NCBI GenBank assembly: GCA_043732185.1
Contig: JAYTHY010000125.1
Coordinates: 1-54,181, forward strand
Source: Fibrobacteria bacterium
GTDB taxonomy: Bacteria; Fibrobacterota; Fibrobacteria; UBA11236
Reading direction: 5' to 3'
Length of the DNA: 54,181 bases
Shown: piece by piece, positions 1-54,181 of the stretch
How positions within the stretch are numbered: position 1 is the first letter of the stretch
Layout: every line of letters begins with the position of its first letter
Notes under the pieces: generated by a model
Told to the model about the DNA's origin: nothing
The model's database searches: none
Seen by the model: the letters and a program-made list of their open reading frames with translations, nothing else
Program-made: the position numbers and the translations under genes

Positions 1-583
1 ACAACAAGTTCCATCAGTACGCTGTGTTTTCAAACCGTTAAGGGTAACCTACAAGTGACTAAATTGGCTAAAAATACCCACTCGATCGCCCGAAGAGCCA
101 AAATATATAACCTTTGGGTTTGTGCGCCACATTTTTGGCCAAGAGTCTTTGGTTGGGTGGAAATGATATCTAGCGTCGCTGAAGTTCGCCCTGTTGATGT
201 TTGAAATCTGATTTGAGAAAGATAATTCACATCCCCGAATCTACACAAAGATCGATCCACAATTCGTCAATAAATCCCAATAGATTTTGACCTGCTCGGA
301 CTGCAGTGTGATATGCGTGGCGTTTCCACCTTTTACGTCGCGCCACATTAGCTGGGGACCCAGTTCGCAGTTTAAGCGGTTGGCATATTTTTGCCTGATT
401 GGGGCAATGTCACCATTGCCTCCATTATGTCTCCTTTTCGATTGTCACTGCCCCTGCGACATGAGAAACGCCCTTGGCCGTGAGTGTTATTCATCCCGAA
501 AATCATTTTGTTGAAATCGCCGGAAATACCGTCTATAGGCTTTTGGTAAGCCGGCTGGTGATCTCTCAGATAGTTACTCCTAA

Positions 584-868
584 CTACGTGCAGGGGTCCA
601 AAAACTTTACCGAACTGCCCGCCCAAATGTTCGAGCCCTGATTGAGGATAGCGTCGTAGTAGGCCATTTGGCGGGACTTGATAATTATTTCCACCGGCAA
701 GTAGGCGATCAGCGGATGGGCTTCCGTGGTTTGCCGCCAGTGCAATAAATCACGTAGCAATACGGTTCGCGAGCTTCCCTTCGCCCAGCAATTCTGAGAT
801 GCGCGAAAGTTGCTCGGTCATGCGGTGGGAGAGCCGGAATGGCGGTTAGTTTCCGGATCAGTGTTCAT
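584..868 (-). pseudogene. Degraded Fic-family protein gene (frameshifts, in-frame stop, internal deletions)
   Basis: Manual minus-strand translation gives *PPFRLSHRMTEQLSRISELLGEGKLANRIAT* in one frame and VLLRDLLHWRQTTEAHPLIAYLPVEIIIKSRQMAYYDAILNQG in another. These resemble the N-terminal (PPF...ISELLG...NRI.T) and core (DLL.W..TT..HPLIA / AYLPVE..I..RQ..YY) segments of Fic proteins. The HPFxDGNGR motif is missing. Confidence 0.7.
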
Positions 869-1200
869 CGAAATATTAAAATGGTGGGTGCTATTTAATT
901 TGGTCTTTACGATGGTTATGGCTCAATGTTTCCTGCTTGCATCTTTTTATGGATAATTCTTTTTCAAATTGTTGGATTTCGGACCGGATCAATTTGATTG
1001 GATTATTATACTAGGATCTCGCGTGGTTTTTTCAATTGCCGGAATAATTACATCTATTGTGTCAAAATTTTTGCGGTTCCAAAAGAGTAAATCGACTTCA
1101 AGGCATGGAGCGCCAATTGATCCTAATCACAGAATTAGGAAATAGGTCAGGAAAAATCGGATTTTATTGGCGTATTACCAGAAAATCTTGAAATTATGGC

Positions 1201-2181
1201 TCACGGTGAATAGAAGAACTTGCCTAGCATGCGAGTTCCAAGCTGGACAAAATAAACTCCGGCAGGTGCTTCACTCCCAGAAGCTGATTTACCGTTCCAT
1301 TGATAGGCATACCCGGTAGGATGTACTGTGGCGATTTTATTGCCCATCATGCTAAAGATATTTAGGGGTTCTGACAACGCCGTCTTGTCCAAACCGGCTT
1401 GAATTAGAACAACATGTCCCATTTGAAGAGTTTGAAAGCCAAATTGAGATCTTGGCTTTGAGATTTTAAAATTGGAAACTGGCGAGGGTACTGAATCAAA
1501 TGTGATCTTAATTAATTGAACTGTCAGTAAAACATCCAAAGTCGGGCTCTTCACGTATTTCTTCCAGCCATTCAAAAGCACCCCTACAAGGGCAGCAGAA
1601 TCAGGATAGCTTAAAAGCTCCGGATATGCGCCATTTGCGGTAGAATCAATTTTAATTGCACCAGATGGTGACACAGTTTTATAAGTAAGCGCCAAGGTTG
1701 CATTACCATACCAAATGTACATTAGAGGTTCAGCGTGCTTTTTACCAACTGCATCGTATATCGTAACTGTATCTCCTTTCACATTCGCAATTCCAAACCA
1801 ATATTCATCCCATCCCGGATTTTTGAAGGGAAATTGGCCGTCGTTGATTTTAAGAAAAAAGTCTAATTGGCTTGGTAAAAAATTTTTCTGTCCTTTTTTA
1901 CTGATGGCATAATTCACTTTGCGGTTGACGTAGGCACTACATGTTCCCTTAGCCTCAAAATCCGTCATCAGCATATACTCAGTGGAGGGGCTTAGAACAT
2001 TGAGGTTGCTCATGGATTTGTCCACTTTGACCGCTTCACCCTTGCGAGCCATCGTTGTCGCCGATTCACCTTCAAGAATGAATTGCGTAGCCGTTTGCAA
2101 ATGATAGTTCTGTTCACAAACCGAAGCGGCTGTAGCAGTTACGAGAACTAAACCCAAAATCATGGTCAATATTGCTTTCAT
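1201..2181 (-). CDS. Secreted hypothetical protein with C-terminal FlgD-Ig/T9SS-like sorting domain
   Basis: ORF 1201..2226. Probable start MKAILTMILGLVLVTATAA (signal peptide) at 2181 after GAGG. C-terminus LNIFSMMGNKIATV..YQWNGKSASGSEAPAGVYFVQL. Confidence 0.75.
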   Translation of the reverse strand: MKAILTMILGLVLVTATAASVCEQNYHLQTATQFILEGESATTMARKGEAVKVDKSMSNLNVLSPSTEYMLMTDFEAKGTCSAYVNRKVNYAISKKGQKNFLPSQLDFFLKINDGQFPFKNPGWDEYWFGIANVKGDTVTIYDAVGKKHAEPLMYIWYGNATLALTYKTVSPSGAIKIDSTANGAYPELLSYPDSAALVGVLLNGWKKYVKSPTLDVLLTVQLIKITFDSVPSPVSNFKISKPRSQFGFQTLQMGHVVLIQAGLDKTALSEPLNIFSMMGNKIATVHPTGYAYQWNGKSASGSEAPAGVYFVQLGTRMLGKFFYSP

Positions 2182-2321
2182 TTTTGCCTCTGGGAACGGG
2201 TTTGCGGAAACCATGCCCAAACCCAATCTAGGCCAAAACTAGGGAAAAGCAAGGGCATTTCCTTTAATTTCTAGCTTTTTGGCATGGAAATCCTCACTTC
2301 TTGGCAACTAAGGCCTGACTT

Positions 2322-3566
2322 TTGAGTGTCACTGTCAAAAAACCCTGCCGGGTGCTCTATATCTCTTCAACCTATAGCCGGGATGAAGTGGACAACCAGA
2401 ATCCTTGGATGATGGACACGATTCGCCATCTGAAGGAAAAGGAATATCACATTGAAGTGTTGGCGCCCTCCTACCGGGGCCTCAAGACGCATCATGTGAG
2501 CGGCATCCTTGTACACCGCTTTCGATATTTTTTCTCGAAATGGGAAACCTTGACGCACGATCAGGGCGCCCCCAATAAAATTCGTGGAAACCTTTTCTAC
2601 AAAATGCTGGTTTTTCCTTACATCTTTTTTGGCATGTTGGCGGCGATGCGCATTGCCCGTAACGGTCGTTACGATTTCATCCATTGCCACTGGCCGTTTC
2701 CACAGGGGCTGATGGGCTGGGCCGGATGCCTGGCTGCAAAGGGGTCACCTCGGCCGAAACTGATCCTGCATTTTTATGGCGCCGATTTGCTTTTGGCGGC
2801 CAAGTTCAAACCCATCGCACCCATTCTGCGCTTTTGCCTGCGCCGCGCCCATGGGACCATTTCCATTACCCACTTCACAGCTGGCCTCGTAACCGCCATT
2901 CTACCGGTCAAGCAAAGCATCATCGCCTTTGGTTCGCCATTGACCGGGCTGCCCATGCCACCGGCGCACAATCAGGAAAAAATAATTTTAACGGTCGGTA
3001 GAGTCGTGGAACGAAAAGGCATTATCTACCTCATTCGCGCCCTACCAAAAATACTGGTCTCATTGCCCGCCAAAATCGTCATAGTCGGAAAAGGAGATCC
3101 AAAAGTGGAAGCGGAATTGCATGCAGCCGCCCGGGATTTGGGAATTGCGGATAAAGTGGTGTTTGCAGGTAAGATATCGGAAGGGGAATTGATCGATTGG
3201 TATCGACGCTGCGATGTCTTCTGCCTTCCCTCTATCGTGGATTCGCAAGGCGAAACAGAAGGTTTGGGCGTGGTCCTATTGGAAGCCCTCAACTATGCCC
3301 GCCCGGTAGTGGCTTCCGATGTCGGCGGCATTCCCGATATCGTCAAAGAAGGCCTATCAGGACTGTTATGTCCACCCGCCAATGCCGATACCCTGGCTGC
3401 AACGCTTCTGCGTGTTCTTGAAAATCCAGAACTGGGTGAAAGGCTTGGAAAACAGGGTCATGATTTTGTGGGCAAGGAATTCTGTTGGGAAACCATCGTA
3501 GCCCAGTACGAGCGTTTTTATGCCGATGCTTCGCTAGCCCTGGTTCCTATTGAGAGTAACACGTAG
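2322..3566 (+). CDS. Glycosyltransferase family 4 (GT-B)
   Basis: FIHCHW, LTVGRVVERKG and EGLGVVLLEALNYARPVVASDVGGIPDIV motifs. Confidence 0.93.
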   Translation: MSVTVKKPCRVLYISSTYSRDEVDNQNPWMMDTIRHLKEKEYHIEVLAPSYRGLKTHHVSGILVHRFRYFFSKWETLTHDQGAPNKIRGNLFYKMLVFPYIFFGMLAAMRIARNGRYDFIHCHWPFPQGLMGWAGCLAAKGSPRPKLILHFYGADLLLAAKFKPIAPILRFCLRRAHGTISITHFTAGLVTAILPVKQSIIAFGSPLTGLPMPPAHNQEKIILTVGRVVERKGIIYLIRALPKILVSLPAKIVIVGKGDPKVEAELHAAARDLGIADKVVFAGKISEGELIDWYRRCDVFCLPSIVDSQGETEGLGVVLLEALNYARPVVASDVGGIPDIVKEGLSGLLCPPANADTLAATLLRVLENPELGERLGKQGHDFVGKEFCWETIVAQYERFYADASLALVPIESNT

Positions 3567-3640
3567 GATACCGCACTTAAATCCCGCTTATTCACCGACT
3601 ACATTATGGCCTCCGTCATGACCTCCATTGTCGTAGACTT

Positions 3641-4207
3641 TTACTTTAGCGGATGCAGTCCATTAGCCTCACGAATGTCACGGGCACGCACCCACAAGGC
3701 TTTGTCCGATTTTAAAAATCTAGCCAGAGCCGAGCCCGTACACCCTACAGCCTGAGCGGCCACCGATGTTTGGCCTCGATATTTATTCAGAAAATAGACG
3801 GCCCGCAATGCGAACAGCGGGAAATCCACATGATTGGGGCTGGCATTGGCCCGGAATTTTGGCGATTGGAAAACAGGTGTAGCCTCGATGTCTTGTTCCA
3901 AGCTTTCCTTCGAATCACCAGGAACCGTTGTCACACCACTTATTTGCAGGGCCAAAGCGACCCGAAGCCTGTGCAAAGCATCTTCCAGATTACCCCTCGA
4001 TTCACGGCGCGCGTCCGCCTCGATGGCCAAACCGGATTCCGGATGGAGAAGCCGAACACCGCTATAGACGCGATTGCGCTTCTGTCCACCGGGCCCGGAG
4101 CCTTGATACCTAGCTTGCTTGCAGGCCCGTAATAAATCTTCCGGAGTCATCGCCAGCCACCGACAAATCGAGAGCGTCTCGACAGGAATAGCTGATTTGG
4201 TTTTCAA
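3641..4207 (-). CDS. Peptide chain release factor-like (RF-1 domain, GGQ) protein
   Basis: GSGPGGQKRNRVYSGVRLLHPESG...RESRGNLEDALHRL is an RF-1/ArfB-like GGQ domain. The C-terminus has an HTH-like segment (AAQAVGCTGSALARFL). Confidence 0.85.
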   Translation of the reverse strand: MKTKSAIPVETLSICRWLAMTPEDLLRACKQARYQGSGPGGQKRNRVYSGVRLLHPESGLAIEADARRESRGNLEDALHRLRVALALQISGVTTVPGDSKESLEQDIEATPVFQSPKFRANASPNHVDFPLFALRAVYFLNKYRGQTSVAAQAVGCTGSALARFLKSDKALWVRARDIREANGLHPLK

Positions 4208-4211
4208 GTTT

Positions 4212-5702
4212 TTATTTCTGCTTCATCAGGCTTCGAAAAGATATCAAAGAAAGGCTTCCCGTCAAAAATGGAAGCAGGTAAAATGCCGCCAAGGCTCCAA
4301 GACGCATGGTCCAGGAAAAAGCCCCGGGCCATTTTTGCACCGCCATACCCAAACTCCAACCCAGAGCCATCCATATCAAAATAGGTGCCATCTTTGGCCA
4401 TGAAACAGAAATGGGGAAAAGCCGCTGACTTTTCCGCATCACCATTACGGCAATCACGATATAACAGAGAATGGCGGACAGCGTCGCCCCCCACAATCCA
4501 AAACGCGGGATCAGCAAAAGATTGCCCCCCACCGTGACCGCGGCCCCCAGGCCATTGCTCCAGATAAGGTATCGAGTTTGTTTGGCGATATAGATTCCCA
4601 AGGTAAAATGAATAAACCAGGCTTGAAAAGCATAGGCCAGCAAAACGCCGGGAACGATTTCCAGCCCTACCCAATACGCCCTATCTATCAGCGGCCGTCC
4701 CAGAATAGGAAGGGCCACCAGCTTGTCCAGAAACACCATCAAGGTTACCGAGGCATATCCAATGAACAGGCACAGATACCGCAGGATGTTTCCAAAAAGC
4801 TCCGGCGCATCCGGGTCCTTATGCCGTTGCAAAAAGAATGGCTGCCATGCCATCCGGTACATCTGCACCAGTAGCAAACCAAAAACACCCAGTTTCCAAG
4901 CCGCCGAAAAGATGCCCGTCAATTGCAACACATCGTACCCGCGGCCAGGGTAAAGCCGTTCTATATCCTCAGGCTTTAGAAATCCCAAGCACAGTCGGCC
5001 AGCCATTTCATTTACGATGCCATAGAGGCCTGCCGGTACCAACGGCAAACCGAATTTGATCAATTGTTTGAAAGCGGCAGTTTCAAAAGTCATCCGTACA
5101 TTGGCCCAAAGTATCGGCAAGATGAGAATAAATGTTCCGGCGCTTGCGACTAGGTTCGCCCAAAATACACCTTCAAGTCCTTTGTGTTGGTGCAGAACAA
5201 AAAACCAGTTGGCGGCGATATTGAGAACCACATTGCCTAGTCTAAGTAGCGCAAACCGCAAGGCGGCATGTTCAAGGCGCAGATGGGCGAAAGGAACTAC
5301 CGTCAAGGTATCGAGAATGAGGATGCCAGCCGCAAAGGCCAGCAGGATGCGGTTTTGATCGGGAATGAGAAAAATTCTTCCCAAGGGTCCGGACAGCGAC
5401 AACAACGCTCCGGAAAAAATCACCGTGCCTAAAGTCTGACTGAAAAAAGCCGTGGCGAAAAGTTTTTTCCGTCCTGGCCCATCGACATCGGCGGCCAGGC
5501 GCAGGTAGGCGGAATCAAATCCGAACTGGTACACGATGTTCAAAAAAGCGACCAGCGCGAATACGATATTGCTGACCCCAAACTCCGCCGTACTGAGCAC
5601 ATGCGTGTAAAAGGGGACCAGCAGAAAATTCAGAAAACGACTGACGATGGAGGATACCCCGTAGACTAGGGATTCCTTTGCCAAAGCCCGAATACGGCTC
5701 AC
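4212..5702 (-). CDS. Oligosaccharide flippase (Wzx/MATE-like polysaccharide exporter)
   Basis: LAKESLVYGVSSIVSRFLNFLLVPFYTHVLSTAEFG start, many transmembrane helices, LLIPRFGLWGA motif. Confidence 0.9.
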   Translation of the reverse strand: MSRIRALAKESLVYGVSSIVSRFLNFLLVPFYTHVLSTAEFGVSNIVFALVAFLNIVYQFGFDSAYLRLAADVDGPGRKKLFATAFFSQTLGTVIFSGALLSLSGPLGRIFLIPDQNRILLAFAAGILILDTLTVVPFAHLRLEHAALRFALLRLGNVVLNIAANWFFVLHQHKGLEGVFWANLVASAGTFILILPILWANVRMTFETAAFKQLIKFGLPLVPAGLYGIVNEMAGRLCLGFLKPEDIERLYPGRGYDVLQLTGIFSAAWKLGVFGLLLVQMYRMAWQPFFLQRHKDPDAPELFGNILRYLCLFIGYASVTLMVFLDKLVALPILGRPLIDRAYWVGLEIVPGVLLAYAFQAWFIHFTLGIYIAKQTRYLIWSNGLGAAVTVGGNLLLIPRFGLWGATLSAILCYIVIAVMVMRKSQRLFPISVSWPKMAPILIWMALGWSLGMAVQKWPGAFSWTMRLGALAAFYLLPFLTGSLSLISFRSLMKQK

Positions 5703-5739
5703 GCTATTTTACCAAACAGGGATAGGGCATCGAAGGCGT

Positions 5740-6471
5740 TCAGCGCCCTTCGGAAAGTCGGTTGATCAGGAACTCGGCGAACCCGCTTTTGCGCATGGCG
5801 TCCTGCGTCTTGCTGATATCGTACGCTACACGAATTATTTCCACTGACATTTTTTCGGTATCACAAAAGCACCAACTGGCGAGTGGGTTTCTATCCCGTG
5901 GCTGTCCCACACTGCCATCGTTGACTAGAATGCGCTGATCGGGTCCCAAAGTGTAGGCCAAGGTCTCGGACACTTTGAAGGACTGCTCGCCTTCCGTCAA
6001 AACAATGATGGGCCAATGTGTGTGACCAATGAAACAGATCTTTTCGGTAAAAAAGGAAAAGGCGTCTACGGCATCATCCAAACTGGAGACATAACGCCAA
6101 TCGGCCGGGGACCAAGGGCTGGCATGCACAAACAGAAGCGGCGGTTCCGATACCATATACGGGAGCTTGGAGAAGAATTCGATGGAAGCAGGAGTCAGTA
6201 CCTTGCTGGTCCATTCAATAGCTTTCTGCGCGTTGTAGTTGTTCCATCCTTCGGCGGATTCTCGGCCTATCGCAACACTATCATGATTTCCAAGAATAGT
6301 TATGTCGCTATTTTCAGCAACCAGCTCCACGCATTCATTGGGAAAGGGGCCGTACCCGACGATATCCCCGAGGCAAACCCTTTTTTCCACTCCAAGGCGC
6401 TTCATCGATTCCAGCACCTTTTGGAGGGCCTCTAAGTTGCCATGGATATCCGAATAAATGCCGTACTTCAT
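5740..6471 (-). CDS. Metallophosphoesterase (calcineurin-like)
   Basis: SDIHGN, LGDIVGYG, GNHD, GHTH and NDGSVGQPRD motifs. Confidence 0.93.
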   Translation of the reverse strand: MKYGIYSDIHGNLEALQKVLESMKRLGVEKRVCLGDIVGYGPFPNECVELVAENSDITILGNHDSVAIGRESAEGWNNYNAQKAIEWTSKVLTPASIEFFSKLPYMVSEPPLLFVHASPWSPADWRYVSSLDDAVDAFSFFTEKICFIGHTHWPIIVLTEGEQSFKVSETLAYTLGPDQRILVNDGSVGQPRDRNPLASWCFCDTEKMSVEIIRVAYDISKTQDAMRKSGFAEFLINRLSEGR

Positions 6472-6571
6472 AGAGTCCTATTATAACCAAATTTAGGAAA
6501 GCGGACCATTCCAGCCCCATTTAGGTGGCAGTCAAAAGTAACATTCTCAAGTGGAAAGAGGAAATTTTGAA

Positions 6572-9169
6572 TCAAGGAAGGGTGGGAGCGCCTGTATTCT
6601 TACTGGCAAAACCGGAAGCCCGGCCGGTCAGATCGCCCAGAATTGGAGCCTGTACATCTTTTGCACACCGGAATCCAACTTTGAAGTTTCGGAATCCCGG
6701 ACGATTGTTGTAGCGGGCGGACAATTCCAAGTTAGTGGCTTCGCTATACCAGCTGGCACCACGAATCACCTTGGTCGTCCCTGTGGCAGGTCCTTTGGGA
6801 TGGTCAACGTCTTGCCGTACATAATCCGCATACCAGTCCTGAACCCATTCGAAAACGTTACCGGACATGTCGTGAAGGCCCCAGGCATTCGGTTTTTTCA
6901 ATCCCACTTTTTGGCTATGGTTGTCAGAGTTGTCCCGGTACCAGGCATACTCTCCAGCATTTTTTCGTCCCGAATAATATGCCCCGGAATCTCCAGCTCG
7001 TGCTGCATATTCCCATTCCGCTTCAGTGGGCAATCGTCCGCCCGTTTCCTGGCAGTAACCGGCCGCTTCCTCCCAAGTCACCCTGTCCACGGGCAGGGAA
7101 TCACTGAACCGATACGATGGATTCTTTCCCACTACCTTTTGATACTGACTCTGAGTGACTTCGGTTTTATCCAATAAAAAAGGTCCGACTTGGACTAGGC
7201 TGCCATCCTCACGATGGTACGCTCCCTTGGGAACCAATACCAGGGGGAAACCGGCTGGCTGTTGTTCAGATTTCGAATGGACTACAGGTAGGCGTGCTGT
7301 CAGGAAAAAAGTACGCACCGCACTTTCCGATCGATCGATTCCGTCTGAAGCAATGATCTTCCAGTAATAGCGTTGTCCCAGCGCCAACCCCGCCAACTCC
7401 AAAGCCGTGTCCGCAATTCCGGAGGATTGTACGGCGATGGGTGGATAATGCGTATCAACGAGCACCGTGTACAGAACCTTGGCGCCCAAATCGGGATCAC
7501 CACCTTTCCAGGTGAGCAGGATAGCAGAGTCTGGAACCACGGATTGGGAATCCGGGAAAAGAGGCACCGGGACGAAAGGGGGATGGTTCAGTGATGGGGA
7601 CTGGAAGGCAAGGCCTTCGGGAGGAAAAGCCGGGCCGACGCCCATGGCATTCACGCCCATGGCTCGAAACCGATAGGAGCTATTTGGCTTGAGGCTAGCG
7701 AGTTTGATTTTTGGGTTCACGACTTGATCCAAAACGGTGATCCAAGGACCGGCATCCAGTTTTTGCTGGAGGATGTAGGAGTCTGATTTGGGAAAAGTTT
7801 GACATAAGAAGGATAGCTTGCTGCTGTCCGTTTCTTTAAAGGCCAAAGTGCCTTCGCGCGGTGGGGAAAGCATCATCTGTTCCCGATTGAAAAGCAGAAC
7901 GCTCCGCATGGTTGCAGGACCAATGAAATTGGTGCGCATGTCCATATAAATATTCGCTCCCAAACTCACCAGCTTATTTCCTACTCCGATAAGTCCTGGA
8001 GCGCCACCTGGCAGGCTTACACTGGTGGATTCAGCCTGGAAAGGACTGTTTTTTTCCGGCAAGGAACTGAAGCGGGCAAAAGGTTCGAAAATAAAGGCGG
8101 GTCCTTGGACACCATCGAATAGCACCTCGATGCGGGGTTTCAATGAAAGTTTCATCTCACCTGCACCCTTAAATTCACGTACCGATTTGTCCACCAGAGT
8201 CATGCTGTTTTCCGCCAGGGGTCGCCACTGACCCGCATTCAAGCCCAATTCTCCTTTGAACACATTTTTGATCCGAAAACTGCCCTCTGCAGAAAAACCC
8301 TGCTCGGGAGACAACGCATCCATCTTCAAAAAAGGACGGTTCTGCACTTTGAGGAACAGACCCGAACCCAAGGGTACGAGGGTCGGGCGCTGTCCGGGCA
8401 GTTCCTCTTCGTAATTGAAATTGCCATTGCCGTTAATGGTTCCAGCCATATTTGCCGCTACTTCGCAATTCCCCATAACCTGGAATTGAAACAGTTCCAC
8501 GCGTCCATTTCGGATCCGTATCCTGCCGGTTACTACAGGTTGAAACAGGATTTGCGCGCCTGTAAGGGCGAGTTCCATACGACCGTATATCGGCGCACCT
8601 TCTCCATTATCGCCCAGCACATCCTGATCCTGAGTTATGGCTGGAATGATTTGGGTCATGTCCAGCCGGGTTTTGAAAGCCAGATCGCAATCCAAAACCG
8701 CTTCGGGAAGATCGGCGGCTACAGTATTGAGAACCCAGCGTCGTCCAATCAATCCCGATTCGGATTGTCCATCTACTGCAATCACCCGTCGCAGCAAGCC
8801 GCCAAAAGCCGTGTCTGCAATAACTGCCCCCACTTGTGGAACCAGGCTGTCCGGCAGGTCGACAAACAGCGTGCCTGGTGTAGGCAGGTAATTGAGCGTG
8901 GCGCCATTTCCAGGCAGAGTCAAGTCCAAGTACATTGGAGCAAAACGCATCGGAGTCGAATCCATTTCTTCAATAAATACGGCATTTTCGATGGAGTAGC
9001 CTTCAATTTGAAGCTTGGACAAATCTGGAGCAAGAATGGAATCGTCAAAAGTCAGGACCAATTCGCGACTGCCCACGGAGGCTTTTTCCACCGTGATGCT
9101 ACTGAGCGCAAAGGCACCGGAGGCCAGTGTCAGCAATACGTAGGAGAGGAGTCGAATAGGCTTTGTCAT
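6572..9169 (-). CDS. Secreted multidomain protein with FN3 domains and C-terminal FGE-sulfatase (SUMF1) domain
   Basis: Signal peptide. FN3-like LKPNSSYRFRAMGVN and GQRYYWKIIASDG. RLPTEAEWEYAARAG, NAWGLHDMSGNVFEWVQDW and GFRCA motifs. Confidence 0.88.
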   Translation of the reverse strand: MTKPIRLLSYVLLTLASGAFALSSITVEKASVGSRELVLTFDDSILAPDLSKLQIEGYSIENAVFIEEMDSTPMRFAPMYLDLTLPGNGATLNYLPTPGTLFVDLPDSLVPQVGAVIADTAFGGLLRRVIAVDGQSESGLIGRRWVLNTVAADLPEAVLDCDLAFKTRLDMTQIIPAITQDQDVLGDNGEGAPIYGRMELALTGAQILFQPVVTGRIRIRNGRVELFQFQVMGNCEVAANMAGTINGNGNFNYEEELPGQRPTLVPLGSGLFLKVQNRPFLKMDALSPEQGFSAEGSFRIKNVFKGELGLNAGQWRPLAENSMTLVDKSVREFKGAGEMKLSLKPRIEVLFDGVQGPAFIFEPFARFSSLPEKNSPFQAESTSVSLPGGAPGLIGVGNKLVSLGANIYMDMRTNFIGPATMRSVLLFNREQMMLSPPREGTLAFKETDSSKLSFLCQTFPKSDSYILQQKLDAGPWITVLDQVVNPKIKLASLKPNSSYRFRAMGVNAMGVGPAFPPEGLAFQSPSLNHPPFVPVPLFPDSQSVVPDSAILLTWKGGDPDLGAKVLYTVLVDTHYPPIAVQSSGIADTALELAGLALGQRYYWKIIASDGIDRSESAVRTFFLTARLPVVHSKSEQQPAGFPLVLVPKGAYHREDGSLVQVGPFLLDKTEVTQSQYQKVVGKNPSYRFSDSLPVDRVTWEEAAGYCQETGGRLPTEAEWEYAARAGDSGAYYSGRKNAGEYAWYRDNSDNHSQKVGLKKPNAWGLHDMSGNVFEWVQDWYADYVRQDVDHPKGPATGTTKVIRGASWYSEATNLELSARYNNRPGFRNFKVGFRCAKDVQAPILGDLTGRASGFASKNTGAPTLP

Positions 9170-9663
9170 TACTGAACCTTATTCATCACCTTTTTAAGGA
9201 CCATCTTGCCATTGAGGCGCAAGGTCACGAATTTCATGCCGCTGTTGTCTCCATCCTTGATAGGGAATGGCCCTAGGATAATGGTCCCGCTTTCAAGGTC
9301 ACCGGAGAACAAAGTTGTGAGACTTTTACCGTAGAAGTCAATCATCGCCACTTCAGCGAATCCTGCCTTAGGCAAGGTCAATTGAACCTGCACATCCTGG
9401 GTGCCGATCCTTTTCACCGCCATATTCAGTTTGAGAGCCGCAATTTGTATTTTAGGAGCATCTGCCTTAGCTTGTGCGCCAAGTTCCACTTTAGTTTCCA
9501 GATCACGGGTTTCGCCTCGGCCGTTGCTCAGTTCCGAAACACGAATCTTGACCGTTTCTGCGCGAAGCGGTTCCCGCAATTTGATGACCAGCTTTTGCTT
9601 GCCTGCCCATCCCAAGGAAACCAGGAAAACCGTGATCGAAAACCAATGCGTTGCGCGTTTCAT
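9169..9663 (-). CDS. Secreted hypothetical protein consisting largely of a FlgD-Ig/T9SS-like domain
   Basis: Signal peptide. VAMIDFYGKSLTTLFSGDLESG...FVTLRLNG. Its stop overlaps the next start (TAATG coupling at 9169). Confidence 0.7.
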   Translation of the reverse strand: MKRATHWFSITVFLVSLGWAGKQKLVIKLREPLRAETVKIRVSELSNGRGETRDLETKVELGAQAKADAPKIQIAALKLNMAVKRIGTQDVQVQLTLPKAGFAEVAMIDFYGKSLTTLFSGDLESGTIILGPFPIKDGDNSGMKFVTLRLNGKMVLKKVMNKVQ

Positions 9664-10076
9664 AAAACGTTTAAACTTCCTGAGTTAAAACAGTTCAAGA
9701 ACATTTATTGTAAAGAAATCCGGCACAGTCCTAAAGTTATCCAATAGAGTTTCATTTCAACCCATTCGACCTCGCATATTATACCTCCAAAATAAGGCGC
9801 TCGCCTCGTAAAACCACCCATAGTTACTAAAAGTAACCGTTATTTTTCGCGAATTACGGGGTCACGACTGCGCCGGCACACTCGAATAGCCAAAGGTTGT
9901 CCTGCAGAGTCTACCGGAACTTTAATTCCCGAAATAAATTCGGGACAGAATACGTAACCCAGGTGTATACTCGCATCGATCATTACCTCTGCAAAAAGGT
10001 CATGTTGAATGAATAAAAACGTATTTTCTTTCCACAACGGTATGCTTTTCCACTTTGAAATTCGTCTGAAGAAACA

Positions 10077-11666
10077 ATGAGCGAAATCTGGAGCCCTTTT
10101 AAGCCGAAAGGCCATCGCGGTCGAACGACCCGGGCGACAGCGCCGTCCCAGGAAAAAATTGCATCCAACGCTGAAGCCTTGTCTAGTTCGGCAGAGGCCG
10201 GGCAAATCGAGTCCATTGAACTTATTGCCGCAGACACCAGCCTAAAAACATCCAGAGCCGGACGCGTAAAAACCTTCGTCCATTACCAGCAAACCTTGAC
10301 GACCATTCAAATTGTAGCCGACGCCGCAACCATTCTCATAAGCTTTTTCGCCGGGTACTGGTTATGGAAACTCGTGGGCCCGCTTGTCGCCATCGACCTT
10401 TATGAGCCGGAAGCGCTGAACAGGTATTATTCCTTTGTTGGCGTAACCTTGATCACAAGCCTAGTTGGCATGGAAGTGCATGGCTTATATCAGGCAAATC
10501 GCAGCCTGATGAATGTGCGCGAGTTTGAACTCATTCTAAAAACGTGGGGCAAAGCCTGCCTGTTCACTTTGGGGATTCTATTCCTGTCCCAACAGCTGTA
10601 TTTCAGCCGAGGCATTTTTATTCTCACTTGGATGTGCCTGCTGGTTTTCATGCTGGTGCAGCGTTATGCCTTCTTCAAGTTCAACAACTATTTGCGTCGC
10701 AAGGGGTTTGTGGAAACCACCGCGCTCATTTATGGTGCCGGGGTTGTGGGCCGCAAGCTGATGGAAAAATTCAAACAATCTCCCAAGCTTGGGTACCATG
10801 TGGCCGGTTTCTTCGACGACAACGGAACATTTTCCGGAAAAACCGTATTGGGTGCGCCCGTGCTCGGTGGATTTTCGGAACTGCGAGAAGCCATACGGTC
10901 CAGTGGCGCTACCAAACTTTTCATCGCCTTGCCGCAGGTTCCCTCCAAGGTTGTCGTGGATATCCTAAACGTGTGCCGGGAAACGGAATGCGAATTCCAA
11001 ATCGTTCCTTCGCTATACGACATCGTCATACAAAGGGTTAAAGTTACGGAAGTCGAGGGCATACCGCTTATCGGCGTAACCGAACCCAAATATTCTTTCA
11101 AAACGCAGGTATCCAAGCGCTGCTTTGATCTGGTGGCTGCGTCCCTGCTCATTTTGATGTTGAGTCCCATACTCGCGGCCATTGCCCTTATCGTCAAGTT
11201 GACCAGTAAAGGTCCAGTTTTTTTCATTCAAAAACGGGTGGGACAAAAGGGCCGACGCTTCCTATTCTACAAGTTCCGTTCCATGAAAGTGGATTCCCCT
11301 GTCTATGCTGTTACCCCCAAGGACAAATTGGATCCGCGCATCACGCCAATTGGCCGGTTTCTCCGTCGCAGCTCTTTAGATGAATTGCCCCAATTGTTCA
11401 ATGTCATAAAAGGGGAAATGAGTTTAGTAGGACCCAGGCCGGAAATGCCATTCATTGTCGATCATTACAATGAACTCCATAAGCAACGCCTCAATGTCAA
11501 ACCCGGCATTACCGGTCTCTGGCAGATTAGCGCGGACCGGAAGATCGCCATCCATGAGAACATGGATTACGATATGTACTACATCAACAACCAGAGCTTC
11601 TTGTTGGACATTGTGATCCTGGCCAAGACCATCAGCAGCTGCCTCAAAGGCGTAGGCGCATACTAG
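10077..11666 (+). CDS. Polyprenyl-phosphate glycosylphosphotransferase (WcaJ/WbaP-like sugar transferase)
   Basis: N-terminal transmembrane helices, a Rossmann-like ALIYGAG segment, and KRCFDL, YKFRSM, DPRITPIGRFLRRSSLDELPQLFNVIKGEMSLVGPRPE, KPGITGLWQ motifs. Confidence 0.93.
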   Translation: MSEIWSPFKPKGHRGRTTRATAPSQEKIASNAEALSSSAEAGQIESIELIAADTSLKTSRAGRVKTFVHYQQTLTTIQIVADAATILISFFAGYWLWKLVGPLVAIDLYEPEALNRYYSFVGVTLITSLVGMEVHGLYQANRSLMNVREFELILKTWGKACLFTLGILFLSQQLYFSRGIFILTWMCLLVFMLVQRYAFFKFNNYLRRKGFVETTALIYGAGVVGRKLMEKFKQSPKLGYHVAGFFDDNGTFSGKTVLGAPVLGGFSELREAIRSSGATKLFIALPQVPSKVVVDILNVCRETECEFQIVPSLYDIVIQRVKVTEVEGIPLIGVTEPKYSFKTQVSKRCFDLVAASLLILMLSPILAAIALIVKLTSKGPVFFIQKRVGQKGRRFLFYKFRSMKVDSPVYAVTPKDKLDPRITPIGRFLRRSSLDELPQLFNVIKGEMSLVGPRPEMPFIVDHYNELHKQRLNVKPGITGLWQISADRKIAIHENMDYDMYYINNQSFLLDIVILAKTISSCLKGVGAY

Positions 11667-11674
11667 ACTAAAAT

Positions 11675-12319
11675 CTAGGTTTTGCGGCTGGCGCGGGATC
11701 GCATAAAGCCTATTATCCCAGGTAAAATCGACAGAAAAATTATCGCCAGGATGACAATGGTGAAATTCTTTTTGACGATGGGGATATTGCCGAATAGGTA
11801 GCCGGCTGATACGCAAGTACTGACCCAAATCGTAGCTCCAGCCACACAAAAAAGAATGTACTTGCGGAAACGCATGGTCCCCATCCCAGCCACAAAGGGA
11901 GCGAAGGTGCGAACGATAGGGACGAAGCGGGCCATGATGATGGTTTTACTGCCATGGGTCGCATAAAAGTTCCGGGTCCGTTCCAGGTATTCCCTTTTGA
12001 ATATTCGTGAGTCCGGTTTGCTGAACAATCGCTTGCCTAGAAATTTGCCTATGGAATAGTTGGTGAGATCGCCCAGCAAACACGCGCACAAAAGCAGAGG
12101 TATTAAATAGGTTACCTGAAGGGATCCCAAGGCCGCCAGCGATCCTGCCGCGAAGAGCAATGAGTCGCCAGGCAAGATGGGCGTAACCACTAGCCCCGTT
12201 TCACAAAAAACAATTATGAATAGCAAGGCGTATGTCCATGCTCCATAATGACTGACCACGTCTGACAAGTGGACGTCTAAATGCAAAAAAATATCCACGC
12301 ACGTTCTTAGAATTTCCAT
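11675..12319 (-). CDS. dedA: DedA family membrane protein
   Basis: FCETGLVVTPILPGDSLLFAAG and ARFVPIVRTFAPFVAG motifs. Start taken at ATG 12319 to avoid overlap with murG. Confidence 0.92.
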   Translation of the reverse strand: MEILRTCVDIFLHLDVHLSDVVSHYGAWTYALLFIIVFCETGLVVTPILPGDSLLFAAGSLAALGSLQVTYLIPLLLCACLLGDLTNYSIGKFLGKRLFSKPDSRIFKREYLERTRNFYATHGSKTIIMARFVPIVRTFAPFVAGMGTMRFRKYILFCVAGATIWVSTCVSAGYLFGNIPIVKKNFTIVILAIIFLSILPGIIGFMRSRASRKT

Positions 12320-12332
12320 ATACCCTGCAATA

Positions 12333-13436
12333 CTAGTTGTGGCTGTTTTGTGATGCAATGAAACTGCGGATCTGCTCCATGACTTTTTCGGCACCGTCGC
12401 GAAATGGACTAGACCCCATGGACTTTACATACACACCGCTTTCGGCGCGCAAAGCCTCCAGCTCCCTAAGCAAGCTTCCGTCGTTCAATTTATCTTCTGC
12501 CAAGACCCGGCTGTACCCCTTGGCCGCAAAGGCTTCCGCATTCAATATTTGATCGCCGCGCGAAGCCGCCTTCGACAAGGGCACCAATAGGTTGGGTTTT
12601 TGCAGACTCAAGAATTCAAATATCGCGTTCGATCCGGCTCTGGAGAGAATCAGATCCGTTGCGGCCAACACATCGGAAAGCTCATTGCCGATATATTCAA
12701 ATTGTCGATAGCCCTGGGTAGCTTCTTCCGTTGAATCCAATCCACCTTGACCGCAAATATGGGCGATACGAAAACGGCCCAAGAGGCCTGGCAGTGCAGC
12801 TCGCACGGCTTGGTTCAATATCCGGGAACCGAGGCTTCCGCCCATGATGAGCAAGAGTGGCTTGTCTGAATTAGAGTGCGTGGAATTAGGTAAACGCAGA
12901 AATGCTTCGCCCTTTTCCTTGTTTCCGGTAAAAAGTTCTACGCGAATGGGTGTACCGGTAACCACGGCCTTTTGAGGGGGCAGATGATTGAGCGTGTCCG
13001 GAAAACTGGCGCAAATGCGACGCGCAAATGGAATGGAAAGCCGATTGGCGAGTCCCGGTGTCAAATCACTTTCATGAATGATAACGGGAATCCGACGCAA
13101 CCACGCGGCTAAAACAACCGGCACAGCTACAAAGCCCCCCTTGGAGAAAACCAAATTGGGACGCAAGCGGCCTAACTGCAGCCAAGCCTGGAATAATCCC
13201 CCCAAAACTCTTAAGGGGTCCGTGAAATTACGCCAGGCGAAGTAACGCCTGAGTTTCCCAGAGGCTATTCCATAAAACGGAATGCCTTTGGCTTCAACCA
13301 ATCGCTTTTCAATGCCAACCTTCGATCCGATATACTGGACGTCCCAGCCTTCTGCCAACAATTTGGGCAGCAGGGCCAGATTGGGTATGACATGACCGGC
13401 CGTGCCACCTCCCGTCAATACAATTTTATTATTCAC
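12333..13436 (-). CDS. murG: Undecaprenyldiphospho-muramoylpentapeptide beta-N-acetylglucosaminyltransferase
   Basis: IVLTGGGTAGHVIPN, SKGGFV, IHESD, GGSLGS, SRAGSN and RGDQILNA motifs. Start is probably GTG 13436 or 13442. Confidence 0.93.
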   Translation of the reverse strand: MNNKIVLTGGGTAGHVIPNLALLPKLLAEGWDVQYIGSKVGIEKRLVEAKGIPFYGIASGKLRRYFAWRNFTDPLRVLGGLFQAWLQLGRLRPNLVFSKGGFVAVPVVLAAWLRRIPVIIHESDLTPGLANRLSIPFARRICASFPDTLNHLPPQKAVVTGTPIRVELFTGNKEKGEAFLRLPNSTHSNSDKPLLLIMGGSLGSRILNQAVRAALPGLLGRFRIAHICGQGGLDSTEEATQGYRQFEYIGNELSDVLAATDLILSRAGSNAIFEFLSLQKPNLLVPLSKAASRGDQILNAEAFAAKGYSRVLAEDKLNDGSLLRELEALRAESGVYVKSMGSSPFRDGAEKVMEQIRSFIASQNSHN

Positions 13437-13536
13437 TGGCACCTGCAATTTACTCCAATAGTTAAAATAGCAACAACCTACCGAGATACCGGGCCAGAGC
13501 GTGCATAAGTCCGTCCAGCCTTGGTACAATGCCACT

Positions 13537-14946
13537 ATGAGTCTTCCCGTCCCCTGGAATCATATTGAACCGTATTTGCAAAGTATTCAGGATTTTGATT
13601 TGGGGGCGCAAAGGCTGGCGGATTTCTTCCAAGGTAAGGAGGATAAATATCCGCCCGATGAATTGCTCAAAATATTCCTAACCGCAAACCCGCCGCAGAA
13701 ACTGTTTGAGCGCCTGCTGTTCTGTCTTTTCAATATTGGTGTGCCCGATAGGCAAATTGGATCTCGGGCGCTACAGGTAAGGCGCCTCAAGCGCCTTTGG
13801 TTGCGTTTTCGCCAAAATGTAGCGTTAAGCGAATTGGAAATGGAGTTGATAACAAGGACTGCAAATGTATTCGAACTTGAGACACCAAATCGAGACAAAA
13901 ATTTGTCCGCATTGCGAAATAGTTTTCAGCGACTCATCAATGCAGAGTCGGTAACGGAATCCGACCAGAAATTGCTTGCCATGCTGATTGGCGCTGAAGC
14001 AGAAGCCCTGCGCATTCGCGTGAACTGGCTATCGGAAAACACCGACCCATACAATATGGCCACCATGGCACGCATTCTGCCAAGACTGCGTATTTACGAT
14101 GAGGCTGTACACGAAGGATTGGATTTGGCCAAGCGACAGGAGCAAGGCCTGCCTGTAGGTTTGAAAATAATGAGCTTTGAAGCCCACTTGCACGCATCCG
14201 GATTTAAAAAATGGCTGAATAAAATAGCCTCCGCGCCAAGTCTGGAAAAACTTGGAAGCCTGATACAAATCCAGCGTGAGAAAAAAATTCCCACCTTGGA
14301 CCTCATCGCCTTAAGCACCCTGTGCCGCTGGACCTGGGAGGCGGTTGGGGAAAAATCCAATCCACTCGATTGGATCAGCAAAGCATTGGACAGTTATCAT
14401 GACGGTGAGTTCGCGGTCGAGGCAGGCAAGGCGTCTCGCATATTGGTTCCGGCTCTATCCGGCACCGGAGCGAAAGCTAAAGGGACCCTGCTCATCGGCG
14501 ACTTTGGAATAAAATCTTTTCCAACCTGGATAGGTCGGGATCTCCTCACTTTGGGCTACCTTAAAGCCACCGACGACGGCACCTTGAACATCAAGGCCGT
14601 TCTCACTCAAAATATCACCCGCGATTCCATTCTGGAATCCTTACTCGCCAATCCCAAAGTCTTCCAAACTCCGGGACTGGTGAGTTTCATTGCCGCCACC
14701 AGCCGATCGCTGGCAATACTCTCTAAGATTGCCAAGTCGCGGGACTTGGTGGGTGGATTTGCCAATCGAGACGTACCCTTGACGTTACTGCAAAGCCCGT
14801 GCAATATCCCCATCTCCTTGTTGCGTCCGCTGATTAATGTCCGTCATGTTTCCTTGATGGATCTTAAAAATCTGGCGAGGGCCAAAGCGGGCGTGCGTAG
14901 GGAAATCAGCGATGAATGCGAAGCCTACTTAAAGGCTCGCGGGTAG
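13537..14946 (+). CDS. Hypothetical protein (helical C-terminal domain of unknown function)
   Basis: Long ORF. Probable ATG at 13537. The C-terminal LLANPKV...PLTLLQSPCNIPISLLRPLI...DLKNLAR looks like a conserved helical-repeat domain, but I recognise no function. Confidence 0.75.
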   Translation: MSLPVPWNHIEPYLQSIQDFDLGAQRLADFFQGKEDKYPPDELLKIFLTANPPQKLFERLLFCLFNIGVPDRQIGSRALQVRRLKRLWLRFRQNVALSELEMELITRTANVFELETPNRDKNLSALRNSFQRLINAESVTESDQKLLAMLIGAEAEALRIRVNWLSENTDPYNMATMARILPRLRIYDEAVHEGLDLAKRQEQGLPVGLKIMSFEAHLHASGFKKWLNKIASAPSLEKLGSLIQIQREKKIPTLDLIALSTLCRWTWEAVGEKSNPLDWISKALDSYHDGEFAVEAGKASRILVPALSGTGAKAKGTLLIGDFGIKSFPTWIGRDLLTLGYLKATDDGTLNIKAVLTQNITRDSILESLLANPKVFQTPGLVSFIAATSRSLAILSKIAKSRDLVGGFANRDVPLTLLQSPCNIPISLLRPLINVRHVSLMDLKNLARAKAGVRREISDECEAYLKARG

Positions 14947-14965
14947 TGAGCGACATTCACCTCAG

Positions 14966-15017
14966 TTGACGAAAAAGACTTTTCCTTTTAGTATTAAACA
15001 TATAGGAATAATATGTT
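14966..15017 (+). promoter_or_regulatory. Sigma70 promoter and putative Rrf2 operator
   Basis: TTGACG (14966-14971), 17-nt spacer, TAGTAT (14989-14994). Inverted repeat AACATAT-N7-ATATGTT (14997-15017) lies immediately before ATG 15018. Confidence 0.65.
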
Positions 15018-15473
15018 ATGCTTTCCATGCGTGCCAAATATGCCCTTAAGGCCCTTGTTTACTTGGCTAAAACCAAGGAAAAGGGTCCGGTTTTAATCGG
15101 CGATATCGCTAAATCACAAAAGCTGCCGCGGAAATTTCTGGAGCAAATCCTGCTCGAACTCAAGAACCTGCGCGTATTGAAAAGCCGACAGGGTAAGGGC
15201 GGTGGCTATTATCTAGCCAAAGCGCCTGAGCTGATTTTGGTGGGGCATATCGTACGCGTATTCAATGGACCCTTGGCTCTGGTTCCATGCGTTAGCGTAA
15301 CCGCGTTTGAAAAGTGCGAGGAATGCGTGGACTTTGCCCATTGTGGCATCCGGCGCGTGATGCAGAAAGTACGTGACGTAACTGCCGAGATACTGGATGG
15401 TACGACGTTGGAAGCGCTAGTTGCCATTGAAGCATCCGAAACCGACGAAGCCTCGCTGATGTATTTTATTTAA
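15018..15473 (+). CDS. Rrf2 family transcriptional regulator (CymR/IscR-like)
   Basis: AKYALKAL, FLEQILLEL, SRQGKGGGYYL, Cys-rich PCVS...CEEC...C. It heads a sulfate uptake operon. Confidence 0.92.
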   Translation: MLSMRAKYALKALVYLAKTKEKGPVLIGDIAKSQKLPRKFLEQILLELKNLRVLKSRQGKGGGYYLAKAPELILVGHIVRVFNGPLALVPCVSVTAFEKCEECVDFAHCGIRRVMQKVRDVTAEILDGTTLEALVAIEASETDEASLMYFI

Positions 15474-15485
15474 ACGAATTTAGGT

Positions 15486-16568
15486 ATGAAGCTGAAAAAT
15501 AATATCCATTTCGCTGTGCCTAGGTTAATGCTGCTAAGTTGTTCAAGGTCCATTTATTTGGTTTTGTCACTGGCGATGGTCATTACCTTAACCATGACCT
15601 GCTCACCCAGCTACGCCGCAGGCATCCACCTGCTCAACGTCTCCTACGATCCCACGCGGGAGCTCTGTGAAGAATACAATCAAGCCTTTAAGATGCATTG
15701 GAAAAAGATTTCCGGGCAAGACGTGTCCATTTATCAATCCCATGGAGGATCCGGAAAACAAGCCCGTTCAGTTATTGAAGGATTGGATGCCGACATAGTA
15801 ACCCTGGCCCTCGCCTACGATATTGATGTCATCGCTACCAAAGCCCATTTGCTGCCCGAAAATTGGCAGACATTACTGCCCCATAACAGTTGCCCGTATA
15901 CGTCCAGCATCGTGTTTATGGTGCGCGCCGGTAACCCGAAAAACATTAAGGATTGGGACGACCTGATCAAACCGGGCCTTAAAATCATCACGCCTAATCC
16001 TAAAACATCAGGCGGCGCCCGCTGGAATTATTTGGCGGCCTGGGGGTATGCACTCGAAACGCACCATCACGATTCCGCACAAGCGCGGGATTTTGTCGCT
16101 AAACTGTACCGAAACGTTTCCGTACTTGATGCCGGAGCCCGTGGTTCCATGACTACCTTTGCACAGCGCGGTATAGGAGATGTAGCCATTGCCTGGGAGA
16201 ACGAAGCATTGCTGGCCGTGAAAAAATTAGGCAAATACAAAATGGAAATTGTCTTCCCGAGCATGAGTATTCTTGCCGAACCGCCCGTTGCCGTAATAAC
16301 CGCCATGGCGGACAAACATGGAAACACAGTCCTGGCCAAGGCCTACCTCGAATATTTGTATTCCGATGAAGGCCAGGACATTGTCGGGCACAATTTTTAT
16401 CGGCCACAAAGCGAAATTGCCACGGCCAAATACGCCTATCAATTTCCTAAAATGCGTATGTTCACCATTGATTCTGTTTTTGGTGGTTGGCAACGCGCGC
16501 AAAAAATCCATTTTGCAGATGGCGGTGTGTACGATCACATTTTTAAGGAAGCCCAAAAGGCTCAGTAA
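15486..16568 (+). CDS. sbp: Sulfate ABC transporter substrate-binding protein
   Basis: [43 protein letters not shown] and WENEA motifs. Confidence 0.95.
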
Positions 16569-16572
16569 TCGC

Positions 16573-17448
16573 ATGACCACTATTACTAGTCCATCTTTGG
16601 CGGCAATGTCCAAACGGAAAAAACGTTCCAGCATCATACCTGGCTTTGGATTGACGCTGGGTTATACCATGCTATACCTAAGCCTGGTCGTGCTCATCCC
16701 GCTTTCCGCCACTTTTCTCAAGGCTTTCCAACTGACTTGGCAGGGGCTATTCTCCATCCTAACCGACCGCCAGGTATTACTGGCGTTTCGGCTGAGCTTT
16801 CTAGCCTCGGCGGAGGCAGCGCTTATCAACGGATTCTTTGGACTGCTCATCGCCTGGGTGCTCGTGCGCTATAAATTTCCAGGCCGCCGTTTTCTTGATT
16901 CCATTGTCGATCTCCCTTTCGCTCTGCCCACTGCAGTGGCGGGTATTTCCCTTACAGCCGTTTATTCTTCCACTGGCTGGATCGGATCGCATTTAGAGGC
17001 TATGGGCATTCATGTCGCTTATACGCCATTGGGCGTTACGCTTGCGCTTACTTTTATTGGACTCCCTTTTGTGGTGCGCACAGTGCAGCCGGTTTTGGAA
17101 GACCTAGACTCGGAAGTGGAAGAAGCCGCCACATCACTTGGAGCAAGCCGGTGGCAGATTTTTACCCACGTAATTTTTCCAGCACTCATGCCTTCTTTTT
17201 GCACCGGAGTATCCTTGGCTTTTGCTCGCGCTCTGGGTGAATATGGATCCGTCATTTTTATATCCGGCAACATGCCGATGAAAACGGAAATCGTACCCCT
17301 TATCATTGTCAGCAAACTGGAACAATACGATTATGCCGGAGCTACCGGCGTCGCAATTCTTATGCTGATCCTTTCGTTCAGCCTGCTATTGGCAGTAAAC
17401 CTTCTTCAGAAATGGGCAGGAAAATCCTCGCGGTCGCGGTCTCGCTGA
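16573..17448 (+). CDS. cysT: Sulfate ABC transporter permease CysT
   Basis: [33 protein letters not shown] and [13 protein letters not shown] motifs. Start at ATG 16573 or 16606. Confidence 0.95.
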
Positions 17449-17466
17449 AGAGGATTTAAACAACGA

Positions 17467-18357
17467 GTGAACACCATGTCCGATTCTCCCCTACCATTGC
17501 GTCCCATGCACACCAAACAAGCGGCAACCAGTGAACCACGCTGGTTCCAGTGGCTGCTGATTTCGGTGGCGCTCCTCTACTTATTTTTTCTGCTCTTTGT
17601 GCCGCTGTTTAGTGTGTTTGTTGGGGCCTTAGAAAGCGGTATAGGCGCTTATCTGCATACTTTTGTCGATCCCGACACGTTGTTTTCCATTCGGTTGACT
17701 TTGATCATTTCCGCACTTGCTGTTCCCTTAAATTTGACTTTTGGAGTGGCCGCAGCCTGGGCGATTGCCAAGTTCGAGTTTCCTGGAAAAACGATTTTGA
17801 CCACATTGATCGATTTGCCGTTTGCCGTTTCACCGGTAGTATCCGGCTTGGTATTCATTTTACTGTTCGGCAAACAAGGTTGGCTGGGGCCTTGGCTGAC
17901 TACCCACGACATCAAAATTATTTTTGCCATTCCCGCGTTGGTACTGGCCACATTATTCATCACGTTTCCCCTGGTGGCACGAGAGCTGATTCCACTGATG
18001 GAAGAGCAGGGCAAGGAAGAGGAAGAAGCCGCACTCACCTTGGGCGCCTCCGGCTGGCAGACATTCTGGCACGTAACCTTGCCGAACATCAAATGGGGCA
18101 TTCTCTATGGTGTGATATTAACCAATGCCCGGGCTATGGGGGAGTTTGGTGCCGTATCCGTGGTGTCCGGCCATATTCGCGGATTAACCACCACGTTACC
18201 GTTACAGGTGGAAATCCTTTACAATGAATACAATTACGTACAGGCTTTTGCAGCAGCCTCACTGCTGTGTTTTTTGGGCTTGCTTACCCTCATCGTCAAG
18301 GCTATTGTGGAAAAGCGCAATCAGGTTTATCAGCAAAGCCGCGAGCGTCTGCCTTAA
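17467..18357 (+). CDS. cysW: Sulfate ABC transporter permease CysW
   Basis: LIDLPFAVSPVVSGL, EEEAALTLGASGWQ and NARAMGEFGAVSVVSGHIRG motifs. Confidence 0.95.
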   Translation: MNTMSDSPLPLRPMHTKQAATSEPRWFQWLLISVALLYLFFLLFVPLFSVFVGALESGIGAYLHTFVDPDTLFSIRLTLIISALAVPLNLTFGVAAAWAIAKFEFPGKTILTTLIDLPFAVSPVVSGLVFILLFGKQGWLGPWLTTHDIKIIFAIPALVLATLFITFPLVARELIPLMEEQGKEEEEAALTLGASGWQTFWHVTLPNIKWGILYGVILTNARAMGEFGAVSVVSGHIRGLTTTLPLQVEILYNEYNYVQAFAAASLLCFLGLLTLIVKAIVEKRNQVYQQSRERLP

Positions 18358-18764
18358 TCCGGTAACTTGGGTTTGAGCAAGGCATAAACATACGCGCCAA
18401 TCAATGCGCCGGCCAACGTGAAGAACGCCCAGTATTCACCCGAGCCTATTTGAGCATAAATCGGCCCCGGGCAAGTACCCGTTACAAACCATCCCAGGCC
18501 GAATAAAAATCCTCCCAGATAGGTGCCGGGAGTGAGGATTTTACCGGGAATAACCGGAGTATCGCCGGCCAAAGTTTTAACCTGCAGTTTTTTTATGAGT
18601 AAAAGTGAAAGGGCTCCCACCACAACTGCGGATCCAATGATGAGATAGAGATCCGGTTCCCGGAAAAAAAACATGTTGCGGATCTTAAACCAGGAAATGA
18701 CTTGGGCTTTGGTGAGTACGATTCCAAAATAGAGTCCCAGGAAAAGAAACTTCGCATTTCCCAT
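18354..18764 (-). CDS. YeeE/YedE-family sulfur-compound transporter, second subunit
   Basis: GGFLFGLGWFVTGTCPGP motif, about four transmembrane helices. Confidence 0.88.
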   Translation of the reverse strand: MGNAKFLFLGLYFGIVLTKAQVISWFKIRNMFFFREPDLYLIIGSAVVVGALSLLLIKKLQVKTLAGDTPVIPGKILTPGTYLGGFLFGLGWFVTGTCPGPIYAQIGSGEYWAFFTLAGALIGAYVYALLKPKLPD

Positions 18765-19271
18765 TTAGCCTCCCAAGCCTAACAGCCTGTGTATGGCAGC
18801 GGCCGTCAAGCCTCCGGCAAAAAATGCCAGCGTTGCCACCAAACTGGCCTTCTGCAAATTGGACAATCCCATTATGCTATGGCCCGATGTGCATCCAGCC
18901 GCATACCGTGTCCCAAATCCAATCAAGAAACCACCACCGAGCAATTGAGCTGCACCAGGCAAGGTATGATAGTACGGTGGAAGCAAGGGCTGGGGCTGTG
19001 CAGATAAGAGCCGCGTTGCCACGAATCCACCCGCCATCAAACCAGCCACAAAGAATAGGTTCCAAGCTTCTTTACGCCAGGCGTAGCCTTTCAAGTATTC
19101 CAGTTTGGATTTCGGAAGTAACGCGGCACAGATATGCCTAAAGCTGGAGCTGATACCTAGATTCCGTCCTGCCAGTAAAACCATTAGCGGAACGGTCAGC
19201 CCGATGAGTGGGCCGGAAACGTACCATGGCCAAGGATTGAAGACAGAGGCAGGAATCAAAGCGGCCAACAT
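18765..19271 (-). CDS. YeeE/YedE-family sulfur-compound transporter, first subunit
   Basis: WPWYVSGPLIGL, LGISSS and GFLIGFGTRYAAGCTSGHSIMG motifs. Confidence 0.9.
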   Translation of the reverse strand: MLAALIPASVFNPWPWYVSGPLIGLTVPLMVLLAGRNLGISSSFRHICAALLPKSKLEYLKGYAWRKEAWNLFFVAGLMAGGFVATRLLSAQPQPLLPPYYHTLPGAAQLLGGGFLIGFGTRYAAGCTSGHSIMGLSNLQKASLVATLAFFAGGLTAAAIHRLLGLGG

Positions 19272-19276
19272 CGAGC

Positions 19277-19657
19277 TTATTTTTTCAGTTTAAGCCGCAT
19301 AGCGAGACTCTTGAAGAAATCGCCCAAGGTCTCCTCTTTAAAATCCTTATACTCGCCGGCATCAAAAAAGACGCCATGACCGCTTTGGCATACTTCATAG
19401 TGGATATGCGGCTGAAACGTATCCGCAACCCTTTCCATGGTTTCCGCACACACTGGGCAGGCCACTACCTCTATGGTATCGTATTCCTTACCAAGGTCAG
19501 CCGAGCCCGTATCGATTTTCTCTGAACCTGGCATCTTTTTGAGAATTTTATGTTCCGCTTCTGAAAACCAGATTCCACGGCATTGCGTACAGCGTTCCAC
19601 TTGGATACTCTGATAGGTCACGACTTCCATTATGGAATCGCATTTAGGGCAATCCAT
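19277..19657 (-). CDS. Tandem zf-TFIIB zinc-ribbon protein
   Basis: MDCPKC...ERCTQCRGIWF and CPVCAETM...VCQSGHGVFFDAGE. Start taken at ATG 19657. Confidence 0.85.
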   Translation of the reverse strand: MDCPKCDSIMEVVTYQSIQVERCTQCRGIWFSEAEHKILKKMPGSEKIDTGSADLGKEYDTIEVVACPVCAETMERVADTFQPHIHYEVCQSGHGVFFDAGEYKDFKEETLGDFFKSLAMRLKLKK

Positions 19658-19723
19658 CCCATGCTCCCTGATGTATCGGGTCGACAAAAAGCTTATCGAA
19701 CCGGTTTAGATATAAAAGTCTAA

Positions 19724-20650
19724 TTATTTGTGCCCAGCGTCATCGGGGACTTTTTGATTCAGCCATTCTATAGCACCTTTAGACTTGCGCCAGGCCTCAA
19801 TCCCGTGGATGGCATAGGTTTCCGCCTCCTCCCGGGAGCCGGGACTGGCCATTTCCGGCGCTTGTTTGGGTAATTTTATGCGTTTGAGAAGGAAGGCGGG
19901 AACGTGGGGATTCGCATCCACGGCCTTGGCCAAACTGGCTCCCACTGATCGGACGGGGCCTAATCGACGGAATTGGCAGAGCGCTTGAGTATAACAGAAT
20001 GCTGCGGAGGAATCCTCAGGGTAACTTGCAAGTAACGTTTCGATTTCCTCATAGTCTTTAGATTTCAGTAAGCATTCGAGGAGAATATACCTAACGCCTT
20101 GGTTGTCGTTAGAATTGAGTCGCAACATTTCCCGCATATTGTCCAGGGCTTCGGGAATTTTTCCCAGGTCGCGAAGGCACATTGCGATACCGAGTCTGGC
20201 GCGCATATAGGGACGGGTTTCCATGACGCCCCAAAAATGACCGGCCCCGTTTTCGAGGAGGGAGGAAGGTAAGGTACGCGCGGCGGCTTTCAGGGCTTTC
20301 TGATAGAGCGCCAGCGCGCTGGGCGCGGATTTAGCCTCCGCTTCAGCTAGGATGACATACGCATCGGCACAGTTTTTGGAAAGCTCAAGGGCGCGGTGCG
20401 CCAGCTTTATTTTTTCAGGGCCTTGTGTGTTCCAGGCTTCATAGATTAGACTCTGCGCCTCATCCCATGGATCCAGAACATCGGAAAGCGGCGACGTCGC
20501 ATCACCAAACTCTTTTTCCAAAAAGGCTTCCAGATCGGCGTCGGAATGGAAATCCCGCTTGCCTAAAATCTGGCTGAGAGAGGGAATGCCTTCATCCTTG
20601 GCTTCCCTTTTATCTTTGGCGGATTTCTTTTTTTGCATCCCATCTCCCAT
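19724..20650 (-). CDS. Tetratricopeptide-repeat protein
   Basis: AQSLIYEAW, CADAYVILAE, FWGVMETRPYMRAR and LRLNSNDNQGVRY form a recognisable conserved TPR family of unknown function. Confidence 0.8.
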   Translation of the reverse strand: MGDGMQKKKSAKDKREAKDEGIPSLSQILGKRDFHSDADLEAFLEKEFGDATSPLSDVLDPWDEAQSLIYEAWNTQGPEKIKLAHRALELSKNCADAYVILAEAEAKSAPSALALYQKALKAAARTLPSSLLENGAGHFWGVMETRPYMRARLGIAMCLRDLGKIPEALDNMREMLRLNSNDNQGVRYILLECLLKSKDYEEIETLLASYPEDSSAAFCYTQALCQFRRLGPVRSVGASLAKAVDANPHVPAFLLKRIKLPKQAPEMASPGSREEAETYAIHGIEAWRKSKGAIEWLNQKVPDDAGHK

Positions 20651-20715
20651 GAGGTCGTCTTCCTGGAGCCAGGTGGTTCAAGGTTCAGGAAAAGTATTAG
20701 TAAATCTACCGGCGG

Positions 20716-23100
20716 TCAAAGGGTTGGCCGAGCCTCAATTTCGACAATCAGCGGCAAATGATCGGATGCCAATCTGGCCAGATGCGTACGGGGAACTTGA
20801 GCCTGTAAAATTTTTATTTCTCGGCTGCAAAAAACATGATCGATTCGACTAACCGGGTAACGGCCTGGAAAAGTATTACGGGTTTTATGTCCCTCCGCGG
20901 ACTCCTGGGCGCAATATAAATTTTCCGTCAAAGTACGGAAGACGGCCGAGGAAGGAACCGCATTGAAGTCTCCGAGCAATACCGTAGGGGTACCACCTGG
21001 AATACCCCCCAGCCATTGCTCACCCAACAATGCCCCGACTTGCTTTTGTCGCTCCAAGGAAAAAAGACCCAGATGCGTATTCACCAGATGGAACCGAGTT
21101 CCCAATGCTTCCACCGTTACCCATATCGCGCCACGAATCTCCTTGCCTTGGCCATGCAAAGTGGGCAGATCGCCCGCCTTGATGAATTGCATGGGATGCA
21201 TGCTGAGAATGGCATTTCCAAATTCATCTTGTTGCATGACCATGTCCGCCGGATACAAGTAAGTCTCCTGCAATTCTTTGGCGATGGCGTGTAATTGAGC
21301 ACCTTTTATATCGCCATAACATTCTTGCAGGGCAACCACATCCGGGTCATACTGGGCGATGACGCGCGCAATTCTGGAAGTGGAGACTTTACCGTCCATT
21401 CCCGCACAGCCATGCACATTGTAAGTCATAACCCGGAGTGAATTCCTGACTTCGGTTTTCCGAGCGGAAGGTGGATAGGTGACTGAGGCGGAGCGTTGAC
21501 CACGTAAATGCTTGGCAGCCTCCCGGATATGCGCATACCGCAGGGGAGTGTCCGTATCGAAAATGGGCGCGCTTAAAGGGAAAAGTCCGAAAGCCCGCGT
21601 CTCTTCAAATCCCGGCCCACCATGCGCGCCATTTTCCCAAACAAAAGTGATTGGACGGTCGTGCACTCTCCAACCGCTGATGACGAAATCTCCGGCATTC
21701 TCATGGTGACACGCTTTGACCAAATCCTGGGCACAGTCATGAGGAAAGGGATGGGCGGCTCCCAAAACTTTCACAGCATCACGTGGCAATTCGAATTGGC
21801 CCGCCGTGGTAAACGCCATCGCTTTGTCAGGACCTTCTGGATAAAGCACCATGGGAATTTTGGCAATGGAAACCAACTTACGGGCTAGACTGATGCGCGA
21901 ATTCTCGGCAAGACCCTCCGGCAAGTAAATGTGTCCAAAAGGTCCCGTGGCGATGACGGTGGAAGATTGGTCCTCTTGCTTGACTTCCGTGCCGCCACTG
22001 CCTGTGCGCCTCAAGAGAAAGCTTTCGGCGCGATTGCCAAACGTCTGCTCGCTGCGTACGCGTGGAGTGCGCCGCAATGCCTGGGAAGCGTTTACCGGTT
22101 TCCCAAGCACTTCCGCTACCGCTTCATCCAACGTACGGTGATTCTCACGGGCATACGGGACCGCACTTTCCTGACCATGATCGGAATAAATCCATACATC
22201 ATAATCACGACGGTCGGCACGATGCGCCGCTTTCCACAGACGCTGAATGCAATTGTCGATCCCGCGAAGCGAAAAATGCGCGAACTTGGAGGACGGTCCG
22301 CGCCGGTGCGCTTGTTCGTCGTAACCAACGTAGTTGACATGGACGATAGGCAGGCTGCGAGCCACGTCCATGCAGGCTTCCACCGTGATGAGCTCACGCA
22401 GTCCCACACATACCAGCACGCGCGAGAAAACGAATAAAAGTTCCTGCCGAATTTCATGTCGGGCGATGGCGCCCCGCACGGAATCGCTGCAGGCCACCAC
22501 AAATTCCAGCCCCAACAATCCCAGAAGACGAACTAAACTGCCGATATTCCAAACCAGAACCGCCAGAAAGCCTAATGGATTGGCGTGCTTGAGTAAGGTT
22601 CCGGCGCCAAGTCCCGAAGCACAAAAGTGTGACTCCGCCGCACCACCGGAATACAAATTTGAATACGCGCTCCCGCCGGCCAAAATTCCTTCGCCCTTGG
22701 CCGCCGAATCCATTTCAACCCGTAACGCGCATTCCGGCATGAGCATTTTCATGTAACGGCCGGATTTCCGCTCACGATACGCATAAGCGGGAACTGCGCC
22801 CGGAACGCCATAAAAAAGTTCCGCTTGGGCTGCGGCCGTGGTTGAGGGAATACCTGAATAAATAGTGCGGAGTCGATAGCCTTCGCGTTTTTGAAGCTTG
22901 CGCAGAAAAGGCATCTGGCCGCGCTTCAAAGCTTTCTCAAGTTGGGTTCGGGACAAGCCGTCGATTTGAATGAGCACCAAACCGCGCTCAGTAGAGGCAG
23001 CACCTTTGGGCAGGCCAAGAAACCGCAACGACCATTCGCTGCGACTGAGCCAGCGCCTTATTTTCCGGAGATTAAATTCCAATATGTGAATCAACCGCAC
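20716..23100 (-). CDS. Alkaline-phosphatase-superfamily domain fused to endonuclease/exonuclease/phosphatase (EEP) domain
   Basis: N-half IQIDGL, PSTT, YDEQAH, YSDHGQ, GAHGG. C-half MTYNVH, VALQE, GDFN, RIDH, ASDHLP. Confidence 0.88.
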   Translation of the reverse strand: MRLIHILEFNLRKIRRWLSRSEWSLRFLGLPKGAASTERGLVLIQIDGLSRTQLEKALKRGQMPFLRKLQKREGYRLRTIYSGIPSTTAAAQAELFYGVPGAVPAYAYRERKSGRYMKMLMPECALRVEMDSAAKGEGILAGGSAYSNLYSGGAAESHFCASGLGAGTLLKHANPLGFLAVLVWNIGSLVRLLGLLGLEFVVACSDSVRGAIARHEIRQELLFVFSRVLVCVGLRELITVEACMDVARSLPIVHVNYVGYDEQAHRRGPSSKFAHFSLRGIDNCIQRLWKAAHRADRRDYDVWIYSDHGQESAVPYARENHRTLDEAVAEVLGKPVNASQALRRTPRVRSEQTFGNRAESFLLRRTGSGGTEVKQEDQSSTVIATGPFGHIYLPEGLAENSRISLARKLVSIAKIPMVLYPEGPDKAMAFTTAGQFELPRDAVKVLGAAHPFPHDCAQDLVKACHHENAGDFVISGWRVHDRPITFVWENGAHGGPGFEETRAFGLFPLSAPIFDTDTPLRYAHIREAAKHLRGQRSASVTYPPSARKTEVRNSLRVMTYNVHGCAGMDGKVSTSRIARVIAQYDPDVVALQECYGDIKGAQLHAIAKELQETYLYPADMVMQQDEFGNAILSMHPMQFIKAGDLPTLHGQGKEIRGAIWVTVEALGTRFHLVNTHLGLFSLERQKQVGALLGEQWLGGIPGGTPTVLLGDFNAVPSSAVFRTLTENLYCAQESAEGHKTRNTFPGRYPVSRIDHVFCSREIKILQAQVPRTHLARLASDHLPLIVEIEARPTL

Positions 23101-23189
23101 CCATTTTCCGAAAATCCGTCCGTCCTCAAAATAAACGCTTTTTACCGTCGAGATGCTTTATATATTTTCCAATCTCTAGGCAGGATTAT

Positions 23190-23912
23190 TTGGATACCAC
23201 TTCAATTGTAAATTCCGTGGGCTCAGCTCGCGAACTGGCCTCAACTGGCAGTTTCATGCTCAGCTCCCTCAGCATTATACTCATCAATATCATACTTTCC
23301 GGCGACAATTCCGTGGTTATCGCCATGGCTGTTTATTCGCTGCCCAAGGACAAGCGCACCAAGGGAATTCTCATCGGCACCTCTGGGGCTGTTTTATTGC
23401 GCGTATTCTTTACACTAATCGCTTCCCATTTACTGGAAGTCCCCTTTCTCAAACTAGTGGGCGGCGCGCTCATTTTGTGGATCGCGGTAAAGCTACTCCT
23501 GGAAGAAAGCCAAGCTGCGGAATCGGGCAAGAAGATCGAATCCATTTGGCATGCCGTCTGGATTATTTTAGTGGCCGATTTCACCATGTCCTTGGACAAT
23601 GTTCTTGCGGTAGCCGGTGTGTCGCACGGAAATGTTTTGCAGCTCTGGCTGTCCCTGGGATTCAGTATTCCACTGGTGATATTTGCCAGTACGCTGCTTG
23701 CCAAGCTCATGGATAAATACCCCTTCATCCTTATAGCCGGAGCAGCCTTGCTCGGCAAAGTGGGCGGGGAGATGATTTTTACCGATCCCGCCATTCAGAA
23801 TTGGTTTAAGGTGGAGGCGAAATGGCTGGAGTGGACATTTGAAGCCATTTGCGCAGCCAGCGTCCTCTTACTTTCTACTTGGATTAAAAGTCGCCATCCA
23901 AAAGAAAGCTGA
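23190..23912 (+). CDS. TerC family (YjbE-like) membrane protein
   Basis: IILINIILSGDNSVVIAMA and ADFTMSLDNVLAVAG motifs. Confidence 0.92.
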   Translation: MDTTSIVNSVGSARELASTGSFMLSSLSIILINIILSGDNSVVIAMAVYSLPKDKRTKGILIGTSGAVLLRVFFTLIASHLLEVPFLKLVGGALILWIAVKLLLEESQAAESGKKIESIWHAVWIILVADFTMSLDNVLAVAGVSHGNVLQLWLSLGFSIPLVIFASTLLAKLMDKYPFILIAGAALLGKVGGEMIFTDPAIQNWFKVEAKWLEWTFEAICAASVLLLSTWIKSRHPKES

Positions 23913-23916
23913 CAGA

Positions 23917-26559
23917 TTATTCGTGGGTGGCGACCTTAGGGCAGAGCACTTCCAACATCCACGGAAGAATCGTGAACATCACCACGAGACCCGTACCGAT
24001 GCCTAATGTAGCCATAAAGCCAATCGTCTGCATGCCCTTATGGGAAACAAAACACAGACCCAAAAATCCGAAGGCATTGTTCAACGTGCCCGTTAAAACT
24101 GCGGAGCCAGTGGTACGATACAGCTCCACTATGCGGCCAGCTCCCAATTCGCATCTCCGGTGGTAGAGGTGAATAACCGAATCAACGGATACCGATAAAA
24201 TGGTAGGCAGCACGACCAAGTTGTACATGCCCAACTTGAGTCCCATGAGTCCCATCAGTTCAAAGGTCCAATAAGAAGACAGCGCCACAAAACCACAGCT
24301 AATAGCCACACCACGCCAGGAACGCATGTCCAGCCAGGTAATGAGAATCAGGAAAAGAAAAGTGACAATGGCTAAGGGCAATCCATCACCTTTGACCATG
24401 CGGACTACATCGGCATAGATGAATCCACTGGAAGCCACTTGAACCGGTCCCGTGGACGAGGGAACCGTACCGAACCGCCTTTGGAACTTGCCGCTTTCCT
24501 CTGCATCACTCTCGCGCAGCTCACCATAGAGATATCCAAATTTTCCTTTGGACCCGTCAGCTTCCGTTAGAAACCGTTGCGTCCAAGTGGGCAAGGAGTC
24601 GAAAGAAAACCCTCCCGGTTCCAAATACCGGCGCAAAAGCTCCAAGTCCGTGCGCGTAGAGCTGTCTACCCTATCAAGCGCGCGTGCGTCGAGCATCCCT
24701 TTGATTTCTCCGAGCACTTTGAGGCGCTTAACTTGTTGTTCCGAGGCGGGTACAAAGGATTGGATGGTGGCAAAGCTTTTCATCATCGTATCGGCGGGGT
24801 TACCGTACCGACTAGCAAGGGAATCATGGACGGAACGCATCTGTTCTTCACTCTGCCCCAGGATGATGGAGGGCGAAGTGTTACGACCGGCTCCCACAGC
24901 GCGGCCATAACTAATGCCCGCGCTGGTGCTCTTGCCGCGAAGGTTGCGGAAGTCGTTCTCGAAATGAACCTGAGGAGAAAAACTAATCGCAACGGTAAAA
25001 AGGAAACCGGCCATGGCGACAGCCTTGAGGAAACGAGGCTTAAGCCAGGGAAGATTTGGAAGCAGCTCACCGCCTTGCACCCCGCCTGGGCCGGGCAGTA
25101 GCCATCCAACCACCCTTAGCAGGATAGCTGATTTTGTTTTGCTTTGAATCCATTCGGAAAGGTGAGAGAAGAGAAAAAACAGGGGTGGGATGACCAACCA
25201 AGTGGTGATAAGGGCAAAGGTGATACCGATACTGACCACCACGCCAAATTCTTTGAAGCCTTTGAAATGACCGATTTGCAAACTGAGCATGGCAAAAATA
25301 TTAGTGGCCGCTCCCGCAAGTAAGGACCGGCCGGTGCTGTGCACGGCTTCAATCATCGCTTGCAGCGGGTTTAAGCCTTTTCGGTTTTCTTCCGCCCAGC
25401 GGGAATAAAGGTGTACCGTATACTCGATGCCAAGACCCAGGATAAGCGCAAGAATAAAAGCAGTCAGCAAAGTGAGGCGATGGTAGATAAGATACGTTGC
25501 GCCCGTAGTCCAAGCCATGGCAACCAACAAGGGCACATTGATGAGAAACAAATTGACCACTTTGCGGACAAAAAACCACAGCAATACAATCATGAGTGCA
25601 AAGGAAATAATTCCAGCGGTTACTATATCCGAGCTAACCTGATTGATTTCACTGAAGTTGCGGTAGGCACCGGCAACCTTGGCGATAAGCTGCGAACCAT
25701 ATGCGTCCGGATGCATTGACGCGATAAGAGCCGTGCCCCGCTCGTATATCCCCTTGGCGAAAATAGCATCGGTCGAGGGGTGATTGAGCTGGGCCAAAAC
25801 TACGCCAACCCAAACCTTTTTTTCTTCATGCCACCCCATGAGGCGGCTTTTTAGGCTGTCTGGCCGGGTAGGCGCAACCTCATCCGAACCTTTTGCAGTC
25901 CCCGAACCCACCAGCACCGAAGCCCCAATTGCCGCGGCCCCGCCTACAGGAGAGGCTGTCGAATCATTTTTATGCTTGGTGATCTTGGCAAGCAAGGCGT
26001 CCACCAAATCTTTAGGCAATCCCTGACGGCGCAAGGCCTCCACATTGGGCCAGCCTTTAAGTGTCGGCTTCTCGGCTTCGTCATCCAATGTTTCAATGAG
26101 TGGATTGGCTTTGGCAAAATCGTTGCCTATCATTCCCGATATGCGGTCCCGTAAGTCTTCCAACTGATCGGTAGGCATATACAGCAGTGCATGTTTTTCA
26201 AAGAAGGTTCTATCCTGATCATACTGCGTCCAAACCACTTCCTTCCATTTTGAAAGGGAATCAGAAATGTCCTTCTGGAAGCGTGCCACGGCCTCCGGCG
26301 ATGATGCTTCAAAAGCGACAGTGAAAAGATCGGTGCTTCCCATTCGTTTTTCAGCTTCATGAAGGGCGACCACGGAAGGTGTTCCTTTAGGCAGGAGCAC
26401 GCGCAAATCGGTGTCGATCCGAAGCTTGGCGGAAAAGGTGCTGGCCAGCCAGGTGACAAGCGCCAAGACTAGAATGGGCAGCCAGGGCCTGTTGTAGGCA
26501 AGTGTGACATAGGCTCGCACAGTGCGATACCAGATTCCGGAAGATTGGACTGAATTCAC
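23917..26559 (-). CDS. MMPL/RND family transporter
   Basis: Two repeats of TM plus large extracytoplasmic loop plus five TMs. LRIDTDLRVLLP, ILGLGIEYTVHL and SVSVDSVIHL motifs. Confidence 0.88.
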   Translation of the reverse strand: MNSVQSSGIWYRTVRAYVTLAYNRPWLPILVLALVTWLASTFSAKLRIDTDLRVLLPKGTPSVVALHEAEKRMGSTDLFTVAFEASSPEAVARFQKDISDSLSKWKEVVWTQYDQDRTFFEKHALLYMPTDQLEDLRDRISGMIGNDFAKANPLIETLDDEAEKPTLKGWPNVEALRRQGLPKDLVDALLAKITKHKNDSTASPVGGAAAIGASVLVGSGTAKGSDEVAPTRPDSLKSRLMGWHEEKKVWVGVVLAQLNHPSTDAIFAKGIYERGTALIASMHPDAYGSQLIAKVAGAYRNFSEINQVSSDIVTAGIISFALMIVLLWFFVRKVVNLFLINVPLLVAMAWTTGATYLIYHRLTLLTAFILALILGLGIEYTVHLYSRWAEENRKGLNPLQAMIEAVHSTGRSLLAGAATNIFAMLSLQIGHFKGFKEFGVVVSIGITFALITTWLVIPPLFFLFSHLSEWIQSKTKSAILLRVVGWLLPGPGGVQGGELLPNLPWLKPRFLKAVAMAGFLFTVAISFSPQVHFENDFRNLRGKSTSAGISYGRAVGAGRNTSPSIILGQSEEQMRSVHDSLASRYGNPADTMMKSFATIQSFVPASEQQVKRLKVLGEIKGMLDARALDRVDSSTRTDLELLRRYLEPGGFSFDSLPTWTQRFLTEADGSKGKFGYLYGELRESDAEESGKFQRRFGTVPSSTGPVQVASSGFIYADVVRMVKGDGLPLAIVTFLFLILITWLDMRSWRGVAISCGFVALSSYWTFELMGLMGLKLGMYNLVVLPTILSVSVDSVIHLYHRRCELGAGRIVELYRTTGSAVLTGTLNNAFGFLGLCFVSHKGMQTIGFMATLGIGTGLVVMFTILPWMLEVLCPKVATHE

Positions 26560-26801
26560 CTTGGGCCTTTCGATGTTGCGGCTAACCGCTCAGCCTGATC
26601 ACGGAGCTGCGGCGGCGGCTTGCAATTCTAGGTGCATTATACCTTAGACTGCATTGCGCGTCCAATATAGCAAGCGATAGGTAAACGTGGAAATCCGCTG
26701 GAAAAGCGGGGCTTTTTTTTATCATTACCTCGGGAATCGGGGTCGTAGCCATGGGAATCGAAATATTGAATCAACTTGGGTCGGAAAGAGGTATTTGACG
26801 C

Positions 26802-27770
26802 ATGGACGGCATTCGCGGATACTTGATCCAGTCTGATAAAACGTGCACCAAGGTGGAAACCTTATCTGTATTAGAGAGGGCCACTGCGCCGGATACAAAA
26901 CTCCTTTGGCTCGATATTGAAGGGGACCTGACCGCAGAAGCGGAAACGGAACTAACTCGATTGCTGGGTTGGCATCCCATTGTGCTGGAAAATTTTCATC
27001 TGGCCAGCTCTCGGCCGAAGCTGATCAATTTCGACCGTTACAGCCAGGTAACCTTTCATGCATTGAATCTTGGCGGCCCCAGGGATGAAAGCCGGACCAT
27101 TGAAATCGACTTTGTACTCGCAAAGTCCTACCTCGTGACGTATCATAAACACCCCGTACTCAGCATTGAATCCACTCTTCAAGATCTGGAAGCCGGGCTG
27201 CTGCGCGTCGCGCCAGATGAATTGCTGTACCATATTGTTTCCAGACTCATCGACAAGTACGTGCCCGCCCTCGAAAACAAAAAAGACCTGATTACGGTTT
27301 TGGAAGAGGAAGCACTTTATTCACCTGGATCCGACCTCCTGGAACGCATCGTCTTTTTAAGGGATGAGATCATCGAACTGGGACTTGCGCTCAATCCCCA
27401 GCAGATGATCCTTACCCAGATGGCCACGGGCGTTTGCCGACATATTCGGCCTTTCATTCGGCCCTATTTCCGGGATGCGGAAAACCGAATGCGAAATCTT
27501 ATCGACGAACAAAACAGTTACAAGGAAATCCTCGCAAATACCTTGGAGCTCTACCGTTCCGCCATGTCTTCTAGGACCAATGACACCATGAAGGTATTGA
27601 CAGCGATGTCCGCCATGTTTCTGCCACTCACGTTTTTAACTGGATTATTCGGCATGAATGTCAGCCTGCCCTTAACGTCCCATCACCATGCTTTTCTCGC
27701 CATCATTACCCTATGCCTGATGAGTTTTGTGGCCATGATCGCCTACTTCAAAATCAAATCCTGGTTTTAA
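26802..27770 (+). CDS. corA: CorA family Mg2+/Co2+ transporter
   Basis: WLDIEG, RPKL, MKVLT..FLPLTFLTGLFGMNV signature, C-terminal YFKIKSWF. Confidence 0.9.
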   Translation: MDGIRGYLIQSDKTCTKVETLSVLERATAPDTKLLWLDIEGDLTAEAETELTRLLGWHPIVLENFHLASSRPKLINFDRYSQVTFHALNLGGPRDESRTIEIDFVLAKSYLVTYHKHPVLSIESTLQDLEAGLLRVAPDELLYHIVSRLIDKYVPALENKKDLITVLEEEALYSPGSDLLERIVFLRDEIIELGLALNPQQMILTQMATGVCRHIRPFIRPYFRDAENRMRNLIDEQNSYKEILANTLELYRSAMSSRTNDTMKVLTAMSAMFLPLTFLTGLFGMNVSLPLTSHHHAFLAIITLCLMSFVAMIAYFKIKSWF

Positions 27771-29007
27771 AGGGAAGATTTTTTTCCAGGCAGTAGCAAA
27801 GCTGCGCGTACACTGTTCTATAGCTCTGAGCGTCAGACGCAGATTTAAGAATCCGTTCGGCCAAGTTTCCCTCCGAAAAAATGAGATTCAGCGCAGGGGC
27901 AAAGACCTCATCCGCAGCCTTTAAATACAGGGGTCGAGCGGCATGTGCAAAGGCTTTATCGGTCAAAACGCGGAGCACGTCCCGGACGGTAGCACCGGTG
28001 TTGGCCTCTTCCAATCCGAATGCGCCGCTTGGAAAATCTTCCGGCACTTTAGCGGCCATGCCGTAACGGGCGCTATCCAAGAACAGGGATTTGAGTAGGC
28101 CTGCAGGCACTTTGCGGTGGATGGCCAAAAAATCGGATTCGCTATCGAGCATTAGAGTCAATACGGAAACGACCCAGTGGCAAAGGGCCACGTCAGCGAG
28201 AGGCCGCTCCTGCGTGTCCAAACATCGGATCTCAATGGCACTTCTATCAAATCGTGCTATTGCCGCGCGGGAATTGAGCCATTCATGGGCCAGAATTCCG
28301 TCTGGGTCCAGGGGACGTATAGCCTTATACATGGGGGCTAAAATAACCTCGCGATATTCTTCTTCACTGCCAATCGGTTCCGGAATGATGTCTCCAATAA
28401 TGGCCGGCAGTCTGCGCTGATTGCCGATATAATGGAAAAGCCTTCCATCCAGCCAGCCGTTATGTGCTCCTGCGAATACAGGGCTGGCCGCTGCCAGTGC
28501 CGGTAGCAAAGGCAGCAAAAGACTGATGGCATTGTGCAATCTGGAAAACTCGCGGTCGTTGGCGAAAGGAAGATTAAGATGCACGCTCTGAATATTGAAC
28601 CATCCATGTCCCCGACAGCCGAAAATCCGATCGTAATTCTGGTAGATGGGGCTGTCCGCATGGGGCCATAATGTGGACTCTTTAGCTGGATCCATAAAGG
28701 GATGCATTCCTGTAGGCATCAGCCGAGCATTCCACCCAGCCAATACTTGATTGACCTTTTTTATTGCAGCTGAAAAGTCACGGGCTTGTGCAGCCAAGTC
28801 CACGGCCGGTTCCCGGCACTTGATCTCCAATACATGAGCGGCCAATTCATTGTCCGCTTCCACATTGCCGAACACTGCCTGTAAATTGGATTTTCCTTCC
28901 AAGGCCGACATAAGGCGATCAACGGAAGCGTCAACCGCCATCGTGTTACCATGCACGACGGCATATTCTATTTCAATTCCAAATACTGAGAAAAGCGGGT
29001 AAGCCAA
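27754..29007 (-). CDS. Glutamate-cysteine ligase family 2 (GCS2) carboxylate-amine ligase
   Basis: FGIEIEY, NELAAHVLEIK, PTGMHPFMDP, HGWFNIQSVHLNLPF and WLNSRAAIARFDRSAIEIRCLDTQE motifs. Confidence 0.88.
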   Translation of the reverse strand: MAYPLFSVFGIEIEYAVVHGNTMAVDASVDRLMSALEGKSNLQAVFGNVEADNELAAHVLEIKCREPAVDLAAQARDFSAAIKKVNQVLAGWNARLMPTGMHPFMDPAKESTLWPHADSPIYQNYDRIFGCRGHGWFNIQSVHLNLPFANDREFSRLHNAISLLLPLLPALAAASPVFAGAHNGWLDGRLFHYIGNQRRLPAIIGDIIPEPIGSEEEYREVILAPMYKAIRPLDPDGILAHEWLNSRAAIARFDRSAIEIRCLDTQERPLADVALCHWVVSVLTLMLDSESDFLAIHRKVPAGLLKSLFLDSARYGMAAKVPEDFPSGAFGLEEANTGATVRDVLRVLTDKAFAHAARPLYLKAADEVFAPALNLIFSEGNLAERILKSASDAQSYRTVYAQLCYCLEKNLPFKTRI

Positions 29008-29033
29008 ACTAAGGTTCCGGATTTAGGCGAAGA

Positions 29034-30557
29034 CTATCCGCCCACCTGCATCTTTAAAATTTTCATGGCGACCAACGGTGAGGTAACATCCTTTTCTTTC
29101 CGTGCCTTCAGCTTGTCGATGCGGTTGGCAAACTCTTCCATAATGGTATTGTAAAGCGTGTCCTTGAGCACTTCGTCTTCAACACCGGATTCAATGTTGG
29201 GATTGTCATTCACTTCCACCACATAGGGCTTGTTACCCACAACTTTGAGATCCACTCCGTACAATCCATCGCCGATGAGCTTGGCGGCCTTAAGCGCAGT
29301 GTTGATGATGATTGGCTCCACTTGGGAGACGGCATAAGTTTGATGGCTCCCTTCACCGGCCTTGCCGACCTTATGGTGGTTGATGATTTGCCAATGGTTG
29401 CGGGACATGAAATATTTACAGGCGAATAACGGTTTGCCGTTGAAGATGCCGATGCGCCAGTCAAAGGGCGTGGGCATGAATTCCTGGGCGACGAGATAGT
29501 CCGATCGCTTGAAATATTCCTTGCATACGGATGCCAATTCACCTGGATCTTCCACCTTGACCACACCGCGGGAAAAAGAACCATCGGGAATTTTAATGAT
29601 GATTGGAAACGAAAACTGGTCGTAGATATAGGAGACGTTGTCTTCGCTTACAATAAAGGTCTTGGGTCTGGGAATGCCTTCCCGCTTGAATAGCTCATTC
29701 AGAAATATCTTGTTGGTGCAGTACAGGATGGACTTGGGATCGTCGATGACGATCATCTTTTCCTTTTCGGCCTTTTTGGCAAAGCGGAAGGTGTGATGAT
29801 CTATCGACGTGGTCTCGCGAATGAACAGGCCGTCAAACTGGGGCAAATGGGCGAAGTCCTTTTTCTCAATGGTCTCCACTGAAAGTCCGGCGATTTTTCC
29901 GGCCTTGATGAATTTCTGAATGGCCGAATCATTGGAGGGCGAAAAGCGCTCTTGCGGATTGTGCAGGATGGCGAGATCGTACCTTTCGGAATTGCTTTGC
30001 CGTTTATTTCCCCATTTGTGCACGCCGTATTCCACCAGTGCTTCCAGAAACACGCCAATGTGCGAATCTGGGATACTGTTGATGGACATGGATTTGATGG
30101 AGGTCAATATCCATTGCTTCTCCCGGCGGAAATAAACCTTGAAAAACGGACTGGGAAAAACATTGAAGAACATGCGTGAAAGTTTTTCGTATTTCTTGGA
30201 TACGTTTCTTCCGAAATAAACCGACAGTTCATACTTGTTATCGGTAATATTCGCCAAATCCTTTTGGATTTGTGCGTTCAAATCATCCGTTTCAATGAGG
30301 TAGAATTCCTTTTTCGACAAGGCCTGCATGGTGGAGATATTGGGAATCACCTTGTGATTGCGCGCTTCCGCAACCAAGGAAACATAATAGCCCGAGCCCA
30401 AGTAGCCATAGTTATTGGCCAGGTTGATTATTTTAAGCGGCCGCAAATCCTGCCATTCGTTGCCGAACAGATAATCGTTCACACTGATGAATTCGATTTG
30501 CGGCACCCGTTTTTTCCAGTGCCTCACATTTTCAACTACGCATATATTTCTAATCAT
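29034..30557 (-). CDS. RimK-family ATP-grasp ligase with N-terminal RLAN-type domain
   Basis: YLGSGYYVSLVAEARNHKVIP, DGLFIRETT, KIPDGSFSRGV, QEFMPTPFDWRIG, YGVDLK and EVNDNPN motifs. Confidence 0.92.
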   Translation of the reverse strand: MIRNICVVENVRHWKKRVPQIEFISVNDYLFGNEWQDLRPLKIINLANNYGYLGSGYYVSLVAEARNHKVIPNISTMQALSKKEFYLIETDDLNAQIQKDLANITDNKYELSVYFGRNVSKKYEKLSRMFFNVFPSPFFKVYFRREKQWILTSIKSMSINSIPDSHIGVFLEALVEYGVHKWGNKRQSNSERYDLAILHNPQERFSPSNDSAIQKFIKAGKIAGLSVETIEKKDFAHLPQFDGLFIRETTSIDHHTFRFAKKAEKEKMIVIDDPKSILYCTNKIFLNELFKREGIPRPKTFIVSEDNVSYIYDQFSFPIIIKIPDGSFSRGVVKVEDPGELASVCKEYFKRSDYLVAQEFMPTPFDWRIGIFNGKPLFACKYFMSRNHWQIINHHKVGKAGEGSHQTYAVSQVEPIIINTALKAAKLIGDGLYGVDLKVVGNKPYVVEVNDNPNIESGVEDEVLKDTLYNTIMEEFANRIDKLKARKEKDVTSPLVAMKILKMQVGG

Positions 30558-31246
30558 TTTTTCGCTATCACTAAGAGGTTTTCATCGTAAGTCAGGATGC
30601 CCAGCATCACGGCATTGGAAAATTTCGTGAAGGGCAGGCGGTAGGTGCCGGTATGGGAAATGGGGTTCTTGCGCAAGGGATCATGAATGGTAACATGGCG
30701 GGATTTAGGATCCCATTCCGAGACCACCACAAAATGACCCACGGGATGTCCCAGAATGTCATTCTCCTCATTGTCCGGAGTCTCGCGCATATTCTGATAC
30801 AGGTAGGTGGCCGATAAACCGCAGATAATCGGCCTACGCTTGGCAAAGAGCCGATCCAATAACGACTCGTCCAAATCGTCGAACTTAACCGATCCACCCT
30901 TGCGGATAAAATCTTGGTAGAAGCCGATTACTTTTTTCTGTTTTTTACTGCGGATTTTCTTCTGCCGAAGCTTGAGCTTACTTGCCAAATCCTTGGGAGG
31001 TAAATCCTTCCAAGTCGGATCAAAGATCTTGATGTTGTAGGTGTAGATCTCGGCGGAATATCCATGGGTCAAGGCATGTCTGGCGAGGTTCACGCTAACG
31101 GTGCCTCCGGTATGCCAATGCTCGATTTCGCCTTGAAGCCTTTCGAAGGTGGTTTCCTCACCGTAGTAATCATAAATGGCTTGTAGACAGGTGATGCCGC
31201 AACTTTCATCATCGGGCTGATTGGAAACGGATACTTCAAGTTTCAT
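30554..31246 (-). CDS. Peptidase C39-like cysteine protease
   Basis: QPDDESCGITCL (catalytic Cys), GHFVVV (His), IHDP (Asp). Overlaps the neighbouring genes by ATGA. Confidence 0.87.
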   Translation of the reverse strand: MKLEVSVSNQPDDESCGITCLQAIYDYYGEETTFERLQGEIEHWHTGGTVSVNLARHALTHGYSAEIYTYNIKIFDPTWKDLPPKDLASKLKLRQKKIRSKKQKKVIGFYQDFIRKGGSVKFDDLDESLLDRLFAKRRPIICGLSATYLYQNMRETPDNEENDILGHPVGHFVVVSEWDPKSRHVTIHDPLRKNPISHTGTYRLPFTKFSNAVMLGILTYDENLLVIAKK

Positions 31247-32070
31247 TGGCCTTCCAAGGCTCCTTGAATGACCTTTTTCATCTCTTCGATTTGAGCCTGG
31301 GTGGCCTGCTGGCCTCCCGTAACACCTTGGACCAGCACGTAGTTCTTAGGAATTTGAAAAAGAGAAGCTGGGAGCGCACGGCGATCAATTCTTTTCACTT
31401 CCGTAGTCACCCGCTGTCCGTCGCGAATCACTATGCAGTTCAAGGGCAATCCAGCTTGGCCCGATTCTTCAAGGGCCTGGAAAAGTGCTGCCTCACCGAT
31501 TTGGGGATTGGCCTGCTGAAGTTTTTTCAATACAGCATAGACATCGGGCAATTCTTTGGTCACCCATGCGTCGATTAAATCTTTGTCCCGCACTAGAGTT
31601 ATATGCGTGCAAGGCAAGCCGAGAATCGGCTTCCGTCCCAGCACCGTCAGCTTATATTTATTTTTGCTTTGGGATTTTTCCATATCCTTTCCAGTCCTGC
31701 TGCCTTGGTCGGTCAGGTTCAAGGAACTGTAGGTCTTTGTCATTTCGCTCAATAGATACGCGGTCTTGGGCGTTTTCGCATCGATGAGTACCGCCAGTCT
31801 TATCGGGTCAGGAAGCGGATGGACCGTGATCTGCATATCGAGCTTGGCCATGTCTCCGGAAAGACTGAGCTCAAGATCTCCCATTCCTGACTCCATTATC
31901 AGCCGCATATCCATCACACCTTCGAAATGTGAAGCAGATGTATTTTCAGGACTTGTCTTTTGGCTGGCAGCGCCGAGGGCGAGCAGGGGGAAAAACAGAA
32001 ACATGCGTAACAAGGAATTTCTGCGCATCAATTTTTTTGGGTGGTCCCTGGGTCCTTCTTGGTTGTCCAT
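31243..32070 (-). CDS. DUF4412-domain exported protein
   Basis: Signal-like MRRNSLLRMFLFFPLLALGAA, FEGVMDM, LGRKPILGLPC, AWVTKEL, LPASLFQIPKNY. Confidence 0.78.
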   Translation of the reverse strand: MDNQEGPRDHPKKLMRRNSLLRMFLFFPLLALGAASQKTSPENTSASHFEGVMDMRLIMESGMGDLELSLSGDMAKLDMQITVHPLPDPIRLAVLIDAKTPKTAYLLSEMTKTYSSLNLTDQGSRTGKDMEKSQSKNKYKLTVLGRKPILGLPCTHITLVRDKDLIDAWVTKELPDVYAVLKKLQQANPQIGEAALFQALEESGQAGLPLNCIVIRDGQRVTTEVKRIDRRALPASLFQIPKNYVLVQGVTGGQQATQAQIEEMKKVIQGALEGQ

Positions 32071-32139
32071 TAAAAGTAACTTATCATAGGATACGATGCA
32101 GAACCTTTTGAGTCAAAAAATGAATGGACTAAAATTCGG

Positions 32140-33492
32140 ATGAGCAGACCCCACCAACTTTTCGCACGACCCGGGCTAATCCTTTGTCTTGTCTCGATAT
32201 GTGTATTATCCGCCGCCGCTGCCCCAACACTTTCTGGTCCCGCCGCCGCCGCCAAGGCTTTTGACTCGTTGCTCACGGCAGGGAAACTCAACGAGGCGCG
32301 CCGCCTCTGCACCGGCCAGGTCCTGCGCATGTTTGACTTTATCGCCATGGCCCAGGCCAAAATGGCTGAAGCCATCGACACTTCCAAATCCACGGATACC
32401 ACCCTCGAAGAAAAAACCAACGGGACCTGGGCGTATCTTAAAGTCTCCAGCCACGTGGTATTCAAGCGGCCCATGCTCGGCCAAAACGAAATCCAGTCCG
32501 TGCAGGCCATTCATCTTTTCCGTGGCCCCAGGCACTGGATGGTCGCGGAAATGGAAGAGCTTGGGAGTGCGACCGATATCGTCCATCTCCATACCGGACG
32601 ACCCGAGGACAGCCACGACAACGGCAAGGATTCGGCACGGCCCCTCGAAAGCTCCCCCAATTTATTCCCAGTATCCAGCAAAGCGCCCGCCACTGCCGGA
32701 GAAGCCGATGTTCTACAGTACCGCTTGCGGTTAAAACAGGGTGGCTCGCTGGCCCGTTTCTGCGCTCTGGGCAGTGAACAAAGGTTGATCCGCGCAGAAA
32801 GCCCATCTCAGTGGATTCTGGAAAACCGCAAATCCAAACTCGGCTCAAAGCCCAAAGCGGGTGCTGCAATAAGTCGCATCGCCCTGGACTCCCTTAAGCC
32901 GTACCTAACATCCAACGCCTACCTGGTTTTGGCGGATACCCTACTGATAGCCACGGCCACCCGGATAGCGGGACAGGAAACCGATCCAGTTAAGGTAACC
33001 GGCAATATATACTCTTGGGTTACCGCTCACTTTAATTTCGAACTCGGTGCGGTGTTATTCGGCACCAGCCCCGAGGTCCTGCGCAACCTGACCGGGGATT
33101 GCTCCGAGGCTGCAATCCTAACCGCCGCGCTTTTGCGGGCACGGGGCATCCCAGCACGCTTGGCCCTAGGTTTCGCGAGTGTAGGCCGAGGCGTTTTCAT
33201 TGGCCATGCCTGGACAGAGGCCTTCCTGCAAGGTCAATGGGTAGGCGTAGATGCCGCCTTACGTCAATTTCCAGCCGGGGTGGAACGGGTACATTTGGCG
33301 GAACAGGATGGAAAGGTTGATATGCGCGTTGCCGCCACCAACTTGATGATGTCGGTTTTGTCCAACCTCGATATCGAAATCCTCTCTGCTGAAAAAAATG
33401 GCAAGGCCATCCCTTTGACGACCTACGAAAACAATGCCGGGGAGGGCAAGAAATTTTTTGAAAGCATTCTGAAAGGGCTGGGCACACCCTGA
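32140..33492 (+). CDS. Exported transglutaminase-like domain protein
   Basis: Signal peptide. GDCSEAA..AALLRARGIPAR, GHAWTEA and WVGVD give the Cys-His-Asp triad. Confidence 0.88.
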   Translation: MSRPHQLFARPGLILCLVSICVLSAAAAPTLSGPAAAAKAFDSLLTAGKLNEARRLCTGQVLRMFDFIAMAQAKMAEAIDTSKSTDTTLEEKTNGTWAYLKVSSHVVFKRPMLGQNEIQSVQAIHLFRGPRHWMVAEMEELGSATDIVHLHTGRPEDSHDNGKDSARPLESSPNLFPVSSKAPATAGEADVLQYRLRLKQGGSLARFCALGSEQRLIRAESPSQWILENRKSKLGSKPKAGAAISRIALDSLKPYLTSNAYLVLADTLLIATATRIAGQETDPVKVTGNIYSWVTAHFNFELGAVLFGTSPEVLRNLTGDCSEAAILTAALLRARGIPARLALGFASVGRGVFIGHAWTEAFLQGQWVGVDAALRQFPAGVERVHLAEQDGKVDMRVAATNLMMSVLSNLDIEILSAEKNGKAIPLTTYENNAGEGKKFFESILKGLGTP

Positions 33493-33641
33493 CCGTTAAA
33501 GGTAAAAGACTGACCGGCTACTTCAAACTTTTGAAACTCTCCAGCAGCATTGTAGACGAATAGCTTCAAAAAGCGCAGACTCATGCAGCCAGACCGCATG
33601 GCATGATCTTTGATTATCGAGCTTAAGAGTGGGGAAGCCAA

Positions 33642-35141
33642 ATGAATGTATTTCCGTTTCACTATTTCCATTCACCGGTGAATAGAATTGCCTGGATCTT
33701 TGGGTTATGTATCACCACCGTGTTCCCAAATCATGCTGCCGCGGCTGCCTTACCTACCGGACTGCAATTCACACCATTTTTTGATTCAACCATGGCCCCA
33801 TTCCATGAACCTATTTGGTTTGGAGAATTTCCCGCGCAAAAAGGTGCCTACATGGTCGGCGAACTGGGCGGCAATATATTCCTAATGGAACCTGTAGCGG
33901 GACGTTTTCATTCCAGCCGATTCGATAGTATTCCCGTTGCCGAATTTGCCGGTAACGACGGATTGCTCGGCATTGCCTTCCATCCCGATTTCATAAAGAA
34001 CAGAAAATATTACGTCTATTACATTCTTAAAATAGGTGAGGCCGTTCTCGAAGAGCGACTCGCCGACCCTTCCTTTAAATTGAAGTCTGGTGCCAGCCGC
34101 ATTCTCTTGAGGAATGTTTTCAAAAATGTGGTTCATAATGGCGGTGATATTCATTTCGGAGTGGATGGCTTCCTTTATATCGGAATTGGAGATGCCGGCA
34201 ACCCTATGGTTTACAATACGCGTGGGCAGGACCTGCATTTATTGGCTGGGAAAATGCTCCGCATCGACGTCAACCATGCGGATGCCAATCTGGAATACGC
34301 CATTCCACTTGATAATCCTTTTGTCCATTCTGCCGACACCTTAGTGCGCAAAGAAATTTATGCGTATGGATTAAGGCAGCCTTGGCGCTGGAGCTTCGAT
34401 GTTGCGGATGGCCGCCTCATGGTCGGAGACGTGGGAGATTGGGTACACGAAGAAGTAGATGTCGTGACTAAAGGCGGCAATTATGGCTGGAGCGTGATGG
34501 AAGGAAATACCTGTTTTAATGGTGTAAACGAATTATCACCCCTCACCCATTGCGATACAACTGGATTGATTGCCCCAATCGCGGTTTTGCCTCATGAGCC
34601 CATTTCTACCGCGCCAACCGCGTGCATCATTGGCGGGTATGTATTTCGCGGCAATGCCACCTCACCATTTTTCGGCGCATATATTTTTGGAGATTTGATA
34701 ACTCGCAAAGTGTATGCCTTGAGCGCTGCGAACAATGTGCCTCCAGTGGTTACCGTCCTCGGTACCGCTCCTTCTCCCATGTCGTCATTTGGAATGGACT
34801 CAGATGGAAATATTTTTTTGGTCGGCTATTCATCGGGATTAATTTATCGGCTGGATCATCCTGACCTATTTGGAAAAGGTCTGACAATCCGGAACCGTGG
34901 CCCAGGTTCTGCTCCGATGGCAAAGATGCCTCCCAGGCTGGGAAACCAATGGCGGATGGACGAAAGGACTTTTATGGGCTTAACTGAATTGCATATCCTA
35001 AGCATGGATGGACGTGTCCTGAAGTCTATTTCAAAAGCCGAGCTGTCCCAAGGAATTGGGGTTTCCCTTCCGAGTGGGTTGTATATCGGGCAGAGCGCTT
35101 CACAAGGAAAACTCAAAAGCTTCCCGCTGCTATTGAACTAA
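33642..35141 (+). CDS. PQQ-dependent sugar dehydrogenase (GSDH family) with C-terminal sorting-like tail
   Basis: GLLGIAFHPDF, HNGGDIHFG.DGFLYIGIGD, GKMLRIDV, YAYGLRQPWRWSFD and GGNYGW motifs. Tail LHILSMDGRVL...LPSGLY. Confidence 0.9.
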   Translation: MNVFPFHYFHSPVNRIAWIFGLCITTVFPNHAAAAALPTGLQFTPFFDSTMAPFHEPIWFGEFPAQKGAYMVGELGGNIFLMEPVAGRFHSSRFDSIPVAEFAGNDGLLGIAFHPDFIKNRKYYVYYILKIGEAVLEERLADPSFKLKSGASRILLRNVFKNVVHNGGDIHFGVDGFLYIGIGDAGNPMVYNTRGQDLHLLAGKMLRIDVNHADANLEYAIPLDNPFVHSADTLVRKEIYAYGLRQPWRWSFDVADGRLMVGDVGDWVHEEVDVVTKGGNYGWSVMEGNTCFNGVNELSPLTHCDTTGLIAPIAVLPHEPISTAPTACIIGGYVFRGNATSPFFGAYIFGDLITRKVYALSAANNVPPVVTVLGTAPSPMSSFGMDSDGNIFLVGYSSGLIYRLDHPDLFGKGLTIRNRGPGSAPMAKMPPRLGNQWRMDERTFMGLTELHILSMDGRVLKSISKAELSQGIGVSLPSGLYIGQSASQGKLKSFPLLLN

Positions 35142-35185
35142 AGGACCCGGCTTATGGCTAAGCCCTTTAACTCAAAAAAGCTTTG

Positions 35186-36061
35186 CTATTTCCACGAAGC
35201 CAAAAGTATAGCCGCGAACATCAATACCGCACCGAGTAACCTATAGCCCATTATTCTCGCCCCCGCCTCTCGCTCGCGATTGGAAAACCAATGTCCTCCG
35301 AACCAAATCAAAAAAAAGCTCCACAATCCCCTCGAACTGAAAACGATGTTTGCCCGGGTAACTTGCCCAAAGAGTCCAATCGCCACTGTGAATCCCAGGG
35401 ATTGAAAACCTAAAACGGTATTGCCGCCTAGGGCCCATTTCCACGTGCTCATGGGATACACCAGTTTTGGTTTTTTCAGCAGTGGCCAGAGCGCCAAGGA
35501 ATAAACGGCCGTGGCCAAGGCAAAGGCCGGCACAAAATGAAATACGCCCCAGTGTGGGGCCCATTTTTGGATGAGCACATCTCCTAGGGCAAAACTGGCT
35601 GCTGCCAATAGAGAGAAAAAGAGAGTCACAAAAACTTTGCGTCGCGCCGACTTCACGCCGGCCTGCAAAAAAAATACTGCGCCGAAACTGAAAATTGCCG
35701 CGATCCATAAATGCCCTGGTACGGATTGTTGAAGCAATGCCACGGTCAGTAGGGCCACCATTAAAACCTTGGATCCGAGTGCCGGTGTGGCGATGGTCAG
35801 GTCCCCGGAAGAGATGGCCTTGAAGGCGAAGGCTTGCCCTAAAAAGGAACACAGTCCCATGAAAGCGGGTTGGTACCAAAGGCTCCACGGAATCATCCTG
35901 GAATCTAAAAATAGAACCGGTAAAAAAACCAATGCCATGATCCAATAGTTGACCATGGCCACGGACCATACATCCATGCCTTTTTCCAAGGAGCGCTTGA
36001 CCAGCAGCGTTCCCACAGGATAGAGCAGGCCACATACAAGGGGGAGGATTAAAAAGAGCAT
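35186..36061 (-). CDS. DMT/EamA-superfamily transporter
   Basis: About 10 transmembrane helices in two halves. Start taken at ATG 36061. Confidence 0.78.
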   Translation of the reverse strand: MLFLILPLVCGLLYPVGTLLVKRSLEKGMDVWSVAMVNYWIMALVFLPVLFLDSRMIPWSLWYQPAFMGLCSFLGQAFAFKAISSGDLTIATPALGSKVLMVALLTVALLQQSVPGHLWIAAIFSFGAVFFLQAGVKSARRKVFVTLFFSLLAAASFALGDVLIQKWAPHWGVFHFVPAFALATAVYSLALWPLLKKPKLVYPMSTWKWALGGNTVLGFQSLGFTVAIGLFGQVTRANIVFSSRGLWSFFLIWFGGHWFSNREREAGARIMGYRLLGAVLMFAAILLASWK

Positions 36062-36072
36062 GTCGCTCAAAG

Positions 36073-37536
36073 TTATATTTTCAAAGTACTGGAGAGAAAC
36101 AATCCAAAGCTGAAAGCTTTGAAATTTTGGCGGGGTTTGGCGATGGAACCATTCTCGTCCAACAACAATATTTGCTTCCCACCGCTGGTAGTAGTCCATT
36201 GGAAATGGGTTATCGAAGCAGCACCATAGGCAGCGTTCAAGCCAAACCGTGATTCTGTAAGATCTTTGTCCATTCCCAAAGACACAGTCGCACCAAAATA
36301 ATCAATGTTCCGATTCCAACTGGCCGGTCTATTGTCATGCGGACCTTGACTGAAGTCAGTATATCCACCTAAAGCCAAAGAATACCCCTTCATAATCTGA
36401 AGTTCCGTACCCCCGGAAAAATTGACAACCGAATTCTTCTCTATGGAATAGACTTTCTGGGAATCTGCCAATGATTCAAAGCCTGAACGGCCAAGGGCAT
36501 GCCCATCGGGCGAAAAGCCCTTGTACGAATAAAGACTGCCCAGATAGTAATCGGTTTGAGCGGTGAGCATGAGTCGAGGCAAAGCCTGCCAGGACACGGC
36601 CAGGGACAAGCTTGGGGCAGACACTTCAGTATTCTTAACCTTTTTTGCTATGCTATAGATTGCCTGAGCCTGTGTGGCAATCGGCGGATGTCCCGGTGTC
36701 GCCAAACTGTCATTTTTCAGATATTCCACCCGCTGTTCCTCCGCTCGGTTGATCCATACTAAACTGCCTGGCGAAGCGTTTATCCCAAACGAAACACCGT
36801 CATTGGTGCGGACTAGAATTCCAAACATTCCAGTACCGCCGAGGCCAGTCTGGTTCACGGACCGAGTCACATTGTTTTCGTAAAACCGGGCCAAGTCAGT
36901 AGTATCGCCCCCTACGAAATTACCGTCCGCACCTCCGTAAGAAGTTTTTTCCAGTTCAGTGAAATAGATAGCGTAGAGGGTCATGCCAAGGGAAATATTG
37001 TCGCTGAACTTCATGGCCGCACTTGGTCCTATGAGTGTCACCTTGGGCACCTCGTAATAACTTAGGTTGAGCTTTGAATAGCAAGGTTTGGGATTCTCAG
37101 GAAGTTCATAGCATGGTTGATTTGGAAGCGTATCCCTATACGCACCCTGAATTTTTTGCTCACCCGTGAACAGATCATTCTGCGGCGTGACAATGCTGAA
37201 ACCATACGCCCATTTTCCCATGCGCTGTGAAAAGGCTGTAATCGTAGGGCTAAAGTTGAAGGAATTATAAGGAATGATGGTACCTGGTGCAATTCCGATT
37301 TTCTGTTTTTGATATTGCACAACCTGGGCTGACACATTGAGCTTGATATTTTTGATTTGCGTCAGGCCGGCTGGATTGTAATATGTGGCCGTAGCGTCAT
37401 CGGCCAAGCCACTAAAGGCGCCGCCCAATGCCGCGGCTTTGTCGCCCACCAGCACAATTTTATGATTGAACATATCTGCGAGGGAAGGCAGAGCAACTAC
37501 CACCGCTATTCCGCAGGCTTTGGTTAAAAAATTCAT
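36073..37536 (-). CDS. Outer-membrane beta-barrel protein, FadL/OmpP1-like
   Basis: Signal peptide. GDKAAALGGAFSGLADDATATYYNPAGL is the FadL-family N-terminal signature. Confidence 0.85.
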   Translation of the reverse strand: MNFLTKACGIAVVVALPSLADMFNHKIVLVGDKAAALGGAFSGLADDATATYYNPAGLTQIKNIKLNVSAQVVQYQKQKIGIAPGTIIPYNSFNFSPTITAFSQRMGKWAYGFSIVTPQNDLFTGEQKIQGAYRDTLPNQPCYELPENPKPCYSKLNLSYYEVPKVTLIGPSAAMKFSDNISLGMTLYAIYFTELEKTSYGGADGNFVGGDTTDLARFYENNVTRSVNQTGLGGTGMFGILVRTNDGVSFGINASPGSLVWINRAEEQRVEYLKNDSLATPGHPPIATQAQAIYSIAKKVKNTEVSAPSLSLAVSWQALPRLMLTAQTDYYLGSLYSYKGFSPDGHALGRSGFESLADSQKVYSIEKNSVVNFSGGTELQIMKGYSLALGGYTDFSQGPHDNRPASWNRNIDYFGATVSLGMDKDLTESRFGLNAAYGAASITHFQWTTTSGGKQILLLDENGSIAKPRQNFKAFSFGLFLSSTLKI

Positions 37537-37623
37537 ACCTCCTATTTTTCAATTGTTTGTGGTCCGGCAGCCACTTTTTTCTTCTACGCACAAAAATCTG
37601 AGGAAGCGCCTACCAGCAAAAGC

Positions 37624-38487
37624 CTATAACGGTGCGCAAAGCCAACCACGTTCCACCCAATTCTGGAACCAGCTTCCAACACTTTGCTCCAATTGGTTAT
37701 GTTCTGTGCTGGTCAGTCGGCTATCTAATCTTTCGAATGCCGTTGCAAGCAGAGTGGGTTCTTCAAATTCCTGAAGTACTGCCAAGACGACCTTGGAGAC
37801 AGGATCCGTGCATACTTCAAGTTGCTGATTTCTGTAAATTACCAGGTTGATATCAAGAGGCTGCATCTCATACTCCTCCAATAGGCTTTCATCCTGCCTA
37901 CAGACTTCTCGATAAGTTGAAAGGTCATAGTCGAGATGCAATACCGTAACATGGGGAGCCAATTGAAGAGCCCTGGACAATATTTCATTTAAATCCACCG
38001 GCCCTAATGCGGCCAAAGCCATACCGCTTGGCGCATCGAATGCTTGCGAATAAGCACGATCGAATGCGGCGGATTGGAGTGCGGATGAGCGGTTGGTCTC
38101 GAAATAGTTCGCCTCTAAAAAATCTGGAAAGGCTACGTCCAAATGAGCCAGGTATGGAGACGATGGAGGGTAGCTTTGCAGGTACCGTATGACCCAATTG
38201 TTAAAGTTTTTTAATCCCATTGCATGGACCGCACAGGTATATTCGGATTGCATAATGCTGATGAGTCGGAACCAATACTGCTGATTATAAATGCCTAATC
38301 GACTGAAACCAGAAAGTTCACCTGTTCCTTTCAACCTTAAATCAGCTTCGGGCTTCAATTCCGGATTGGAAACAATCAATGGATTAGCTGGGTATTCGTG
38401 AGGCAGGGGCTGACTGATAGATCGGCCAAACCAAGCTTGCAAGTCCGCTAATTTGTTCTCCGAAGACTCGTGCATTTTTGAACCCAC
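37624..38487 (-). CDS. DUF2063-family protein (MNIO/DUF692 partner type)
   Basis: LADLQAWF, SRLGIYNQQYWFRL, EYTCAVHAMG..NF..WVIRYLQSYPPSS. Confidence 0.75.
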   Translation of the reverse strand: MGSKMHESSENKLADLQAWFGRSISQPLPHEYPANPLIVSNPELKPEADLRLKGTGELSGFSRLGIYNQQYWFRLISIMQSEYTCAVHAMGLKNFNNWVIRYLQSYPPSSPYLAHLDVAFPDFLEANYFETNRSSALQSAAFDRAYSQAFDAPSGMALAALGPVDLNEILSRALQLAPHVTVLHLDYDLSTYREVCRQDESLLEEYEMQPLDINLVIYRNQQLEVCTDPVSKVVLAVLQEFEEPTLLATAFERLDSRLTSTEHNQLEQSVGSWFQNWVERGWLCAPL

Positions 38488-38814
38488 CTACCGCTTGAAA
38501 ACAAAAAATACCGCTGCCACCATGCAACCAAAAGCGGCTAGGTAATTCCAGCGAAAAGCTTCTTTAAGGTAAAGTACCGAGAAAAAAGAGAACACTACTA
38601 AAGTGATCACTTCTTGGATAATTTTCAATTGGGCAGTTGTGTATTGGTAGGAGCCCAAACGATTCGCTGGAACCATAAAACAATATTCCAAAAAAGCGAT
38701 GAGCCAGCTTATTACAATGACTTTCCAAAGAGCCGCGCTCCGGTATTGAAGATGCCCGTACCAGGCAAAAGTCATGAAGACATTTGAGATGAGCAATAAG
38801 CCAATGGTTGTCAA
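38488..38814 (-). CDS. Small DMT-family membrane protein (DUF486/DMT_6)
   Basis: SNVFMTFAWYGHL, SWLIAFLEYCFMVPANR and QLKIIQEVITL motifs. Confidence 0.9.
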   Translation of the reverse strand: MTTIGLLLISNVFMTFAWYGHLQYRSAALWKVIVISWLIAFLEYCFMVPANRLGSYQYTTAQLKIIQEVITLVVFSFFSVLYLKEAFRWNYLAAFGCMVAAVFFVFKR

Positions 38815-38933
38815 TTTAATCTCCCAAAAGAACCTAGAAACTAATAAACGAAACCAACTGCTGCCCGCCCGATGGTTTTAGCGATACTGGAGAAAACCGT
38901 TTTTCCTTACGGCTCCAAGTCGTTAGTTCAAAC

Positions 38934-39917
38934 TCAAAAAGGCTGGACCTCGGTGATGATGATGCTCTCAAAACGGTTGAGCTCTTGGCGATGATATTGA
39001 AGGAAAATGGTCTCCGTGCGGACATTCTTGAGAATATTGACAATGAAGCGACTATACCTGTAAACCATCGAAATTCCCCTACCGCTTTCATCCCAAATTC
39101 CGGGCGGCATCTTCTCATCGCCTATGCGAGATTGACGGCGCAGCTTTTGTAAGACCCGCAGCATGCTTAAACTGCCGGTAGAGTCTTGCACAGAAAGACC
39201 CACCTTCTCCTGATCGGTTACCAAAGTGATTTTGATGGCCCGTCTTTCCGCGATATTCACAATGGGAGGCGTGTGCAACAGCTTGGTATCGCGATCCTCG
39301 GGAGTGATGCCTTCGATTGCGTATGAGAACGTATTGGTCAAAAGTTCGTGGAGAAACATTTTGAAGCTGGGAGCCTCCTCCGGATTCACATAGGGTTTAC
39401 AAACTTGGAAACATTCCTCAATGACTTCTGCAACCACAACCCTGCCAACATAGGTCCGGAACAAGGGGCCCACCACAAAACCATCAGGAAAATAGGGCGT
39501 GAACCCAAAAATATTTCCGGTTAAAAGTCGAATCGAAAGCGCTCGTATCATGGATGTGTCGAAGCCTTTTTTCTTGAGCACATTACCGATTCGGAATTCT
39601 TGAGCGATGGTGAAGTAATCGGATTCATCGTCGGCCAATAGCGCGATTTGCAGACTTCCATTTGACGCGGCGAGCTCTCGGATGAGTGAGGATTCCGCTG
39701 CCGTACCCGTCGAAGAAATCTCCACAAAAACCAGGCTACGATTCTTGGTAGGCAAGATTTTTCGCCATTCCCTGGCCGAGCCGGCAGTAAAAACCGGGGC
39801 AATACGGTATTCATCCCCCCAAGAAATTTCCGAAAAACAGGCCGCTAACCGTTGCGCCAGATCCGCATCATCCCCTAGAAAGACAATGGGTATGGGTAGT
39901 GCTGTCTGCATATTCAT
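38934..39917 (-). CDS. Receiver-like domain fused to a histidine-kinase-like ATPase (anti-sigma-factor type) domain
   Basis: N-terminal alpha/beta receiver-like fold. C-terminal LHELLTN (N box), SVQDSTG (D box) and ESGRGI (G box). Confidence 0.65.
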   Translation of the reverse strand: MNMQTALPIPIVFLGDDADLAQRLAACFSEISWGDEYRIAPVFTAGSAREWRKILPTKNRSLVFVEISSTGTAAESSLIRELAASNGSLQIALLADDESDYFTIAQEFRIGNVLKKKGFDTSMIRALSIRLLTGNIFGFTPYFPDGFVVGPLFRTYVGRVVVAEVIEECFQVCKPYVNPEEAPSFKMFLHELLTNTFSYAIEGITPEDRDTKLLHTPPIVNIAERRAIKITLVTDQEKVGLSVQDSTGSLSMLRVLQKLRRQSRIGDEKMPPGIWDESGRGISMVYRYSRFIVNILKNVRTETIFLQYHRQELNRFESIIITEVQPF

Positions 39918-40166
39918 AACTGGGCCTAATTCCAGAGATTATATCATTCGAACACTAGAATTCCACACCTGGAATTTTTGGGTAGTTTGGTTTCTAGCGA
40001 TTGCGCACACGCCTCTTAAAGCCCATGAATAGGGAACTTCCCCATGAGTACCAATAGTCCAAAGAAAGAAATTCATTGAAACTTCTCTAAATCTGGTGGA
40101 TACTAGTCCATAGAAATTACTGCCCATTCCGCATGAATGGGATGGTGGATTTTAGGAGTTGCAAAA

Positions 40167-40715
40167 ATGTTAACTACAGGGGAAGTGGCAAAGCTGTTCC
40201 ATGTCTCGGCCCAGACGGTCATCAACTGGCTCGACCAGGGTAGAATGCCGTATGAGCGAATCGGACGTGGTCCAAGGCGTCTCACTGAAGAAGCCGTGAT
40301 GCGCTATGTCGAGGAAATCGGAATTTCACCCGAAGCGTTGGACGAAGAGATTTATGCTCGTGCGACCAAGGCTGCGGCTGCATATCGAAATGCAACGGGA
40401 CCAGCCGTAGTGGTTACGGATGCGGAACTGAAAGTCATTGCCTGGAACGAAGCTTCGCGAACGCTCTATGGGCATACGCAAGTGGAAATGCTTGGCAAAC
40501 CTTTGGCAAAAATCGTGGCAAAAATCCATGGTTCGGATGCCGCTCTCGACTCCATGGTCCGGGCCCCTTGGCAAGACAAGTCCTTGCAGATTGAAGTGAA
40601 TCAGGAAACGCGCTACGGCAAACCGCTTACTGGAATCTTGACCTTCTCGCGCTTCTATATGGACGGGATGTTGGCTGGATTTGTAGTAGCTTGCAAGGAA
40701 AAGGGCAAGAAGTAA
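40167..40715 (+). CDS. Excisionase-type HTH (HTH_17/MerR-like) plus PAS domain regulator
   Basis: AGGAG RBS, MLTTGEVAKLFHVSAQTVINWLDQG, PAS-like AVVVTDAELKVIAWNEASRTLYGHTQVEMLGK. Confidence 0.85.
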   Translation: MLTTGEVAKLFHVSAQTVINWLDQGRMPYERIGRGPRRLTEEAVMRYVEEIGISPEALDEEIYARATKAAAAYRNATGPAVVVTDAELKVIAWNEASRTLYGHTQVEMLGKPLAKIVAKIHGSDAALDSMVRAPWQDKSLQIEVNQETRYGKPLTGILTFSRFYMDGMLAGFVVACKEKGKK

Positions 40716-40741
40716 GTTGTTTCGCGCCGAGTAAATCATAC

Positions 40742-40774
40742 ATAGGGCCCTCTAAAAGGGCCCTATTTTATTTT
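40742..40774 (+). terminator. Rho-independent terminator between convergent genes
   Basis: ATAGGGCCCT-CTAAA-AGGGCCCTAT 10-bp stem followed by TTTATTTT. Confidence 0.8.
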
Positions 40775-40814
40775 AGCTGAAATGACAGAAATTTTTAATG
40801 CGATACAACGCGGC

Positions 40815-41501
40815 TCACAGCCCCATTTTTACAAATACGGTGTCGCGAATTTGGTTTCTTAAAAACTCTATTCTTAAATCACACCTTTCTTTGCCGCTCA
40901 CATTGAAGTACACCATCCCCGTTTTGTTGCCATTGGGCGGGACTTCAAATTTATCGACCTGATTGCTCTTCAAATCTTTTAGGAACGCTGTATTGCTCGA
41001 GCTCGCTGTAGCCACATTAATTATTGTAATCGGAAGTCCCACAGGAAGCCAAAAGGAGCTACACCCTGACTGGGAATCACAACTTGTCGAACCAAACCAA
41101 ATAAGACTATAAAACCAATAACCGTAAACCCAGAAATGCAGTGGATAATAGGTTTCAAACGCAGAAATGCCGGTATGGGTCTCTGACGGACCAACGAGTG
41201 ATACACTGCCATAATTGAGCCTAATGGTATCCGCCGATTTGTTATCAACATGAATTTCGATAATTCGGGTATTGTTAAGGCCTGCTTTTGCCGCAATCCG
41301 TGGGTTGGATTCCAGACTTTTGATTCCACCCGAAAAAGCCACGTCTTGTTTCGTTGTGCTCTGCATGGAAGCGACCCTTTCTCCAGAAATGGGGTGATAG
41401 GAAACGGCACAACTTGAAAAAAGTAGTGTTGCCATGACAAAGACAAAATTGTGTTTATGCAACAGCAAACTTTTATGTTTAAAACCATTGGTGTTTTTCA
41501 T
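40815..41501 (-). CDS. Hypothetical lipoprotein
   Basis: Probable start ATG 41501. Lipobox-like LLFSSC. Internal hydrophobic hairpin with CDSQSGC. Confidence 0.65.
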   Translation of the reverse strand: MKNTNGFKHKSLLLHKHNFVFVMATLLFSSCAVSYHPISGERVASMQSTTKQDVAFSGGIKSLESNPRIAAKAGLNNTRIIEIHVDNKSADTIRLNYGSVSLVGPSETHTGISAFETYYPLHFWVYGYWFYSLIWFGSTSCDSQSGCSSFWLPVGLPITIINVATASSSNTAFLKDLKSNQVDKFEVPPNGNKTGMVYFNVSGKERCDLRIEFLRNQIRDTVFVKMGL

Positions 41502-41663
41502 GGAATCCAATTTGAAGTGTGAGGAATTGGTAAAGGTACTTAACTCATTTAGGTAAACTGGCTGTCTTTTCCAAGTATGAAAAAAGACCTTCCTAATGCA
41601 ATCACCACGATTTTCATGGCATAATCGGAAGCGACTTGTCTGTAAACCATTTGAGGGCGAACA

Positions 41664-42998
41664 ATGCGGACAATTATTACCCATCTAAAACCACTCTCCA
41701 TTGGTATTCTTTTCTGGACGGCTTCATTCTGTCAGGCCCAATCGTGGCACACCGACTCGCTGACCGTGGTGATGCTCATTGATTCGAATCGTATTAAGAC
41801 CAAAACCTTTGCAAATATTGTCACGGCTGAAAGTGGGCGGATAACGGCGCTTGATTTTTCCAAATGCAATCTTCAGAGTCTTTCCGGAATCATTGGGAAT
41901 ATGGATGCTTTGACAACTCTTATTCTCAGTCAAAACAATTTGAAGACTTTACCGACTGAAATCGGCTACTGTACTAAACTGACTTCTATTTATCTGAAGG
42001 GGAATACTTTCAAATCTTTACCGACTTCCGTTTCAAAATTGACAAATCTGATTTTTTTGGATCTTTCGGACAACCTTTTGGATTCCATTCCGAAGCAGGT
42101 TTTTGCCATGGCCAGCCTCAAAGAATTATGGCTGAACAACAATTTATTGAAGAGCATCCCTCCCGAAATTGACAGCTTGCAATCTCTGACCAAACTCAGC
42201 ATTGTGCATAACCAACTTTCCACCATTGCACCCGAAATCGGCAAACTCTCCAAGCTGAGTGAACTCGTGGTAGAGACTAATAAGTTGGTAAAGCTTCCAT
42301 CAGAAATTGGAAATTGTACGGCTTTACAAGGCGTTTCATTAAGCGGAAACCAATTGGATTCCCTGCCGGACAGTTTCGGGAATCTATCACATCTCTTAAC
42401 TTTGAGTCTGGTTGGGAATAAGTTTACGGAAGTGCCCAACAGTATGCTCAGGCTTTCGTCCTTAGTCAGTTTGAAACTCGGATACAATGCGCTGACCAAG
42501 CTTCCGGACTCTATTGCCCAACTTTCCAAGTTACAGACGGTATACCTTAACAACAATCGACTAACTGCGTTACCAGCAAGCGTTTCTAAATTGGGACCCC
42601 TCCAGATTCTTGACGTTTCACACAATATTCTCTGCAATCTTGACCCAAAAATTTCGACCTGGATTGATCTTTATGATAAAACCTGGCGAGCCTCTCAGGA
42701 GGGCTGCAGTATTGTACTTGGATTTAAGGACTCGAAAGGCAAGGACAAAAATCGGGCAGGGTTGAGCATTATCAGGCAGGTTGGGGCCTCGTCTTTTACA
42801 ATCCGTTTTCCACGAGCTGGAAATTGGGAGGTCATTATCTCGCGCCTATCTGGTGCGCGTGTTTTCTCGAAGTCCTTTAGATCAAGCCAAGCGGGAAGCG
42901 AATTTCAATTTGATATGCCGCATACTTTCCTGCCCCGCCTATCCGTCCAAGTGACGTCTTTTCCAGAAGGCCGATCCAGACCAGCGCTGATCTTTTGA
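41664..42998 (+). CDS. Secreted leucine-rich-repeat protein
   Basis: Signal peptide. About 11-12 repeats of 23 aa (LxxLxLxxNxLxxLPxxIG), a Cys-flanked cap and a C-terminal beta-rich tail. Confidence 0.92.
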   Translation: MRTIITHLKPLSIGILFWTASFCQAQSWHTDSLTVVMLIDSNRIKTKTFANIVTAESGRITALDFSKCNLQSLSGIIGNMDALTTLILSQNNLKTLPTEIGYCTKLTSIYLKGNTFKSLPTSVSKLTNLIFLDLSDNLLDSIPKQVFAMASLKELWLNNNLLKSIPPEIDSLQSLTKLSIVHNQLSTIAPEIGKLSKLSELVVETNKLVKLPSEIGNCTALQGVSLSGNQLDSLPDSFGNLSHLLTLSLVGNKFTEVPNSMLRLSSLVSLKLGYNALTKLPDSIAQLSKLQTVYLNNNRLTALPASVSKLGPLQILDVSHNILCNLDPKISTWIDLYDKTWRASQEGCSIVLGFKDSKGKDKNRAGLSIIRQVGASSFTIRFPRAGNWEVIISRLSGARVFSKSFRSSQAGSEFQFDMPHTFLPRLSVQVTSFPEGRSRPALIF

Positions 42999-44036
42999 GT
43001 AATAGGTTTTCCTAATCTGTAGATAATGTGCGAATGCGCTTTCAATGGATTTTGAATAAGCGGACAATGCTTCCCGATTGCCACTAAAAACCTCGTCAAT
43101 GGTCTTGGCCGCCTCTATTCCAGAATTCAATCCTTTGTAAATCCCTTGAGAAGAAAGCGGATCGAAAGACAATGCCGCATCTCCAATAGCCAGCCAATTG
43201 GAACCGGCGGCAGGAAATGTTACAGCACTTTGAGCGGCCAATGGTTGCAGGTTGGAAAGCATATTGCCAGCTTGGATCCGATGTTTTGTATAGGCAGATG
43301 ACTCAAGGCATTCCTGCCAAAAACCGCTTGATTGCTTTTTGGATCGCGCGTAAATATCCGCATCCGTCATAAAGACGGCAACGGTTTTATCTTCAGGCAA
43401 ATCCGCGGAATACCACCATCCATTTTCTATGGATTCAATCAGCGTGCAGCCAGAATACCGAGATTCGTCTTTCTGAGTTGGGAAATAGGCCGCTACGCCC
43501 ATCAGTTTATCAGACAGCACGCGCTTGGCTCCTTTTTGCTTGGCAACCACCGCAGCGCGGCCCGTTGCATCGACCATAAATCGTGCGCAATATTCCTGGG
43601 TAGATTCCTTGAATTGCACGTTCAAGCTCCAACCTCCATCAGGATTGTCAGAACTCTGGATTACCGACGCGCCCCGTAGAACCTTGGCGCCAGCTTTTTC
43701 CGAAGCACGCAGCATCATCGAATCAAATTTTATTCGATCCAGATTCCATCCATTGCCATAGGGGTTAAAGATGAAGTTGTTTTCATACAACTCCGCCTGT
43801 CCCCAGGACGATTGAATGCCGCTCGATTTTAAATGGTTGTCTGACAGGAAGCGCTCCCAAACCCCCAATTTTACTAGGGGTTCGCGCACCTTCGGGACCA
43901 GAGTTTCACCGTAGCGGATTCCATCCAGCGGACTTTTTTCGATCAGGAGAACCGAATAGCCTTTTTGCAATACTGCAATAGCTGCGGAAGCGCCTGCTGG
44001 ACCTCCCCCCAAAACGGCTACATCGAATGTTTGCAA
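42939..44036 (-). CDS. LodB/GoxB-like FAD-dependent oxidoreductase (CTQ maturation flavoprotein)
   Basis: DVAVLGGGPAG, GETL, VDATGR, ENGWWYSA and AIGDAALSFDPLSSQGI motifs. Directly downstream of the LodA-like gene. Confidence 0.88.
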   Translation of the reverse strand: MQTFDVAVLGGGPAGASAAIAVLQKGYSVLLIEKSPLDGIRYGETLVPKVREPLVKLGVWERFLSDNHLKSSGIQSSWGQAELYENNFIFNPYGNGWNLDRIKFDSMMLRASEKAGAKVLRGASVIQSSDNPDGGWSLNVQFKESTQEYCARFMVDATGRAAVVAKQKGAKRVLSDKLMGVAAYFPTQKDESRYSGCTLIESIENGWWYSADLPEDKTVAVFMTDADIYARSKKQSSGFWQECLESSAYTKHRIQAGNMLSNLQPLAAQSAVTFPAAGSNWLAIGDAALSFDPLSSQGIYKGLNSGIEAAKTIDEVFSGNREALSAYSKSIESAFAHYLQIRKTYYSKDQRWSGSAFWKRRHLDG

Positions 44037-44055
44037 AAAATGGGTGTAACCCGGT

Positions 44056-45576
44056 TTAGGGATTACGCTCCGATTCTAAATATTTTTCACCTTTTTTAAT
44101 CACGAATCCCAGGTGATGCCACTTGTCCACCATGGTCTGGAAATCGGTCACATGCCACCTGGTCCATTTGTGCATTTCCGGTGAATCGTCCGTAAAGACA
44201 TAATCAGGCCGTTGTGCCGGCCACCAAGCTAGCTCTTCATCCTGCTGACAGTCGAAGAAATCAGCTTGCCAAGGCAGTGCCATTTGCTTGGTGAGGTCAC
44301 CGGCTTCAAGGACAGCATGCGACAAGCGGAAGGGTTCGCTGAACTCGAAATGATCCCTCAAAAACCAGCTGGCTTCCATGCCCGGATAAAATGGGCCGCC
44401 GATGCAGTTTTCCAACGCCGCTTTATCCAATCCCTCGGGCGTAATTTCTGTAACGGGTGTAGGCAATCCAGACCAGTCCTTGATAAAATCACCCTCCGCC
44501 CATTTTTTCAAATACGCGTATTGCCATTTGCACAGCGTTTCGTTGCGGGGTTCGCCATTCTTTTTTTTCTGATCCTGATAATAATCACTCCAGAGCATGG
44601 GCATATCATTATCATCGCCGCCTAGGGGATCGTTCGGGTCGGTGAGTTTGGCAAATACCCGGTTTCTCAGTTGATCATTCGAGATAATCGGCATGCTGTC
44701 TTCCATGGCATTGTGCTTGCTTTCCATGGTCTTGGGCCTAGTGCCATGCGCCTGATGCATTTTCCACATCATCATGCTTACCCATTTTAGATTGTTGGCT
44801 CGGGTTAGAATGGGATAGAGGTCCTTTGTGAAGGAAGGGATTTCCGGAATCTTCAGCGACAATTTATCGATGGCCACCTGCAGCAAGGTGTCGTAAAGGT
44901 TGATGACATTGGTCAAGGGCGGCGCGAAATCCGGGGGAGCGCAGATAACCCAAGCGGGTGAGGCTGTGAGCGTATGAGTCGAGCCGTTGAGTTTTACTGT
45001 GGCGGTGACGGGCCCATCGGAAACATCATCATGCCAATCGTTATTGTTGGCGAATTCGGTAAGCGGTTTATTGTGCGGAGAAGCGGAATGGCCAAAACCA
45101 CCTAGTACCAGCAACCGCCCATCCTTATCGGTTTTCATAAGTCCCAGTGGAACAGTATCTGCATAGAATCGGCCGGAATCAAAAACCGCCGTGGCGTTGA
45201 TTTCGTCCAACGACCTTTCGCCTGGATCAATGATAAGCTTGCTCCGATTCTTCTCTCGCGCATTTCTGAGCGGAGCATTGGGATTAAGGCCATCAAATTC
45301 CTTCCACGCGGCCTTTTTATTAGCCAGGTGCGCGGTCCATTTGATTTTGGCGTCAGCGGCCGTGATTTCCTTAACGACATTTCCGTGTTTATCATATCCA
45401 AAAATTCTGAATCGGGCCGCCTGCCGTTTTACCCGCATCTGAGAATCCTTATACCCACCAGTAGGTGGATCGTTGACGCCCGGTAATTCCGGACCAATGA
45501 AGTACTGATCCGGGCTATTGCCTAAGCGGGCAATGCCAATGGCAGGGTGAATTTTGAAGGATGTAATCGGATGCAT
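44056..45576 (-). CDS. LodA/GoxA-family CTQ-dependent amino-acid oxidase
   Basis: IHPAIGIARLGNS, VKRQAARFRIFGYD, HLANKKAAW, GRLLVLGGFG, WHDDVSDGPV, CIGGPFYPGME (CTQ Cys), MALPWQADF (CTQ Trp), WWPAQRP. Confidence 0.93.
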   Translation of the reverse strand: MHPITSFKIHPAIGIARLGNSPDQYFIGPELPGVNDPPTGGYKDSQMRVKRQAARFRIFGYDKHGNVVKEITAADAKIKWTAHLANKKAAWKEFDGLNPNAPLRNAREKNRSKLIIDPGERSLDEINATAVFDSGRFYADTVPLGLMKTDKDGRLLVLGGFGHSASPHNKPLTEFANNNDWHDDVSDGPVTATVKLNGSTHTLTASPAWVICAPPDFAPPLTNVINLYDTLLQVAIDKLSLKIPEIPSFTKDLYPILTRANNLKWVSMMMWKMHQAHGTRPKTMESKHNAMEDSMPIISNDQLRNRVFAKLTDPNDPLGGDDNDMPMLWSDYYQDQKKKNGEPRNETLCKWQYAYLKKWAEGDFIKDWSGLPTPVTEITPEGLDKAALENCIGGPFYPGMEASWFLRDHFEFSEPFRLSHAVLEAGDLTKQMALPWQADFFDCQQDEELAWWPAQRPDYVFTDDSPEMHKWTRWHVTDFQTMVDKWHHLGFVIKKGEKYLESERNP

Positions 45577-45610
45577 ACTTTTTTACATGGTCCTCTATGG
45601 ATTTACAGTT

Positions 45611-47350
45611 TCAGGTCAGTTTAACCCATTTGGCAATAGATGGAACACCGTTGCCATTGAGAACAAAAAGCATGTAATAGCCTTTGGGCGCAAAGGCATG
45701 GAGGCTGCCGCCATCCGGTGCGGTGGCGATTAAGTTATTGGGATGCGCATGGTCGTGAAGAAAAGACAACTCAATCACCCGCTGATTGGTTTCGGTTTGA
45801 TGGGTAACGGCCATGGGTTTCACCAGGGTGACTCTGGTGATCATGGTTGCATCCGGAGTAGCAATGGTAAATTGTGCACCAAAGTTTACCGTGGCCGGAA
45901 CGCTGGCAATGGTGGGACGGGCTCCTTTGAATAAATAGGGCGGGCTAAAAATTTCAATGGTACCGCTGCTTGCATCATTTGCCCAACCGGACATCATTAC
46001 TTTTCCGCTGGGCAGAAGAATCATTACGGAATGATACATGCGCACGGAAGCTAAATTGGCCATCGCCGACCAGATATTGGCAACTGGATCAAAAAGCATG
46101 CAAGGTGAATTTGAAGAATCGACTCCGCCTGCGACAAAGACAGTATTATCGGGTAGTAGAACAGCATTTGGTTGCCGCCGGGGATTGGAGTCGGGCAATG
46201 GCGCAGTCAATGCCCAAGAACTTGCCGTGGACAGGAACGAGGCATCGATGATTTCAGCCGCTGCGTTGATGCCGGATCCGGAGGCTTCACTCCCCCCCAC
46301 CACTAGAATGCGTGTATGCGGGCAGGTATTTCTGTAGAGTACCACCGACATGCCTTTGGCCCGGTTTAGCGTGGACGGTGCGATGGGACTCCAAGTCCCG
46401 GCGGTAGGTCCGGTAAAATGAAGCATGGCAGAGTCGTCGTTGGTGGCCGGGGCCCCACCGCCAGCGCTGCCCCAACCTGTTCGCGTGTAGAAAAGCACGT
46501 TATTGGGAAGCAGATGCAGGCCGGGATAAAGATTAGGAAATCCTAAAGTAGCGCCGCTTACACTTACAAAGGAATCGGACACTTCATCATAGATTTCAAT
46601 ATCATTTTGCAACACCGCATTTTGATCCCAGCCGCCAACTACCAGCATGCGGTTATCGCCTGTCGTGACAGCTGTCGGATACCATCTTACCTTGTTCATA
46701 TCGCCGCCGGTTTTAGTCCAGGTTTTGGCGACAGGATCAAATTTGAAACCTTTATTCGCTCCGGCCAATGGCCCGAATCCGCCGCCGCCCACAACGAGCA
46801 GTTTCCCATCGGAAAGAAAGCTATGCCCGCTACAGGTTAATGAATAGCTAGGGTTGTTGACGGGAAACTCGAACTGGGGGTTGATTTCATCACTCGGATC
46901 CCAAATGGGTGTGGGGCCATTGTCCAGAAAGAGTACCTCACCCGTATGCAATAGCGCCGCATGCACAATGCTGACGCTGCCACCGCCTTGCCTTGGGATA
47001 GTGTAAGGCAAAGTCTTCCAGCTTCCGAAAATGGCGTCGCTCAAAAAGTCGAAAAGTTTTCCGAACTTTATATCGGCAACTTTAAAAACCTGATCCAAGT
47101 GGGTGAAGCCCATGGGAAACTGTTGCTCCCGCAACGCGAAGAGCGCCTGTGCGGAACGAGCGTCCATCAGCATCGGCTGCTTTACATTGGTTTTTTCTGC
47201 GGGCCCCATGTCTGCCATCTGTTCCGCCGACATGGGGCGGACAGGTATGTTCATGAGATCAAACGGGCTGCCTGCATCATTAATGAACTTCAATATCCGC
47301 CGGTGATGGGCAGGATTGATTTTAGCGATTTCGTCAGCCCGTTCTTTCAT
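45611..47350 (-). CDS. Copper-radical oxidase (galactose/glyoxal oxidase-like, kelch + DUF1929) with N-terminal HhH-like extension
   Basis: TCSGH (Cys), RWYPT (Tyr), RMYHS (Tyr-His), VTHQ (His), EIFSPPYLF, APKGYYMLFVLN..GVPS. Start ATG 47350 with GAGGAG RBS. Confidence 0.9.
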   Translation of the reverse strand: MKERADEIAKINPAHHRRILKFINDAGSPFDLMNIPVRPMSAEQMADMGPAEKTNVKQPMLMDARSAQALFALREQQFPMGFTHLDQVFKVADIKFGKLFDFLSDAIFGSWKTLPYTIPRQGGGSVSIVHAALLHTGEVLFLDNGPTPIWDPSDEINPQFEFPVNNPSYSLTCSGHSFLSDGKLLVVGGGGFGPLAGANKGFKFDPVAKTWTKTGGDMNKVRWYPTAVTTGDNRMLVVGGWDQNAVLQNDIEIYDEVSDSFVSVSGATLGFPNLYPGLHLLPNNVLFYTRTGWGSAGGGAPATNDDSAMLHFTGPTAGTWSPIAPSTLNRAKGMSVVLYRNTCPHTRILVVGGSEASGSGINAAAEIIDASFLSTASSWALTAPLPDSNPRRQPNAVLLPDNTVFVAGGVDSSNSPCMLFDPVANIWSAMANLASVRMYHSVMILLPSGKVMMSGWANDASSGTIEIFSPPYLFKGARPTIASVPATVNFGAQFTIATPDATMITRVTLVKPMAVTHQTETNQRVIELSFLHDHAHPNNLIATAPDGGSLHAFAPKGYYMLFVLNGNGVPSIAKWVKLT

Positions 47351-47367
47351 TTTATGCTCCTCAATAC

Positions 47368-49308
47368 CTACATGGAGATTGTGATGGAACCGACCATAGG
47401 CGCACCGTGAATCCCACATTGGAAATCCACCCTATCGCCCATGCCGCCAGTCATGATTACCGTTTTCATGCCCAACGGAACCGGGGTGGCGGAATTGGCA
47501 GCCAAGTTTCCACCAGGACCGCCATTCACTTCGGGTCTATTGATGCTGCCGGTCTTGCTCACCGTAGTCACGGAATGAAACGTGTCCACAAAATTAAAGG
47601 TGACCACCGTGCCGGAGGGTACAGAAATATCCTTGGGTGTGAACTCGAAATTCTTGACTGTAATTGTAGCGGCTGGAGCAATGTCCTCATCCGGACACAT
47701 TTCGCCACGAGGCAAAATGACCGCCTGTCCGCCGTCCACAATCAGCAAAGAACCCATCATGCCGCTCATCATATGGTCCAGGAAATGGCAATGCATATGC
47801 CACTCGCCTTTGGAATCGTTGGGCGATTTTCCACCGGCGCGCATAAAGCTGCCAACCGCTCCATTGATGGTAAAGCCAAAGGAACTGGCGGGCCCAAAAA
47901 TACGCGTGTCTTCGAACTGGGAAACGGCTTTGACTTGGGCGCTGCCCTGTATAGCACCGGCAGTATTTCCATCCGGTCCCGGCACCGTCCAGCGATGTCC
48001 ATGGATATGGAACGTATGCACATCCCCCGTTTGGCCCATGCCCACAACGCCAAAACGCATTTTGGTAGATGTGCCGGCCACCACAGAAGGCGTATTGCCT
48101 AAGTAGGTTCTTCCGTTGATATTCATGCCCGGGGAACTGGTCAGCTTGTGATAGAGCTGAAGGTAAATCGCCTGCGTTGGCGGAGTTTTATAATGACTGG
48201 TGCAAAGACCCTTGATAGCCGTCAAGTCCGTATTCAAGTGGAACAAAACGTTGTTCTCTTGAACGACTCGGCCTATATCGGCGGGAAAGGTTTTCGCCAC
48301 CTTATGCGTGGCCATATTCATTTCATGGGGTCCGCCTGGATGGATCAAGTCGAGAATATGCGGATCCACCATACCCAATTTTTCCCGAATCCCGGCGTCT
48401 ACAAAAACTTCCGCTGGCAGATTGAAACAAGTGAGCGCAACGGGATTTCCAATTTGACTATTGTCTGGAAAGTCGGCATTGGATACCGTGAAATCATTTT
48501 CAGTATCGGCCGGGTTATGGATAATGACCATTCCAATCGCGCCTAAACCCATGTTTTTATCATCGCAGAAGGAATGATCATGATAGAGCCAGACCCCTGC
48601 AGTGCTGGGCCAGCCCTGCGTTGTCCAGCTGTACACAAAGGTGCCGCCAGGAGGTATCCGGTCACCCATTTTAAGCGTGCCAAAGTTAGTGCTGGCACCC
48701 GGGGCCACGGTGTTCCAAAGTGCTGTTTCATTGGGTCCGGCAATCTGTCCTGCCACCGGCGTGGTACCGTCTACCCGCTGGGTGGCATCCGCACCGGAAA
48801 GAGGATAGGCTCCATCATGCTCTTGCTTGAAGACAAAACCGTGCACATGCAAGCTGTGGGCGCGAGCCTTGGTGGACTTGGTCGAACGCATATCCAAATT
48901 GCGGAAATGGACTTTAATTTCTTCACCGACATTGCATTCAATGGGAGGACCGGGAATGGTTCCCATGGTGCCGCTATCGGTTGGATCTTTTTCATTGATG
49001 TCCCAAGGATTCACTTTACGATCATCGGGTACGGCCCACTCCGCAATCCCGGCGGCCGGGTCCGGTGCTTTATACCTTCGGAAAATAAGGGCCTCCATGA
49101 CCTTTCCATCCGTATCTCGAAGAGGCGCATACATTCTGCGGGTATGGCTTACACGAACACCAGTGCCTGCCGCATTGGGCGATGTGATGGTGACGACTTC
49201 CGATGCCTTTCCAGTGATGGCAAGGGCATTTCTACCCGTCATGCGGTCGATATTATTCGGCATGGTGTCCCAGTACCTGTTTTCCAGTTGAATCCAAATT
49301 TCCGGCAT
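47368..49308 (-). CDS. Two-domain (small-laccase-like) multicopper oxidase with extra C-terminal cupredoxin domain
   Basis: HSLHVHG, WLYHDH, HTFHIHGH and HMHCHFLDHMMSGM motifs. C-terminal FTPKDISVPSGTVVTF..FHSV...CGIHGAPMVG. Confidence 0.9.
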   Translation of the reverse strand: MPEIWIQLENRYWDTMPNNIDRMTGRNALAITGKASEVVTITSPNAAGTGVRVSHTRRMYAPLRDTDGKVMEALIFRRYKAPDPAAGIAEWAVPDDRKVNPWDINEKDPTDSGTMGTIPGPPIECNVGEEIKVHFRNLDMRSTKSTKARAHSLHVHGFVFKQEHDGAYPLSGADATQRVDGTTPVAGQIAGPNETALWNTVAPGASTNFGTLKMGDRIPPGGTFVYSWTTQGWPSTAGVWLYHDHSFCDDKNMGLGAIGMVIIHNPADTENDFTVSNADFPDNSQIGNPVALTCFNLPAEVFVDAGIREKLGMVDPHILDLIHPGGPHEMNMATHKVAKTFPADIGRVVQENNVLFHLNTDLTAIKGLCTSHYKTPPTQAIYLQLYHKLTSSPGMNINGRTYLGNTPSVVAGTSTKMRFGVVGMGQTGDVHTFHIHGHRWTVPGPDGNTAGAIQGSAQVKAVSQFEDTRIFGPASSFGFTINGAVGSFMRAGGKSPNDSKGEWHMHCHFLDHMMSGMMGSLLIVDGGQAVILPRGEMCPDEDIAPAATITVKNFEFTPKDISVPSGTVVTFNFVDTFHSVTTVSKTGSINRPEVNGGPGGNLAANSATPVPLGMKTVIMTGGMGDRVDFQCGIHGAPMVGSITISM

Positions 49309-49418
49309 GAATCATCCTTTGCGATGCGTTGTGTAACGCGTATACCCTCTGCCTACTCTGGAACGGATTTTCGGCTTACTCCGATGTTGAACAGACCTCC
49401 CACCGCTAATTCGGGCGG

Positions 49419-50276
49419 TTACACGTATTGATACCCCAAGGAAACGGTATTCCGGGTATCGGCCTCAGTATAGGTCCAAGGAGAAATCGCTCCTGCAATG
49501 ACAGGGTTTTGATGGCCGCCGGCAGGACTGTTGTACCAAAGCCACCACAACCTATCCAAGTTGGCATGGTGCAGCCAGAATACAGGATCGGCCGGCGATG
49601 TGCTGGGATCGCTCATGGTTCCGCCCACCCAGACGTGTACGCCACCATGGATACCGCTGATCGGGCCCGTGAAGTCGGCGTAATTGGTTTGTCCCATGGC
49701 CGCAGGTACTCCAGAAACGGTACCGGCAAGCCAACTTTCCGCGCCGGGGCTACGGATAACATTTATGGTACGGGTCGGCGTGTGCACGGTAGGCAAAATG
49801 CCCACGAGCCAATCGGGGAAATGTTGTTCGCTCGGTTTGGTCCAATCCCAGTAAGGAATGCACACATCGGGATGATACCGGTGCAGGGCTTCTTCAAAGA
49901 GGTGGAGGAATATACGATGCCAAGGCAATAGCCTTAGACTTCCATGCTGCATGTAGGCGCCCGCATGCAAATCCACCATGGCTCCCAAAGTGCCGTCGTT
50001 ATTGACCATATTGAAAGCGCAGATATACCGGGATTTTTCAATGTCGGTCAGGGTTGCTTGATCTTTCCGTTTGCAAATCGGAGGAAAGAACCAAGGCCAT
50101 TTTCGCGCGAGGGAAAGGGAAGCCTTATCCATCTCCAACATTTTCGCAAACGTCATGGATCGGGAAAGAGTGGGGAGATTGTCCAGTACCAACTGCTCAA
50201 TATTTCGGTGCGCGCGAGAATTCATGACGTCGAGCGAACTTGATTTGGCTTTTGATTTTGATTTTGTCTTGGGCAT
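49419..50276 (-). CDS. Tyrosinase (type-3 copper protein)
   Basis: CuA DLH...QHGSLRLLPWHR, IPYWDW, CuB IHGGVH...SPADPVFWLHHANLDRLW. Start ATG 50276 with GGAG RBS. Confidence 0.92.
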   Translation of the reverse strand: MPKTKSKSKAKSSSLDVMNSRAHRNIEQLVLDNLPTLSRSMTFAKMLEMDKASLSLARKWPWFFPPICKRKDQATLTDIEKSRYICAFNMVNNDGTLGAMVDLHAGAYMQHGSLRLLPWHRIFLHLFEEALHRYHPDVCIPYWDWTKPSEQHFPDWLVGILPTVHTPTRTINVIRSPGAESWLAGTVSGVPAAMGQTNYADFTGPISGIHGGVHVWVGGTMSDPSTSPADPVFWLHHANLDRLWWLWYNSPAGGHQNPVIAGAISPWTYTEADTRNTVSLGYQYV

Positions 50277-50450
50277 AGCATCTCCATTCGGTGGACTGAT
50301 TGGAACGCGTATTCCTCTCAGTGGTTTATTGAATCGGAGCTTTAGACTTTGGGAAAGTGGAGGATGGTAACCAAAATTTTCGCAGCGAGGAAAATTCCGA
50401 TCCAAATCGAGCGAGGCGCGAGGGAGAAACTATCGTTTCGGTACTTTTCG

Positions 50451-50505
50451 TCTGTCATCCCGGTGAAAACCGGGATTCAGATTAGTGCTTATACTGGACG
50501 ACAGA
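50451..50505. repeat. REP-like palindrome (GTCATCCCG...CGGGAT type), remnant of a doublet
   Basis: TCTGTCATCCCGGTGAAAACCGGGATTCAG has a perfect ATCCCGGT/ACCGGGAT stem and is followed by CTGGACGACAGA, whose end is complementary to the left end. Confidence 0.6.
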
Positions 50506-50534
50506 CTACTAGCTGAATCGTAATCATCCGTTCT

Positions 50535-53500
50535 CTAAAAAACCGTGAATTTCCGTACTATTCCGGCGACGCCTTTTCCATTGACCTTAACAATGTAAAT
50601 TCCCCGTTCGAGTTCCGGCAGCAGCACTTTCTGACCAACCGTACCAGTGGTTTCGACCCATTTGCGCGCTATCCGCTGTCCACGGAGGTTGACTATCTCG
50701 ATTGTTAACCGGTCGCCTTTGGGCCAGTTGAGTGAGAGAGAACAACCGCCGGTTTTGAGCATTGAAAATACGACGCTTTGACCGTTGGTTACGGGTCGCG
50801 CCGTGACAATTGCTGTCGTTGCGTCGTTGTAAATGGGAACATTGCAGAAGGTGAGTGCCGCGATATCGTTCGTTCCCCAGAGGAGATTGCTCCCACTCCA
50901 GGATCGGCTGTCGAGATATGTGATTTTCGTGGCGGTTGATGCGGCATTGAGCGTGAGCGTCAGGATATTGTCGGATAGCGCACCGGAAGCCACCTTGCCA
51001 CTCAGGCTGTCTAAATAGAACTGTGAGGTCAGGCCAGCGCTCCATTTTACCGGCTGGTCGAATTCGAGCGCGATGGCGGTTTTGGCGGTTGACGTGTAAT
51101 AGGCCCTCTTTAGGTCGGGTGGCGTGATCGACACGGTGGATTTTTTTCCGTAGTTGTCCCGTTCGACAAGCGGGGTCATGAGGCTTACGAACTCGTCGTA
51201 GCCTGCTTGTGAGGAATGACACCCTACACCTGCCTTGATGCCGAGGGTCGACATGATGCCCATGTTCGAATAGTGGTACGGCAGGGTTCTCTGCACTTCG
51301 CGGAGTATATTGTCCTGCCCGCCGGCACCGGCCTGGGAGCAACCATTGGGCCAGATCTGGAAAATGTAATAGTGTTTGATATTGGGGTAATCCTGTTTCC
51401 AGGCCGCCGACATATCGACAAAGTACTGAAGGTAGGTCTTCCATCCCCAAATGCCGGTGGGCCCATCGGAACCCTGGTCAGCCTCGCCCTGGTGCCAGAG
51501 CACGCCGCGGATGCTGTGCGTCAACTTCGCGCGCTGGATACGCGTGAGCAGTCTGCCGTAAATGGTGGTTGTGTCGGTAGGATTGACTTCGTTGCGCTGG
51601 TGCAGGTCGATACGAGTGCCTCCGACCGAGCCGTTAATGAGGCAGATCGGGACGTTGTAGGTAGTCACCAACCTCCGGGCGAACTCCAGGGGCCAGTACC
51701 CGACCTGGGCAATGCCGCCATTTGCCTTCCAGACCGCGTTCGCCCAAGTGCTCCCGGGCGAGTTTCCGCCCGCATTGCCGTAGGTTCTGATCCATTCACT
51801 GGTCGGAGGAGCAAAGTTTGCGGGAACACTTTCAACTGTTGTGCCATCCGCATTGGATTGGCCTTCGATAATGTAGGCGTCGCCGCAGAGAGTGTTGTTC
51901 ACGGTGTTGAGAAGCGTTTCGGTGGATCCGGTCTTGGAACCGAATTCTATTTTGTATTCTACAAGACCCGGGCCGATCTTGGGCGCAAAGCTGTAGGCAC
52001 CGGCCACAAGTGTCTGGGCCACCCTTTTGTAAAGGTTCGTCCCTGCGTAGATGTTCATATAGACGGAATCGGGCGCGGTGGTAAGCGTCCCTTTGTAATA
52101 AATACTGCAACTGTCATGATCGTCACGCGCATAGAACTGGTTGTCCACCGGTTTTTCGTTGGCATCCGGCTTGCGCACTGCCCAGGCGTCGGATGCTAAC
52201 TCGGTGACCGCGATGTCTACGGAGTGCGTTACCGGGACGCCACCATTGCTAATCGTGAGCGTTACCGTCATCTTCCCGCTACCCTGCGATCTCGTGAGCG
52301 TCAGTTTACCCGGAGTTATGGCTTTGACAACGGCGACGTTGGCTACGTCCCACGCATAGGTCAACGCGCCGACGCCCTGGGTTTGCATGGCACTCAAATT
52401 GGAAATCTGAGACGCTACATCAATGGAATCCCTTCCATTCCATGTCTTGGGAGCTACCAGAGTGAAAACCGGATCAGACTGGGCTTCGGTAATGTTTATC
52501 GTGACGGCTTGGGTTTTCATTCCGCTTGGGTACAATGCCCGGAACTCCAGCACCACAGTTTTGTCCCCCGACACCCGGCCGACAGGATAGTTGATGCTCT
52601 GGCGGTCCACGGCAATAATTTTTTCCGTTCCCGCTTCTTTCAGCACCCAATACGTTTTCTGAGCACCACCCGCACTGGCGGTTATTGCGGTGCTGCCGCC
52701 CTCATTCACCGTCACGGATGTCGGTGTAACAGAAAAAGCATTGCCTTCGGGAACCAGCAGCCCTGCCAGCGACTGCAAGGGGTTCTGATTTGCATAACAC
52801 ATCTTTATCCAGTCCTTCGATCGCCCTGCACTCTCGAAGCGGACCTCATCCAGCGCACCCTGAAACGGGCCGCGGGCTCCGCCATGGTTGCCGACAACGA
52901 CCGCCGTCGGCGAAGGCGTCGCCAGCGTTCCAATTGGGGTCTCCTTATCCAGGACTCCGTCCATGTAAAACCGGATGCTGTTCCCGGAAATGGAGAGGGC
53001 AACATGGTGCCACTGGTTGAGGGGAACAAGCGTGTTGCTTACGGGATCAGGTCCGTAAAGGTGAAGCTTGAACATGCCAAGACCCGTCATTGTCATGATA
53101 GACAATCCTAAACTCACATTATCCTGACCCCATCCTCCGATGCTGGCCGAGGCCCAGTTGGTGCCTTCAAAACTAGATCCATTGATCCACGCCGATAGGG
53201 TCCGATCCTGATTGCCCGACGGCATACAGGTAACTTTTCCATCACTTAGGCCGCCCGGCTGGCGGATTTCCATCCCCATGGTTGTTCCGAAGAGGCGCGC
53301 CCCTCCTATCATGCCGGTTTGGGATGTGGTGCTATTGTTGGCCCCGTCCAGATTGTTTTGGGTTGCATCTTCAATATTGTCACCAAAGTGCCAGGCACCG
53401 GCGAACCCGTTCGCCGTATCGAAAACTGCGGCCCCGTTCGACGCACTCGTCGCAGCGGAATTTCCCCAGTACATTTTGATGGCCTGCCGCGAGTTGCCCG

Positions 53501-53828
53501 TAATGGTCGGAATCCGTACCCATATCGATGCTTTCCCGTTTGCCGCATCCCACTCCTCAATCTGAAATGGGAGCGCTGTTCCCGAGGGAGTGGAAAAACG
53601 GATGTCTGCTCCACCTGTTGAGGCCTGGCTGAACTTAAAGAAATCTTTGTCGAGCCTGACGAGGAGCGGGAACCCTGTTTCCGACGCCGACGCCGGAATG
53701 TTCGCCCCATCAGGCGTTGTGATGATGAACAGCGAATCGGAATAGGTCCAGGCAGTATACTGGGCGAAGGCGTTTCCAACAAGTGCTGCGGCGGCAAGAA
53801 TCAAGGTGAGACACAATTTGTATTTCAT
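50535..53828 (-). CDS. Secreted DUF2341 + LamG + SGNH acetylesterase (DUF303/SASA-like) protein with C-terminal sorting-like tail
   Basis: Signal peptide from ATG 53828. FPLLVRL..DIRF..IEEWD..WVRIP (DUF2341), WHHVA..FYMDG..GALDEVRF (LamG), EGQSNA and WHQGEAD (SGNH). Tail IEIVNLRGQ...GIYIVKV. Confidence 0.87.
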   Translation of the reverse strand: MKYKLCLTLILAAAALVGNAFAQYTAWTYSDSLFIITTPDGANIPASASETGFPLLVRLDKDFFKFSQASTGGADIRFSTPSGTALPFQIEEWDAANGKASIWVRIPTITGNSRQAIKMYWGNSAATSASNGAAVFDTANGFAGAWHFGDNIEDATQNNLDGANNSTTSQTGMIGGARLFGTTMGMEIRQPGGLSDGKVTCMPSGNQDRTLSAWINGSSFEGTNWASASIGGWGQDNVSLGLSIMTMTGLGMFKLHLYGPDPVSNTLVPLNQWHHVALSISGNSIRFYMDGVLDKETPIGTLATPSPTAVVVGNHGGARGPFQGALDEVRFESAGRSKDWIKMCYANQNPLQSLAGLLVPEGNAFSVTPTSVTVNEGGSTAITASAGGAQKTYWVLKEAGTEKIIAVDRQSINYPVGRVSGDKTVVLEFRALYPSGMKTQAVTINITEAQSDPVFTLVAPKTWNGRDSIDVASQISNLSAMQTQGVGALTYAWDVANVAVVKAITPGKLTLTRSQGSGKMTVTLTISNGGVPVTHSVDIAVTELASDAWAVRKPDANEKPVDNQFYARDDHDSCSIYYKGTLTTAPDSVYMNIYAGTNLYKRVAQTLVAGAYSFAPKIGPGLVEYKIEFGSKTGSTETLLNTVNNTLCGDAYIIEGQSNADGTTVESVPANFAPPTSEWIRTYGNAGGNSPGSTWANAVWKANGGIAQVGYWPLEFARRLVTTYNVPICLINGSVGGTRIDLHQRNEVNPTDTTTIYGRLLTRIQRAKLTHSIRGVLWHQGEADQGSDGPTGIWGWKTYLQYFVDMSAAWKQDYPNIKHYYIFQIWPNGCSQAGAGGQDNILREVQRTLPYHYSNMGIMSTLGIKAGVGCHSSQAGYDEFVSLMTPLVERDNYGKKSTVSITPPDLKRAYYTSTAKTAIALEFDQPVKWSAGLTSQFYLDSLSGKVASGALSDNILTLTLNAASTATKITYLDSRSWSGSNLLWGTNDIAALTFCNVPIYNDATTAIVTARPVTNGQSVVFSMLKTGGCSLSLNWPKGDRLTIEIVNLRGQRIARKWVETTGTVGQKVLLPELERGIYIVKVNGKGVAGIVRKFTVF

Positions 53829-54009
53829 AAAACAGGCCCATTTCTTATCGTTAAAATGTTTGGCATGGAGCAGGATCAAAACATAGTCTTTGGTGAAACA
53901 TCCAGCCTGCCGATTCGCACTTCTTGAATTTTATTCAGCTTCTATTACTAAACGATAACTGTCTAAAAAATGAATATTATTGCATTTATTTCGAAAATAG
54001 GGGTAAATG

Positions 54010-54028
54010 ACTTTAGTATTACTAAAGT
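54010..54028. promoter_or_regulatory. Perfect 9-1-9 inverted repeat, putative operator
   Basis: ACTTTAGTA-T-TACTAAAGT in an AT-rich non-coding region upstream of the DUF2341 gene. Confidence 0.5.
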
Positions 54029-54181
54029 AAACCGGGAATAAAGGCATTTCCACAAAACCCACTGGTTGAAGCCGTTACCTACTCCCCTTGGGTCAGGTCA
54101 AAATGTCCGCTTAACCTCCACTAAAACGGGGCGAAGGAACGGACATAATGAGACAGAAATACCATAATCGGATAGCAATCG

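Follow-up and report, generated by a model that had tools for sequence, protein, structure and literature searches.

A multi-oxidase gene block of Fibrobacteria with a conserved core of multicopper oxidase, copper-radical oxidase, compact LodA-like protein and LodB

A block of five genes in a Fibrobacteria bacterium encodes a tyrosinase, a multicopper oxidase (MCO), a copper-radical oxidase (CRO), a compact LodA-like protein and the flavoprotein LodB. Comparison with other genomes and metagenomes shows that the conserved core consists of the MCO, CRO, compact LodA-like and LodB genes, and that the tyrosinase is a facultative add-on outside this core. The best explanation is that the core forms a single intracellular multi-oxidase module; we give this reading, together with the expression of the five genes as one transcription unit, about even odds (probability ~0.5). 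The block lies in a 54,181-nt stretch of contig JAYTHY010000125.1 (assembly GCA_043732185.1), and "the window" refers to this whole stretch.

Organization of the gene block

The ORF calls agree with the first-pass annotation of this DNA: five co-directional genes on the minus strand, in the order tyrosinase, MCO (MCO-a), CRO (CRO-a), LodA-like and LodB, are separated by 110, 17, 34 and 19 nt (Table 1). The short gaps, and a Shine-Dalgarno GGAG 5 nt before the tyrosinase ATG, are taken as support for one predicted transcription unit. A sigma-70-like match is found in the 258-nt region upstream of the first gene (50458..50429); such matches do not exceed those in shuffled sequence (7 found vs 10.2 expected), and both the promoter and the terminator scans of the block are at chance level. 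No RNA run was found to contain this DNA. Pfam and alignments also uphold the earlier description of the products as four unlike O2-using oxidases plus a flavoprotein partner, with their active-site residues intact.

Table 1. Coordinates of the oxidase block and its features in the window
Feature	Position	Strand	Remark
Intergenic region, 258 nt, 5' of the tyrosinase gene	50277..50534	-	likely promoter region
Tyrosinase gene	50276..49419	-	ATG start
MCO gene (MCO-a)	49308..47368	-	
Pendant C-terminal cupredoxin of MCO-a, residues 540-646	47371..47691	-	type-1 copper ligand set
CRO gene (CRO-a)	47350..45611	-	
LodA-like gene	45576..44056	-	
Putative CTQ motif PWQADFFDC...WWPAQRPD, LodA-like residues 435-458	44203..44274	-	LodA alignment
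LodB gene	44036..42939	-	TTG start

The component enzymes

The tyrosinase is a 285-aa type-3 copper protein (PF00264, 1.2e-33) that also matches PDB tyrosinases and hemocyanins. All six CuA/CuB histidines are present (H104, H111, H120, H210, H214 and H237), and a genome search found it to be the sole tyrosinase of the whole genome. A caddie gene is typical of Streptomyces tyrosinases; no MelC1-type caddie/chaperone gene lies beside this one, the flanking 110-nt and 258-nt gaps containing no ORF.

MCO-a (646 aa) matches Cu-oxidase_2/_3 in Pfam and has a core resembling the two-domain laccases, which it matches in the PDB at E of about 4e-12. Its T1/T2/T3 ligands are complete (H154/156, H243/245, H431/434/436, H506-C507-H508, H512 and M517), and the four copper motifs are invariant in alignment A2. 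The AF2 model, with a pLDDT of 78 over 646 aa including inserts, superimposes on Ssl1 in Foldseek with a TM score of 0.66-0.69, normalised to the target. A pendant cupredoxin follows the core. Its ligands H578, C631, H634 and M638 do not vary across 68 MCO-a sequences, and some relatives are annotated "plastocyanin" or carry PF00127; the domain is modelled as all-beta with a pLDDT of about 90, and its Pfam matches, Cupredoxin_1 and Copper-bind, are both sub-threshold. The T1 axial residue is Met in the window's MCO and Leu in 18 of 32 aligned MCOs. The Leu-axial enzymes, whose T1 site is expected to be high-potential, we presume to be mainly the CRO-fused ones.

CRO-a (579 aa) consists of an N-terminal domain of ~120 aa, which has no Pfam match, a kelch propeller and an E-set domain (GO-like_E_set PF09118, 4e-22; Kelch PF01344 and PF13964; Glyoxal_oxid_N PF07250). 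It is the only CRO found in a search of the whole genome. The top PDB match is GlxA (4UNM, 3e-45), with whose corresponding stretches C173, W223, Y224, Y439, H440 and H517 align. The copper ligands Y224, Y439, H440 and H517 are kept in 36-37 of 37 CRO relatives; in one subclade, nearly all of it MCO-fused, the cross-link Cys is replaced by Ser (15/37) and the stacking Trp by Phe (17/37).

The 506-aa LodA-like protein contains LodA_N (PF17990, 3.7e-75) and LodA_C (PF18417, 4.2e-28), and matches LodA (2YMW/3WEU, 4e-45) and GoxA (4e-30) in the PDB. D439, C443 and W452 align with LodA D512, C516 and W581, the pairing of W451/W452 (WWP) with W580/W581 coming from a second HMMER stretch that is not significant by itself. 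Among 41 relatives (alignment A1) no variation is seen at D439, C443, W451 or W452, and Cys443 and Trp452 are 9 residues apart vs 65 for the LodA pair. The protein is a putative cysteine-tryptophylquinone (CTQ) enzyme; its AF2 model is poor, the pLDDT of the active-site region being about 30. More than 5800 relatives are found, the best 120 of which share 54-95% identity with it and measure 482-538 aa, bar one 338-aa fragment. The nearest are either 480-530-aa proteins or C-terminal fusions of 1100-1500 aa. Among its compact LodA relatives are fusions with a heme-oxygenase-like iron domain (L007) or with a PLD domain (L081).

The LodB-like flavoprotein (365 aa; Trp_halogenase/FAD_binding_3/DAO in Pfam) is encoded 19 nt downstream of the LodA-like gene. 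In the metagenome loci, 43 of the 49 that could be assessed have a LodB homologue downstream of LodA. LodB is the presumed CTQ maturase, a role carried over by analogy from the LodA family study (PMC4417212).

Synteny and fusion of the core genes

The first-pass annotation had proposed a neighbourhood search for conserved synteny; the core is co-localised in related metagenome-assembled genomes (MAGs) and in metagenome loci. Three other MAGs of Fibrobacteria carry the full five-gene block. Its proteins are 86-97% identical to those of the window in one (L001) and 55-81% in another (L003), where the flanking genes are different. Among Fibrobacterota the block is present in 4 of 296 genomes, all of one genus.

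The metagenome set comprised 60 dereplicated loci found via the LodA gene. A CRO is encoded directly upstream of LodA or fused to it in 29 of the 56 assessable loci; the fraction is 29/44 for LodA proteins sharing 50% or more identity with that of the window, and 0/12 below 50%. Where there was room for a further gene (22 loci), an MCO adjoins the LodA-linked CRO or is fused to it in 17, and no MCO is present in five. The gene order is conserved across LodA identities of 50-96%. Some loci have MCO and LodA but no CRO (L015, L016 and L082), and others have CRO and LodA but no MCO (L037 and L043); neither copper oxidase is an obligatory partner of the LodA-like protein, a point against the single-module reading. 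The tyrosinase occurs in 11 of the 60 loci and is absent from 49.

Fusion ORFs bring the same genes together in single proteins. MCO-CRO fusions are found in 16/60 loci, three of them being MCO-CRO-LodA triple fusions, and four fusion ORFs were confirmed by Pfam. Furthermore, 26 of the 120 long CRO relatives listed have MCO domains, two of these also LodA domains, and the MCO-CRO fusion clusters of the Atlas have 61, 53 and 106 members. In a control, neither CRO nor MCO was found at 10 Acidobacteriota loci whose LodA belongs to other clades. On the LodA tree the copper-oxidase label clusters, requiring 8 changes vs a shuffled mean of 23, with none of 500 shuffles as low. The loci compared share no conserved transporter, regulator or other gene around the core that would hint at a substrate, and no conserved nearby export, lysis, structural-target, biosynthetic or tailoring gene. 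The taxonomic breadth of the module is judged from a few named proteins and the spread of GC content.

These data demonstrate genetic coupling of the module. The earlier proposal of "one oxidative machine" holds for MCO, CRO, LodA and LodB, which are tied by synteny and fusions; the tyrosinase is only a facultative member.

Location and peroxide handling

A secreted or membrane-anchored location is a defining feature of CROs. CRO-a shows no N-terminal hydrophobic segment, its maximum Kyte-Doolittle value being 0.63 in a crude test, and inspection together with the same crude scan (12-aa windows, first 60 residues) revealed none in the other four proteins either. The maxima for the five range from 0.63 to 1.53, vs 2.74 in a secreted neighbour. 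Both neighbouring genes encode a Sec, Tat or T9SS signal, which is seen in none of the five block proteins, and by-eye inspection of some fusion proteins found no signal at their N-termini. The first-pass reading of the products as lacking a visible Sec/Tat signal is in line with these results, as far as such crude tests go. Since the module is signal-less, it is probably intracellular. Copper oxidases inside cells are unusual, which counts against this best explanation; no copper chaperone gene is present in the window.

No catalase, peroxidase or caddie-like ORF was found in the examined region of the window, as noted before, and a search of the entire genome, whose marker-based completeness is 100%, gave no match to PF00199 or PF00141. 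The genome has 12 AhpC/TSA-type matches, whose products could remove H2O2.

Proposed mechanism and alternatives

CROs lose their radical, and re-oxidation is then required. They require one-electron activation, and in fungi they are paired with a peroxidase (PMC11611005). For the reaction order, substrate and electron path of the module we infer the following scheme. As in the LodA/LodB precedent, LodB would hydroxylate the target Trp, upon which the LodA-like protein would form its cysteine-tryptophylquinone. The mature enzyme would turn a primary amine into an aldehyde. The CRO would draw on the same stream of metabolites, its simplest role being oxidation of the LodA-made aldehyde (as the hydrate) or of a related alcohol. 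As a dedicated protein redox partner, the MCO would accept single electrons at its type-1 copper, here through the pendant cupredoxin, so that the CRO's Cu(II)-tyrosyl radical is generated or restored and the electrons pass on to O2. Re-activation of the radical oxidase by the MCO had already been suggested, and the pairing of the two, adjacent or fused, fits that idea. The invariant pendant T1 ligands, and the short distance from pendant cupredoxin to T1 copper in Nmar_1354 (13.5 A), are in keeping with such a redox role.

The same genes could be wired without peroxide, the LodA-like protein and perhaps the CRO acting as intracellular dehydrogenases whose electrons reach the MCO T1 copper, where O2 would be reduced to water in a four-electron reaction. 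Electron transfer from methylamine dehydrogenase to amicyanin is a precedent. The invariant pendant T1 cupredoxin of the 68 MCO-a sequences, the minimal MCO-a/LodA/LodB loci that have no CRO, the triple fusions, and a set of signal-less proteins in a genome devoid of PF00199 and PF00141 are all consistent with such wiring. However, CRO-LodA loci without any MCO occur, the AhpC/TSA-type proteins could clear H2O2, and the characterised LodA/GoxA and CRO enzymes, as described in PMC4417212 and PMC11611005, all use O2 directly and release H2O2; we consider this wiring unlikely. Its full form is an electron chain in which electrons from CTQ and the Cu-tyrosyl site would run to the type-1 copper, which in the window's MCO is the pendant cupredoxin and in 18 of the 32 aligned MCOs has a Leu-axial site, and on to the trinuclear cluster, amines and alcohols/aldehydes being oxidised inside the cell with O2 going to water rather than H2O2. 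We regard that chain as doubtful.

An extracellular or released machine, serving H2O2-based antagonism or using aldehydes and quinones to cross-link a matrix, coat or pigment, would agree with the patchy distribution in Fibrobacterota (4/296 genomes, one genus), as expected of an accessory ecological trait. Marinomonas LodA leaves the cell although it has no classical signal, and its effect is due to H2O2; a tyrosinase and a laccase of Marinomonas are co-regulated with LodA (PMC4417212). The matrix, coat and antagonism roles suggested in the first-pass annotation nevertheless find no export signal in the block or in the inspected fusions, both neighbouring genes have a signal, and no export, lysis or structural-target gene is conserved nearby, so that this reading appears quite improbable. 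Little probability likewise attaches to a pigment or small-molecule cluster (melanin-like or natural product), in which tyrosinase and MCO would make quinones while LodA and CRO give reactive aldehydes. Tyrosinase is missing from 49/60 loci, and core biosynthetic, tailoring and export genes are not conserved, even though tyrosinase and MCO sit beside lodA in two apparently unrelated LodA clades (that of the window and group ID, the latter described in PMC4417212) and compact LodA can be fused to an iron or PLD domain (L007, L081). A chance neighbourhood of unrelated oxidase genes would be compatible with the uninformative promoter and terminator scans; synteny and fusion data contradict it, since gene order is conserved over 50-96% LodA identity, fusion ORFs occur in 16/60 loci and all 10 control loci lack CRO and MCO. 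This reading is hardly credible.

Implications

To our knowledge, one fungal peroxidase pair is the sole case in which the agent that re-oxidises a CRO in vivo has been identified. An MCO partner that is conserved and often fused would be a bacterial answer to this problem and would amount to a self-activating biocatalyst. With more than 5800 database matches, the compact LodA clade is large and entirely uncharacterised; its fixed partners restrict where to look for a substrate. In the triple fusions, CTQ, radical copper and multicopper electron transfer would be directly measurable in a single protein. If the electron-chain reading were true, these fusions of ~1450 aa would unite CTQ, a tyrosyl-radical copper site and the four MCO coppers, and would represent a new enzyme class as well as the first natural bacterial CRO activator.

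Comparison with known systems

Operons with tyrosinase, MCO, a lodA-like gene, a small gene and lodB ("group ID") were described in 2015 by Campillo-Brocal et al. (PMC4417212), who already proposed a functional link among these genes; an example is BJ6T_51940 of Bradyrhizobium japonicum USDA6. According to that paper, the LodA proteins of group ID range from 737 to 913 aa; by length, the 506-aa protein of the window falls outside this group, and short forms (481-527 aa) stand ungrouped in its Table S1. Group ID and the window share tyrosinase and MCO genes in a lodA operon. They differ in the 138-142-aa gene between lodA and lodB, which among group ID members only Saccharophagus degradans lacks; in the window a 19-nt gap takes its place. 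The term "galactose oxidase" is absent from PMC4417212, and therefore neither the CRO nor the fusions are described there; we found no publication on the CRO-LodA link or the fusions. The statement that no system of this composition is known thus stands for the CRO link, but not for operons of tyrosinase, MCO, lodA and lodB.

With Marinomonas mediterranea LodA/LodB and GoxA/GoxB (L-lysine epsilon-oxidase and glycine oxidase; PDB 2YMW/3WEU and 6BYW) the window shares the Pfam domains, the Asp-Cys-Trp cofactor residues and the position of a flavoprotein gene immediately after the quinoprotein gene. Its LodA-like protein is about 220-310 residues shorter, has the shorter Cys-Trp gap (9 vs 65) and is encoded among copper oxidase genes, unlike the Marinomonas enzymes.

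Streptomyces lividans GlxA (4UNM), the nearest solved relative of CRO-a, has the same Cys-Tyr, stacking Trp, Tyr-His and His positions. CRO-a differs in the lack of a visible anchor or signal, in its N-terminal ~120-aa domain and in having MCO and LodA-like partners; GlxA itself is anchored in the membrane and acts together with a cellulose-synthase-like partner. The tandem CRO alcohol oxidase-peroxidase pairs of Colletotrichum and Magnaporthe (PMC9770985, as described in PMC11611005) likewise pair a CRO genetically with a dedicated one-electron oxidising metalloenzyme, whose activating role is described there (PMC11611005) and proposed here. The fungal partner, a haem peroxidase, is secreted and consumes H2O2, whereas that of the window is an O2-reducing, signal-less MCO that is often fused in relatives.

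The two-domain laccases SLAC and Ssl1 (3CG8, 4M3H) are the closest solved sequences for the T1/T3 domain of MCO-a and its best structural fit. They are 276-343 aa long and secreted via Tat; MCO-a has 646 aa, no signal and an extra cupredoxin. A two-domain-MCO-like core with a C-terminal T1 cupredoxin is shared with Nmar_1354 (MCO4) of Nitrosopumilus maritimus (9CCK; PMC11761707), which ranks 4th in Foldseek for the MCO-a model. Sequence similarity between the two is marginal (E 0.006), the ~540-aa core of MCO-a has an N-terminal extension and a long insert unlike Nmar_1354, and the archaeal enzyme oxidises hydroxylamine. Its pendant cupredoxin is 13.5 A from the MCO T1 copper (PMC11761707). 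The pendant-cupredoxin MCO architecture, in 2025 called unique to ammonia-oxidising archaea (PMC11761707), is now extended to bacteria.

The five-gene block

Five consecutive minus-strand open reading frames, separated by 110, 17, 34 and 19 nt, encode a tyrosinase, a multicopper oxidase (MCO), a copper-radical oxidase (CRO), a LodA-like quinoprotein (putative CTQ) and a LodB-like flavoprotein. The ORF calls thus bear out the genes and the gap sizes of the first-pass annotation, which was made from the sequence alone, and Pfam gives a clear assignment for all five proteins. Its intact active-site motifs were also found, the catalytic residues being present by alignment and motif inspection. No secretion signal had been visible to it, and a crude scan (not SignalP) likewise finds that an N-terminal hydrophobic segment is absent from all five proteins; by the same scan both genes flanking the module do encode one. 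The stretches RRILKF and TRRDIFLK were considered as Tat signals and ruled out since no hydrophobic region follows either. Promoter and terminator scans of the window stayed at or below shuffle expectation and gave nothing beyond chance.

Positions of the module genes, the flanking genes and an unrelated gene group in the window
Feature	Position	Strand	Basis or remark
Tyrosinase	50276..49419	minus	ATG at 50276, GGAG before it; Pfam
MCO	49308..47368	minus	Pfam
CRO	47350..45611	minus	Pfam; ATG at 47350 backed by relatives aligning full-length
LodA-like protein	45576..44056	minus	Pfam
LodB-like flavoprotein	44036..42939	minus	Pfam
Flanking gene	50535-53879	minus	Secreted 1114-aa DUF2341-LamG-SASA esterase protein, T9SS C-terminal sorting domain
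Flanking gene	41664-42998	plus	Secreted 444-aa leucine-rich-repeat protein, convergent with lodB, 60-nt overlap at lodB end
GCS2-type glutamate-cysteine ligase beside RimK-like ATP-grasp gene	27754-30557 and 32140-33492		Transglutaminase-like gene nearby; unrelated to the module

The CRO and the tyrosinase of the module are the only ones in the genome, which has four further MCO loci. Catalase (PF00199) and haem peroxidase (PF00141) have no match in this genome, which is 100% complete by markers; AhpC/TSA has 12.

Active sites and domains

In the alignment of the LodA-like protein to LodA, D439 pairs with D512, C443 with C516, and W451/W452 of the WWP motif with W580/W581. All four residues are invariant in 41 relatives. 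The AF2 model of this protein, built from the alignment of its relatives, is too poor for use (mean pLDDT 56.7, ~30 around the cofactor motif). A complex prediction from the same alignment with MCO cupredoxin residues 540-646 scored 0.00, a "no answer" that is evidence neither way. The tyrosinase has its six His.

The CRO aligns best with GlxA (4UNM, 3e-45) and keeps the Cys, Trp-Tyr, Tyr-His and His positions. One CRO subclade, nearly all MCO-fused, has the cross-link Cys replaced by Ser (15/37) and the stacking Trp by Phe (17/37) while retaining the four copper ligands; the window's CRO keeps both Cys and Trp. As radical-copper oxidases, these Ser/Phe forms would lack the hallmark thioether. 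Such domains occur in the metagenome loci L018:11-3145, L020, L024, L028, L036, L039, L044, L055, L061 and L079. Residues 1-120 of the window's CRO (nt 46985-47350) form an N-terminal domain of ~120 residues without a Pfam match, which to the eye resembles a helix-hairpin-helix motif. Window-type CROs have it, the 1690-aa fusions among them; the ~1040-aa fusions do not. In the database proteins P0147, P0148 and P0149, a CRO-related part is joined to a peroxiredoxin-type domain. P0147 and P0149 also carry an SCO1/SenC copper-insertion domain, and P0147 and P0148, the two inspected, have signal-peptide-like N-termini. These proteins would represent a different, exported route to a CRO with its own copper chaperone and peroxide scavenger.

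The MCOs involved are of at least three types. The window's type, MCO-a (646 aa), has all four copper motifs and an extra C-terminal domain of ~100 residues in which all 68 relatives share His578, Cys631, His634 and Met638. MCO-b is ~540 aa long and is joined straight to the propeller. The third type, ~1100 aa with bacterial Ig-like domains, adjoins a window-type CRO or is fused to one (L014:1178-4582; P0141, P0142, P0146 and P0160, 1690-1760 aa), with one annotated case from Sedimentitalea todarodis. The T1 axial position is Leu in 18 and Met in 14 of 32 aligned MCOs, the window's MCO having Met. A Leu-axial T1 site is usually of higher potential. Most of the Leu-axial forms are presumably fused MCO-b proteins.

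The AF2 model of MCO-a has a pLDDT of 78 overall and ~90 in the pendant domain, which is all-beta. Pfam cupredoxin matches for this domain are below threshold only, and a sequence search of the PDB with the domain alone found no match. By Foldseek, the MCO-a core resembles two-domain laccases (TM 0.66-0.69, target-normalised). Ranked fourth was 9CCK, a Nitrosopumilus MCO that is like MCO-a in having a pendant cupredoxin. The paper on 9CCK gives 13.5 A between the pendant copper and the core T1 copper, and calls the lineage of this MCO unique to ammonia-oxidising archaea (PMC11761707).

Conservation of gene order and fusion

The LodA-like protein has more than 5800 matching relatives. The best 120 are 54-95% identical and 482-538 aa long, save one 338-aa fragment; the protein is one of a large, so far unnamed clade of compact forms. 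Metagenomes scanned with 41 aligned LodA-like relatives provided 80 loci of 532 confirmed relatives, which were labelled by tblastn and blastp with the window's five proteins. Loci with LodA at least 95% identical were collapsed, leaving 60 groups. Where at least 300 nt lie upstream, a CRO is directly upstream of LodA (same strand, <700 nt) or fused to it in 29/56: 29/44 at a LodA identity of 50% or more to the window's protein, and 0/12 below 50%. An MCO stands beside or is fused to that CRO in 17 of the 22 loci with at least 400 nt further upstream, and LodB is downstream of LodA in 43/49. MCO, CRO, the LodA-like enzyme and LodB are genetically coupled. The gene-neighbourhood comparison that the first-pass annotation had proposed thus upholds the linkage of these four across the 60 groups; as a fifth member the tyrosinase recurs but is optional, being present anywhere in the locus in 11/60 and in varying positions.

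The full five-gene set recurs in another order in L013 (MCO, Tyr, CRO, LodA, LodB), and L034 has MCO, Tyr, CRO and LodA before the contig ends. The GC content of CRO-linked loci ranges from 0.42 to 0.67, implying several lineages. Since some loci have MCO-LodA without CRO (L015, L016, L082) and others CRO-LodA without MCO (L037, L043), LodA is the hub and neither partner is obligatory. The locus comparison found no transporter, regulator, target gene or other further neighbour conserved around the core. In L046 (4527-7694) and L047, a 1055-aa tyrosinase-von Willebrand A protein is encoded just downstream of the LodA/LodB pair.

In 16/60 groups one ORF resembles MCO and CRO alike, its length being 1020-1050 aa in most cases. 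In three groups it runs on into LodA: L063 (1314+ aa), L064 (1449 aa) and L067 (1494 aa). Pfam confirms the fusion domain sets of L018, L066, L064 and L067. Independent databases bear out the fusions. Among 120 long proteins listed as related to the window's CRO, 26 have MCO Pfam domains, and two of these (P0238 and P0242) also carry LodA_N and LodA_C. MCO-CRO clusters in the ESM Atlas have 61, 53 and 106 members; Acidobacteriota and Pseudomonadota are named for a few members. Named fusion carriers include a Blastocatellia MAG and Sedimentitalea todarodis.

Distribution and the LodA tree

The closest DNA relatives of the window are Fibrobacteria MAGs, three of which keep the whole block: L001 (86-97% protein identity), L002 + L006 (two contigs of one MAG) and L003 (55-81% identity). 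The flanking genes differ in L003, so the block travels as a unit. Compact LodA is found in only 4/296 Fibrobacterota genomes, all of one genus (4/15 species, including the window's genome), which makes the module a patchily distributed accessory trait. L005, a 2.3-kb contig of a MAG labelled Hyphomicrobiales, encodes a LodA with 80% and a LodB with 56% identity to those of the window, and no other match from outside the Fibrobacteria comes as close; it may be a mis-binned Fibrobacteria contig.

A quick IQ-TREE analysis was made of 68 LodA domains, using only matches that cover at least 80% of the query and have no stops; partial loci such as L059, L063, L065, L079, L082 and L104 were left off. 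The label "copper oxidase in locus" changes 8 times on this tree, compared with a shuffled mean of 23, and 0/500 shuffles were as low; relatives being non-independent, this shows clustering, not a probability. The window's clade is fully supported and its 7 rows are all copper-linked. The basal clades have C-terminal extensions of 540-1040 aa instead. Extended forms are L004:10004-13474, L007:2319-5768, L066:9995-13690, L075, L077:423-4211, L081:9995-14533, L083, L085 and L090. The extension is a heme-oxygenase-like iron domain (PF14518) in L007 and two PLD domains in L081; in the others Pfam recognises no domain. Protease genes (M36 or S53/S8) adjoin L004, L007 and L068. Residues 399-461 of the L081 protein, the cofactor-loop region, give a weak match (E 1.9e-4, below cut-off) to PF08992, the gamma subunit of quinohemoprotein amine dehydrogenase.

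Among 401 Acidobacteriota genomes, ten LodA loci of other clades have no CRO or MCO, and one has a tyrosinase. Close compact LodA occurs in only 2/401, both long C-terminal fusions without CRO. In plasmid searches, the LodA loci of Rhizobium and Bradyrhizobium had no copper oxidases and the CRO loci of Burkholderia and Variovorax had no LodA. The Sinorhizobium meliloti plasmid pRRI128_2 (L099, 118-129 kb) has a LodA-like gene whose match is broken into four pieces by frame shifts, an incomplete LodB and, 8 kb off, a CRO gene, perhaps the decayed remains of a related module.

Proposed mechanism

CROs become inactive and must be activated by a one-electron oxidant; in fungi the partner is a dedicated peroxidase (PMC11611005). 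In the most economical mechanism for the module, LodB would mature the LodA-like enzyme, which would share one metabolite stream with the CRO, the order amine to aldehyde to acid being chemically natural. The MCO would act as redox partner, sustaining the radical of the CRO; it may, in addition, carry electrons off from the quinone to O2. In a bolder variant, type-1 copper would wire the enzymes together without peroxide. Such wiring would agree with the absence of catalase, with the pendant cupredoxin and with proteins that have no signal, but it is at odds with what is known of the characterised LodA/GoxA enzymes and CROs. The first-pass annotation had proposed one oxidative machine, and its observation of the genes is confirmed; its interpretation is supported only in part, the idea of extracellular antagonism or cross-linking having gained no positive support.

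Comparison with known systems

No paper linking a CRO with a LodA-type gene, or on MCO-CRO fusions, was found in a search that left subscription journals mostly uncovered, so that absence is unproven; the words "multicopper", "fused" and "operon" occur nowhere in the text of a 2022 CRO review. Of greatest interest is something beyond the window: the MCO-CRO and MCO-CRO-LodA fusion enzymes, which make up a widespread but unstudied family. The window has this family in its unfused form, as five genes. The nearest described operon is the group ID class of lodA operons, which did not appear in our plasmid searches. According to PMC4417212, these operons combine a tyrosinase, an MCO and a lodA-like gene with lodB and a small gene of 138-142 aa; they were found in 11 genomes from four phyla, and the authors already proposed a functional relation. 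As described there, group ID differs from the window in the length of LodA (737-913 aa versus 506 aa) and in the small gene, which is absent in the window, whereas the window has a CRO. The module is a variant of a kind already known, the lodA/lodB operon with accessory copper oxidases.
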